A DNA stretch of 64,000 nt from Takakia lepidozioides (taxonomy: Eukaryota; Plantae; Bryophyta), in contig CM060732.1 in NCBI GenBank assembly GCA_030704615.1, positions 744,001-808,000 on the forward strand. The letters are read 5' to 3'. Positions 1 through 64,000 of this stretch are shown here, piece by piece (the first letter of the stretch is position 1; every line of letters begins with the position of its first letter). Below the pieces are notes generated by a model, which was not told the DNA's origin, did not search any database, and worked only from the letters and a program-made list of their open reading frames with translations. The position numbers and the translations under genes were made by a program.

Positions 1-84
1 AGGTCCAATTCATGTAGAAATTATGTGGCATTCACAAATCAGTCAAACGCTTGACAGATTGTAACTGTTTGTTCAAACACATAC

Positions 85-3000
85 CATGCTGTGCCAAGTG
101 GCAAAGGGCAAGCTCAATGTGTCGACGAATTGGTGCTGCATCATTGTTAGCATTGGCAACAATCCATGGGAGGGCTCCATCATCTATTAGTAGTGACCTC
201 CCTGTTTTGAAGCCTGCCAGGATGACTCATACTGTCAGAAACAAATACGTCTACTGCAAATACAGGTCAATTAACCACCTTCTCTCCCTGGTCTTACAGT
301 AATGTGAGTAGAGTTGATGCACATAGTAAGTTACAATGTACTTGGGCAGATCTATCGTCTTGATGCCTGATCAGGAAAGTAGTCACCCATGGAAAGATAA
401 CTGGCTGAACACTAGGGAAACAGTAGACACCTTTCCGGGCCTCTTTACATCTCACTGCTGCGAATGGAAAAGCTTCGGCACCCTGGGGCTTTCTACAATC
501 TCTCTAAGAACATGCCTAATGGTGTAATATGGACTCTATAGTGCTCAGAGGGCAGAACATTTGGTTTGTTGACAGTCTTGCTTCCAAGCAACAGAGAACA
601 ACCTAGTAACTAGTAATGTACCTAGTAACCTGGTACTTAGTAATGTAGTTCAGCCAATCAGTACCACTGCAAAAAGCAAGATAGCGAGCGAGTGAGTGTC
701 AGTACCTTGTGCAGCACCTCGTGACTCACACTTGGCAAAGTTGGCAATGCCTCGTGCCACTTGCGCCAGCACGTCAGCGTGGCGGGAGCGCACCATACCA
801 AGCAGTGCTCGGATTCCCCCCTCCTCCCTCAGCTTTACCTGCAACTTATCTGCATACCCCTCCCATAAACACACTTAGGCCTGATAGGTCTATAAAAGAA
901 TGCAGACAGGAGAAGGTACAACAGCTAACTATTTAATCATCTACAATGATATGTCCCATTACCTATGTAAGGGTGTTTAGTGCGTGTCAAAAGACATTGA
1001 GACATGCAGGCAGAGGCATACCATTGCCACATAGGTTCGCAATGGCGCCTGCAACCATTCGAAGTGTTTGCGGGTCCTCAGCATCATCAGCTGTCCTTGC
1101 TAACAGGCTGATACCACCCTGTCCCATTATCAGCTCCTGATTGGTCTCTGCATGCCACGTAGAGGAAGTTATTAAGTCCCGCTGCAGATAATTCCGTACT
1201 CGCATCCACACCCACACTTATGTACAGTAACATGAATTTCTTTGAGCTCTGCTATTTGGAATCCAAATGGTGGCTTGCTCTCAAGAATGAGCAGGTCTCA
1301 CCAGATCCATCAGGTTGACCGAGTTAAGAGGTCTTGTCTCCAGACTGCACATACACATTTTTCATATTTCCTAGACCACTAACAGTCAGCTGCAGAACGT
1401 TCACTGTCAGTTGCAGCAGCCTAGCCTTGCATGCAGGCATGACCTTGTTCATATGTGACCTGCATTTATTCATCCTAATGACACACTTTGCTTCTGATCT
1501 TCAATAATTTTGATTCTCAAAGGTATACTAAGGGTCGATTCCTTGCTGACCCAGGAATGCCGTGGGGTATTTTCTTTTCCCCACCTGCAAGGAAAGAATC
1601 ATCAGAACATTGCAATGGTACATCAACAGGCATTGTTATTGAATAGGACATTCCCAAGTCACATTTGTCATGGACTACTTGGATATCTTGGCATTCAGCT
1701 GAGATGTTGCCACTTGAGGAATAGTTTCATGTGGATTGATGAAGCAAAATGACGAGGGCAGGCTCACATATCAGATATATATGTACGTTATGGGTGTACC
1801 ATTCATAGCCAGGTTGGCAACAGCACCCGCAGCGACACGGCGAATGGTTTCATCCTCGGAGCTTTGCAAAAGCATGAGGAGTGAGCCAAGACCTCCAGCA
1901 TCCACTATCTTCTCCTGGTTTGATTCTGTTCATCACAGCATCCCCAATTGCATGGTGAGACATTATCGAGATTGTACTAGAAGCACCATGCACAAACAAA
2001 CAAACAAACAAACAAACAAACCTTGTAATTGAGGAAGGCACAATCAATGTTCATGCTTGATCTACCTCTGAAAATCCTACATTTCTTGTCCAGATCTTAG
2101 GTGAGTCAGAATCCTTCAAAGACCAATATCCAATGGCAAGATCTGGAATCTTGGCACGGATACGGCATATATTTGGAAATAAAAACCTTCCCATCAAATC
2201 CGTCATCCTTCAGATAAAAGAGACAAAGAAAATTGCCAGCTCAATAACTGTTCCATATCGATTAGCCACATGTATTTCAAACTGACAAAAAGAGAATCTG
2301 TTTGTTTAGCACCTTCGGCAGCAAGATTGGCAACCACCTTCACAGCATGCACTCTTACATCAACATCATTGGACTCCAGCAACGACAGTATCTTTTGCAA
2401 GCCCACTGCATCATAGCACAGGCATCCCCCTAGTGGTGAGATCATTGTATCCTCCATGCGCAAATAGCAACCACTCTTGACTTTTTTCGCTGTCCTGTGA
2501 CCCTTCCCTTGAACTTTTGAGCTTCGTCTTTACTTTGTTCTTCACCACTTAGATTACCAGCCTGGCCCCAAGCTCAAATTGCGAAGAATAGTCATGTACA
2601 TAGCCTTAGCACAGTTGACATGACGCATGTACATCACCGTGCATTAATCATTGAGAGGGCCTGAGAATCTTCAGTCGAAAAATATGAGAAGCTCAGGCTT
2701 GGAAAAGTGCCTTGTTCAAAAAGCTTCGCTATAGTAGCTCGTTGTCCATTGATGGTCTCTCTCATTTGATTGGGTTTTTGGACACTCATAGGGCTTTCAG
2801 ATCCCACTGAGCTTCCTCCCGAGCAGCCTTTGTCAGCCATCTTCCTTGTCTATTCCAGCACCACCATATGAGCAAGAGCTTTTGTGAGCATGATGCTCAC
2901 TTGGCAATGAATATTTCTACCAACACTTACTGTGGGATGGAACCTGGTTTTACTTAAAAACAAGGCACGATTCTCCCCACCTGGACCCAACCTTGCTGTC

Positions 3001-6000
3001 AGCATTCTCACAGCGCACCCTCGACCCATCAAGAACAGCATTTGGCTTTACAGACTCATTGTTGCAAGGGAGCTTGGCATACTTCATCAACCTCTACTCT
3101 TAATTTCTCTATGGGAGACGCCAAGGGAGCTGAGGACTTAGAGCACTGCTATATTAGAGAAAAGAGAAGGAAGGAAGTTTATCAAGTCTACCAAAAGCTC
3201 AAAGAGCTTATGGAACAAAATGGAAAAAACCATGAGAGAGGAAACAAAACCAGAGCCGAAAAAGAACTACTGCTCGAGGGATTGTCTAAGGGTGAAGGCC
3301 TCGTGCAGGTAAGCTGCCAAGCATTTCTGATCCTCATAGTGGAAGACTTCAGTGAGAGATTGAGTTCCGCGGAATAGACAGTGGAAAGAAAGACATGAAA
3401 TGACACTTTATAATGTACGCGGAAAACTCAAAGAGCTCATGCGACAGGAGACATCAGGAAACGAGAAAGAGAGTGGAGGCCTCAACAAGCAGCGCAAAAA
3501 CTATCATCCAACATTGAGAGATTCTCAAAGTTGGAGAGCCTCATGTAGATACAACACAAGGCATCTCTGATCCTCGTAGTGGAAGATCACTGTGAGGGCT
3601 TAGCTGTCTCTGAATAAGCAGTACTGGTCCCGGATTTCCTAGTAGAGCAGACAGCAATAGAAAGAAAAGAGAGAACAAAGAAAGACAGACGCTAATTCCT
3701 CACGTCGTGGGGCCCAAGGAACACAAGTAGGACAACACAAAACCACAGTAGGACCAAAGAAACAAAGAAGAACTCAAAGGTTAAGCGTTGCACGTAGGCA
3801 GGGTGCCTTATTAACCATTGAGTAATTTCGGTCCTCATAGCCTAGAAAGGCCCTAAGACAACTAACACGCATGTGGACTTAATGAACTTGACGCCATGTA
3901 CAGCTTATAGATGTGGGTTCATGAATCACCTCGGGGACATCGTCACTAAGAAGTAGTACTTGACCTTTCAAAGTTCGCACTTCCTCCTCCACCCTCTCCC
4001 TCTGTTTCAGTTCCTCTTCTAGCCTCTGCCTCACCACTCCTAGCTCACAGCTCTGATTTGACTTCAAACAGGCAGGTGGAACCACATTATTGACCATACA
4101 CATCTCTTTTCCTTGCATGATCTCCAGCATTTAACTACCAAATATTTAAAAGCCAATTTCACACCAACCAATCGGGTCTTGGGTTCTATGTAGCTTGACC
4201 ACACCAAGATGATTCATAAAGAGCCCTTCAGGTTGCTGTTATATGCGCTTGCTGACTGTTCTATAAATTCATTTCACACGATTGCAGCTTTTGTGTTTCA
4301 AGTTGCCCGTCACAAACCTTGACGTAAAATTTTGAAGTTAAACAAGCGCAGATGATGTGCCCATGAGTCCTGGGAAGATATGTTTTTCATAATCTTTGCC
4401 AAACTTACCTAAGCTTAGTCTACTGCCTTCCAATAGCTATGGGTGTTAGAGGCAAAGAGCATTCAATGAGTTGAGTCCAAGACAAAACAATCGTCGAAGA
4501 TTGAAGACCTTCAGATATTTTAGTGGGGATTTGGTATTGCAATGAGCATCATAGAGCTATAACATACTTAGTCCATGAATACATGAATTGAGATCACAGC
4601 CTCACAGCCGCCTACTCAGAGAGTGGTGAATATGACATGCATCAAGATGGGACGGAATTTGTTTTCCATAATGTGTTTTGCAGGAAGTTTGCAAAATGCC
4701 AGGATTGCTATCTAGCATCAAAACATCCCTGACTGTACAGAGTGTCCTCCCACCTTGTGGCAGTACCTCTTTGTGAAGGTGTCAAGCAGCTCACAGGAAG
4801 GCTAAGCTGTGGATCAGACAAACAAATAGCAGGCAACACTGGCAGGGGTTAAATACCTCCAAAATCCCATTTGCTGCTTTCCTTCTTCGGGATCTCAAAG
4901 CTCTGAGTTCAACTTCGGCCTGCTCTCTCCACTGGCATTCTTTCTCCAGCAGTAGCTTCAACTTTAGAACTTCATTGCTTTGGTCCAGTGACTGCAGCAG
5001 TTCATGGGAGCAGTCAGAAAGGTTGATTATGTAGTTAGAGAGTAGGGGAAAGCACGTATGCATACCATGGTCTCTTTCATGATTTCGCCTTATTTAGGAA
5101 CTCGTATTGGCTAAGAGAAAGTGAAGATATTTAGTCAGTAGACTTTGCATTAGGATTATGGTCACAGACCTTGCGCCGATTTTGGCAGTTGGACAATGTA
5201 GGGATTGGAGAGGGAGCCATGACCATTCCACGGGTTTCACAGTAGTATGACTTAATTTCAGATTGATGATTGTGACATGACCTGTAAGGTCGGTCTTCAT
5301 TTTGTAGTCTTGTGGTCAATAAAGCAGATCCAGAGCAGGAAAGGGATAGGCTGGAGGGATTGCAGAAACACGGGGTACAACAAGTGCCACTGAAGGCTAG
5401 CTGTAGTGGTGGAACTAAGCTTTGTGGAGGGCTGAAGAATGTATATATGTGAACAAGCCAGAAAGAAAGAGAAAAACAGAAACAAAATGAAATGAAATGA
5501 AATGGAATCGTACTTTATAACGTCAGGACAGAGAATTAAAGAAGTTTGTTGATTGCACAGCACATGGGACACCGTAAACAACACAGTAAACCAGAAGAGC
5601 GAGACTCCTTGCCTCTTTTTTACAAGACACTTTGTGATTATCATCCCGCCGTTCATTCTCAACCCTCTCTCGTTGGACACGCTCCAGGTGCAGTTTGTTT
5701 AATACATCAGTAAGCTCCCGCTCATGCTTTTGCTTTTCCTCCATCAGCTCTTTTTGGTGTTTCTGCATCGACTTTGTCAACATCACTGTCAATTGATTTA
5801 TCACCAACTGACCAGAGACAAATGGCACCTTTAGAAAAACTGCCAATAATTGAACGTTCTGTTGGGCACCATAACGAAAGAACAAGCAAACACAAGTATA
5901 TTGTCAGTCTCTTGAACAAAGATCTGACAATCATGTCAACCCTTCTTTGGGATTTGTGTGCACTGTCCCCACATTAAAAAAACACTAGGTATTTGGGAGC

Positions 6001-9000
6001 CCCTCTTGAATATGTTCCAATCTTCTAACTATGTCTGCACTACAAGCAAGTAGGATTTGCTCCCAAGGTCTTGATTAGAACCTTACTAAATAGCTTGCCA
6101 AATTAATCAGACGGTCTTCCAACGATCATTGTGGCAGTGTGAAGAGTGGATCTATGAAGACTATCTGACCAACGTCAGACAATCTTCGCTCTCTTCCAAT
6201 AATCCTTCAAATATTGAAAGAGTCATAAGATTGCCAATGTCAAATTCTATTTGGTGTCCCTGTGTCAGCTTGTTAAGGACCATACTTTGTAACAGTTGCA
6301 AGAAAAGCGAGCAACCACCTCTTTTCCCTCAGTATGATGTATTTGAACCATTTGATTATACTCCCTTTCCAGCCTCTCCCTGTGAGCACGCTCTTTCTCC
6401 CACGTACTGATCATCTCCGCCATCTCCTTCTCATGCTTTGCTTTCTCTGCTGCCAGTGTCTACACCCATCACAGAATCAAGACTTGGAATCAGTAGAAAA
6501 AATATGCCATTAGGTGGAGGGCTACAGATGAACAGTTTTCTCAGTTGGAGGACAGGGAAAGAGATAATGGAGTAGTTGTGTGGTTGAGGCAGAGAGAGAA
6601 AGAAAAAGAAAGGAAGACTTGCCTTCTGTCCGTATATGTACAACCGTTCTCCAGAGTCTCTGGCATGGGGGTGGCCTCTTACCAATTTGAGTGCCCACAG
6701 GGTATTGCCTTGCCAAGGGTTGGGGTTGTATGGGACACAGAATGGGTTCCCTGCTTCACTTTTTCCTTGGCCTTGCGCTTGGTCTCTTGCCTCCTCGGTA
6801 AATCCAGAGACAAGAGTGTGAGATCTGAGTCACAGAATCAGATACACTTTGAGATGCAAAGAGGTTGGATTAAAGAAAGAGAGAGAGACCTCCAAAGTAG
6901 AAGCAAGCTTGCTTTCAACCTCAAAAACACAGCCGCGTAACTCTTCCAGTTTCCTATGGAGCTCCTCCTTTCCATCTAGCCTGGCCTTGAATTGCCGCTC
7001 ATTCTCAGCGATTAATTTGTCTACCTCTGTCTCCAGCCTACGGCACAGTGTTTTATAATCAAACTCCTCCTTCAGCTTTACCATGTTTTCAACTTTCATT
7101 GCCTGCCATCAGCACAGACATCAAATAGCACTTACTACGTGACTTAAAAATAAGTTGTTGAATTGTCTGGCGCTCTTTAATAAGATATTCTACACTTCAT
7201 GGGCTGCATACTTCACCCTTCTATGGATTCTGTCAATATCTGTTGTGTACAGTGATTTGGATACAGTCAAAGTTTGTTACAGTTTATTGTCTGGTTAGAT
7301 GGCATGCTTACAACCAAAGGATGGACCAGAAGTATAAGGTCAACCCTCGCTCTTTCCCCTCCCCTCCTCTCTTGGCTTCAGAAATTTGCATGCAACATCA
7401 AACAAGCACCTAAGTCAAGCAGCAGTTCATCACTTATATGAAGACACCAGATCAGGAAGAAACACCTTCAACAGTTCAAGAGAGATGGGAAAGACTCACT
7501 CTCTGACCAAACATGATCGTGCTAACTGTTTCACCTCGGTGCCGAGGAGATGGTCCAATTGTGACAATGAGGGAAGTCCTTGCTGTACCTGTATAGACCA
7601 ATCGCTGCTGAATGAAACATTTATAAGTGAAACAATGAAGCTACTGAATTCCATGTTTTCAGTTCTTCAAAACTTCCAATTAAATCCAAATCCAATAGTG
7701 GTAAAAGAGACCCATCTCACCAAACCTAAGATGACCACAAACAGAGATCAAAACCATCGAATTACTTATGTCTGCTTGCATTACGAATGATCTGGAAGGG
7801 GGGCGTGGAGTATGTACCTCCAAATGAGTCCCTAAGCAATCTTGTCAACTTAGAATCTCGAATCGGGACATGTGGGCTGTTTTCAGCGAGTGCATTGATG
7901 CATTTACCAAGGGCCGTCAGAGAGAGGTTGATGGACTTGGCCTCCTCCAATGTATGACCCTCACTCCCTGGATTTTAGAAAAGATTCTTCAGTTCTCAAA
8001 ATCATCTTAGCTGCAATACACTCAGCTAAAACATAAGAACACTAGTATGCAATCAGGCATGTGATAACTGGAAACCAGGCATTGTGATCTAAAACCTACT
8101 CTCCTCCATCCAAGAAGAGGAAGATATGAGATATATGGACACTACAGAGGAGGACTCGAAACGAACCTACTAGAAGCCAATCCTAAAACCAGAAAAGTAA
8201 TTCAAGGAGCATACTAGACAGAATCATGACATGCTGACCATATTATGAAAGTCAACTCACCCGATTTATCAACCCGTTCAGACCCAGCAAGATCAACAAT
8301 AAGCAATTTGCTTCTGCGGACTGTGGGGGCTCGAACTCCTCTCAGAGGCTGAGAGAAACTGCCATTCTCGGTTGAATGAACAAGATCACCTGGTTTACTT
8401 CTGACCATCTTCCTAACAAATACCTGCCCCAATCCATCAGCTTCCAAGCAGTCAGACCCTAAACTTCACTCTACATCCATCTACTCATTACTCGAAGTTG
8501 AGAGTGTTAGTCGCGAATGAGACTTGCAAGATATGTCTCTCGAAGGACAGGAAATAGTAGAATACTCCAGCCCGATCTGTATCTCACCCCAATCATCAAT
8601 AGAAGTCAGTCATGAAATACCAAATTAGTACTTTGTGAATGACTACAGAGCACAAGTTGGAGATACTCCTCAAAACAACGTGCTCATTCAGCTCAACACT
8701 TATCTCACACGATTTGTCATTGCTTGATCACAGGGCAATTGCACATCTGACAGCAAATTTGATATTCAAGACAAATACATGCCCACTACTTGCATGGCTA
8801 AGGGAAAAGTAGATCTGAAACATCCATAGACCTTCAAACTGCAACAATCACTAACTGTTGCGTCAAGTACAATAGTGTACAGGGAAATATCAAACGGTTA
8901 AACTAAAAGCCAGGATTACTTATTCGTATGTGACCAGTAAAACAATAATACTCACCAACAAAATTGCATGGCTACGGGACGATTCTGTATTGAGTTTTGT

Positions 9001-12000
9001 ATTGGCTTCAAAACGGTTCGCTTCTCCAGCTTCCAGCAGGCGTACAAAGCTGCATTGGTCGTGAAGCTGCACATGGGTAGCCCCAGGTACTGAGACATCT
9101 CCTGTCTTTGGGTCCCCCATGATCATAATGTTGTCCCTCTCTGGCGCCAACAGATCCTGCACTGACTCCATGTACAGCTGTCCAGCACACACAAAAGCTC
9201 AAGGAGCTGGTTTACTTGGTTGACAGAGAAATAGAATGTACTCATAAGACGTTGTTTGCCGTAGCCTTGTGGCCATTGACAGAGAAATAGATTGTACTCA
9301 TAAGACGTTGTTTGCCGTAGCCTTGTGGCCATTGACCCCGCGCCCAGTTTGAGCGGGAACAAAAGGGACAGAACCTACCTCTGTCAGGGGCTGACGTTGG
9401 TAGTAAGACTTACCTCCATATAAAGAAAGGGAAATTGAGAGGGAGGGAGGAACAAGGCATGGGGGCCCCAGACAGGAAAGGTTCAAAATGGACCAAGTTA
9501 ATTAAGTATGCATGCATCCCCTGGTTCAGCATTAAAGAAACAAATGAAATGAAATGAAATGAAATGGTACTTTATAACGTCCGCGGAAAGCTCAAAGAGC
9601 TTATGGGAAAAAATGGGGAAAACAAGAGAGAGGAAACAAAACCAGAGCCAAAAAACAGCCCAAAAGAAACTACTGCTCAAGGGATTGTCTAACGGTCAAG
9701 GCCTCGTGCAGGTAAGCTGCCAAGCATTTCTGATCCTCATAGTGGAGGACTTCAGTGAGAGATTGAGTTCCACACAATAGACAGTGGAATCTCCCACGGA
9801 TCTCATAATATAGTGGGCAATAAAAGAAGAAGTGTTCTTCAGTTTCAATTTCCTGGTTGCGCCGGTGCAAGCTGGGCATAGGCGATCCTCCCATTGCAGG
9901 TTTTCCCATTTACCAGTCTCTATCCGTAGATTGTGGGAGCCCACCCTGAACCGCCCCAATGCCCTCAGGAGGGAAGGAGATAAAGGCGCCGAAAGGTAAT
10001 TGGGCCGCAAGATTCTATCATCACAGAGAATCAGGAATGACGCTCGATAGAAATGGAGTTTTGTTGTGAGATTGGGTAGCTTCCAAGTTCTACTGACATG
10101 TAGTTCCATAAGTTCCCTTCTAATGAGTCTGTTGCGATCCTTTTGGATGTGATTCCCACCCCTTCAGGATTTTGTGGCAATAGCGAAGCAATAGCGAAGC
10201 AATAAAGAGTCCATTGCGCTCAAAAAACTGCACACTCGAGCATACCAGGAGTGCTTGAAACCTGCTGTTTTGAGCCTAACAGATGTTGCGAGGGCTCTTG
10301 CCACGAGCCCCCTGGGTGCGAGGGCTTGTAACCTGTGAGATGGAGTTGTGCCTCTGGCGCCAAGCATTGCTTGCAGAAAAGATGACTGCAATGGTTCCGG
10401 ATTTTTTTCCAACCAGGAAACTGGGACACATGGTGCCCAGAACTCACAACCATAAGTGGCGGCCGCTGTGACAAACACTGTCAAATAGCCACTTTTTGGT
10501 TGGGGGGGTGGCGCAAATGCATCTGTTTGCAGTTGGCCTGAAGGCGGATGGAGGCAGCCTTGCCCTTCGTCAATCTGTCCAGGGCAGTTGATGCAAGCTG
10601 GAATTTGGGAGAGTGGATAACCAGACCCAGGTATTGGTATGATGTGACAATCTCAATTTCCTGTTGGTTGAAGATGAATCTGCGGTCCACCTGGCCATTG
10701 AAAACCATGATCTTAGTTTTGCCAAGATTGACTTGCAACCCATAGTCTTTGGAGAACTCTTCCAGGATGCGAAGATGGCGTTGCAGGAAGACAGGAGATT
10801 GTGCCAAGAGGGCAACATCATCAGCGTAGAGCAGATCTGATTGCTTTGGTCCCCCATCCAACGGCACCCCAACTCCACGGCTTTTCAAGATGTAACCCTC
10901 CACAGCGTCAATGTAGATCCCGAAAAGGGTAGGTGAGAGGGGGCAGCCCTGTTTGCTATGCACCTCTGCTGAGAATTCCCCCGCGACGTTGACCATGCCA
11001 ATGACAATCTCATACATGGTATAGGATGTCCGGAGCGACTCTCACCCTATGGAGCCGTTGGAAAAGAAGGTCGCGAGGAACCGAATCAAAAGCCTTTCGA
11101 AAGTCTACGACGCAAACATACACAATTTTTTTGTCATAGCTTGCACGTTCTACCATAGTCTGAAGAGTGAAAATGTGGTCAAGAGTGGATCTGTTGCGAC
11201 GGAAACTTGCTTGCCCCATAGCACGCATGTGAGAGGGTTCAGCCCAATCATCCAGTTCCATGGCCACTACTGCCCCAAACAGTTTAGCCAGTAATGAAGA
11301 CACCATAATTGTGCGATAGTTGGTCAGTGCGAGCCTGTCCCCGCTCTTGAAGAGGGGGCGGATGATGCTCTTTGTCCACTCTGTTGGAAAGCCAGAGGTG
11401 TGCTATAAATGGGGCCAAAGTTGTTGCCGCGTGGTTGATGAACTCACTCTGTAGCCCTGATATATCCAATGCCCTGCCATTTTGCAACTTCTTGACTGCC
11501 TTGCTGACACTGGCTGTAGTGAAGAAAGAGAAGTGTAGGGGTTTGGAGGGTATGGGAAAGGGAGAAAGACACTTCATAAGGTCCACAGGACGCAGCCCAA
11601 AGAGCTTAAGGGACAAAAGTATGTAACAAACGAAGACACAACCAAGCCTGAATCGCTCTTTGCCTAGGTGGCTAACAGCGATGCCTCTACAAAGGAGGAC
11701 CAGCCTCCAAAAAGGCAGTAGGTTCTCCCTCTGATACGTAGAGAGGCAGGAAGATAGACAGGTACCTGAAGGTAGGAGATACTGACAGTGTCATCCACAG
11801 GTGTGACACTGGCAAGAATATCTTCCATGGCACGGACCATGATTCCACGGTAAGATGTGTCCTCCTCCCCCAGGCGTCCAAGAGTAAATGTTTTTCCAGT
11901 GCCTGTCTGCCCATACGCCATCACAGTTCCATTGTACCCTTCCAACACGCTCTGCACATCAATGCATGCAAAATTTACTATTGGTCTCATCATTTGTGCT

Positions 12001-13869
12001 GAAAGAGAGAACATCCCTCTGACCCACCACTGACTTCAAGAAAAGGTCAGTGAAAATGGTGTGCACTCTGTCACGATATGTGTACATGCACTACGTGAGG
12101 AATGTGTACAACTGTATAGGCCGGATCTTCTACTACACACACCTCCAATTGACATGCACATTTTGACTGCACCAGTTTTCAGGTTCATAACCTCCTATGT
12201 TAGTCATGAATTCAAAAACTAAGCGAGGCAAAACACCTACCTCCACCACTGGCTTGGCCACAACTTCATAGACACGCTTTTGGGATGCAGACTCTGTAAG
12301 CACTTCATCAAATTGATAGGTCTCACAATCCCAATTGTTTTTGCGTAGCTTCAGTCTCTTCAGCTGCAGTTTAAGAGGTGACCCCACATCTTGGTATAAG
12401 GATGACAAAGCCAGTACATACGGAAGCAAGCACAGAAGTTAAAGCCTGTCCCTCTTCTATATCTCTCTCTCACAACAATAGCAAGTGAAGTCAGTTTATT
12501 CTACTTGCATTTTCTCTTATACACACTAATGTTCTCACATAGGCTTTGTTTATGAAATGAAGTGCAGCTTGAGAAAAATCCAAAGAATCAACTGAAAGAA
12601 ACTGTAATAATGGACCTCTGGCTGAAGCTCGACACAGTCAGCAAAGTCAGCATCAGCAACCAGCTCTTCAGAATTCCTGGGTCGCAGGCGCACTGCCACC
12701 CGCACCCTATTGGGCACTGCCTTGCCCCTCCCCATCCACCATGACCATCACTTAGATCTCAATTGACAATATTTGCATGTGCATTTGTTAGATCCTAATT
12801 ATTAAACTTTAGGTGACTTTGGGTCCAGTATACTGGCAGCCCCACATCAGTACCCCAGGCTATCTGTCCCACCCACTTTTGTTGTACCACCCTGCCCCAA
12901 ACCGTCCTCTCAAACTCAGACTCAGAGTGTCCCTCAAAATTCACTTAACTTGAAAGAGGGACAGTGCATTTGTGTGTGTTGTGTGTGTGCGTCTGAGAGA
13001 GAGAGAGAGAGAGAGTGGAGGAAGAATTTTTTATTAGGTTCACGCTCCCACAGGGCCGTCACACAGATGGTCCCTCTGAGGCAGCAGGAAATGAAATGAA
13101 ATGGTAATTTGTAATGTCCACAGAAAGCTCAACGAGCTTATGGGACCAGAGAAAGGATGAACCAAGAAAGAGAGGGGGGCCCTCCACAAGCACCCCAAAA
13201 TCAACCATTGCTCAAGGGCTTGTCTAGGAGTAAACGCCCGTGCCAATGTGCAGCTACGAATTTCAGACGTCTGTGAGAGATTGGGTATCTGGAATAGACA
13301 ATAGAATCCCCCACGGATCTCACAGTTAGAAAGGACAGTGAGAAAGAAGAAAAGTTCTTCACTTTCGATTTCCCTGTTGCTTCCAGCGCAAGAGGATGAG
13401 CCCCCACACCCTGCGAATGGAGACTGGTAGGTGGGACCACCCGCAACGGGAGGACCGCCTGTGCCCCTCTCCCCAACGCCCTTAGAAGAGACGGAGTTAG
13501 AGCTGCAGAGAGATAATGGGGCCTCGAGATTCTACCGTCATGGAAAAGACCAAGAAAGAAGAAATTGATCACATCCGCAGGAGGAAGAAGGAAAGAGAGA
13601 GAGGCAGTGGCTAGTTCTGGGAAAAGGCCAATCTCACCAACGCTGTCAAAGCTGTTCTTGAGAGGTCCAGAAGAATTCCGCCGCAGACCACTTGAGGAGG
13701 AAGGGGATGGGGATGCAGACTTGGGGCGAACCAGGGGTGATACCGAGGAAGGGGGAGAGCCAGCGTTGGGCTTGTTCAAAGAATTGACAGAGACAGGTCT
13801 ATCCAAGCGGAGAACCGTTCGTGGGGCCACCATATTGGGCCCATTTTTATGGGCGGAAGCGAATGCCAT
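85..13869 (-). CDS. ARK: Armadillo repeat-containing kinesin (ARK / kinesin-like KIN-U), multi-exon; 3' end lies beyond the window's left edge
   Basis: Phase-consistent exons read from splice sites (minus strand): 13869-13638, 12716-12616 ([10 protein letters not shown]), 12363-12241, 11951-11766 (P-loop GQTGTGKT), 9177-8956 (switch I NTESSRSH), 8423-8261 (switch II DLAGSE), 7967-7818 ([13 protein letters not shown]), 7588-7500, 7102-6890. Coiled-coil exons: 6459-6319, 5762-5613, 4991-4857, ~4060-3930 (acceptor uncertain), 2849-2711. ARM-repeat exons: 2405-2313, 1925-1800, 1147-1022, 849-706, 213-85. Motor + coiled coil + ARM repeats is the plant ARK architecture. No stops seen in these exons. 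Confidence 0.95.
3150..3690 (-). mobile_element. Two adjacent 5'-truncated LINE 3'-end fragments in an ARK intron (same family as 9541-11620)
   Basis: 3190-3385 is nearly identical to 9588-9790 and 30675-30877 (aaagctcaaagagcttatgg...gtgcaggtaagctgccaagcatttctgatcctcatagtgg). A more diverged second copy starts at ~3398 (atgaaatgacactttataatgtacgcgg). Confidence 0.8.
5483..5530 (-). mobile_element. Very short LINE 3' tail remnant
   Basis: (GAAAT)n followed by ggaatcgtactttataacgtc, matching the 3' terminus of the copies at 9541 and 30634. Confidence 0.6.
9220..9336. repeat. Tandem duplication, 2 x ~56 bp
   Basis: ttgacagagaaataga(a/t)tgtactcataagacgttgtttgccgtagccttgtggcca occurs twice head-to-tail. 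Confidence 0.9.
9541..11620 (-). mobile_element. 5'-truncated, frameshifted non-LTR retrotransposon (RTE/RTEX-like) in ARK intron 4
   Basis: RT motifs in broken frames ([31 protein letters not shown]). C-terminal [16 protein letters not shown]...RLCPAC...[13 protein letters not shown] zinc knuckle. 3' (ATTTC)n microsatellite tail at ~9543-9566. Clade assignment is inference. Confidence 0.9.
12972..13014. repeat. (GT)n and (GA)n microsatellites in ARK intron 1
   Basis: Directly visible. Confidence 0.9.
13088..13590 (-). mobile_element. Older diverged LINE 3' fragment in ARK intron 1
   Basis: (GAAAT)n tail at 13088. [22 protein letters not shown] resembles [22 protein letters not shown] of the 9541 copy. 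Confidence 0.8.
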
Positions 13870-14605
13870 GCTTCTTTAAAGCTCACTTCTCTCTGTCGGC
13901 CACTGTCTCTATCTCCTCTCTGGTTCAGCACAGTATACTGATTCACTAATCTCTGTCTTGTGGCGACTGGAGGAACCACATGGAATGGAAAAGCTTGAGA
14001 GAACCTTTATCATGACACGAGAATCCCTGCATAAATTCCTACATAGAAATAGTCCTCCCTTGTGTGAGCTGCCTGTGTTGCATGCAACTGAAACGCGAGC
14101 ATTGAATGCTGGAGCCGTGCCCTAACCGCTCTTCCTGTCACCGTGAACTACAACAAACAACCCCATCTTCCGCTACTCACAAACCCTAATATGGACGGAC
14201 CCGATTGTAGATCGAAGCTAGTAGTATTTTCACAAAAAGAAAAAAGAAAAAAATTGGTGTTTTAGTGACGGGCTGGCCTGCCTTTTTCCACTTATAATGC
14301 CTCTAGTCTTCAAACAGTTTCCGTTCATAATTTGCTGTTTTCGTAAGAGATGTTCTTATTAGGGTAGAGAGCCCAATAGTCGTGCAAATAGTAACTTATT
14401 GGAGTTATTTCCTAGGGTGAAATAAGGTGAAATGCTATATTATAGACTTTTCTGAAGGGGGTTCACCTTTTTTCTTCTTTTGTTTTTTGATAAAAAGGGG
14501 TTGTAGCCCTGATTATTTTATTATATTTTTGGTTGGCCCTGTTTTTTCCAGAACAGGGTATTTTTCCCTGATTAATTTTATTCATAAATTATTGAGGGTT
14601 CACCT

Positions 14606-16544
14606 CAGTGTTTTTATTTCTGGCGAAATTTCGCACTTTTTCGACCTGGCCATCCCTCTTGCGACAGGTGTAAGGGAAAAAAATTATTAAATTTCAGATT
14701 TTTCGCCCAAAGACAGGCCATCACTCTGGCCTGATTGCGCCTTGCTCTATCACGAGTGGCTACGATTCGCCCACATTAGCGAGATGATGGGCTTCGTGGC
14801 AGCCTGCAACCGCCCTCCTGGCAAGTGCTCTCGCCCGCTCAATCATCTCCCAGTCTTACAGTATCGCCACTCACTCCTCCTCTCACACATAGGGTTTCGG
14901 TATAGCCGTGGAACCTTCTCATTCCTTCTGTAGCAGATTTTGGGCTATGGGTATTGTATACCCCAATTCTGGACACGCCATGATGCTGACATGGGGTTTC
15001 TTCACCATCTCAATGCCATCAAGGCAACATATTGCTCTCCTAAGCGGGCTGGTAATATGATTGTTCCAGCTCTTTTGAATGCACAAGATTTGGACTTGCA
15101 TGCTTCTTTGTTTAAGATGACAATGAAGAACAATTGTGTCATGGCTTTGGAGAAGCCCATTGAGCTGAACCCTCTCACCAAACTGTGGCAAAATTTGGGA
15201 AGTTCCCAAGTGTTGACAGCCAAGACCCTGAGTACATGAAGATCGCTGAAATAGCTATAGCACAGGTTATAGGCAGTGTGGAAGACGAGCGAATAGTTTT
15301 GGCTATTGTTCAGTTTTTACTGTAGCAGTTTTAGCGATGTGAGTTATATGGTTGTAAACAGATTGGCGAAATTATACTAGTGTGGGGCAGATTGCATTCA
15401 TTCATCAATCATGCAAACCCCACCCAAAGCAACAATACACACGCAAGCATTACATGTCCAAGTCAATGTTAGAAACCAAAATACAATCAGAGCATAACAA
15501 ATAACATGAACAATGAACCCCAATCCGTAAGGACTTCGGCCAATCCGACATGAGTGACCCGCACCCTACAACCCAACCCAGCCTACACATACACACAAAA
15601 CCAAAAATGCAATGAAGCTCATGCCTGCTAGACTCCAAACAGTAATGTTGATCTTCACCTGCAATAGAACAAGAATGACCATGCCCAAAGAAAAAGAGAA
15701 CATAATTGAAATATGAGAGCAAAAATAAACATTTTGTCAGATTGTCATTACTCTTTGTGGCAGCCCCTATGCATTGAAAGCATAGCGAGTCTTGGCATCT
15801 TTCCACTGCACAATACACTCTCCGAAAGGGAAAGTGTCAATGGTAAAGACCTTATGTGCAAACATGTAATTACTAATTCAACTCCCTTCACCGTTGTTGT
15901 TCCTGTCCTTGGCTCAAAGTTCTGCAAGAATTGTAACATGTACTGTCTATGGTGCAATGTCCAATCTATGCTTTGCAATCCTTGCAATCTCAGCTCCTTC
16001 AGTATCTGTATCGTCTGTGGGGTAGCAATCGTTTGTTTCTGTAGAATTGTGGTGCTCTTCACCCTGATTTCCTCCATTCCTCTCACTCTCTTCATTTTAG
16101 ACCCACAGAAATGTTTTGGTTGTAACAACTGCAGAAATGCCTGTAGTGCACAAAGCATAAACGTATGGTTGCCACAAAAAGCTATGGGTAATTTCTTGTA
16201 AGCCTGCGGAGCTTGCAAGCATCGATCAAGAGAAAAGCTCCGCTCTGTTCTTTCGTGTCTATGCCACTGCGTAAGTAATATTGCGAGCGTATAGTCTGTT
16301 AGTTCCTCCATAGCTTCAAAGCTATAGCATTGATGGTTTGTCCCCTATTCTTGAGCTTTGACTTGACAAAAGTGAGATTGCTAACACAAGACAATTCACA
16401 GTCGCCTTCTTCACTTACACATGAGCAGTAAAAATCGCCTTCATTTTCAATGATCAATCCTGCTTTATAGCCACAACTGCCCACTTCACTGCTCAGTTTG
16501 TCGCCAGTAGAGCAACATGCATAAGACCCAAAAAAAAAACACTG
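14606..16544. mobile_element. Non-autonomous hAT DNA transposon (1939 bp)
   Basis: TIRs CAGTGTTTTT (14606) and AAAAACACTG (16544). Perfect 8-bp TSD GTTCACCT at 14598-14605 and 16545-16552. Contains remnants of a hAT C-terminal dimerisation-type transposase. Confidence 0.9.
14925..15293 (+). pseudogene. hAT (ZNF862-like) transposase C-terminal remnant
   Basis: ...LNAQDLDLHASLFKMTMK...NPLTKLWQNL.../YMKIAEIAIAQVIGSVEDER (frameshifted). The continuation lies on the minus strand at ~16384-16343 (SNLTFVKSKLKNR) and ~15880-15767 (MFAHKVFTIDTFPFGECIVQWKDAKTRYA). Confidence 0.75.
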
Positions 16545-17752
16545 GTTCACCTTATTTATGAGCTGCACTAATATTCAGCACATTGAATTGCACCCTGTTA
16601 TAATAATAATAATTGCTCTTTTAAAAAGTTACAGCATTCTAAACATATGGGGGTATATCTATTGAGAGACACATTGAGAGAACTTAAGCTACTCATAATT
16701 GTTCACGCAAAATTCAGTATAAACGGTGCAAAATAGCCCTATTATCGCGCAATCAGATTTGGACGTTGCGCAAGAAGCCCTAATGTTACGACTAGCTTTT
16801 GGCACAATAATTCCAAACTGATGTGTTACAGCCCCTTTTTTTTAGGCAAAAAATAGCCAAAAAACTACAAATACGTGGAGGCATTCCCCCAAAGAAGGTG
16901 GGGCAAAATTTTGTCGTCTTCAACCACTTCAGCCATGTTTACACAAACGAGATCCTTCTGAGTTTGCTGATGTCTTCTTTCGCTGCCCTATCCTGCCACA
17001 AACTTCACACTCTTTTATTCTGCTGGCAGATTCTGGGCATGTATAGCTGCTATATTTATGCATCAGACAACAAATTGTACCCCATGCAAGCCCAAACTTC
17101 TTCATGTGGGCCAAACATGCACAAAATTGCAATTTACAATGGAATGCAACATGTTCATGTGGGCAAGATACAAAAACAATTCGATTTGGAATGTGAGTGG
17201 AGAGTGTCGGGGTAGGGACGCATTTCGAAAGCATGGAGAGAACTGCTGTACGAGGAAATGCACGATGAGGGTAGCAAAACCCTCGATTGGGGTGGCAGTG
17301 TATGTGACGATGTGACATATATCCCAACGTCCATTCGTTTCGTCATCGTTCCATTGATGTATGCTTGGGATACCACGTATGCTTGGGATACCATGTACTA
17401 TGGGGGATGGAGGACGATGCCAGACATGAGGGCAGGATGGGAGGCGGGATGGGGCATGTGTCATGTCCCCGCGGCGGTACATGAGGCACGGGAGGGCGTG
17501 CCGCGCGGCCGCTGCGGGCGAGGGAGTGGGGGGGGGGGGTGGGCGTGGGGTGGCGGGGGGTCCACGCTGGCTGAACCGGGCCCCTCGCATTCAACTCCAG
17601 GGCCTCATCTATTACTTGGCGATCATCTCAGTTGGGAGAGACGGGACTGATGAACATGTAATCTATTGACATCCACGTTGGAATTGTATTTTTGGTATGT
17701 CATCACCCTTAGCTGATCAGTGGCTCAGATCTAGGAGGACTCGTGCCATGGG

Positions 17753-18924
17753 TAGGGAATTCCAAAAAGGCCTTGATGTGAAATTCATTGCAATTCACTT
17801 GATCACCCCCCAATTCAATTGAATTGCAAGGGCAATTCAATTGAACTGCTAAAACTAGCTTGAAAACAACCCTAATTTGCAATTCAATTGAATTGTCGGC
17901 ACACGATTCAATTGAATTGCTGACTACAATTCAATTGAATTGTAATCTATAATTTTTTAACTTTTTTTTGTATATATTGTGTATATATATATATATATAT
18001 ATATAAATTATACATATACGCATACAAAAGTATAAGCTAAAAATACATGTTGCCCGTCCATTCTTGCCGTCCGTCTGTCAATTCTTTGCCCGTGGTAAGG
18101 CTTGAGCCCGAGATAAGCCTAAGGGAGAGTGAGAGAGGGAGAGAGAGAGGAAGTCACGAAGCGCTTGTAAAAGCGGGATTGTCTCTCTTTGTGGATGTTG
18201 GTGCTGATATATGGCTATGTACATATACCAAACATGATACCAATATAAGAGTATCAACGTGTAAGCGTTTGATATATTAAACTTAATATGGAACACACAT
18301 CCCAACTTCAACATGATACCTTTGTAAGGGTATCAAAACAATATTATTTTTGATAATTCTCAAGATGAACATATTTTTTGTTTTCTTTGTCCTGGCCAGA
18401 TACTAGTGTTAGGGGACTACATGATGATGCACGGGAAGCCTTTCATCAAATGTCAGGTTTGATTTTGTGTGTTTCTTTCGGAGCCAGCCATGTTTCTTTT
18501 GCCAATGAATCATAGGAAGCTGCTGATCTCTCTCCGTCTCTGGCTCTCCCTTTCTCGCTGAGGGTGAGGGTGGCTTCACAACTCCACAATTTCCTCAAGG
18601 GCACAAGAAAGAGGGCCAGCAAGAATAGAGGGGCAACATGTATTTTTAGCTTATACTCTTATATGTGTATAAGTATAATTTGAATATATACATATACATA
18701 TATATTATATATTATATACAGAAATAAGTAAAAATTATAGATTACAATTCAATTGAATTGTAGTCATCAATTCAATTTAATTGCCAACTAGCAATTCAAT
18801 TTAATTGCAAATTAGGGTTGTTTTCAAGCTAGTTTTAGAATTGCCCTTGCAATTCAATTGAATTGCACACTTTAAGGGGGGTGATCAAGTGAATTGCAAT
18901 GCATTTCACATCAAGGCCTTTTTG
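17753..18924. mobile_element. Non-autonomous long-TIR element (element A)
   Basis: Left end TAGGGAATTCCAAAAAGGCCTTGATGTGAAAT. The right end is its reverse complement but lacks the last ~10 bp. The ~300-bp imperfect TIRs are rich in CAATTCAATTGAATTG palindromes. Direct repeat GCCATGGG at 17745-17752 and 18925-18932 is a candidate TSD. Confidence 0.85.
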
Positions 18925-20075
18925 GCCATGGGCTTTGGGATGCCACTATTGTTGCAACTTGCCAAAGGTCGTAGGGAATTCCAAAAAGGCCTTGATGTGA
19001 AATGCATCGCAATTCACTTGATCAGTGCGCAATTCAATTGAATTGCAAGGGCAATTCAATTGAACTAACCCTAATTTGCAATTCAATTGAATTGCCAATT
19101 GAATTACGAGTCAACAATTCAATTGAATTGCCAATTCGCAATTCAATTGAATCGCTAGTTGGCAATTCAATTGAATTGCTGACTACAATTCAATTCAATT
19201 GTAATCTATAATTTTTAACTTATTTTTGTATCTAATATATAATATATTATCATATATATATGTATATGTATATGCATCGTATACACATATACATACGAGA
19301 GTATAAGCTGAATATACATGCTGCCCGTCTATTCCTGCTGCCCGTCCATCCTTTGCTTGTGGTAAGGCCTGAGTCACGAGATGAGTCGCATAGCCTAAAG
19401 GAGAGAGATGAGAGAGAGAGAGTACGAGAGCGAGGGAAAGGGAGAGAGAAATGAAGTGATGAAGGCTTTTTAGGGCAGAGGTGCCCTAAAAGTGAAAGGA
19501 TCAAATCAGTTGGAGGACGAGAAGTAGCGAGAGAAGAATGCAATAGCAAGAGATTTGTGGAGCGGTGGTGGAGCGGTGGTGGCGCTATGTATGATGGAAG
19601 CCTTCTTGGATCACCAAATGACAAGATCTGCCCATGAGTAAGCACATTCCCATACTGGCATGAGTTCCCCAATCATTGATAAAGATATCATTTTAGCTAA
19701 AGCTGTACTTCTTATGTACGTGCAGGTGACTCATGAGCTTTGAGGAGAGAACTTTAGGGGTAGTAGAGTGGGTTATCAAACGCTCCTCAACACACACGCT
19801 GAAAGAAAGAGCTTGATCACGTGGTTTGTCTTCAACCCGCCCACACTGTGTGTTGTGGTTTGCTAATACATTTTAGGATAGAGTAGTTGTTGTTTCAAAG
19901 TACATTTGGTTCATCTACTTGATAGCCTATGTGAACTTTAGTGATGTAAGTCCTATGGGGAGTGTGTGAGTGGATGCAGTGACTACAGAATTAACAGCAA
20001 ACAATTACAACAAGGGCAAGGTCGAAGGCATTGGCACTGGGGCTATTAAGCAGAGATAAGACAGATCATGTGAGC

Positions 20076-21765
20076 ATGGAAAACAACCATTTGGATGGTG
20101 ACAAAGTAGTGGATGATTTAGTACTTTATGTGGAAGCAATGTTGAATGAGGGTGCCACAATGAAATCAATCGCCACTGCCCTTTCTTTTGATGATGTACG
20201 ACCATTGAGAATATTGCTATCAGAAGTCCAAGGGTCTCCTTTCAAAGTTCATCATCAATTGAGTGTCCAACGCTTGTGTGAAAAGATTCAAGAGTTACTT
20301 CCTATTGAAGAGAATGGGACAAATTGGGGAATGAGAACAGTGCAATCTGCCTTAAGGAGGTCAAATTGGCGGATTCCTCGAAGGAAGGTGGGGGAAGCTT
20401 TGAAAATCATCTCACCCTACCATTATGAGCGTAGGAGAAGGGCACAGGCAATTCGGAGAACTCAGTATAATGTCACAATGCCTATGGCTCTATGGCACAT
20501 TGACTGTAAGTATTTTATCTCATGCATCTTAATGTTCTTTGAAGATGCACATGCAAGACGTTTTCTTGCATTACATATCGCACAAAATTGTAGGCAAACT
20601 AAAACATGTATGCAATTCGTGGTGCAGCTTATGACAAATTGGTTATGTTTGGTCTTCGAGTACATGCTGGCATTGATGGGGCCTCTCATTTTGTTTTATG
20701 GGCGAACGTTGCAAGAAACAAGAAAGAAAAAACCATTTTCAAAAGATATCACGATGCAGTTTCCAAGTTTGGATCACCTTTACGAATTCGATCTGTTGCA
20801 GTAGAGCACTCTCTTATAAAACAACACATTGAAGCCACACGTTCTGAAACACCCAATCCGTACTTGACTGGGTCTTCCACACACAATCAGGTTAGTGTTC
20901 TATACAATTCTATCTTGCATATCAACTTTACATTTCTGTCATATTTCTTGGTTCATCTTTATTAATCATTGAGTGTGTAATGTTGTGCATATTTCTAATA
21001 TTTTGTGTGGTGTAATCACCACGTTAGAGGATTGAACACTTTTGGCGGCATCTATGGGAGAAGGTAATGTTCTACTACAAAAATTGCTTCCAAGCAATGG
21101 TCAATGATGGATTATTGGATATGGACGATCCGTGGCAACGGGAATCTTTTATTGACGTATATATGCCCATAGTACAAGAAGTTGTTGATGAATACGTGAA
21201 GATTTGGAATGGACATCGAGTTCGCACGATTAATGAAAACGGTCGATATCGTCGATCACATGTTCCTGCTCGTTTCTTTCGCGAGTATGAACGTTTGCAT
21301 GGGTAAGCTCATGGTTTTCTCTTGTTTATACTTTCATTCTTAAGCTACAATTTACATTGGAATGTTATTCTAATGTGGTGATGTGTTTGATCATGTAGAT
21401 GGACCAGCCACCTTATTGATGACCCACGATTTAGGGAAGACCCCCAACACATTGGTAACCAAGACTTGGGGCCTCGTGGGAATCAAAGGTGGCGATGTGC
21501 AGGTGGTTTGCATGACCTTCCCACCAAAGGAGCTGAACTCATTCCTGACATGGTTCGTGTCCGTGCACAAGCTTATGAAATTGGAAAGGTTGGGAAGGAT
21601 TCGATCTCTTGTTTTCATCTCCACTACTACATGTCTCGGTATTGTGGTTTGGCAACGCATGAACATAGATATTTTGATCAATTGGACCTCATTGGTAAAA
21701 CCGTGTTAAGTAGGGAAGCTCTCCAACTTTTAATTACACAAGCTCTTGTATGTAATTGTGATTAA
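20076..21765 (+). CDS. Spliced IS3EU-like (integrase-core DDE) transposase; second catalytic Asp appears missing
   Basis: Exons 20076-20505, 20628-20890, 21028-21302, 21399-21765 join in frame through GT-AG introns. Motifs RRTQYNVTMPMALWHIDSYDKL..GLRVHAGIDGAS, FGSPLRIRS, TGSSTHNQRIEHFW, GLLD, WNGHRVRT match the eukaryotic integrase-core family. The true start may lie upstream. Confidence 0.8.
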
Positions 21766-22539
21766 GTGAATAAGTGGGACAATCACATTCAAAGATAATT
21801 GTTTTATGTCACGTACTTTGAGGATTTTTGTTAAATAAATGTCATCTTTTCCCTTCATCATATCCATTGTCCATATTGAACCATACACCCTAAACCATTA
21901 TCATCTCCCAACCATACTACTTGGGGGCAGGGCCTGGGTTGTACGATCTCTGGAGGGTTGTGAAATTGTTGGGTTTCATTGTGAAGTGCACAGCGTGAGG
22001 CTCATGAGGCCGCCTTTTATCTCCAACAATCTTTGTCTGCCCTACATATGAGATAATGATGACCAACTTGCCTCATTTTCAAGAACCCTCTATTCATAAT
22101 CTAAGAATTTTGCATACAGTAATAAAAATCTGAATATACACTCATGGAGACACGAATATTCAACCAGGACTTATAGCTGCACCTTTGTCTCTTATATGCC
22201 ATGTAGCTTGAGTTTAAAATCTGATAACTTGTGTTTTGTTGATTGGAGTCATGGTTTCTCCAACTGCTGTATAGCTTCCATAGCCACCGAGAGGTCTATC
22301 TCTCCACGTTCTGGAACACTCCTGTAGCATGTACAACCACAAAGTGGAATTTTTTTGCTTCCATGTAACATTTGTTTTTCTCACATAAGTGGTCAACAAC
22401 CTTACACTTGGCATGATGATGATAGGTATGACAGGTATGATGATGAATGGTATCACTTGGCATGATAGGTTAGGAGTCTACTTTGAGATGCCCAAGTCAA
22501 GTTTCAACCTCTACTGAATGGACGCCCTTTGCGCAGATG

Positions 22540-22945
22540 TAGCGGTATAGCGCTTGATTACAACGGAACTTAGTTAGTTTTGGTAAATTAGTCTATATGC
22601 AGGTAGAGGTATCGTCATTGGGTACTAGCCCTGTTTGGTATACTCACAGAGGTACAACGCTTGATCCAAAGAAACTTAGTCAAAACTAGACTATATGTAG
22701 GTAAGGGTATCGTTATGAGGTAGTTTCCCTGTTTGGTATACCTACAGAGGTATAGCGTTTGATTTACAAATAAATTTTGCTAAATCAGTGTATATTTATG
22801 TGGAGGTATTGTCATGAGGTAGTAGCCCTGATTAGTATACCAATAGAGGTATAACGCTTGATTTACAAAGAAACTTAGCTATATATGCTAGTAGAGGTAT
22901 CGTCATTATGTAGTAGTGATCCTCTTTGGTATACCTATAGAGGTT
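22540..22945 (+). repeat. ~100-bp tandem repeat (about 4 copies)
   Basis: Unit gaggtatcgtcatgaggtagtagccctgtttggtatacctacagaggtatagcgcttgatttacaaagaaacttag, with divergence. Confidence 0.85.
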
Positions 22946-24607
22946 GGTGCATTTGTGAGTTGAGATCCATTAAACAATGGGAATTTTTGGAATTCCCTGC
23001 ACGTTGTGAGGAATTGGCAGGGTTTTGTCACCAATGCTCAAGTGTCACACGGTTAGCAGTCTTCCATTGTGTGCTGGCTTAATTCTTCAGTAACCTACTT
23101 GAGCTCTAAACTTCTGAAAAAAACACCCGGATTGGCTTACTTGAGGTATACAATATGGCCACTTTAGAGATACGCTATACATGTGAGCATAAATGCTTGT
23201 CATTTTTCAGAGAGCGCCGGCAGTCTGAATGAAGATACTGTAACTATGATATATAAGAAACGATAGTGTAGAGAAATTCCCTGGCAGTGGGCTTCAGTTA
23301 CAAGGAATAAATTGACTAGCATTCTACCTGCATGAGGCACTCCATCGCCAAGCAATGTTTGGGTTTCTTAGACTGGGGGTTACATTGTGACGCACTCCTG
23401 TGGTCGCAACAAACTTCTGCTTTCTCTTTCCTTCTTTCCTCTCTCGTTGACATAGAAAATTGAGAGAGGTTATGGTATGGGAGAAGAGAGAGGGGATGCA
23501 ATTGACATCATGATGAGTTGAAGGGGGGAGCAGAAGGAAGTGGTAAATTCGCAGAGAAGCACAGAGGTCCCCGGGAGACTTACTTTTGTAGTTGCAGCGT
23601 GAAGTGAAAGCCAGGGTGGGTAGTATGGCTGTCGATGAGTTCAGGGCGAGTTATGCTAGTGAGACAGCTGGAAAGAAAAATGTTAAAACAAAAAATAAAG
23701 CTTCGTAAAAAATAGTCAGCCATGTCAAATTTGCCTGAAATGTGTGTGTGCGCTGTCTTTGTAATTCAACAGATATGGACCAAGAATTATCACTTGGCTT
23801 CACTCGCTGAAAAGAACACGAGAGAAGTCTCCTTCCTTATGCTTCCATCACCAGGAAGTGAGTTGCTGACTTCCTTGGAGTTATTGAGAAACAATGGTAT
23901 CATTTCGATTCAATTTTGGCTGCTGTCATTATGGCACGATCTCCTAAACTTCTAGCGCGTGTTCCGTTTGTTCACTTTCAATAATGGGCTTCATGGTGGT
24001 TATCTTTTTAGGTTCTTAACAGGCTTATTAGCATATTAATGGGCTTTCAATAATGGGCTCCATTCCCCTTCTAACATCTTCAAAATAACCATAATAACGG
24101 TAATTTGGTGTGTTAAGTTGTCCCTAACACCCATCCAAAATTATGTTATTTATTTCCATCTATTTCCACCCTTTTTATTTTGCCAACTTAACCTTAGGTG
24201 AGATTTCAACCCACAATGCAGATTTGTGCTTGCTGGTCTTGCATGGAGGAGATATGACGGAGCGGCATATTGTTGGCGAGACAGATGCAATTGTAAGTCC
24301 ATTGCTATGCGAACTTCAGGAATTGACAAGGTCTTGTTTTGATTATGTTCTGGATGTAATGTTTGGGACTGAGCTTCGGGGAATCCTTGCACTTCCTCTC
24401 TTTTCTCCCGGTCTGGTTTTCCTTCTTGTACTATTTTATCCTCATCTCTGCAGTTTTCTATACCTTTATCTTCTATGTATTGACATTTGATTGAAATTGT
24501 AGACCAGCAAGCCAGGAGAGCAACGATGGGCTCTCTCCTTTCTAATCAGAATGTGTTTGGCAGAAATTACGACATCTTTTTGACCCAGCATATTCAAAGA
24601 TTAAGCT

Positions 24608-25105
24608 AGCATCGAAACCTATCCTTACTTCCAGCGTGAATCATTGGTGAATTTCTACCAGAAGCATGGGATAGCTGTCACTGCCCACACGCCATTGGGT
24701 GGTGGGGTTGATAACACGGAATTTGTTGGGCACCGTTTCGTGTCTTGATGACGCTGTTCTTCAGGTTTGCATCTTCCCTAAGTGCTCCCTTATGAATTAT
24801 TGACTTCAGTTGTGATTCACTACTCTATGTAAGGCGTGATCTCTCGCTTCCCTCTCTCGAACACACACACTATAAACACACTACATGGATTGCCAAGAAA
24901 GTACAACAAGACACCGGCACAAATTGCGATGCACTAGGGCATTGAGCACAAGACAATTGTCATTCCTAAGTCAGACAAGATGGAGAGATTGAAGTAGAAC
25001 CTTGATGTCTTTGACTTTGAGTTGACCGATGATGATATCAAGCCCTTGACAAAAGCCTGCGCACCAACGACCCTGAGAAATTTTTGTGTATCAATCTCTT
25101 CTGAG
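24608..25105 (+). pseudogene. Aldo-keto reductase fragment (mannose-6-phosphate reductase / sorbitol-6-phosphate dehydrogenase type), 3' exons only
   Basis: IETYPYFQRESLVNFYQKHGIAVTAHTPLGGG...VSCLDDAVLQ, intron from 24765, then KYNKTPAQIA...IVIPKSDKMERLK*NLDVFDFELTDDDIK...LRTNDP. Stops and frameshifts. Confidence 0.85.
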
Positions 25106-26029
25106 GATGAGTTTGACTGGTGGGTGTTGCTTACAATCTAAATATGTTTGCATGTTTCATCTGCACCTTGAGACACTAACCAATTTCATACTGCCAAGCC
25201 CTTATAGTGCCAATATATGGCTATGTACATATACCAAACATGATACCACTGTAAGAGTATCAACGTCTAAGAGTTGATATATTAAACTCTCTATCGAACA
25301 CACAACCCAATTGCAACATGATACCTTTGTAAGGGTATCGAAACAAGATTATTGGAGATAATTCTCGAAATGAACATGTCATTTGTTTTCTCTGGGGTTG
25401 TGTCATGGGGGCCAGATACTAGTGCCAGGGGACTACATGATGATGCAGGGGAAGCCATTCATCAATTGTCAGGTTTGAAATTGTCTGTTTCTTTCAGAGC
25501 TAGCCATATTTCTTTTGCCAGTGAATCAAAGGAAGCTGAAGCACTTCTGAGTAAGCCATCTGTCTCCCAAAGGGTCCCCCAAAAAATGAGATGGAGCTAG
25601 CCCTGGCATGCACATCAAACCCATTTAGCTCACAAGCTGTTTAAGGAGGTTTGCATAAACATTTGGCCAAGGTTTGAGGGCTTTGGCTCATTCCAACAAC
25701 AGTATTTACCAAAGCACATAACGTGCTTGTAATAACACTCGGGTTGCATGTGGGGTTCATGGGATGCTGAATGGAAGTTGAGGAATTTCAAAGGCTGGAG
25801 TGGGAATCGAGAGCATGAATGCTGAGTTCTGCAATAGTGATGAGATTATGGTTGTAGTGCAACGTTGTAGTGGGTTTGTTATTGGCAGCCCAACACTTGC
25901 AAGCCACATGCCCACTCCTATGAAGGTGTGACTGGTGATCTAGTGACCAGTCACTTAGTCAAACCAGCGATAATGGATTGTGATGACAATATAGGGATCC
26001 GACATGCCAGCCTTGGCATTCCTGGCAAG

Positions 26030-26219
26030 GGATGTGCACGACGTAATCGCAGGTGCGGGAGGGCTTTTGTGCGTGGAAGGGTGCCGACAGCCAAGGTCAC
26101 ATGCAGACGAGAATGATCCACCCTATATGTGTGATTGGGATTTTTGTTTTCCTCCACAATCTATCATGGTTGTTTGCAACCCTGTAACAGAGGACTATAC
26201 ATTTGTCCCGCCTTTATGA
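26030..26219 (+). pseudogene. F-box (kelch/beta-propeller type) gene fragment
   Basis: VIAGAGGLLCV...IMVVCNPVTEDYTFVPPL matches the plant F-box-associated GLLC...VCNP.T...LPP signature. Flanks are degenerate. Confidence 0.55.
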
Positions 26220-26919
26220 AAGCATTTGGAAAGCAAGGTACACTAGCTACATCCGTTCACTTATTTGTCTCGGACAACCTCTTCATCTTTCAGATCTTGG
26301 GTTGATATGTGATTGTCTTCAGACATATTTATTTTCGGGATAGTGGACATTTCAATTCTTTCCCTCTTCTTTCCTCTTTGGTTTCATTGCTATGCATCTT
26401 GCAATGTAAGTTTGCAACTCCATACATGATCAGTTTTGGCAGGTGGCTCGCATGGATTTGAACCGCTCATGCGACAAAGGGTACACCATCATTGTTGTGG
26501 GGTACAACAACTCTCAGGTTTTGGCACGAGACAGGCCTGATGTCTTGGAGATGGTGGTTGCCATCTAGAGGGGAGTGGGTGTATTGGCATGATACTAGCG
26601 GGTTGCGAACCAATAGTTGTGGACAAAGCTCGTTGGCACTTATCGAGGGAATTATTTGCATTAGTTGGACTTCGCAGATGTAGAGACCAGCAGTTTGCCT
26701 TCAGGTCATAAGTTTTCTGGACGACAATCAATTGATTATTGAAGCCCCACTCCTTCTGCAAGCACCGCTCAAGGCAAAGTTCCATGTAGACGTCAGGAGA
26801 TCCTTGGAGCGATACAGCCAAGCAGCAACCACCAAGGCCATTAATTTGTTGGTGCATATTCACATCATTTAGGAGTTTTTGTGTCTCTAACAAGAACCCC
26901 CTGTCTGTCATAATCATAC

Positions 26920-27262
26920 CTTGAGAAGTTCGGCATCAACATAATTTGTTGCTAGCTACTAGTAGTGTCTAAGTTCCTGTTCCTGGGGATCCCATAGAGC
27001 AATACACCCTGTCCAGTAGATAACAAATCACAGGAAGGCATATAACCTGATCCACTGTTCGTCCTTCATATGTACAGTAGTTTGCAAAACATAACATTTG
27101 TGAGAGGATCATCAATTACCTCAAGTGCCTCAGTTGATGCCAACACGAAGGACGAGTGAGCAGGGTTCATAATAGGCAGTTCGATGGACTCTCGAGGCTC
27201 CATAATCTGTTCACTTAGCCCTCCAACAGCAGAGTAACTCACATTCCTCGCGTCCTCGCATG
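26920..27262 (-). pseudogene. RPT4: 26S proteasome AAA-ATPase RPT4 fragment (2 exons + intron)
   Basis: [32 protein letters not shown], then a degenerate GVLLYG.PGTG.T...DA.FLK|gtatg. Confidence 0.8.
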
Positions 27263-27634
27263 GGCCTTGAGAACTAAAGAATGTTCGAAGTACATGCTCG
27301 AGGGGATTATCAAACATGATTTGCAAGTTTCTGGTTATACCTCAATCCCACCTCAATAACTCCTCGGACCACAGATCTCTCTAGCTACACATACTTGACT
27401 TCAGAACTAGGTCCTAAGTACCACCCAATCAGGAATTCCCAATGAGATGTTTAAACCATAGTACGATGTCCGATGATTTGCATGCCAAATTTCCTGCCAG
27501 GAGCAGCAAAAAGGTGTGTAGATTCATCCGACACTACTGTAAGTACATGGAGTGTCGTCAACTTTCTTCTATGGTAAATGACATGTGAGGTAGCGTTGGT
27601 TGTGGATGCACCAAGTGATTTTGGTCAAAGCACA

Positions 27635-30420
27635 TCACGTGCTCCACACATGAGGAGAGTGGTATTGATCCAGCACAGCAGTCCGGATATGTGCATCCCA
27701 ATTACAATTGGAGGAGAACTCAACGCCCAGGTAAGTGTAGGAAGGGAGGACCGGGATCTCTTGGCTACCCCACTGCCACTTAAGATCACTTCCTCCCTCT
27801 CCTCCGTCGTTGAATGCTACCACTGCACATTTGCTGACATTAGCCTCTAGCCCCCAAAGATCAAAGTATGTCTTCGCGCAATCAATCAACTCCTGGAGAT
27901 TGGTTGGAGTCTCCCCTATGCCTGCGAAGTCATCCGCAAACATAAGGGCTAGTATGGTGGTATCACCCACCCTTAACCCAAATCCCTCACTTTCCACATC
28001 CTCGAGGAGTTGATTGATGAAAACATTGAAGAGCAGAGGGGAGAGAGTACATCCTTGAGCTACACCTTGGTCTAAGTCAAAGAAGTTGGACTTCTGTCCG
28101 TTAACAGTGACACAACTTTTGGTGTGAGCATACAAGTTGTGGACAACTCTCCACATCTTTCCCTTGATCCCACAAGACCAGAGGCGGAACCATAGGCCAT
28201 CTCTCCACACTGTGTCATAAGCCTTTTTGACATCCAGGAAAAAGACATAAGTGGGTTTCCCTTCTTTTTTCCTTCCCTGGATAATCTGGCTTAGAGTGAA
28301 GATATGATCCACACAGCCCCTGTTTTGCCGAAAGCCAGCTTGGCCTTCGTGGAAGCAACCTCTAGACTCCAGATCAACCTCGAGACGAGTACTTATAAAT
28401 ATGCAGAATGTCTTGCCAACAGCATTGAGGAGCGTGATGCCACGGTAGTTCCCCGGTTCTTCTCTGTCACCCTTCTTGTATAGATTGACAATGACCCCCT
28501 GTCGCCAGCGAAAGGGGATCATTTCAGTCTTCCAGAGAAGGTTAAAGAGGAGAAGTAGGGCCTCTATCATGGGATCGCCACCGTGCTTGATAAGCTCGTT
28601 GACAATATCATCTGGTCCACCAGCTTTACCTCCATTTAAATATTCAATTGCTTCCACAATCTCAGAAGAACTAATGGGAGCATTATAACCATTGAAATAT
28701 ACTCCAGTTCATCAGGGCTGTTTTGAATCATAGGAACAGTTTTTCCAACTGTGTCCCTCCATTCAGCAGAAGACCCCTCACTGTTAGACCTAGAAGTTCT
28801 GCCAAGGATACTGTAGTGAGTTTAAAGGTTTTGACAATGTCAACCGATGAAGTCACCACTGCACCTTTAGTAGTCTTCAACGCTTGTACTTGCTGACCGT
28901 TTTTCGGTTTGTACAAACGTTGAAGGGCCAACCAGAATATCTTGTCATTACCACCATGGTGGTTTGAGTTTATTTCACTGTATAACTTGTCCCAGTATAA
29001 TTTTTTCTGAGACCTAACAAGCTGATTGATATCTTTACGGAGCTGGTAGTACCTCGCCCACAATTCTCTGTTGGTTTCCAAATTGCAGCACTGTTTATAG
29101 AGGGCTCGTCTCTCAGCTATCTTGAGTTTAATCTCATTAGTCCACCAATTAACTGCTCTACCGCAGACAATTAGTTTCCTCCCAATGATCTTGTCAGCCA
29201 CGGAGGAAACGAAACTCTCCCAAGAGTCCACTGCTCTTTCGACTTCATTTCTTGCGTTAACAGAACGTGACTGAAGTTCTTGGAGCGATTGGACAACATG
29301 AGGGAGAGCCTCTTGCAAGGCCTGGACGTACTCAGCCTTGACCTCCTCATTGTGGAATTTTTCTATGCACCACTTCCGAATCGAACGTTTCACAGATCTC
29401 TTGGTGGTGGGAAAACACCTTTTGATCTCAGTCCAAACCAGGAAGTGGTCAGAGGTACCAATATCAGTTCTGTCGATCAACACATCGGCACACTGGGGGG
29501 ACAAAATTTTGTCCATTATGATATAGTCCACAATGGAACGTTCCCCAGTTTGGGGTTTTTCACGAGTCCACTGCACTTGGTCACCTCTTGTCATGTTATT
29601 CAAGGTCAAAAGCTGAAGCTCTTCTAGACAGTTAATTAACCGTCTGCCATTAGAATTCAGCTCGTCCTCACCAAAAGGTCCAATGATATCGTCCTGATGG
29701 ATCCCTTTGCCCACCCAGGCATTGAAGTCCCCCAATAGTACCACCTGACCTTTGGCAAGGAACGAAGCACAGTCCAGCTTCAAAACTTGTGAGGCCTTGT
29801 CTGCGTCAGCACTAAGGGTCCCCTCTGTGGGCATGTAAACACAACCAACAAAGAGGTCCAGTAGAGTACTCATGCCGCCCTTCAAATTCAGTTTTAGCCA
29901 GATACTATGCTCGTACCTCAAACCCTTGTTGATAATTTCACAATTGTCAAACAAGAAATCACGGACGAACTTCTTTGAGATTGAATTGATGCGGGACTCT
30001 ATTAGAAGCACTTTTGTCATTGCAACCTTCAACGTACCCTTGTTATCAAGTCTCGAGATGGTATTAGCCATGAAATCCAAGCCTAAGCTAGAGCATGTAG
30101 TTTTAAAGGACACATCGTCCATCCTGGGATTCACCCCAAAAACTACACATGAAGCCCTAGATTTGGCATAAGTAACCAATTCCCAGGGATCACCCTGAGG
30201 AGTGTTAATGTTGATAGGAGCTAAATTTTTGATTGTTTTTGCAGGCCATAAGTTTAAGCACAGGAACCAACCTGAGCCCACGTGCCGAGTATGCTAGACA
30301 GAGCATACGACTGCCCAATTTGGGCGGAGGGGCTGCCCCCAAGCGGTAGGAGTCCGCTTGTTACCATTCAGAGATCACACTCCAGGGAGTTGCAGGGAAT
30401 GGCCTGTGTAGGCATATTCT
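27635..30420 (-). mobile_element. LINE with APE endonuclease + RT, frameshifted and 3'-truncated
   Basis: ORF 30281-28728: GCVYMP, LLGDFNA, SIVDYI, SDHFLV (APE). ORF 28657-27635: NYRGITLL, FLDVKKAYDTV, QGCTLSPLLF, MFADD, YTYLG (RT). Confidence 0.92.
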
Positions 30421-30633
30421 AAAGAGGGAAAGGCCCCAAGCTTTCCAACTAAATCCAATGCACTACCTTACCTAAAGCAAAGTGCTTAAGGTCGAAACAA
30501 ACAAGGACACGAGGTCACAAGGCCAGCATTTAGTCACAGAGACATTAATGTACTCCCGTTTCAAGTCCACCCAATGTCAATAGGCTTCCTAGAGGACAGG
30601 GAGAAACACGAGAGAGAGAGAGAGAGAGAGAGA

Positions 30634-31045
30634 GAAATGAAATGAAATGAAATGGACTTTATAACGTCCGCAGAAAACTCAAAGAGCTTATGGGAGAAAA
30701 TGGAAAAAAACATGAGAGAGGAAACAAAACCAGAGCCAAAAAACAGCCCAAAAGCAACTACTGCTCAAGGGATTGTCTAAGGGTCAAGGCCTCGTGCAGG
30801 TAAGCTGCCAAGCATTTGTGATCCTCATAGTGGAAGACTTCAGTGAGAGATTGAGTTCCGCGGAATAGACAGTGGAATCTCCCACGGATCTTGTAATACA
30901 GAGGGCAATAGAAGAAGTGTTCTTCAGTTTCAATTTCCTGGTTACGCCCCGTGCAAGCTGGGCATAGGCGGTCCTCCCGTTGCAGGTTTAGGGAGAGAGA
31001 AAATGACCTGAAATGGTACTTTATAACGTCCGCGGAGGCTCAGAG
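30634..31045 (-). mobile_element. LINE 3' fragments (9541 family) inserted in a (GA)n tract
   Basis: (GAAAT)n tail and near-identity to 9545-9905. A second tail remnant lies at ~31000-31035. (GA)n on both sides. Confidence 0.85.
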
Positions 31046-31674
31046 TTGAGAGAGAGAGAGAGATGAGAGCCTCTTCCACTCCAAGCTTTCGGAAATAATG
31101 AACAACCTAACTATGTGGCGTCAATTTGTCCACTTTTGATTTTCCTTTGTTGAGGATGGGTGCTACGATTGTTCTGATTGTGGTGAGGTGCAAAGAGCGA
31201 AGAGAAGAAAGAATAGCACTATCTGGGAGTTTGAGGTTCTTCTTCAGGGTCTTTAGGGTCTGGTTGTTTGTTTCTCCCTTGGCACCTAAGGTGATATTAG
31301 TTGTCCTCCGCATACATATCCACCACACCAGAAAGAGAAGAAAGCTCTTTGAACTTACTTGAAGCATCTTGTATTTCCGAGGGTGCAGCATCCTTCATAC
31401 TCAGGATGGACATGGTTGCCTTACCAAATGTGTCAGCTCTGCTGCTGCCTCTTCCTTGGCCTCTTCCTGTCCACCCAACCATGACACGTACCATGAAAAA
31501 CTCACTTGACATTTCTATCCCACTCTTCTTATTGAGTAAACCAGAAACAATAGACAATCATGTAGCCAAGTGCTATGCAATGAACAGCTGTAGATTCTAA
31601 CAAGCGAGGACTGGGATAAAAACAGAGATAAGAATGCGTACGTTGCCAATTTATCTTGAGTTTCTTTGGCTATC

Positions 31675-31940
31675 ATGCGTTATACCTCTGTAGGTATACT
31701 AAACAGGGCAACTACCTCATAACAATACCTCAACCTGCATAGAGGCTGATTTGACCAAGTTTCTTTGTAAGTCAGGCGCTATACCTCTGGTGGTATACTA
31801 AACAGGGCTACTGTCTCATGACGATACCTCCGCATAAATATAGATTAATTTGGCCAACTTTTCTTGTAAAATGAAATACTATACCTCTGTAGATATATCA
31901 AACAGGGCTACAACCTAATGACGATACCTCTACTAGTATA
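31675..31940 (-). repeat. Inverted copy of the 22540-22945 tandem repeat
   Basis: tatacctctg...aaacagggctac...gacgatacctc units are reverse complements of the 22.5-kb units. Confidence 0.8.
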
Positions 31941-33083
31941 TATCTCTCTCTCATCTCTCTCCTTTAGGCTACGCGACTCATCTCGTGACTTAGGCCTTAC
32001 GACAAGCAAAGGATGGACGGGCAGCAGAAATAGACGGGCAACATGTATATTCAGCTTATACTCTCGTATGTATATGTGTATATGATGCATATACATATAC
32101 ATATATATGATAATATATTATATATTATATACAAAAATAAGTTAAAAATTATAGATTACAATTCAATTGAATTGCCAACTAGCGATTCAATTGAATTGCG
32201 ATTTGGCAATTCAATTGAATTGCGAGTTGACAATTCAATTTAATTGTTGACTGCAATTCAATTGAATTACGAGTTGACAATTCAATTGAATTGCAAATTA
32301 GGGTTAGTTCAATTGAATTGCCCTTGCAATTCAATTGAATTGCGCACTGATCAAGTGAATTGCGAAGCATTTCACATCAAGGCCTTTTTGGAATTCCCTA
32401 CGCAGGATGTACATATGAGGATGCTGAGTTGTCTGTAATGGAAGAAGCTGGAGGGCAGCATATGCATGATGTGTCTTTTTTCTTTCACAAAATGTTTTTT
32501 CATAGAAGTGGCGAACTTAGGAAAACACAAGCGAGGCGCCAAAGGGTGAAGGGTCAACCGGATTGACTGACTGACAAGGCAGTAGATTCGGAAGGTCCGA
32601 GGGAAGTTTCGGTCCTCAGCAGCGTACACGGAGGGTGCTGAGTGGTCGCCAAGCTCAACAGTCTCACTACTTAGCTCATTCGATAGTGTGGGTTTGGGAG
32701 AGGTAGCTGGAAGAGCATTTGCGCTGCTTTTGACGAAAGCTTTAAAGGTATGTCTCTCCTTCATGCACGCAGGCGCGATCGCTGTCAGTCTGAAGCTCGA
32801 GCAGTGCTTCTCTTAGTTCTTCACCGGCCATTGATGTGCCAATCTTAGCTCAGAGTCAATTGAGATCTGCTGTTTGGTCCTTATCCGCCCACTAAGATCG
32901 TGCAGGGGTATACTCATCTAGTGACGCAGGTCTCTTTTCAGCCTCTGCATTTTCTATATTCTAGAAGAAGCTTCTTTGGCAACTTTGGATAAGATTGGAA
33001 CGGAATGGATTGGTTCAGTGAAAACGTGCCAAACGGTGATGAGTACAGTTGTGGAACGTAGGTGTCCCGATAACTAAGCAACC

Positions 33084-35046
33084 ATGGTGATGAAGTTGTA
33101 CGGCATGGACACCGCCAACGTTAAGCGGGCGGTGCTTGCACTCTACGAGAAAGAGGTAAACTCTTAGACGAAACCTATTGTTTGCATCGTAATTAAGTTC
33201 CTGCACTTTTCAACTGGTGCCAGTGTCATAGAGACCAATGCAACTGTTGTGCTGAAGTTTTGTGATAACAGTGAGACGGATGTGCCTGGACAAATCTGAT
33301 ATTGCAAATGTTGGAAAAGAGGGAGTCCACCGCCTCTCCACCGCGGGAGCTTGTGTAAATCATAGTGGCTCCTCCAACTGTTAGAATGTGGTGACAGTAG
33401 TAACTAGCCATTGGAGAGAGTGAACTCGGCACCTGAGGCTGTTGGGGGACGTTGTTTTTTGTGGGAAAATTTCAGCAGCCATTAGATATGTACACCTTAG
33501 GCATTATCGTGTGTTTTGAATGGTGTTGAAGGTGGACGACTTTCAATTCGTGAAGGTGAACTTGCTAGCGGGAGAAAACCGGAAGCCTTCTTCCTCGCCG
33601 TGCAAGTAAGTTTCTCTGCAATGTATGTGTATCCTCAGAGAGAGATGCAATTTGGAAAAAATGTGTACTCATTGGTGGACATGGTTTGCGGAGAATACCA
33701 TCCATCCTGGTGTTGGTTGGGGCAGCAGTCCACCTGGGTACATGACATGGACCTGGATACGTTTATATCGCTCACTCAAGAGCCACCTGCCATCATCTCA
33801 TTTAAGGGAACCAAGTGTGGTTCTAAGATCACATTGTACTGAAATTCATGCTAATGATTCCATGACTGCCAAGTGTGTCCCTCTACCAAACAAGAGATGT
33901 GACCCATTGTCGTGTCTTGAAAGGTCAGTGCATAGATTGCGAAAGGGGGACAGAAAGGATCTTTGTTCACGATGGTTTTAGACAGAAGTGGTCTCATGGA
34001 AAGTTCTCTGCCAAGAGAAAGAGAGAGAACCGGGCAGAGATGTCGAGCATTGTTCTATCTTGGTGTTCACAAAAGCCTCTTTCGCTCTATGCTCGTTGTG
34101 GGTGGATGTACACATGTCACATAATTGTGCCCCTTGAGCAAGAGATACACAAATTATCTGCCAAACCAAACTACGGAGCTTTGTGGTGATAGACCTGACA
34201 CCCAGTGCTTTAGACAGCAGAGGGATAAATCGCTCCAGGGATAATACCTGCTGGTGCAAATATTCATTGGCGGTGAAGGAAATGACGGTTTTGTCGCTGA
34301 GGAAAGTAGTGTACGGCATGATGAATTGAGAGTCTTGAACCATCACGGATGCTTTGTTTCCAATTTGACTTTCATTTGAGGGATTAACAAGCTATGTGGA
34401 TGGGGTGGCAGCCATTTTGAAAGGTCCCGTGTCTGGAAGACTGCGACTTCCAGATCTTTGGTAAGCTCTCAAGTGAACCCTGGCACTATTGTTGATCTCT
34501 ATGACCCTCCTGATAGTTACAATCAGAATGTACATTACACTCAGGTGTTGTCTGTAAGTGTATGTTTGAGCTTATCTGGATTATGGGTCCGTTTCGCAGA
34601 GTCTCGAGCTATAGCGAAGTATATCCTCGAAAAGTACAAGGGTCAAGGCACACCTGATCTGTTTGGGAAAACTCTGCAAGAGCAAGCCATTGTCAATCAA
34701 TGGGTGGAAGTGGAGGGCCAGAACTTCAGTCCTCCATCTGGAGCTATCATGACAGAGTATTTCATGTCCAACGTGATGAAGAGACCTCTCGACAAAGAGC
34801 TAATTACCTCTGCAACTGCGAAGCTGGAGAAGGTTTTGGATGTCTATGAAGCTCACTTGTCAAAGAACAAGTACCTTGCGGGTGACCATTATACCCCTTG
34901 CGGATCTCCTTCATGTCCCTGCTCTTGACAAAATAATGCAAGGGGAATGCATTGCATCTCGGAAGCATGTGGATGCATGGTGTAAAGACATTACGGCGCG
35001 CCCTGCATGGAAGAAAACGTCGGAGTCTGGTTCAATGTGGGCATAG
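33084..35046 (+). pseudogene. GSTF: Phi-class glutathione S-transferase pseudogene
   Basis: Exon 33084-33155 (MVMKLYGMDTANVKRAVLALYEKE). Exon 33532-33605 (74 bp, 1-bp short). Exon 34412-34460 (PF*KVPCLED, TGA in place of Gly). Exon 34600-35046 (ESRAIAKYI...QWVEVEGQNF...KVLDVYEAHLSKNKYLAGD, frameshift near 34895, LADLLH...RKHVDAW..I..RPAWKK). Confidence 0.9.
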
Positions 35047-35611
35047 TCTTTTTCTCACTCTGCTAATTTAAATAAGCTGGTGTTTTGGGACGAATTCTTG
35101 TCTCAGCTCATGCCCTCCGTGTATGTTCACGGTATGCAAGGCGGCTTTTGGAAGTGTGTAGTTTGATTGGAGTAGGAGATTGGGCCTGCCAGACATCCTG
35201 TGCCTGCCTCACCATGTGGGACAAGAATCCTTGTCCCAGCCTAGCTAGCACCCCCAGATCTTCATGGTATGCAAGGCTGCTTCTAAAAGTGTTTAGTTTG
35301 ATTGGTCATTGAAGGGATTGGGCATGCTAGATAGCGCCTGTGACTACCTTTGTACGATATCATGTAATGACAAAACCAACCCTTGAAAAGTATTGTTGGT
35401 ACTGAGTTTTGTACATGGATGGTGGGGAAGAGGCAAAATGGTCAGCTCTCTCTCTATCGTGTTGTTTCATGGTGCTTCTCTGAGCATCCCCTTGGGCCCA
35501 AGAAATCTTCTCCCTCTCTCCTGTGTTAGTCTTCTGTGTGGCATAGGCTGTCTTTGCCCCTTCTCTTTGTGCACATACAAACGTTTATCTCTACCATAGT
35601 TTAACGCATGG

Positions 35612-37300
35612 TATTGGATTTTAGTCAGAATCTTACAGTGAAGTTAACCTGATCTGTTAACACATCTTAGTTAACATTTTCTTGCTATTAGTTACAGACA
35701 GGTTAGAGTTTGAATTTGCCCGCCAAAAGGTGCGGCTCTAGTTTACAGCTAAGTGTTCTTGACTCTTTGATGGCCGGTGTAGTTGACTATCATAACCTGT
35801 GCTCGCTGCTATGAGAGATATGGTTGATCACATTACTAAGAGATATAAGCTTCGTGAGATGGGCAGAACACATTGCATATGTGTATGTAAAAGCAAAGTT
35901 TGCTGCTGACTGTTTAAGTGATTTAGACCAGATATTCATGAGCAAGTCAGATCAGGTTGTTTAACGAGATCAGGAAATTCAATAGGTTATGGGCCCACGC
36001 CACCTCTAACGCTGCGTCACAATGAGTATCAAGAGTGATATGAGAGAATTGGCTAATTTAGAGAGGTTCAATGGACAAAATTTTCAGCTCTGGAAGTTTC
36101 AAATGGTTATAATCTTCAAAGCCAAGAAGGTATTTAACAATTGTCAATGGGATCGAGAAGAGAGAGTGTAGATGATCCAAAAGCGTGGGATGAGAGAGAT
36201 AGTGTGGCTACCATGTATCTGGTTTCTTCAGTTGACAAGAAGTATTTGCAGCAGTTGCTTAACTGCAAAACAGCAGCTCAAATGTGGTCTAGATTGATCA
36301 CTTTGCATGAACAGAGCGCAAGTGAGAATATTACATGTTACAGCAAAGGTTTTTCGAGTATAAGATGAAGGAAGGAGATGATATAGCAAGTCACGTGAGT
36401 GCTATAGAATCAATGGCTAGCCAGTTGAACGATCTTGGTGAAACAACATCAGAGAGAGCAGTGATGACCAAAATTATTTGTAGCCTTCCACCTAGCTATC
36501 GCTACTTGATATCTGCTTGGGATAGTGTCCCAAAGGATCAACAGACGGTTGAAATACTCACGGCCAGGTTACTGAAGGAAGAGTGTCTTAACATAGAGAG
36601 AGGATGTGTCGATGAGCAAGTTGATCAGGTGTTTTTTGCTAACAGAGCAGGAAGTTACTTTCAAGGATGATCATACAGGATACCGAGTTATCTATTGCAT
36701 CAAAAGAAAATCAGAAGTGTTTTCTTGTTTTCAAAAAATGTTGAGCCAAATGAAGAGAGACACTGGACATGGTATCATGACATTAAGAACCGACTGAGGA
36801 GGTGAATACCTAAGTAAAGAGTTCTCGGATTTCTTACAGAAGGAAGGGATACGTCATGAAACTACTGCTCCGTATACGCCAGAACAGAACGGCGTCTCTG
36901 AAAGGGATAATCGAACTATCATGGAAAGCGCAAGAAGCATGATCCATAGTGGTTTAGGTTTGGATTTTTGGGCAGAAGCAGTGTACACTGCAGTGTACAT
37001 TTTAAATAGAAGTGGCACCCACATGCTACAAGGGAAAACCCCTATCGAGGCCTGGACGGGACAAAAACCCTCAGTAGCTCACCTGCGAGTGTTTGGTTGT
37101 CCTGCTTATGCTCACATTCCCAAAGAGTTGCGCAGTTAGTTAGACCCTAAGAGCAGAAGGTGTGTTCTCACTGGCTACTATGATGAGAGCAAGGCATATC
37201 GCTTATGGGATGAGGAGAACCAAAAGATGGTTATCAATAGGGATGTTTTGTTCGATGAAGCGTTGGTTTATAAGAAATCGCTTGATAAGAATGTCATTAA
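35612..37300 (+). mobile_element. Truncated Ty1/copia element: 5' LTR, PBS, gag, integrase
   Basis: Candidate LTR 35612-35984 (TATTG...CAATA; left boundary uncertain). PBS GGTTATGGGCCCA from 35985. gag from 36022 (ERFNGQNFQLWKFQM, UBN2-like). Fused at ~36660 to integrase (DDHTGYR...RTD*GGEY...PYTPEQNGVSERDNRT...FWAEAV...LRVFGC). No RT/RNaseH or 3' LTR seen. Confidence 0.88.
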
Positions 37301-38371
37301 ATGCGGAATTACTTGTCACACAAATGTGTAGACACGAGAACCAATGTATGGTCAGAGAGCGCCCAAATGCGGAGTGGTGGATGTCAGCCCAAATATCGTG
37401 TCGAAGTCAATGACCAACCGTTTTTCCATATCTGCCCCACCGATGTCTAGGACTTACAAAGCCCCAACCAAAATATTCAATCACATAGCCGCCACTTGGT
37501 TGTTGTGTCAGAGAGGGCAGATGAAGTGCCCATTCTCATTCAATGTTTAACGGCAACTGAACAACTGTACAACTGTACAAACTGAACAACCCTTTGGAAC
37601 ACCCCAAAAGTGGATACCCCCGAATAAAATTTCTGGATGAGAGGTGGACCTGGACGAATTTTGGTGGTTGAGAAGTAAATGTTTTCCGACGATATTCTTA
37701 ACGGTAGAGTCCACACGTGTCCTCCATGCATGTGGACCACACATGTGGCGATGCGGACGTTTCCAGCGATCATCTTAGCGCGGATGGGCCGGCGGTGAAC
37801 CTCCCGCAGTGCCATTTTTTCCTCCTTCTTCTTCTGCTCACTGCAACCCTGGATCTTGCCGAGACGGTCACGCCATCCCGTGGGAGAAGAAGGCGCCGTC
37901 GAACGCTCTATTTTACATCAACCAAGCAGAGGGCGCGCTAAGGAGAGGATGAAGAAGGCGAGATGGGAACTGCGAATGGGCGAGGAAACAAATGATGGAG
38001 ACGAAGACAAAGGGCTGCACCCGAATCTTCTACGACAGTTTAGGGAGGAAGGCCTTGAAGCAATGCCGGAGGCGACCGAAGAACAACCAGCAATAGAGGG
38101 AGGGGACGACGAGGAAGACAGCTGGGCTCGAGAAGAAGTGCAGCAAGAGGAGAACCAAGGCATGGAAGAGCAGGGAGGGATGAGGGCGCAGACCCAATTT
38201 TGTTTGCTGCCGTTTCCTACCACCCGGATCTGGTTGGAAGCCTCCAGACCCCATGGAAAAGACGAACGTTGCTGAAGCATCATCAAGTGCTGCGAAGAAG
38301 AAGCCAGAGGTTCTACTCACTGCTCATTTGCCTTTTGTTTTTCCTGTAAGTTCAATGCGAAACTGAGAGCT

Positions 38372-38806
38372 CGAAATCAACCTTGCGTCAACGCGAGGTT
38401 GATTTTTACCTCACTGGAATGAACAGAAGAGGTCATGTAGGTCAGCTAGCCAGAGATTTGAAGCACAGCACGATCAGCAGAGAACCGAAAACAAGGTTGC
38501 GTCAACGCAAGCTACATATGTGAACCTCCAAGGTGTCTATTATGCATATGAAACCAAACGTATGCAGCCCTCGAATCAACCTTACATTGAAGTGAGGTTG
38601 ATTTGGGTACCTGTTATGTGCATTCGTAGCATTTGAAATCTAGTTTAATGAAGTGCAAGGTATGGGAAGAAGATTGCTTGAAGCCCCCAAAACAACCTTG
38701 CGTCAACGCAAGGTAGATTTGGGGTTCGCCAGAGGGTTGCTTGATGCATTTCAGACTATGATGCAGCCCCATCAATCAACCTTGCGTCAATGCAAGGTTG
38801 ATTTGT
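38372..38806. repeat. Five dispersed ~30-bp imperfect palindromes
   Basis: AAATCAACCTTGCGTCAACGCGAGGTTGATTT at ~38374, with variants at ~38490, 38574, 38690, 38775. Confidence 0.8.
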
Positions 38807-39039
38807 GGGAGCTTGATCTGTCTGTTTGGGCAGCGGTTCACTCACAGGGATATTGATTCCATGTAGAGGAAAAGAAAAAGGAAAGCCGCGGGTAGAGATG
38901 GGGCTGTGGCAGAAGGTGGAGCTGAGGAAGAAGCATTTGACGAACACTATGAAGACAAGGTCCCAACCACCCAAGCTGCCGTCCATCCCACTGCCACTTT
39001 GACTTGCTCATTCTTGTCTATTGCTCATCGTCGAGCTTC

Positions 39040-39300
39040 ACCCCTTCCCCCATCATTGCTTTCAGGTCTCCAAAGCCCCATCCCGCGCTCCTGCTCTGCA
39101 CACCCTGCAAGCATCGCGTTCCACGACACCACTTCTCGTTCAGCCAGTGTTGAACACTCCCTTGGCATCCTCAATGCACCCACATTTGGCATACATGTCC
39201 ACCAGGGCAAGGTTCAGAATGACATCTGGTACAAATCCAGCTTGACGATGTCACCATGGACCTCTTTCCCCTTTTCCAGAGCTCCCAGCCTTGCACACGC
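39040..39300 (-). pseudogene. PLS-class PPR gene fragment
   Basis: DVILNLALVDMYAKCGCIEDAK..F / EREVVSWNAMLAGCAEQ, frameshifted. Confidence 0.75.
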
Positions 39301-39888
39301 ATTGCAAACACAAACAAACGTGATGTGGTTGGGCTTCACCCTTCGCACAACAGTTGCTCACCAGACTGATTTAATGTAAACTCAGGGTAGGGATCCTAGC
39401 TTTGAATAGCAAACAGAAGTAGAGAGGAAAGGGAGAGTAATTGCACCCAACTCAACTAATCACACTAGTGCTACAGGAGTCGGCGTCCAAAACGAAGGCA
39501 GAACTGTCTATGAAGACACTAGCCCTGCTTTGCACAAAACCCTCTTTGTTTAAAAGCAAACCAGGGGGAGAAGAGAGGAGACTAAATGCTGAAGCTGCAG
39601 CCTCCGCATAACATGGCAATTTAAAATCTGCTTTCGGACTTGGGAAAAATTGCGGGTTTGCAAATAAAGGGAGGAACCGTGGCGACCTTGGGCTCATGTA
39701 TACACAAATAAACTATGTAAGTCCACATACATTCAGCTGGCCCAACTTGTGCAGGAAAGATGGAAATGGAAGGATGCGCCGTCGTGTCAGTGAATTGCCA
39801 CAACTGAACTAGCACTTATTCACATGAGAAATCGGAATCAACATCCAAAGCATCGGGCTCTTACAGATCCGGCTCCACAACAATGTTC

Positions 39889-40775
39889 TCAGTCTGGGTC
39901 GAATGCGATGAACCCCCAGACAGAGGTGCGATGACTTGAGAGTAGCTGCTCGTCCCCCACCATCCCGAAAAAATGCCTGCCTGCATACTTGCATGCATGG
40001 AAGGAAGCCCCTGCAACAGTGCAAATGGATCCACGAAACAAAGTAAGAAGCACAATCTGAAGGCAAAGAAGTGCACCCAAGAAATGGAATTTGATTGGGC
40101 ACCAACCTGTTCCCATGGACAGGTTCACCACTTTCCCACCATGCCAGCTGCATATCTCAATCAAAGTCTGCATGAAAGCGAGTGACTTCTCCCGAGCACC
40201 TCTCCATGGAATGCCACCAATTTTTTTCAATGTCTGGGAGGAGTCCACATAGTTGTGGATAACATCGGATTCCACAGGGTCACATTCCGGGTCTATGTGA
40301 AGCCCCCCTTCCCAAACGTCGAAATGGCCAACATGAGCAGGAGTGGTGTCTGGCCGAATTCGAGCAAGACAAATGGCCTTGAACACATGTGTCTGCAGCA
40401 GCACCAATGTTAGAAACGTTGTTAAGGGCAATTCCACGAAACAATAACACACAAAAAAGCCCAGGTGAGTACCTTCTGCCCGGGAAACTCTACACTAGAT
40501 AGTGGCAGGGTGTTGACAAAGGTCCAAATTTTGCGGATTTTGAACCCCGAGGACTTCATGTAGCTGTGAAGCATCCGGCGGGATGCCATGTCCTCACCCT
40601 GGAAAATCAAAAGTGACCCAGCGTCAGACAGAAACTTGTTGCTGAAAGAGAAGGCCCACTGCCAATAAAGTGGATTATGAGCATTCCAAGCTAGAGTCAC
40701 ATCTGTGGGAATAATATCAGGCACTGGAAGCCCATCTGGGATGTCAAGGATGACAAGATCTGTCGCGTAGGGCTG
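39889..40775 (-). pseudogene. Beta-class N4/N6 DNA-methyltransferase-like module, copy 1 (5' part cut off by tandem array)
   Basis: Exons ~40775-40473 (DLVILDIPDG...FLSDAGSLLIF), 40392-40107 (PWRGAREKSLAFMQTLIEICS..GGKVVNLSMGTG), 40010-39889 (ASFHACKYAGRHFFGMVGD). Motif order IV...X-I-II is that of beta-class amino-MTases. Confidence 0.7.
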
Positions 40776-40783
40776 CTGCACTT

Positions 40784-42290
40784 GTGCCAAGCTCAAAACA
40801 CCTGTACTAGGAAGCACCAAACAGTGTGCGGCAACGCACATTTTTGGGCCCCCCTTCCCGGTTGTTTTTTTACTTCAAAATGGGCCACAAATGGCCCGTA
40901 TGCCATGCTCAAATTACCCCTAATTGGAAGCCCCAAACAGTGTGCTTCAAAGCACACTGTTTGAGCCCCCCTCTGTGCCTGTTTTTTGATTTCAAAATGG
41001 GCCATATTTGATGTCTAAATGTGCCACACAGGGCCAGTGTGCCAAGTTCAAAACACCCGTAGTTGGAAGCACCAAACAATGTGCGGCAATGCACACTGTT
41101 TGGGCCCCCCTTTCCGGTTGTTTTGCGACTTCAAAATGGGCCACAAATGGCCAGTATGCCATGCTCAAAATACCCCTGATTGGAAGCCCCAAACAGTGTG
41201 CTTCAAAGCACACTGTTTGAGGCCCCCTCTGTGCCTGTTTTTTTATTTTAAAATGGGCCATGTTTGATGTCTAAATGTGCCACACAGGGCCAGTGTGCCA
41301 AGTTCAAAACACCTGTAGTTGGAAGCACCAAACAGTGTGCGGCAATGCACATTTTTGGGCCCCCCTTCCCTATTGTTTTTTTACTTCAAAATGGGCCACA
41401 AATGGCCCGTATGCCATGCTCAAATTACCCCTAATTGGAAGCCCCAAACAGTGTGCTTCAAAGCACAATGTTTGAGCCCCCCTCTGTGCCTGTTTTTTGA
41501 TTTCAAAATGGGCCATGTTTGATGTCTAAATGTGCCACACAGGGCCAGTGTGCCAAGTTCAAAACACCCATAGTGGGAAACACCCAACAGTGGGTGGCAA
41601 CGCACACCGTTTGGGCCCCCCTTGTCAGTTGTTTTTTTTATTTCAAAATCGGAACCTTCAGGATTAGATGAAAGGGAAACCCAAGGATTGGTGAATCATA
41701 ACCTCCGTGTCAAAGGAAGCTCATTTCACGACGTCCTGCAAGATTTCCTATTCTACTTGTCACTCTGTGAATCTTACTATTCACGTGCTTTACTCGTTGA
41801 ACTGACTTGCCTTGTATCTGAAATTTTCTGAGTGAAGGTGGTTATGATCGCCAATGGAGCAAACGAAGTGATTGAAGCTGCAAACAAGATGTACCCACCC
41901 ACTCTCTTCATTCATATGCCCAAGGACTCTATCGAACCGCTTATCCAGCAATCATACCGTATATTGAAGGCCAATCATGCTCAAAATACCCCTAATTGGA
42001 AGCCCCAAATAGTGTGCGGCAACGCACACTGTTTTTATTTCAAAATGGGCCACAAAGGGCCAGTATGCCATGCTCAAAATACCCCTAATTGGAAGCCCTA
42101 AACAGCGTGCTTCAAAGCACACTGTTTGTGGCCCCCTCTGTGCCTGTTTTTTTAATTTCAAAATGGGCCATGTTTGATGTTTAAATGTGCCACACAGGGC
42201 CAGCGTGCCCAGTTCAAAACACCCGTAGTTGGAAGCACCAAACAGTGTGCGGCAACGCACACTGTTTGTGCCCCCCTTTCCGGTTTTTTG
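40784..42290. repeat. ~255-bp tandem array (two related subunits per unit), interrupted at ~41650-41965
   Basis: gtgccaag(t/c)tcaaaacacc recurs at 40784, 41039, 41295, 41550; the array resumes at ~41965. Confidence 0.92.
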
Positions 42291-42386
42291 TTTGTAAATC
42301 TGCCTTCTTGTTCCTCTTCTTGGTGGTTCTCGGATGGAGTTGCATAAGTTGCTCAAGCTTCTTAGATCTGGATGTCCTGTTCGCAG

Positions 42387-43361
42387 ACACGTTTGTTTGA
42401 AGCTATTTGTCTCGTCCGAGTGCATCCACCTACGACTCCAGCCGTCATTAGGGAGTTCGCCATCACTCATGGGGGCAAGTTCATAGACGAGAAGACAGAT
42501 CCTCCCACGGATGACATGCACCACAAGTACGTGGACAACAACGTCTGCTTGCATAGGGGGGATGGGGTTCCTTGGAGAGGGGCCAGGGAGAGGAGCCCGG
42601 CTTTCATTCAAACGATTGTGGAGTGCTGCACCTACACCGACGCCAGAGTTCTGGATTTGTCAATGGGCACAGGTTCGTCTCTTCAACATTCACATTTGAT
42701 CGGGTTTTTTGAGCTTGCTCTTTCAGCGCTTCTCACCGCTCCAAATGAGTCTTCAATATCTATTTCCTTCCTTCTATTCCATTGCAGGTGCTTCGTACCA
42801 CGCTTGCAAGGCCAGTGCGCGACATCTTTTTGGGATTGAAGGGGATGCCGAAATTTACAAGAACCTCCTGGTGGGTTTGGGTGGACAAACTTCTCAAGTC
42901 CTTCCAAAGCCGCTTCTCGGTGATATTGATACAGGGGAGACGTCCGACAAGGAGCTGGACTCCGACTTTGCCTGTGAGTAAGTTCAACCTGTGGATGCTT
43001 GCATTCTTGTTTCACTGGAATCACTGTTCTTAAGGCAAGGTGCACATGGGAGACATCCTCTTCGTTGGACTTGTGCATTGCATCATTGTATTCAAAATGG
43101 GTTTTTGTCGACTTGTGCAGGAGTCTGTGTGCTTTCACTGACCCTCCAGGGCTATCACAACTTCTTGGACTTCTTTCAAGTCCTCCTCAGTCTTACATGC
43201 TACCCGTCTATGTGGAGGCACTCGCAGCAAGCATGTCCGTTCATGGCACTCGCAGTCCAACCATCGACGGTCGTGGTAGAAGACGTGGTGTTGGGGCCGG
43301 AATCTTTGTGGATGACATAGCACAGGAGGTCGATTGTGATTCTGATGACTTTGACACTTGA
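42387..43361 (+). pseudogene. Beta-class DNA-methyltransferase-like module, copy 2 (C-terminal exons only)
   Basis: TRLFEAICLVR...PWRGARERSPAFIQTIVECCT...VLDLSMGTG|intron|ASYHACKASARHLFGIEGD. Last exon SYMLPVYVEALAAS...IFVDDIAQE resembles the tail of copy 3. Confidence 0.7.
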
Positions 43362-43659
43362 TATCAAGTTTTCTTTTACTTTTATTCGGGGCCAATTTTG
43401 AGATGGGATGGTGGTGTGTCTTTGTTGTCCTGTTTGCAATGTGTGCGTGGGATGCAAATTCCTGGGAACAAACTATCGTTGGAGATGGGGGTTGCATGGA
43501 CTGTCCGTATTGTTCCTTCAATCTCTTTAGTGTTTTCCGGAGCTCACAGTCTTGTGTGCATTGCAAAAACAAACAAACGTCTTTGGTTTGGGCAGTGCAT
43601 TCTTGCATCATTTGCTCGTTGGTCTCCAAACCATTCCAGCTAGAAGAATGCTTGGTAAA

Positions 43660-43850
43660 TCCACCACGTTAAAGTCCACGTGATCAAAGATTGTTCAGGC
43701 ATTCTTCTGCTGAGCATCCATGATGCTCCCGCACATACCATACATGTTGGCAAGGGTGGTAAGTAAGAAAACATTTCGCAGGGATCCGCTTGGGATGATG
43801 TGAGTGTGCACCTGCTCACGATGTAGCCACATTCCAATGCAAAGGCTTGT
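43660..43850 (-). pseudogene. PLS-class PPR gene fragment
   Basis: QVHTHIIPSGSLRNVFLLTTLANMYGMCGSIMDAQQ / MPEQSLITW. Confidence 0.65.
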
Positions 43851-44059
43851 TATGTTAATAACGTCTAAATAGATGCAATGGATAGATGGATACAATGGAT
43901 GTAACACATCCAGTCTGCATTCCCTGAAAATGGCTGATCAACTCACGGTAATAGGTGACACCCGCGGAAATAGGCCCTGTCTGCATGTTGACGTGGCGTG
44001 AGCCTGTGCTGGGCTCACGGGCTCCTGGGCTCATAGGCTCACTCCTCCGGGCTCACAGA

Positions 44060-44450
44060 GTAGCACCCCCCTCTTGCACTGGCTGCATGTGTACCCCTGG
44101 TCCGGCTGGGTCAGATTGTCAAAAAGGTCTGCAAGGACGTACTTCTGCGCGGTGCTCGTCTGAGCCTCGTGTGGTAAGTGGAAGATAGTCGCCAAGTAGG
44201 GCTCCGTAAGTAGAATCTGTGTATTGTGCACATGTATGGTGCAGGTGTTTGTGTTGTAATGTTCCAAAGACTCCTTGCACAACTCATCATGCTTGAGATT
44301 CCAATCCAGAGTGGTGATGAAGAAGGGAAGGCCAAGACTCTCCAAGATTGCCTGCGTATCCGAGTCCCTGTCACTTTTCCTTAATACTGGGCTGAGCTTA
44401 AAGCTCACCCTGGCATAAGGGCTTTGGCTCTTCCGCTTGGTGTCGGCCAT
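44060..44450 (-). pseudogene. Plant transposon accessory protein fragment (plant-mobile-domain / Athila ORF-like)
   Basis: LESLGLPFF...DELCKESLEHYN...IHVHNTQILLTEPYLATIFHLP resembles the I.LT...IA.IFxLP pattern of plant TE accessory ORFs. Confidence 0.45.
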
Positions 44451-45827
44451 TGCTCTTACTCGCGAGGTTGCAGCAAGGAATTGAACAATCAATTCCAGCA
44501 ATATCAAGAGCATACAGACGTGGTTATAAGGTAGTAACACCTAAATGTGTGCATTTAGTGAGTGTGGCTTACACAGGAGGTGCACTGAGGAGATAATGGT
44601 ACCATTGGATTAGCAATACAACAACCAGGGCCTCATATGAATTACAAACTTTTTCATGCAAGTGGCCATTTCATACGAATTATCAAAGTCTTGAATACAC
44701 ATTTGCCTATGTGTGTGCGGTAGACCCAACCAAAGCACACCCAAAATATATCTAATGCAAAGCCTGCAACTGCCTCACATGCACAAGTGCTGCATCTAAA
44801 AGCGTGCCCTCCTTAAGCCATTCATAACTTCGTGAGCACTTGCCCATGACTTGGCAACCATTCTATAGTGGTATTCAATGCATCAAAAGTCAAACCATTG
44901 ATGGTCTTAAAACTGACCACCAACGAAATCAATTCTGGCCAAAGAGATTTGCCAATGTGTGCAACGGTGGGCCTCAAAACTAACCACTCCAAATCAACTC
45001 TGACCAAAAACATTCTCAAAGCTGACTAAGCTTACATTCCAAATCCAAATCCACTTTGACAAAAGAGATTCACAAAAGACATGAACGTCCAGTATTGAAA
45101 CCAAAATCCGCCCCATAACTGCGCAGCCACTTTGTTTAAATGAACCAGCCGTCGTCCAGTATTGAAAACAAAATATGCCCCATCTGTGGTGGGATTGTTT
45201 GGTAGGTGATTAATTATGTGCAAATCGTGCTTAGTGTAATCTGCCAGCTTTAGTGATAACCATGCAATTATAAATACAGTAAGTACATGAATGAGTTGAT
45301 ACTGGGTCACCAAACTACCATATTTGTAGGCAATTATGGCCATTGGTGGTTCTTAAACAAACCAATGAAATCTGTTGATCCAGTCAAGGGCATCACCGCG
45401 CGCCAAGGAAGAAGCGGAGTGTATTTCTGCGGAAGAGCACCCTTAACCGCGGAAACAAGTTGGATGACATAATAAAAGGACGTGGTCATTCCCACCTGAA
45501 AGCAACAGATGAATACAGGATGAATGAATGTAGCTTTGGGTTGGAGGTCAACCAAGGAGGTTGCCTAGAATCGCCATGGAGTGGCGCATCTAACACGGGT
45601 GGCGCGGCCTGCCCCCGTGGGAAGAGTTGACCCCTGGAGCAAAGTACGCTCACTGGGGCACTGCGTGGCAGCACCAGGCGCCATAGCTGGGCCCGCGCAG
45701 GTACGACACGAGCGGCAGAGACGACGGAGCCTGCCTATTACCCGCTGGACCCGCGCCGGCGGCGGGCCAGCCACGCCGCGCCACGTAGCGCTGGTCGCGG
45801 GGTATCAGTCTTAACCGCTGGATAATT

Positions 45828-48800
45828 TGACGGACCCCGCCAGGGACTGATGGTCCCTGGATCGGGTATTTTAAGGGGGGTTTTCTCCCCATGCCTTTGA
45901 TTTCTTGTGCACTATTCATAGTATTCTTCTTGCATGAGAATAAGGGCTTGTTTTAGCCAAAGATAAGAAATGGCTGGAACCATTGGATAGGCCCCAGCGA
46001 GGCCATCAGTTTGATATGTATTCCGGGGTTTGTGAAAGCACGGCTCACGGGTAGATGCCATAGGCAGAGAGAGAGAGAGCCCAGAGACAGGGAGGAGAGA
46101 ATCCCTGCTGGGGTTTCACAAGGTAGAAGATGACATGTTTCAACTTCGTTCTAGGCTGGTTGTCTGCATAAATTAATCAGATTATATTCGAAGTAGGTGG
46201 AAGAGGCGCAGGGAATGGACCCTGGGACCCACTGAATGTTTAATCATTGTTTACACACCAGGGTGGCGAGCAGATGAGAAACTGCTGGGTGGCAAATTTC
46301 ATTCATCCTGGCCTGGTGATGGTTTAAGTTGCTAATGAGTTCTTGAGTGGTTTGGTGTAGGAATTTAGGGGCGCTCCCACGTGGAGAGTGGTTCCCCAAT
46401 GCTCCCGGCTTAAAAGGGCATTCCCAGGGCGTTCCCCTGGTACCTTGAGGGTAATTTAGTTAGCTCCAGCATCCTACGATGATTCTCTATTTCTACGAAT
46501 TTCATGCATTTGTAGGAATATTTTAATGATTTGTCTTTATTATTTGGCAGGGTAATTCGCCTTTATCAAGGGATTTTATCCGGACCCCCTTAACTTCGAA
46601 ACGCAAGTTTTAAGGGCGGTATCGCTCCCTTCCGCCGAGGATATTTGAAGTCGATTACCCGGCCGCTGGGGGGTCATTGAGCCAAGGAACGGCCGCTGGG
46701 GTTAGACCTCGGGAATTACCTGGAGGTTGAATTGTTACCATTCACCCGATGGACTGACCATTGAGGTTGCATTTTGGGATCGCTCTAAGCAGGAGAGACT
46801 GACTTGGGAAAGCGGATCCGGTCCCTTCCTAGGAGGTATGACACTCATCCACCTCGGGGTTTAGGGGGGGGCATTGGGCGGGAAATAGATGATCCCTGTC
46901 TCCCTGGGCTTGGGATTCGTTTTGTGAAGGGATTTGAAGGTTCGTCGCGGTTATAAGCGTGTTGGGAGTCCAGGCATGTAGGAAGTAGTAATAAACAAAG
47001 ACTTGGAAGGCAATTACGATTAAAGACGTAGAAAACCCATAAACAAAACGTAGGACTAGGAACTACGGACTAGGCTCACGTTGTGGGCCTATATCGTGTC
47101 GTTTCAAGCACCCGATCTGGCGAAGTGCGGACAGAAGATGCCATTGTGGTTTGCAGGTTAATGCGTAGACGTATCTTGGACATCACCAAAGAGTACTGTG
47201 GGTTCTGGATTTCGGCCAAAGTAGGGCCGTTGGGAGACAGGGCTCTTACCTCTCCCATCTCTTATTTTTTCAGATTCAATACGCGTTGGCCCGGATGTTG
47301 CCAACCCCCCTTCTTAGGGAACCTCAACGTGCAATCCGCGCTTGAAGGACATCTCGCCTGGCAAGTGGCGTATTTAGGGTGTTGCCCTCTATGTCAAACC
47401 ATTGCTGACGAGGGAATCGATTTTCATCGTCCCCGTCCCACTATTCGGAGGTCTGGAGAAGCTATCTCCTATCTAACCAAGAAGAGTTTTATTGACCTTC
47501 CTTTTGATTGGATGTGTTGGTTGTTTGGGTGTGGATTAGAAGACTATCTGGAGGTAGAGGAACGCCTGCCTCACCCGAACACTACCATCACCTATATCTG
47601 TCCACCCAGATTTTACAACAGCCGCAGTGACAGTGCAACAGCATTGATCATTGAATTAATCACTGACGGCCGATTGGACGTGGCGCCGAGGTGACCCTGG
47701 CGCTGAGGTCCAAGGAGAGCTGCTAACGGAAGAAATAGCATGCACTATCTTTAAAGGAATGATAGGGAGGAAACTGGTGGGGATTTCCCGTGCAAAGTAA
47801 AATGGCGGTGGCTGCTCTGGGTCCGCAATGACGCCTTGAGGAGCTGCTGAAGGAGGACCTTCAATCCAAGTAATATCATGTATGGGGGAATAGACAAGGA
47901 CTTGCCAGCAACAGAATAGGTAAAGCTGCCTCCAGCGATCGGGGAAGACCCCGCAGTTGCATTTATGCTTTCCATTTCATTTAACCATGTTCGCCAATTG
48001 GCACAATCAATGCAATGCTTGAAATCTAAAACGTCATCCACATCATGCGTTGGAGTGATAAGAATTTGCCGCATGAACTTCTAAAGTGGGTATGACTTTT
48101 GAGACTAGGATCAAGAGGATTCGAAGCAGATTCTGGCAACATGAACCAGACATTCAACTTATAATAGAAGCGTACATCGATCGCTTAGCTCAACGGAAAG
48201 CCATCAAGAAAGGGTGGATAGACGAACGGCTTTGGTGTGAACGACCCTCGTCAACAGATACACCAGAGCATATACCACTGGTGTAACGACAGGCTTAACT
48301 GGCCATATTGTTCGTGCCCGAGGATATACCTAGGGGCCTTGCACCCCCAGGTCTTCCTTCACAGCACACTTAAGGTGGCAGATAGATTTCTTCACTCATT
48401 GTCACGTATGCCAGCTCTTGGCGTCCCATTATGTGCGTAGACTGGATGAGTGTAGGTATTGCAGCATACCTCGACCACCTGAAGATTGGAAGATACCTGG
48501 AAGATTGCACACTGATGTGCCTCCATCGCCGTGGTTCCATGGAAGGTATGCAGATTTGACCTCGTTTATTCTTGACATGGTAGTTCAAGGAAATATAGGT
48601 CCTTCAGTACAGACTGAGGCAGGAGAATCCTCATCGGTACAACAGTGAGTGTATGTCTAGCTCAGGATCGAGAGATACACTCCCAAGCCTGGATAGCATA
48701 TCGCTTGATACCAGGTTACAAAGAAGACTGGCTACAGAAGCCGTCCGTGATCATTTGCTAGGGAAAAACCCAGCCTTGAGTCCAGAGTCAGACTCAGAAA

Positions 48801-49058
48801 TTAGAAATTTGGGAAAGATAGAGTGGGAAGGAGAGAACATTGAAAGTTCTTCGGACATCGAGTGTTCACGAGTGGTTTCCCCTATATCTAGTCCCCCTTA
48901 TATCCCACCAGCTAGGTCAAGGAGTCCCTCGCCGTCATCAGTGTCAATCATGGCACATATTCCAGGACCTCCTGAGGTACCCATTGTGGTTCCAGCAGGT
49001 TTACCCCCGCTCACATTGCCCAGGCATCTGCCTTGGTTCTCCGGGGAAGCACATGAAA
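45828..49058 (+). mobile_element. Gypsy-like LTR retrotransposon, 5' part (LTR-like region, degenerate upstream ORFs, start of gag)
   Basis: ORF 48653 ends LPRHLPWFSGEAHE, a typical gag N-terminal LPxFxG motif, and is cut at ~49059. A gag CCHC knuckle resumes at ~61415. LTR limits and PBS not resolved. Confidence 0.45.
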
Positions 49059-49276
49059 AGGGGGCTGCTATTTCATGAGCGGCATGAGTATGAGCGGGAA
49101 AAAAAAAAGCATGAGCGGGCCATTGTCTGTCCACGGAAATAGGGTTAGGAGGCACGGAAATAGGGTCATGTGGACTCGTCATAGCAATGAAATGCAACAT
49201 TTTATTGCAAATTTTGTGGCAGCCACGTCTATACAAGTGTGTCCTAACTGTCATAGCAGGAATGGGAACTACTCTC

Positions 49277-52200
49277 CTACACCTTCCGAGGAACTTGGCC
49301 CTCCTTCTTCCTCATCCCCCTCATCCCCCCATCCTCCGAGCTCTGTGATGCATCGGTTGTAGTATGCCTCTCAAAAATGCCGTCCTCTCCTTGGGGGACT
49401 GTCCACCTCACCTCCTGGGAATCCTCTACCTCTTCTCCCCCACTTTCCTCAGCAGAATCCAAGACAAATCTATGAGCCCGACGGGCTCTAATAGCTGATG
49501 CCTCCTCCCTCATCTTCATTTTCTTGAGGCTTGCCTCGTCTAAAATCTGCTGTACACGACTACGTTCGGAACACCTCCTAATGGACACCGAAGCAAGCTG
49601 GGCAATATAAGTAGGAAGGATGTAGTCCCTTTCTGGACTAGGCATGAAATCCCCCTGGCAAAAAAAGGCACGTTCCTCCTGCCCATGAACTCCGGTGTAG
49701 ACGTCCCTCCTGCCGTACTTGGCATCCTACAGTAAGAACAAATCCACTTCAAGAATGTCAATACCAGCAGAAGCAGAAAGGGTTTTCAATGAAATAAGAG
49801 AGCGAAGGGAGGTGCCTCACGAAATCTGGAGGCAACTTACAATGTGACCACTCACTCGTACACCGGGGGACTCCTCGGCCTCGATCCCAACTTGTTCCTC
49901 CCCCTGCTCCTTCTCGGATTTTTCCTCATCCTCTGAGGATGCCTCTTCCTCTTTTGGTAGACGTTCAGCCGCTGCAAGTTCCGAGTTGTGGAGGGCAGTA
50001 TCTGGCTCGAAGGCGAACACATGCCTGTTGGACAACGTCCCTGCCCACATTGAAGCACCTGAGGAACAAAGCGGGCGGTTAATAGCTTGCGGCATGCAAT
50101 TGCAATCGGGCCAGGGGACAAACTGAGCATGTGAAGGCTTACCCGTGCCGCATGTGAGGTCCAGAATCCGCCCTTGGACATCCAAGCACGTCTCCATGAG
50201 GGTTTGGATGAAAGCAGGGCTCCGGGTCCGGCTGTACCACCACGGTTTGCCTGTCTTTGTGTCCTTCGGCATACTGGAGTGGGGCACATAGTTGTAGAGG
50301 ACATTGTAGGTAACAGGGTCCACAGCGGCATCAACAAGACGACTGTCTTTGCGGAATTTGAACGTAGACCCTCTCTTCACAAAGCAATATGCCTCAAACA
50401 CCAATGTCTGCACATCCAACAAAAGAGGGATCAACTCCGAGATCTAGTTTAGATACACCACAATATGAGGTGAATGCAATAGATTGATAACGTACACTTT
50501 GGCCCTCTGTTCGCAACCCCTGTGTATTGATGCAGAACCATTTTCTGAGGAGGACCGGGGTGACACTTTTCGGTGTCCATCTTGCCACCGCATTCTCTAT
50601 GGTCTTCCCTCTTGTGGCAAGGACAACCACACATCCACCGTCATCCAGGAGCATCCCCGCCAGCCCAAACCCGGCTTTCCAGTAATCCTCAGTAAACCTG
50701 TTCCAGGTGGGCACACCATCTAGGCCCTCCAGCAGCTCCCCATCTAGAATGTCGAGGAGAATCATATCGCAAGCTCTCTCCACCTCAACCCCCCCCCCCG
50801 AGTGCTCTTGCAATCCGTGCTCACAGCCGTGAAGAATTCCATCATGGCTTCAAAATCAAGGGTGTCTTTAGGCTCTGTACCGGCAGCCCTCTTCTTGGCT
50901 TTCCCCTTCTGCTCCGCCAGAGACTTGTTGTGTGCCACCTTCTTTGCCCCGGCAGCGAGAGCGTCAAGGAAGCTCTCATTGACGCATTGGATGATGGTTG
51001 GAGGTTCTAGCTTTGGCCTGTGCGTAAACGTCACCGCCGAATACCGTCGTGTAGGCTCGCCCTCAAATGCCAACTTCTTGGCAGAGCCAGTCCCACTCCG
51101 AACTGACTTGGGAACCCGGACGACCAGTTACTTGGTAGCAGCAACAGCAGTCGCAGGACCTTGAACAAAGTCGTCGTCCGAGTCACTCCCTTGGGTCCCC
51201 TCCTACGCCTCCTCCGATGCCCCGATGGTTTTCTGTTTTTTGGGTGTTACTGTACTCACCTGTTTCCTTGTCCTTTTCCTTTGGCCTTTATTCTTCTCAT
51301 TCAATTTCTCCTGAATTCCTGCCTGAGCAAGCTCTGCGGCTTTCTTGGAGTTCGCAAGCGCTTTTGCCTCTTTTGCACCCAGCGGAGGCAGCGGAGCCCG
51401 GTTTCGTCGGGCCTCAGCATCCAGCTTCAATTGAAACTCGGATGGGTCGAGCGAGCCGGGCAGAAGGTCCACATACCAAGGGCAATCACGCAAATGTTCC
51501 AGATGCCACTCCTTCACAATATCGTCAGTGTACATGGAGTCAGCCCCATGGTTCCTCCATGCCAGGAAGAATGGTGGCTCGAAAGACAGATGACCTTTCT
51601 CCAAAAGGGAGAACTTGCAGTACCTGCATTCATGAAAAACACAATGAGGTCCCTGAACTGCAAATTCGGCACCATTTGTTCCATTCGGGTTTAGGGTTCG
51701 GCCTAGAAATGGAAAAATGGCGCCGAATTTCGGTTTTCGGTGACTGCCACCCTAGGGACTTAGCCATCTTGGGAGCCCGGAACTGGAAATTCGGCGCCAT
51801 TTTTCCCGGTTTGGCCCGAAAATGGCTAAGTTCCAAAACTGCCAGGGCCTAAAACTCGAAAAATGGCGCCGAATTTCGGTTTTTGTGCCAGCCACCCTAG
51901 GGACTTAGCCATTTTCGGAGCCCTGAACTGGAAATTCGGCGCCATTTTCCCTGGTCCGGCCCGAAAATGGCTAAGTCCCAGAACGGTAATAGGGCCTAGA
52001 ACTGGAAAAATGGCGCCGAATTTCCAGTTTAGGGCCAGCCACCCTAGGGACTTAGCCATTTTCGGAGCCCTGAACTGGAAATTCGGCGCCATTTTCCCAT
52101 TTCCGGCCCAAAAATGGCTAAGTCCCAGAACGGTAATAGGGCCTAGAACTGGAAAAATGGCGCCAAATTTTCAATTCAGGGCCAGGCACCCTAGGGACTT

Positions 52201-55108
52201 AGCCATTTTTGGAGCCCTGAACTGGAAATTCGGCACCATTTTCCCATTTCCGGCCCGAAAATGGCTAAGTCCCAGAACGGTAATATGGCCTTGAACTGGA
52301 AAAATGGCACCGAATTTCCAGTTCAGGGCCAGGCACCCTAGGGACTTAGCCATTTTCGGAGCCCTGAACTGGAAATTCGGCGCCATTTTCCCAAAGACCA
52401 ATTTTCATGCGCCACATGAGGCCTCTAACATCCTGAAATGCAAGGACTTGAAAACAAGGCATCGCGTATGTACTTGTACAGAAGGCGCATTGCTGCTTTG
52501 TCCGCGTTCGGCTGGTCGGTGAACTCGTGGCTCCGGCGGGCATGGGGTATCTCCCGAAAGAATAGGTCGGTTTTGTAGAGCAGAAAGTACCTCGTCACAT
52601 AGTCGCGTAGGCTCTCTGCTGCAGGAGAAATCTCCATCTTGAACTGATGTGCTTGTGTGTCCAGCTGCTCTTGCGCATTCGTCGTCACCTGTGGAGATTC
52701 TCCATCAGATCGCTTTCCTCAAAAAATACAATGAATCCACCCCCTACAAGAGTAGAAGCGCCAAACGAAACGTGGGGAAGTACCTGAAACCACCATGTCA
52801 TGCGGTTCATCCACATGTCGAATGTGGGGTCAGACAGTTTGTCCGGTTTGGGGAAGCTCCACATGTCCCTTGTACTTTGGGAACCATTCCAGATTTGGAG
52901 CCACCGGGTCTGTCCAACCACCCAGCATATTCGTAAGCGCCAAACACCACAAAAACGAGTTGTTGCCACCACAATTTGATTAAGAATGTATCACCTTTTC
53001 TGCACCATCCACACAGGATGTGGCTAGACGATGGAGCTTCTCCAATGTCATCGTGGGCTTCAGAGCGCGGGAGTAGTGCTTCCCCACCTCCACCAGAAAG
53101 TTGGCACCAAGGGCGGGATCAGCTATGGCCACGTACTTTACCATCCACGACTTGTACTTTATGCGGGCCCTGGCCTCCGCAGCTTTGAGATACGATTCGA
53201 GTGCCGGGAGGGTTAGATTCTTCTCCTCTGACTCCATGTAGAACCTCCGCGCATGTGCCAAATCCTGCTGAATTTTCGTCTGTCAAGAATGCGCACATAA
53301 GATTAGAGATCCTGCTCAACACTTTTCTTCTATTGGGGGAGGGGAGACACATTAGCTCAACAAAACAGTCAGGAGCTTTACCCGAAATATGTAGTCCACC
53401 ATGGCGTCCATGCTCAGCCTATACTAGGTTCTGTCTGCCTTTGCCTCCGACTTGCGCAGGAGGTCGGCACTGAACGAATTGGAAAACTCTTGCACCCCCT
53501 ACTTCCCGACATCCTTCACTCGGAAGAGCATATGGGACAAGTTGGTGGCAATGAAGGCATTCTCAGTCACCCAGCAATGCCACATTTCCATCAAACAATA
53601 CTGAAATGGGAATATTCAACAAATATGAGGATTCTCAATGAAATGACTTACAATCGGATGGGTCCAAAAGCAAGAGGCGTTGTAACTTACGAGTTGATGT
53701 CCGCCATTGCAGCTTTGAGAAGACTGCGATCTTTGGGCCCCGCAACCTTCAGCACAACACACTCCACGGCGAAATGCCAATCGAGGTCGTTGGGGTGGGC
53801 TTCGGCTATGTGCTCCATCCATGCCAGGAGGCGATGATTGCCGTCCCACACGTAAAACATCTTACCGGACAAGTGCTGGAAAAGAGGATTAGTAGCAATC
53901 GTTCTCTCGAACTCCTCATTTCGCCTTTGCCAATGGGGACCCCATTTGTCCACCTCATCGGAAGTGTGGGCACGGGAAGCTCCGTGGTCGTTCTCAATGG
54001 AAACGTAAAACGCGGCAGATCCCATTCGATATCCATCCCAGAAAGAGAATTTCAGCTTGTTGATATCGCCTGGGAGGGCAGGTCTCACCACCTGCAAAGA
54101 CACCAAGCGGCAAAGGGGAATCCGAAGCTTGGCCGGGTACACCATGCCCCCCAGCACCCTGCCAATGTTGCTGTGGGTTGCCTCCAACATCTTGGCAGTG
54201 GCCAACTTCATATCCGCCTCAAACATGACGTCTGTTGCAGAGGGGTTCTCCGACAGCCCACCAGGACCGCCAAATCCAGCCTGTATGTTGCGGGTTTGGG
54301 GCCTGGGGATGTCCGGGAGGATGTCATCCTGGTCAGAAAGCTCGGTGTCGTCCTCCTCAACATGGTGAACCATCGGCGAAACCACCTCGAGCACTCTCCT
54401 TGTCTCTACTGCCATCTCCCCGGCTTCACCTCAAACTTGCACAATCCGTGCTCTTTGTGGTGTTCTTTCCTCTCCTCCACTCTCCACCGTATGGGTAATT
54501 GCGGGGGCTGCTCTTGTCCGCGATGGTGTAACCGGTGTGTTACTGCCTCTTTGTGGTGTCTTGGAGGGATCCACCGTCTCTGTGTGTCCCTCGCTTACAT
54601 TGGCATCTGTCATTTGGGCACCCCTGGCCTCTTCAGTGGCCTTTTCTCTTTCCTCCTGGCTAGCCTTCTGTCTCGCCTGTTCTTTTGCCCTCTCTTTTGC
54701 CCTCTCACGGGCTTTCTGTTTCTTACTAGGGCTAGCAGCAGGGGAGCCCTCCAGGACGACCACCTTTGATTGAGGAGAAGGAACACCCTCGCGCGCACTG
54801 CTCATTCCCCCCTCCGCAGCCCGTGACGGCTCTCTCACCGGGGATTGCATGTGCTTAGCTTTCTTCTTCTTCTTTGCATGGGCGGGCCCTACTGCATGTG
54901 CATCAACAACCTCCATTGCCGGATCTACTGTCCTCACGTCCTCACGCCCTTCACCTGCCATGCCGCCTGCACCAACCTCCCCAATGCCTATTCTGTCGTA
55001 CCCTCGTTGCAGGTCCTCCCGTCCACCAACAAAAGGTTGAAGTTTGCCCTCTCGCCCCAAGTTGGGCGATTCAAACATGCGATGAGTTGGAGCGGTCGAT
55101 GATACCAC
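49277..55108 (-). pseudogene. Multi-exon ParB/Srx-like + beta-class DNA-methyltransferase-like fusion gene (copy 3), disrupted
   Basis: Low-complexity N-terminus 55108-54431. ParB-like segment 54415-53691 (LRIPLCRLVSLQVVRP...FYVWDGNHRLLAW). Further exons at ~53570-53382 (two TAG stops), ~53266-52995, ~52930-52783, ~52688-52430, ~51623-50490 (frameshifts; CDMILLDILDG...LLDDGGCVVVL), ~50408-50143 (PWWYSRTRSPAFIQTLMETC..GRILDLTCGTG), ~50058-49841 (ASMWAGTLSNRHVFAFEPD), ~49690-49277. All on one strand with GT-AG-like junctions; some boundaries are approximate. Confidence 0.65.
51650..52392. repeat. ~147-bp tandem array (about 5 units) inside an intron of the ParB-MTase gene
   Basis: caccctagggacttagccat...aactggaaattcggcgccattttcc recurs at ~51748, 51893, 52040, 52187, 52334. 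Confidence 0.92.
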
Positions 55109-56029
55109 CAGCGTGCCGGGCTCGTCGTCACTCTGTCATTCCCAAAAATCGTGAGAACCAACATCGGTGCCAAAACCAGCATCGCAACGAGCAGCGCAAC
55201 CACCATAGCAACAATCGTGGAACAACAATGAAAACAAATCCAACCAATGCCTAAGAATGACATGCACAAGTAGCCTTCTCCAGAGCTGCCGGCTTTGCAC
55301 ACGCATTGCAAACTATGTAAGGTTCACTCAACCGGTAATATGAAACACGATGAACAAATGATCAGGAATTCCATAAGACGGGAAAACAGGGTGAAATGTT
55401 TTGAAGGCACTTCATGTGCTCAGACATTCTTCACAGCTCAGCATGGATTTCCTTATTTTTAACCACTCAGACCTTGATCATTCTTCGCAACAGCTCCTGC
55501 TTTTGCGATGCAACCATACGCTTCCAGCGATGCCAGGATGAAGATGCGAAAACAAAGCGAAACAACAAAGCGAAAGCGAAAGCGAAAGCAAAAGCGAACA
55601 AAGCGAAAGCAGAAGTGGCTTGCCTGAGAGTACTCGGCTTCAGTTGGCGCGGGTTGTAAGCAAGACATTGGAATCTCCTGCTGGAGCTTAAGTTTGGCCA
55701 TGCGAGAGATTGGCTGTCGTCCAAAGTACAAAGCTCTCAACTTCCGCCGCGGTCTGGATGTGGGGTCTCTCTCAGGAGAGCCACGCCCTTCAGGCGGCAT
55801 AAGTCCTAGCCAAAAAGAAAAAAGATCTTAGTTTTTTGGGGTACATGCCTCGAATAGAAGTTAATCCAAGTTTAGCATCAGATTTAGGGTACGTATCGAG
55901 GAAGCAACCGCGGAATCCTTGTATCGCCAGCCCAAATCAAAACGGACGGCGGTGGACATTTAATGCCCAACTACGCAATTAAATGTCGGATGAAGCCCTC
56001 CCTGTCGGATGAAATATGACGCAACTCGG

Positions 56030-58150
56030 CCCCGAATTTCCAACGTAGAGGTAATTCGGAGCGCGGCAGGATGGGAATCCGGCGCCGGATTTCCATCCGC
56101 TAGGTAGGGCGGCGCGCAAAATTTCCGTCACGTAGGTAATTCTGCGCGCGGATGGATGGAAATTTGGCGCCGGATTTCCATCCGCCAGGAACGGCGGCGC
56201 GCGAAATTTCCGTCACGCAGGCAATTCTGCGCGCGGATGGATGGAAATCCGGCGCCGGATTTCCATCCGCCAGGTAGTCATGCTGGTAATTCAGAGCCGG
56301 ATGGATGGAAATCCGGCGCCAGATTTCCATCCGCCAGGTAGGGCGGTGCGTGAAATTTCCGTCACGCAGGTAATTCTGCGCGCGGATGGATGGAAATCCG
56401 GCGCCGGATTTCCATCCGCCAGGTAGGGCGGCGCGCCAAATTTTCGTCATGCAAGTAATTCGAAGCGCCGCAGGATGGAAATTCGGCGCCGAATTTCCAT
56501 CCTGCAGGTAATTTCAAGCGCCGAATTTCCGTCATGCAGGTAATTCGGAGCCCGGATGGATGGAAATTCGGCGCCGAATTATCATCCTGCAGGTAATTCT
56601 GAGCGTGGCCGCTTGGTTTTTCGGAGAAACACACAGTAAACTGTTAGTTTTGTGGCTGAAGTCCACTTTTAGACACATTTTTCATGGACTCCTCGACTGC
56701 TAGAGGGAAATCGGAACGGGCCCGGACGAAAATTCGGCGCCGTTTTTCCATCCTGGGAGGTTTTTATATCGTCCAGTTTTTGGCCTCACCACCCGACCGG
56801 ACTTCCTTTGATAGGGCCCGGATGGAAATTCGGCGCCGAATTTCCATCCGGGGGATGCTCTCTGTCGGACAGGTGCCGTCCTCTCCGCCCGAGGCGACTT
56901 CACCCGGGCGTCCCCTCTTGGATATTCGGTGCCGAATTTCCGTCCGGGGGTTGAAATGTGACGGCCAGGTGCCGGCCTCTCCCCCCTCCCCGACTGCATC
57001 CGAACGGCCCCGGATGGAAATTCGGCGCCGTTTTTCCATCCGGGGAGGTTTTTATGTCGACCAGTTTTCGGTCTGACCCCCCGACACGACTTCCTTTGGG
57101 GGGGCCCGGATGGAAATTCAGTGCCGAATTTCCATCCAGGGGATGCTCTCTGTCGGACACGTGCCGGCCTCTCCGCCCGAGGCGACTTCATCCGGGCGTC
57201 CCCTGTTGGATATTCGGTGCCGAATTTCCGTCCGGGGGTTGAAATGTGACGGCCAAGTGCCGGGCTCTCCCCCCTCCCCGACTGCCTCCGAACGGCCCCG
57301 GATGGAAATTCGGCGCCGTTTTTCCATCCGGGGAGGTTTTTATGTCGACCAGTTTTCGGCCTGACCCCCGACACGACTTGTTTTGGGGGGGCCCGGATGG
57401 AAATTCGGCGCCGAATCTCCATCCTGGGGATGCTCTCTGTCGGACAGGTGCCGGCCTCTCCCCGAGGCGACTTCATCCGGGCGTCCCCTGTTGGATATTC
57501 GGTGCCGAATTTCCGTCCGGGGGTTGAAATGTGACGGCCAGGTGCCGGCCTCTCCCCCACCCAACTGCCTCCGAACGGCCCCGGATGGAAATTCGGCGCC
57601 GTTTTTCCATCCGGGGAGGTTTTTATGTCGGCCAGTTTTCGGCCTGACCCCCCGACACGACTTCCTTTGGGGGATCCGGATGGAAATTCGGCGCTGAATT
57701 TCCATCCGGGGGATGTTCTCTGTCGGACAGGTGCCGGCCTCTCCGCCCAAGGCGACTTCATCCGGGCGTCCCCTGTTGGATATTCGGTGCCGAATTTCCG
57801 TCCGGGGGTTGAAATATGACGGCCAGGTGCCGGCCTCTCCCTCCTCCCCGATTGCCTCCGAACGGCCCCGGATGGAAATTCGGCGCCGTTTTTCCATCCG
57901 GGGAGGTTTTTATGTCGGCCAGTTTTCGGCCTAACCCCCCGACACGACTTCCTTTGGGGGGATCCGGATGGAAATTCGGCGCTGAATTTCCATCCGGGGG
58001 TTGTTATCTGTCGGACAGGTGCCGGCCTCTCTGCCCCAGGCGACTTCATCCGTGCGGCCCCGGTTGGATATTCGGTGCCGAATTTCCATTCGGGGGTAGT
58101 AATGTGACGGCACAGTGCCGGCTTCTCCCCTTCAGCCGACATCATCCGGA
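56030..58150. repeat. Palindrome-based tandem arrays: short irregular units 56030-56600 and ~287-bp units (about 5) 56700-58150
   Basis: Core GGATGGAAATTCGGCGCCGAATTTCCATCC is a perfect 30-bp palindrome, extending to 36 bp at 56817-56852. Each long unit holds three variants. Confidence 0.93.
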
Positions 58151-58393
58151 CGGCCCCCCACTTTCTGACTGCATACCGTTGGCAGTTATTGCGCAAAGAC
58201 CACGGGCCGCATTCCTGAGACAAGGTTCATTAACACTCTGACTGTGGATTTTTGAGATAGTTGGCTCCCTGGATTTGGATCAGGCTTCGTCGCTCGGACA
58301 AATCGGCACCGCATTCCTTCCCATCGTTGTATCCCCCTTCTACCAGGGAGCTTGCCCGCACGCCATCCTGGGAGTCTTGTGTGCACATCTCCC

Positions 58394-61243
58394 ATGGCGG
58401 AAAACCCGAGCGCTACAGTGTACTGCCCTCCTCACGAGCATAGAGCTTCATTTCCGTGCAGAGGGGACATCTGCCGGGTGATGGAGAAATATCTGTGCGT
58501 TCGATACCACCTGAAACTGGGGTCGGTTTTTTTGGAGGAGGAAATGAAGGACTCAAACGGCGTTATTGTCGAGAGTATTGTTGTGCTCCACGATGATTTC
58601 GGCGATGGCAGGGAATGGCGAGTTCCACCATCGGACAACGTCATATACAGGGTTGTTGGGGACTTCATTTTCCCGCCAAATGCACCTTCTATCCTGGCGC
58701 CTTCCACGAAACAATCCGCGAATCAGAGAGTGGCTACCTCAAATAGAGAAGTTCGCAACGAAGTAAATCCAGAGCCGAACCCATCCATGAAGACGAGCGA
58801 GAACCGGGTTGTTCACAACCTATCCGACTCAGACGAGGTCATGGAAGTTCCGAGGTCGTCATGGAGATCAGACAAGTCCTCAATGGACGTCAGTGCACGA
58901 GGGAGTCATATTCCCAGCACGAGCACTGCAGTTCAATCTATTCTTGAAATTCTGCGAGGGCTTCACATGGAGGGACACCGCTTGGAGCTGGCCGGGCTGG
59001 ACTACAGCAAGTTTGCAATTAAATCGGTTACATGCCTTCCCGCAGACGTCGACGGTAATATCTTCTTTGAGTTCCCTCCTTGGACGGACTACTCGAGGGC
59101 GTCCGGAATGTTGACAGATATGGATAGAAAACATGATGGTCATCCTTGGTGCGTCACTAAAACCACCAGCATGAAGATGCTCGATGGTGTGCAGGTGCGC
59201 TACGTTGTTTGTGCGGGCGCGTTGCGGTGTTTCTCCCCAACTTGCTTCCATTTTAAATCCAGAGGTCACAGGAACGAGACCGATTGGACAGGCACAGCTC
59301 ATCAACCATTTCGAGCTCAGGAGAAGGTTCCAAACTCCACATTTAAGTGTGCGCATTGCAAAGAACCACCACACTGCATGTCTGTTTGTAATGCCAAGCA
59401 GTTCTATGTGTTGCACCGTTTCCCTGACCTCACCCGAGCTTGCATACACGTTGGTTCCCATTGTCACAAATTGGCGAGGGGGAACTCGCGGGAGGCTGCC
59501 CACGAGGCAGAGCAGCTCGTTTAGGAGGAGGTTAAGTTGAGACCGGGTGCCAAACCCAAATAGATACAGCTCCAAGCCGCCCATAAGATGGCATTGGCCA
59601 GAATTATGTCGGAAGACGGCTCCAATAGAGTTCCTCTCGATGAGAGGGAAATGGAGGCATTGCTGGAGTCGGTGTCCCACGTATGTTCACCGAATGTCCG
59701 AAACCACATTGTCTCATGCAAACAAAAAATTGGGCGTGGCTCGGATATGCACTCCATTCTGGAAGTGAAGCGACGATGTGGATATGACTACATTCATGGA
59801 AGTCGGTTTCCAGGACAAGGGACTGAGGCAGATCGTTGTTTCGTATTGAAAATGTCGACGTGTGGACCTGGCAGCGGCGTCGAACTGGTCGACAGGATGA
59901 CAAGTGGGGACTTGTCAAACAGTTGGGTCATGTTCGACCATATCAAACGAATTACAAATCACCAGTGGGTGACAATGGGTGCACATGTCTACGACACCCA
60001 CTGCAGGATGCTAATGACAATTGCTATTTGTGAGATGAAAGGAGAGGACACACAATGGGAGATGCTTCTTTGGCAGGGAATAAACAAACAGATGGCCAAG
60101 GCGGGATTGCCCCCTCCCAATTTCCGTGGTTTCATGGCGGACAACGCACAAGCAAATTGGGCTGCCATCCGAAGGGTGTATGGGCAAGACCCCAATGTTC
60201 CCATGGAAGGCAAGGAGAGATCTTGTGGGTTCCATTTTCTGCAGAGCCTTTCGCAGTACACAACCACGATCGTGGCGCCAGATTTCAGAGAGGAGCACCG
60301 TTCCATGTGTCTTGCGTGGAAGCGCGCTCCCCACCTTGGATGATGCAGAGACACAGTTTGCATGTATACGGGCTTGGTGGACATCGTCAGGTGCTGTAAG
60401 GAAATCAGACGAGGGAGCAATGGTCAGTTGGCTAGCATGGTGGCATTATCGTTTCCTCCAGTTCGGCGACTATATGCGGGAGGTGAGTTGCACGATTCGC
60501 GTCCCGTTGAATATTATTCTTGGCATTATTTGTAACTTGCTTGTAACCTCAACATGTGCTTGTGCAGGAAATGTGTCTCGACTCCGACACCGACATGCCC
60601 ACGACAAACATGGCCGAATCAGTGCATTCTTCCTGGCGTGCCTCCTCTACGGCGCATCTGATGGACATCCTCACTGCCACAACGGAGGACATTGTGAGGT
60701 CAATTATGCAGCAATGCAGGTACAACGAGTTCTTGAAAGGGAAACAGTGGGGCTTGGGCCGGACAGGCAGGAAATGCTGATGCGGACTGCCTCCAGATCG
60801 AAGAATCCTCGGAAGTGGGTGGTGGCCTTGCGAGAGGGCCTTGGGACACGTCATTGCTTCGAAGAGGCCAACATTTGGAAGGAGATGTTCATACCCGTCC
60901 AGTGAGACGAAGACTTGACGAGGCACCTGGCGGGGAAGAGGATTCATGGCGAGCTGACAAGAATATTCGCATGCTCCCTCGTGGTCCCGTGATGTTGCCC
61001 GAGGAGGTCTCGTCGAGCACCGCAAGTCCTGCACGTTCAAGATCGCCATCTCCTTTGAGCACAGGGCATGTGCCCGAGGAACATAACGAGTCATGTGTGG
61101 TAACGCAATACAACATACCCATTGTGGAGACAAGAGTGTCGGAGTCACAGTGGAGAATTGCAAGGACATTGCCGGCATTTCGAGGGGAGTGCTGCGCCAT
61201 TCGGGTGGATACGAGAGCACGTTGTGGTGAGATGATTCGGAGG
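58394..61243 (+). pseudogene. Mutator-superfamily transposase with N-terminal GCM-like zinc finger, disrupted
   Basis: DGHPW...CAGALRC...C...CAHC...C.A...HVGSHCH (GCM/WRKY-like). WVMFD, FMAD, SCGFH (CxxH), TTNMAESVH give the MULE D-D-CxxH-E pattern. Stops at 59522 and ~59561, frameshifts near 60330 and 60760, intron 60483-60567. Confidence 0.82.
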
Positions 61244-62200
61244 AACCCATTCGATTCGCGAGTGGGCCATCTAGAGGCACAAATCACTTCTCTCATCAAG
61301 ACCATTGAAACAACGGGCGACCGCATGAGCTCAATCGGTCAGCAGATTACCAGCTATGTGGGGTACCGAGATGCGGCCCCAGTTGGAGAGTCCGGCCCCA
61401 ACTCGGCCAAGGTATGGTGTTCCAATTGCAACAACTCGGGACATGTGTCTCAACACTGTCCTTATCCCATTCGGGAAAGGCAGGTAAGCCGGAACCCAAC
61501 TTATCAAGATAACCAAAAAAGGCAATTCAATCAATCCCGTAGAGGATGTCAAAAGTGCGGAAGAACCACTCACCCGACTGAAATTGTTGGAGTGACATGT
61601 GTGTTTTGCACTGTGGCCAACGAGGTCACCCCCTTGGACAAATGTCCTCATAGATAAGTGGACATCCTACGCGCGGCCACCATTCAACAAGTAGAGAGGA
61701 ATTTGGAAGGGCAGCGAGCACCCTTCCCGGATCAGTATACCACTGAACCACGCACCCTTGTACCACAACAGCATAGCATGTATTTTGCTACTCCAATGCA
61801 AATAGCGCAATGGCCTAGAATAGATCAGGCGGGCCCATCATATTCTGGGGGCAATGCAGCTATGGGATAGAATTCCCAAGCAGCCTATTCAATCTTGCGG
61901 CTCAGATCCCCAGGGTTCTCTAATACGTGATCTCCCCCTCAGGATGTAAGGGTGCAGGGAGGGCAGCAGCGTCCACTTCAGCGCCATCCCAGCAGTAGGC
62001 CAGATGCATCCCGGTCAGTCGTCCCGTCAACACAGAGGCGCAGCACCAGGTCAATTGGATTTCCAGTGAGCTCGGCGCCACTCAAACTCTGCAGGCTACC
62101 CCAGAGGAAGGTAGCTATGTAGTAATGACCCGACAGCAACGAGATACGCTAGGGAAAGGCCCTGGGTATGTGGCGTCGGAGTCAGCCACATCGGCATCAG
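61244..62200 (+). mobile_element. Gypsy-like gag C-terminal remnant
   Basis: Coiled-coil-like LEAQITSL followed by the CX2CX4HX4C knuckle CSNCNNSGHVSQHC and degenerate further knuckles; stops downstream. Confidence 0.6.
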
Positions 62201-62586
62201 AACAGGAAATCTGAACTTTTAAGTCATGAAGTCATACGCACGGAAGGTGGCAGAAACTATACTTAGGGAGGAAGATGATACCCATCCCAACGAGAAGGAG
62301 GTAGCATTTGCAGAGACCGAATCTCCGGCAGTCCGGCCAACCATTTCTCGGCCACTTTTGACATCCAGAACAAGATCCGGCCAATCGACTAGTAGCACCA
62401 GCGAAGTTTCCCCCAAAAGGAGAACACACTCCACGATGCTTCACCGATTGAGTTGGAGCCATATAATCTATTGTTAGATGGCTTGTCTGGGAACTTAGAC
62501 CATTTTATGGGTTCTTTGGGGTACCCTTAATTTTTGCCAGACTTACGGATGGTAGACCTAGACCAACAGAGGGGTAGACAGGTTTA

Positions 62587-62738
62587 CACAGCCAGTCACA
62601 GCCCGATACAGTCCGACACAGCCAGTCACAGCTAGTCACAGCCCGTCACAGTCTATCACAGCCCGACACAGTCCGACACAGCCAGTCACAGCTTGGCACA
62701 ATCACAGCCCGACACAGTTTGGCACAGCCCGTCACAGC
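62587..62738. repeat. 10-bp minisatellite (cacagcc(a/c)g(t/a), about 15 copies)
   Basis: Directly visible. It may lie inside an LTR-like segment 62472-63208 (TGTTAG...CTAACA; no TSD seen). Confidence 0.85.
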
Positions 62739-63265
62739 GTACATAGGAACGGTTATCATTGGCAGGGAACGACTATGTGGGAACGACATCTGCAAGGGAA
62801 TTTACTCTTAGGTGACAATTAGTTAGTTAGGCGGTTAGAACAGCTTGGGATAAAATAGGCAGAGCAAGCATCATAGGGGACACTTCACGGGGCACTTCTT
62901 GGTGATTCATGGAGAGAGAAGAGGTAGAGAGCAAGAACGGGAGCAAAGATGGTGAGCACGGTGAAGGAGGAGAGATGAACAGTAGATGTTTATTACATGC
63001 AAAGCTGTAGTGATACTGTAGAGCAAATTAAAGACACAATGGCTTTAGCCTGATACCTGATAAATCTTAATCTGATACTTATTCGAAACAATCACACTGT
63101 GTAGAGAGACATGAGTGAAGCTGTGGAATGAATGGATGAGTGAATGGAACCTGGTAGATACTGAAGGAATCTGATGCTTCAGTATACACAGTAAGGTAAT
63201 TGCTAACATGAAGGCAAGAAGGAATACAAATAGGAAGCACAACCATGATTCACTAGCTGTAGGTC

Positions 63266-63961
63266 ATGATTGATTGTTCTGAGCGGGCTGAGTGCTTGGA
63301 GATATCCAACTCTTCTATCTTGGAGTTTCCACCTCGGATAGCGAAGGAATGGGTGAATAAAAGCCGCTTGACATTTGGCGACCATACTGGGGAACTGGGT
63401 CAAGAACAACAAAATGTGACAGGCATCTGGTGGGATCATGGTGGTTGGAGAATTAAAGAATTTGATGTGAATCAAATTCCCTGTGGAACTGAGAAAGAAA
63501 GGTTGTCCAAGCAATTCTTTCAGAGATTCTTGGAATTGCCAGACGGTTGCAAAGAAAACATTCTTAAGAGAGTGCATGATGTAGATCCTGAGTGGGGTCT
63601 GGAGAAAGGAGTGATAAAGATTTATCAGGTGGCCTATAGAGGGAGAGCAAGTTGGTTACCAACGCTGGCTTATGTGACAACGTTGCTATCCATTAAACGA
63701 GTGGAGTTTGAAGGTTGGGAGGAACGGAAAGTGAATGTTTACACTCATATGCATGAAGAGTTGGTATTGGTAAAGAATTGGATTCCTAAGGATATCATGT
63801 GGATCAAACTGACACCAAGAACAGCTTTTCAGACGTGCTTGCCATATGGTTATATGGTAACAGAGACCTCTAGTATAGCCAAGGGAGCATTGAAGCTTGA
63901 AAGAAATCCAGGCATATACGAGAGATATTACAGAAGAGAGTTCTGGTTATTGCCTCATTGA
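63266..63961 (+). CDS. Unassigned 231-aa ORF, probably a retrotransposon accessory ORF
   Basis: Long uninterrupted ORF next to the LTR-like segment; no catalytic motif recognised. Confidence 0.3.
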   Translation: MIDCSERAECLEISNSSILEFPPRIAKEWVNKSRLTFGDHTGELGQEQQNVTGIWWDHGGWRIKEFDVNQIPCGTEKERLSKQFFQRFLELPDGCKENILKRVHDVDPEWGLEKGVIKIYQVAYRGRASWLPTLAYVTTLLSIKRVEFEGWEERKVNVYTHMHEELVLVKNWIPKDIMWIKLTPRTAFQTCLPYGYMVTETSSIAKGALKLERNPGIYERYYRREFWLLPH

Positions 63962-64000
63962 AGATATGAAAGACATGGGACATGAGTGATGAAAGAGAAG

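What the first reader, a model, noticed from the sequence alone, without database searches (positions are those of the whole stretch)
39889..50800. Three diverged methyltransferase-like paralogues within 11 kb share intron positions
Seen: copies at 39889-40775 (-), 42387-43361 (+) and 49277-50800 (-) are strongly diverged in sequence. All have an intron just before T-x-[VL]-F-x-A and a phase-1 intron splitting the G-T-G|A-S SAM-binding motif. All share PW-x-x-x-R-x-[KR]-S-x-A-F-x-Q-T, and copies 2 and 3 share a Y-[MI]-L-P-x-Y tail. Inference: an old, intron-bearing, diversified eukaryotic family spread by transposition, not bacterial contamination or a single recent transfer.
Basis: partly seen in the sequence, partly recalled or inferred. 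Interest (0 to 1): 0.75.

Follow-up and report, generated by a model that had tools for sequence, protein, structure and literature searches.

The report
Transposon-borne ParB-methylase relics, altered active site
The three spliced, methyltransferase-like copies are real but broken pieces of a gene that one copy shows riding inside an abundant plant jumping-gene element, whose protein likely recognises the element's own palindromic repeats and likely no longer methylates DNA in the usual way; a similar design is already described in algae.

Summary
Observation confirmed. Three paralogues (36-42% identical) share a phase-0 and a phase-1 intron, and likely a third; intron sequences are unalignable. 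They are not a stand-alone gene cluster. Copy 3 is the 3' end of a broken spliced gene of about 5.9 kb, colinear with a Ceratodon protein that joins a ParB-like domain to a beta-class N6/N4 DNA methyltransferase (PF01555). It lies back to back with a Mutator (MULE) transposase in one high-depth unit of about 12 kb that holds 30 copies of one palindrome. Copies 1 and 2 are 5'-truncated fragments of other lineages beside a different palindrome array, with no transposase. The catalytic motif lacks its aromatic residue in 6 of 7 plant sequences (D-I-P-D here; D-I-P-Y or D-P-P-Y in phage relatives), so I favour a self-recognition protein with a dead or altered methylase over an active self-methylase. 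No binding or activity was tested. The ParB-methylase design is published for an Ectocarpus Sola element. This scan found the system before on other DNA (24 notes match; at least one is Mutator-like with an altered motif). New variant of a known kind.

The parts
39812..40781 (-). Copy 1: methyltransferase-domain fragment (motif IV D-I-P-D-G, exons 40781-40473, 40392-40107, 40010-about 39816); cut at the 5' side by the repeat array; frameshift near 39950, stop at 39863, third donor reads AT
40783..41649 (.). 255-bp tandem array with palindrome CAAACAGTGTGC-N6-GCACACTGTTTG, abutting copy 1
41976..42289 (.). Second stretch of the same array, abutting intron 1 of copy 2 (10 palindrome copies in both stretches together)
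42387..43361 (+). Copy 2: exons 42387-42672, 42788-42977, 43121-43361, open frame of 238 codons to a stop; the exon with motif IV is missing
49277..50790 (-). Copy 3: methyltransferase domain and tail (motif IV D-I-L-D-G), 3' end of the long gene; frameshift at the G run near 50790 and one-base indels against other copies
50790..55133 (-). Upstream exons of the same gene: low-complexity N-terminus, ParB-like domain, helical region; 5 in-frame stops (54433, 53501, 53426, 51205, 51130)
53693..54133 (-). ParB-like domain with D-G-N-H-R-L-L-A (fits GxxRxxA); 47% identical to Ceratodon P0051
51624..52473 (-). 850-nt intron holding a 147-bp tandem array with 7 copies of the element's palindrome; spliced out in a contig of run X7
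55979..58157 (.). 85-bp and 96/288-bp tandem arrays between the two genes, 23 copies of the palindrome GGAAATTCGGCGCCGAATTTCC (up to 4 mismatches), perfect arms up to 18 bp
58256..60900 (+). MULE (Mutator) transposase, divergent from the ParB-methylase gene; stops at 59522 and 59561, indels against other copies at 60329 and 60755; intron 60483-60567; 3' end approximate
49056..61250 (.). Whole high-depth unit (boundaries approximate, from depth and one loose end); flanked by gag-like sequence; no TIR or target-site duplication found

Best explanation
The three copies are broken remnants of a spliced gene that joins a ParB-like domain to a beta-class DNA-methyltransferase domain, and copy 3 sits with a Mutator transposase in one abundant element, so the gene is likely transposon cargo whose protein likely binds the element's own palindrome arrays and likely acts without normal methyl transfer. 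Shown: the fusion, the shared introns, the divergent transposase, the shared high depth, 30 palindromes confined to the element, and the missing aromatic residue in motif IV. Inferred: the ParB-like part would dimerise on the two-fold palindromes, as ParB does on parS, and might spread along the element; the methylase-fold part would still bind SAM and DNA but could not stack a flipped base, and so would serve as a scaffold or shield that keeps the element transposable or less silenced, in the manner of VANC. Each family would co-evolve its own palindrome, which would explain why three old lineages and three different palindromes lie within 20 kb. Their closeness here is likely a pile-up of nested insertions and deletions, not a working cluster.
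For: Colinear tblastn hits of P0051 along 54133-50141; P0051 passes PF01555 (30.4 bits, cut-off 26.7); ParB-like PHROG hit E 0.0028; 29 of 30 Atlas hits for 59564-60340 carry PF10551 MULE. Run X1 depth is 136,000-645,000 in all 24 bins from 49001 to 61000 and 194,000 in 61001-61500, against 3,379, 2,145 and 1,679 in the flanking bins (summed contig depth, not a copy number). 30 of 30 matches to the copy-3 palindrome start between 51711 and 58066. Motif IV: D-I-P-D, D-I-L-D, D-T-P-F, H-L-P-T, D-L-P-N, D-V-P-S, D-I-P-S in 7 plant rows against D-I-P-Y (2) and D-P-P-Y (2) in 4 phage rows; the canonical motif and the stacking role of its aromatic residue are stated in PMC4738411. G-x-G of motif I and the acidic residue after the next strand are kept in copies 2 and 3 and P0051. 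Purifying selection during divergence. Precedent for arrays beside ParB-type cargo: 10.1101/2025.02.11.637652; for a TE protein binding its own tandem motifs: PMC5735166.
Against: No binding, CTP or methylation data exist here. Five of the 7 plant motif-IV rows come from decayed genes, so some losses may be decay, and L018 has a near twin (L010); the Ceratodon protein keeps an aromatic residue (F). Both structure predictions failed (mean pLDDT 43 and 49), so neither the ParB fold, an HTH nor the active site is confirmed in 3D; the ParB profile hit no ParB in the PDB or Pfam. No TIR or target duplication was found. 0 of 18 related loci hit the window's transposase (12 of 18 are under 4.3 kb), and a tandem-repeat scan of the 6 longest loci showed no array like those in the window (not a palindrome search). 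CpG is depleted in the element's genes (o/e 0.54-0.81), so copies were probably methylated by the host at some time. Which array belongs to copy 1 or copy 2 is unknown.
Confidence: 0.5

Rival explanations
1. Same transposon cargo, but the enzyme is active: it binds the palindromes and writes 6mA or 4mC on its own element with a non-standard catalytic motif.
For: The domain is kept over long branches with the first Asp, the second Pro and the SAM loop conserved; D-I-P is a natural variant in phage relatives; Ceratodon has D-T-P-F. Proposed for the algal gene in PMC12477816 and by most earlier scan notes.
Against: 6 of 7 plant rows lack the aromatic residue; copies 1 and 3, far apart in the tree, both have Asp there; two lineages of loci have Ser with the following N-L kept. 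The Phe of the D-P-F SAM motif is also replaced in all plant rows that cover it.
Confidence: 0.27
2. The gene is passive or exhausted cargo (Pack-MULE-like): it was under selection long ago, and the arrays are transposase-binding or by-product repeats unrelated to it.
For: All window copies are broken; PPR fragments lie next to all three copies, as expected of elements that pick up host pieces; no MULE partner in 18 related loci.
Against: Spliced contigs of related copies exist in runs guessed to be RNA; other copies lack the stop at 51205 (35 contigs in X1); 16 of the 31 listed coding differences that I classified are synonymous (a partial list chosen by the tool, 860 and 739 more rows not shown).
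Confidence: 0.15
3. A domesticated host gene cluster of amino-methyltransferases, like the tandem MpDN4MT1a/b genes of Marchantia.
For: Three paralogues close together; beta-class order of motifs; the tree does not reject one clade for the three (p-AU 0.189).
Against: No S-P-P-Y (MpDN4MT1 has TSPPY); copies are truncated, broken and in different orientations; copy 3 lies in a high-depth unit with a transposase.
Confidence: 0.06
4. Bacterial contamination, or chance similarity read into intron-like gaps.
For: No Pfam hit for any window copy; first homolog searches found nothing.
Against: Scores far above shuffles, exact splice in an RNA-type contig, plant relatives, no ParB-domain relative in bacterial genomes or viral contigs by pattern search.
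Confidence: 0.01

Closest known systems
Accessory gene of Sola1-1_Ec32, Ectocarpus (PMC12477816; passages and three supplementary table rows seen)
   Same: One protein with a ParB-like domain and an N4C/N6A DNA methyltransferase domain (1104 aa), on the strand opposite to the transposase, in a giant DNA transposon; proposed there to bind and modify its own element.
   Different: Brown alga and Sola1 with TIRs and 4-bp TSD there; land plant and MULE here, ends not found. The passages seen do not describe the catalytic motif or palindromes. Sequence homology to the algal protein was not tested.
Plavaka accessory genes PAG2 and PAG3 of red algae (bioRxiv 10.1101/2025.02.11.637652; passages seen)
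   Same: PF01555 methylase and ParB-like domains as transposon cargo, tandem arrays of inverted repeats beside the ParB-type gene, cargo moving between superfamilies including Mutator.
   Different: The two domains are in separate genes (methylase + SET; ParB + 2OG oxygenase); here they are fused.
VANDAL / VANC of Arabidopsis (PMC5735166; abstract and introduction read)
   Same: TE-encoded protein, tandem repeats of a family-specific motif inside the element. That VANDALs are Mutator-like is recalled.
   Different: VANC binding and demethylation are shown by experiment; no ParB or methylase domain is described in what I read; here nothing is shown.
Prokaryotic beta-class amino-methyltransferases (DpnA-type 5HEK/5HFJ, M.MboIIA, CcrM; phage D-I-P-Y enzymes)
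   Same: Motif order IV, then X-I-II; profile hit to 5HEK E 1.9e-6; PHROG 67 covers P0051 902-1115.
   Different: Introns, fusion to about 900 further residues, loss of the aromatic residue in most plant members.
MpDN4MT1 (Marchantia; 10.1101/2021.02.12.428880, passages) and N4CMT (bdelloids; PMC8885841, passages)
   Same: Eukaryotic PF01555-type beta-class enzymes of prokaryotic origin; N4CMT also gained introns.
   Different: Active host genes with S-P-P-Y that write 4mC; not described as transposon cargo with ParB in the passages seen.
Ceratodon purpureus KAG0631975.1 / KAG0579660.1 and Adiantum capillus-veneris GOP47_0010707 (hypothetical proteins)
   Same: Same family: ParB-like domain, helical middle, methylase-like C-terminus.
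   Different: Ceratodon has D-T-P-F and its model ends soon after the domain; the Adiantum models add a NIF/FCP1 phosphatase-like domain. Their genomic context was not seen.

Membership tests
Beta-class N6/N4 DNA methyltransferase (PF01555) | Catalytic motif before the SAM-binding motif | tested here: met
   Alignment with 4 phage enzymes
Beta-class N6/N4 DNA methyltransferase (PF01555) | Pfam score above cut-off | tested here: inconclusive
   Window exons: no hit. Relatives: 1 of 34 passes (P0051), 10 of 34 listed at E up to 1
Beta-class N6/N4 DNA methyltransferase (PF01555) | [DNSH]-P-P-[YFW] catalytic motif | tested here: not met
   D-I-P-D (copy 1), D-I-L-D (copy 3), absent in copy 2; aromatic in 1 of 7 plant rows
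Beta-class N6/N4 DNA methyltransferase (PF01555) | SAM loop (F-x-G-x-G) and acidic residue after the next strand | tested here: inconclusive
   G-x-G kept in 3 of 3 copies, Phe replaced, Glu kept in copies 2 and 3 but not in copy 1
Beta-class N6/N4 DNA methyltransferase (PF01555) | Methyl transfer to DNA | not testable with these tools
   needs assay or long-read methylation data
MULE / Mutator DNA transposon | MULE-type transposase | tested here: met
   29 of 30 Atlas hits carry PF10551, scores up to 0.93; Pfam HMM itself gave no hit
MULE / Mutator DNA transposon | Terminal inverted repeats and 9-bp target duplication | tested here: inconclusive
   None found; ends may be deleted; non-TIR MULEs are recalled
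MULE / Mutator DNA transposon | Multi-copy unit with sharp ends | tested here: met
   Depth step of 40- to 380-fold against flanking bins in X1
ParB/Srx CTP-binding domain | GxxRxxA signature (PMC13495010) | tested here: met
   G-N-H-R-L-x-A in 3 of 3 rows; PHROG 1033 E 0.0028
ParB/Srx CTP-binding domain | ParB fold, HTH, CTP binding | tested here: inconclusive
   Model unusable; no ParB hit in PDB
Sola1-1_Ec32-type ParB-methylase accessory gene | Fused ParB-like and N4/N6 methylase domains opposite a transposase | tested here: met
Sola1-1_Ec32-type ParB-methylase accessory gene | Sequence homology to the algal protein | not tested
MpDN4MT1 / N4CMT 4mC writers | S-P-P-Y motif | tested here: not met
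VANC anti-silencing proteins | Binding to own tandem motif and loss of methylation over the element | not testable with these tools
   only the layout is alike; VANC homology not tested

The most novel reading that the evidence does not exclude
Non-seed land-plant DNA transposons carry a bacterial-type CTP-dependent sliding clamp that loads at parS-like palindromes of their own and drags a methylase-derived pseudo-enzyme over the element, shielding it from host silencing; protein and palindrome co-evolve family by family, as VANC and its repeats do, but from a wholly different origin.
Probability: 0.2. Interest if true: 0.85.

Novelty: new variant of a known kind. Interest (0 to 1): 0.5.

Why it matters
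Only VANDAL/VANC is shown to bind and modify its own element (stated in 10.1101/2025.02.11.637652). A ParB-methylase cargo with a defined 22-36 bp candidate site, in an abundant land-plant element with spliced transcripts from related copies, makes the published algal proposal testable. The missing aromatic residue matters because it decides between two mechanisms: a new methyl mark in plants, or a repurposed dead enzyme. The locus itself is dead, the design is in print for algae, and this scan has met it many times, which caps the interest.

Tried and rejected
No genome is held, so no copy count, neighbour table or dN/dS among intact copies. Pfam on 141 window frames: no hit for any copy; again at E up to 5 on 15 stretches. 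Word-indexed homolog searches with copy 1 (30 candidates) and with the exon-2 alignment (1724 candidates): 0 hits. PDB with copy 3 alone: nothing significant. AlphaFold of the ParB domain (3 rows) and of the Ceratodon methylase domain (24 rows): pLDDT 43 and 49, not used, no fold search run; a second alignment misplaced the exon-1 rows and was dropped. ParB-pattern scans: 0 of 103 candidates in viral contigs, 0 of 28 in prokaryote genomes; the exon-2 alignment had no usable pattern. A GCM-like zinc domain in the transposase is a recalled reading of its H-D-G-H-P-W and Cys/His pattern; no tool supported it. Tree of 53 rows x 101 columns (P0030 and P0031 dropped): copies 1 and 2 group with P0002 (98/94), copy 3 is unresolved; one clade for the three is not rejected (p-AU 0.189), so the tree shows long branches, not separate origins. 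No RNA holder listed for 39800-43400; RNA status of X7 and X8 is a guess. TIR and TSD searches negative. A DDE-like gene upstream of the ParB exon in L014/L015 gave no Pfam hit and no match in 16 other loci or the window. Long six-frame read-through scans did not run. Paper searches (0 papers) listed no description of the land-plant version; the library lacks most subscription papers, and Iyer et al. 2011 (ref. 50 of PMC12477816) was not read. Supplements of the Bostrychia preprint were not seen, nor any sequence in the Ectocarpus supplements; either may list land-plant homologues or the algal catalytic motif.


Full report
Observation. Six-frame reading and spliced models confirm three related coding stretches at the stated places. 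Two introns fall at the same alignment columns: phase 0 before T-x-[VL]-F-x-A (copies 1 and 3 complete, copy 2 acceptor only) and phase 1 in the last Gly of G-T-G (3 of 3). All five complete introns are 80-115 nt and GT..AG. Pairwise scores (260, 227, 131) are far above 500 shuffles each (maxima 48-53). Identity by codon position is 0.61/0.66/0.43, 0.51/0.61/0.37 and 0.41/0.63/0.36, and five of six intron pairs score no better than shuffles (80-265 of 300 as high; the sixth 16 of 300). So the protein was under selection while the introns diverged beyond recognition. A third intron after [CY]-E is shared by copies 2 and 3 and L010, with a dead donor in copy 1; its phase in copy 3 agrees only when the one-base indels seen in other copies are allowed for. 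A contig of run X7, guessed to be RNA, joins the exons around intron 1 of a copy-3 relative exactly.

What the copies are. No window copy hits Pfam. The Atlas gave N6_N4_Mtase as a lead at 0.89-0.90 behind 18 unnamed clusters. A profile of the shared exon found 50 proteins among 1.84 billion, nearly all unnamed gene-caller fragments, many starting or ending at the same intron positions. Reading upstream of copy 3 showed more exons. A search with one of them returned 4 proteins of 363 candidates: a 1147-residue Ceratodon protein and three Adiantum proteins. The Ceratodon protein passes PF01555 and aligns in order along 54133-50141 of the window. Its N-terminal conserved domain has G-N-H-R-L-x-A, fitting the ParB signature GxxRxxA, and the window's domain hits a ParB-like PHROG at E 0.0028; the fold was not confirmed. 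A joint in X7 removes the 850-nt intron 51624-52473, linking the exons on both sides of the intronic array. In 4 of 18 metagenome loci found with the ParB domain the methylase exon follows downstream (L001, L010, L016, L018); 12 of the 18 are under 4.3 kb. The host is a land plant (PPR fragments, moss and fern relatives); earlier notes on this genome call it a likely moss, which I did not test.

The element. On the other strand, 58256-about 60900 encodes a protein for which 29 of 30 Atlas hits carry PF10551 MULE, though the Pfam model itself does not score it. In run X1 depth is 136,000-645,000 in every bin from 49001 to 61000 and 194,000 in the next, against 1,679-3,379 in three flanking bins. 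This is summed contig depth, not a copy number, but it shows both genes and the arrays in one abundant unit of about 12 kb, set in gag-like sequence (read by eye). I found no TIR or target duplication; the ends may be deleted. The window copy is dead: 5 stops and at least one frameshift in the ParB-methylase gene, 2 stops in the transposase; other copies lack at least the stop at 51205. All 30 matches to one 22-bp palindrome lie inside the unit, 7 in the intron and 23 between the genes. Copies 1 and 2 lie head to head, each cut at its 5' side by a 255-bp array with a different palindrome (10 copies). Copy 2 lacks the exon with the catalytic motif; its remaining 238 codons are open, it is multi-copy in low-coverage runs, and contigs of 2253 and 2005 nt in X7 and X8 carry a related exon that ends at the donor. 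Copy 1 has a frameshift, a stop and a dead donor. Neither has a transposase beside it. The tree gives long branches but does not settle whether the three form one clade.

Mechanism. Aligned with four phage methyltransferases picked up by the Ceratodon protein, the plant domain has the beta order of motifs and is nearest to DpnA-type structures (E 1.9e-6). Two phage enzymes have D-I-P-Y-N and two D-P-P-Y. The plant rows read D-I-P-D, D-I-L-D, D-T-P-F, H-L-P-T, D-L-P-N, D-V-P-S, D-I-P-S: the aromatic residue that stacks on the target base (PMC4738411, passage) is missing in 6 of 7. Five of the 7 are decayed genes, but copies 1 and 3 share Asp and two locus lineages share Ser with the next residues intact, which looks like a family trait. 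The SAM loop keeps G-x-G but not the Phe. My best reading: the ParB-like part likely binds the element's own palindromes and the methylase part likely works as a non-catalytic or altered module that helps the element stay mobile (0.5). An active 6mA/4mC self-marker is the main rival (0.27), then passive cargo (0.15), a host cluster (0.06) and artefact (0.01). Against my reading: no binding or activity data, failed structure models, an aromatic residue in Ceratodon, no MULE partner in 18 related loci and no comparable tandem arrays in the 6 longest, and CpG depletion in the element's genes.

Known systems. PMC12477816 (passages) describes a 1104-residue ParB-like + N4C/N6A methyltransferase gene opposite the transposase of Ectocarpus Sola1-1_Ec32 and proposes self-binding and self-modification. 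The Bostrychia preprint (passages) reports PF01555 and ParB-like cargo genes and inverted-repeat arrays in red-algal Plavaka and other elements. VANC (abstract and introduction) is the tested functional model. MpDN4MT1 and N4CMT (passages) have S-P-P-Y and differ. The DAM-retrotransposon preprint (abstract and first third of results) concerns another family; sections 8 and 9 of PMC4738411 list no such land-plant clade. Searches listed no paper on the land-plant version, within a library that lacks most subscription papers. I had reached the ParB-methylase-MULE reading before opening earlier notes (stated). The notes then gave me the VANC, Ectocarpus and red-algal papers, which lowered my view of novelty; 24 notes match the system, and e1-10602788 already reports a Mutator-like case with an altered motif and palindromes. 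Most notes favour an active enzyme; my motif comparison leans the other way. They are not independent support.

Verdict. What stands out here is three old lineages side by side with shared introns, family-specific palindromes, and a consistent loss of the catalytic aromatic residue against D-I-P-Y phage relatives. New variant of a known kind; interest 0.5.

Noticed in passing
window 38374-38809: A third palindrome family (AATCAACCTTGCGTCAACGCAAGGTTGATT type, about 5 places) shares the core TGCG[GT]CAACGCA with the copy 1/2 array but has other arms; possibly the relic of a sister element.
   Followed up: partly
window 17749-19419 and 31943-32404; 22584-22881 and 31659-31930: Arrays of the perfect 16-bp palindrome CAATTCAATTGAATTG in long inverted arms, 99-bp arrays, and an rve_4 integrase-core frame at 20603-20962: another DNA transposon with palindrome arrays.
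   Followed up: no
window 39000-39370, 43500-43800, 55270-55460: Decayed PPR fragments lie beside all three copies, one inside the copy-3 element (the second and third by DNA match and by eye).
   Followed up: partly
window 41650-41975: Unrelated coding-like piece with a likely intron sits in the middle of the 255-bp array; no match to the ParB-methylase proteins.
   Followed up: partly
window 50027-50494: Contigs of X7 and X8 join exon 1 of a copy-3 relative to exon 3, skipping the exon between the two shared introns (table 5).
   Followed up: no
P0053, P0054 (Adiantum): Fern relatives add a NIF/FCP1 phosphatase-like domain after a more degenerate methylase domain; may be a gene-model fusion or a real swap of effector.
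   Followed up: no
L015 3500-5200 (also L014): Decayed cysteine-rich, DDE-like gene with D-F-x-E-N-Y and H-G-K-G-x-x-D-G motifs (recalled as transposase signatures) about 4.5 kb upstream of the ParB exon; would mean the cargo rides other transposases, but may be chance nesting.
   Followed up: partly
P0019, P0037, P0047: 3 of 49 hits read straight through motif I into the next helix, so the phase-1 intron is absent in that clade or these come from transcripts; 31 break off there and 15 were not parsed; 16 of 49 show Q|T-x-x-F at the intron-1 position.
   Followed up: partly
window 27638-30293, 33500-35300, 36000-37400, 11667-12438: LINE endonuclease and RT frames, a GST gene, a copia fragment and kinesin exons.
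   Followed up: no
window 55979-58157: CpG o/e is 1.13 in the palindrome arrays against 0.38-0.81 in the 12 other stretches measured; may reflect selection, recent homogenisation or protection from deamination.
   Followed up: partly
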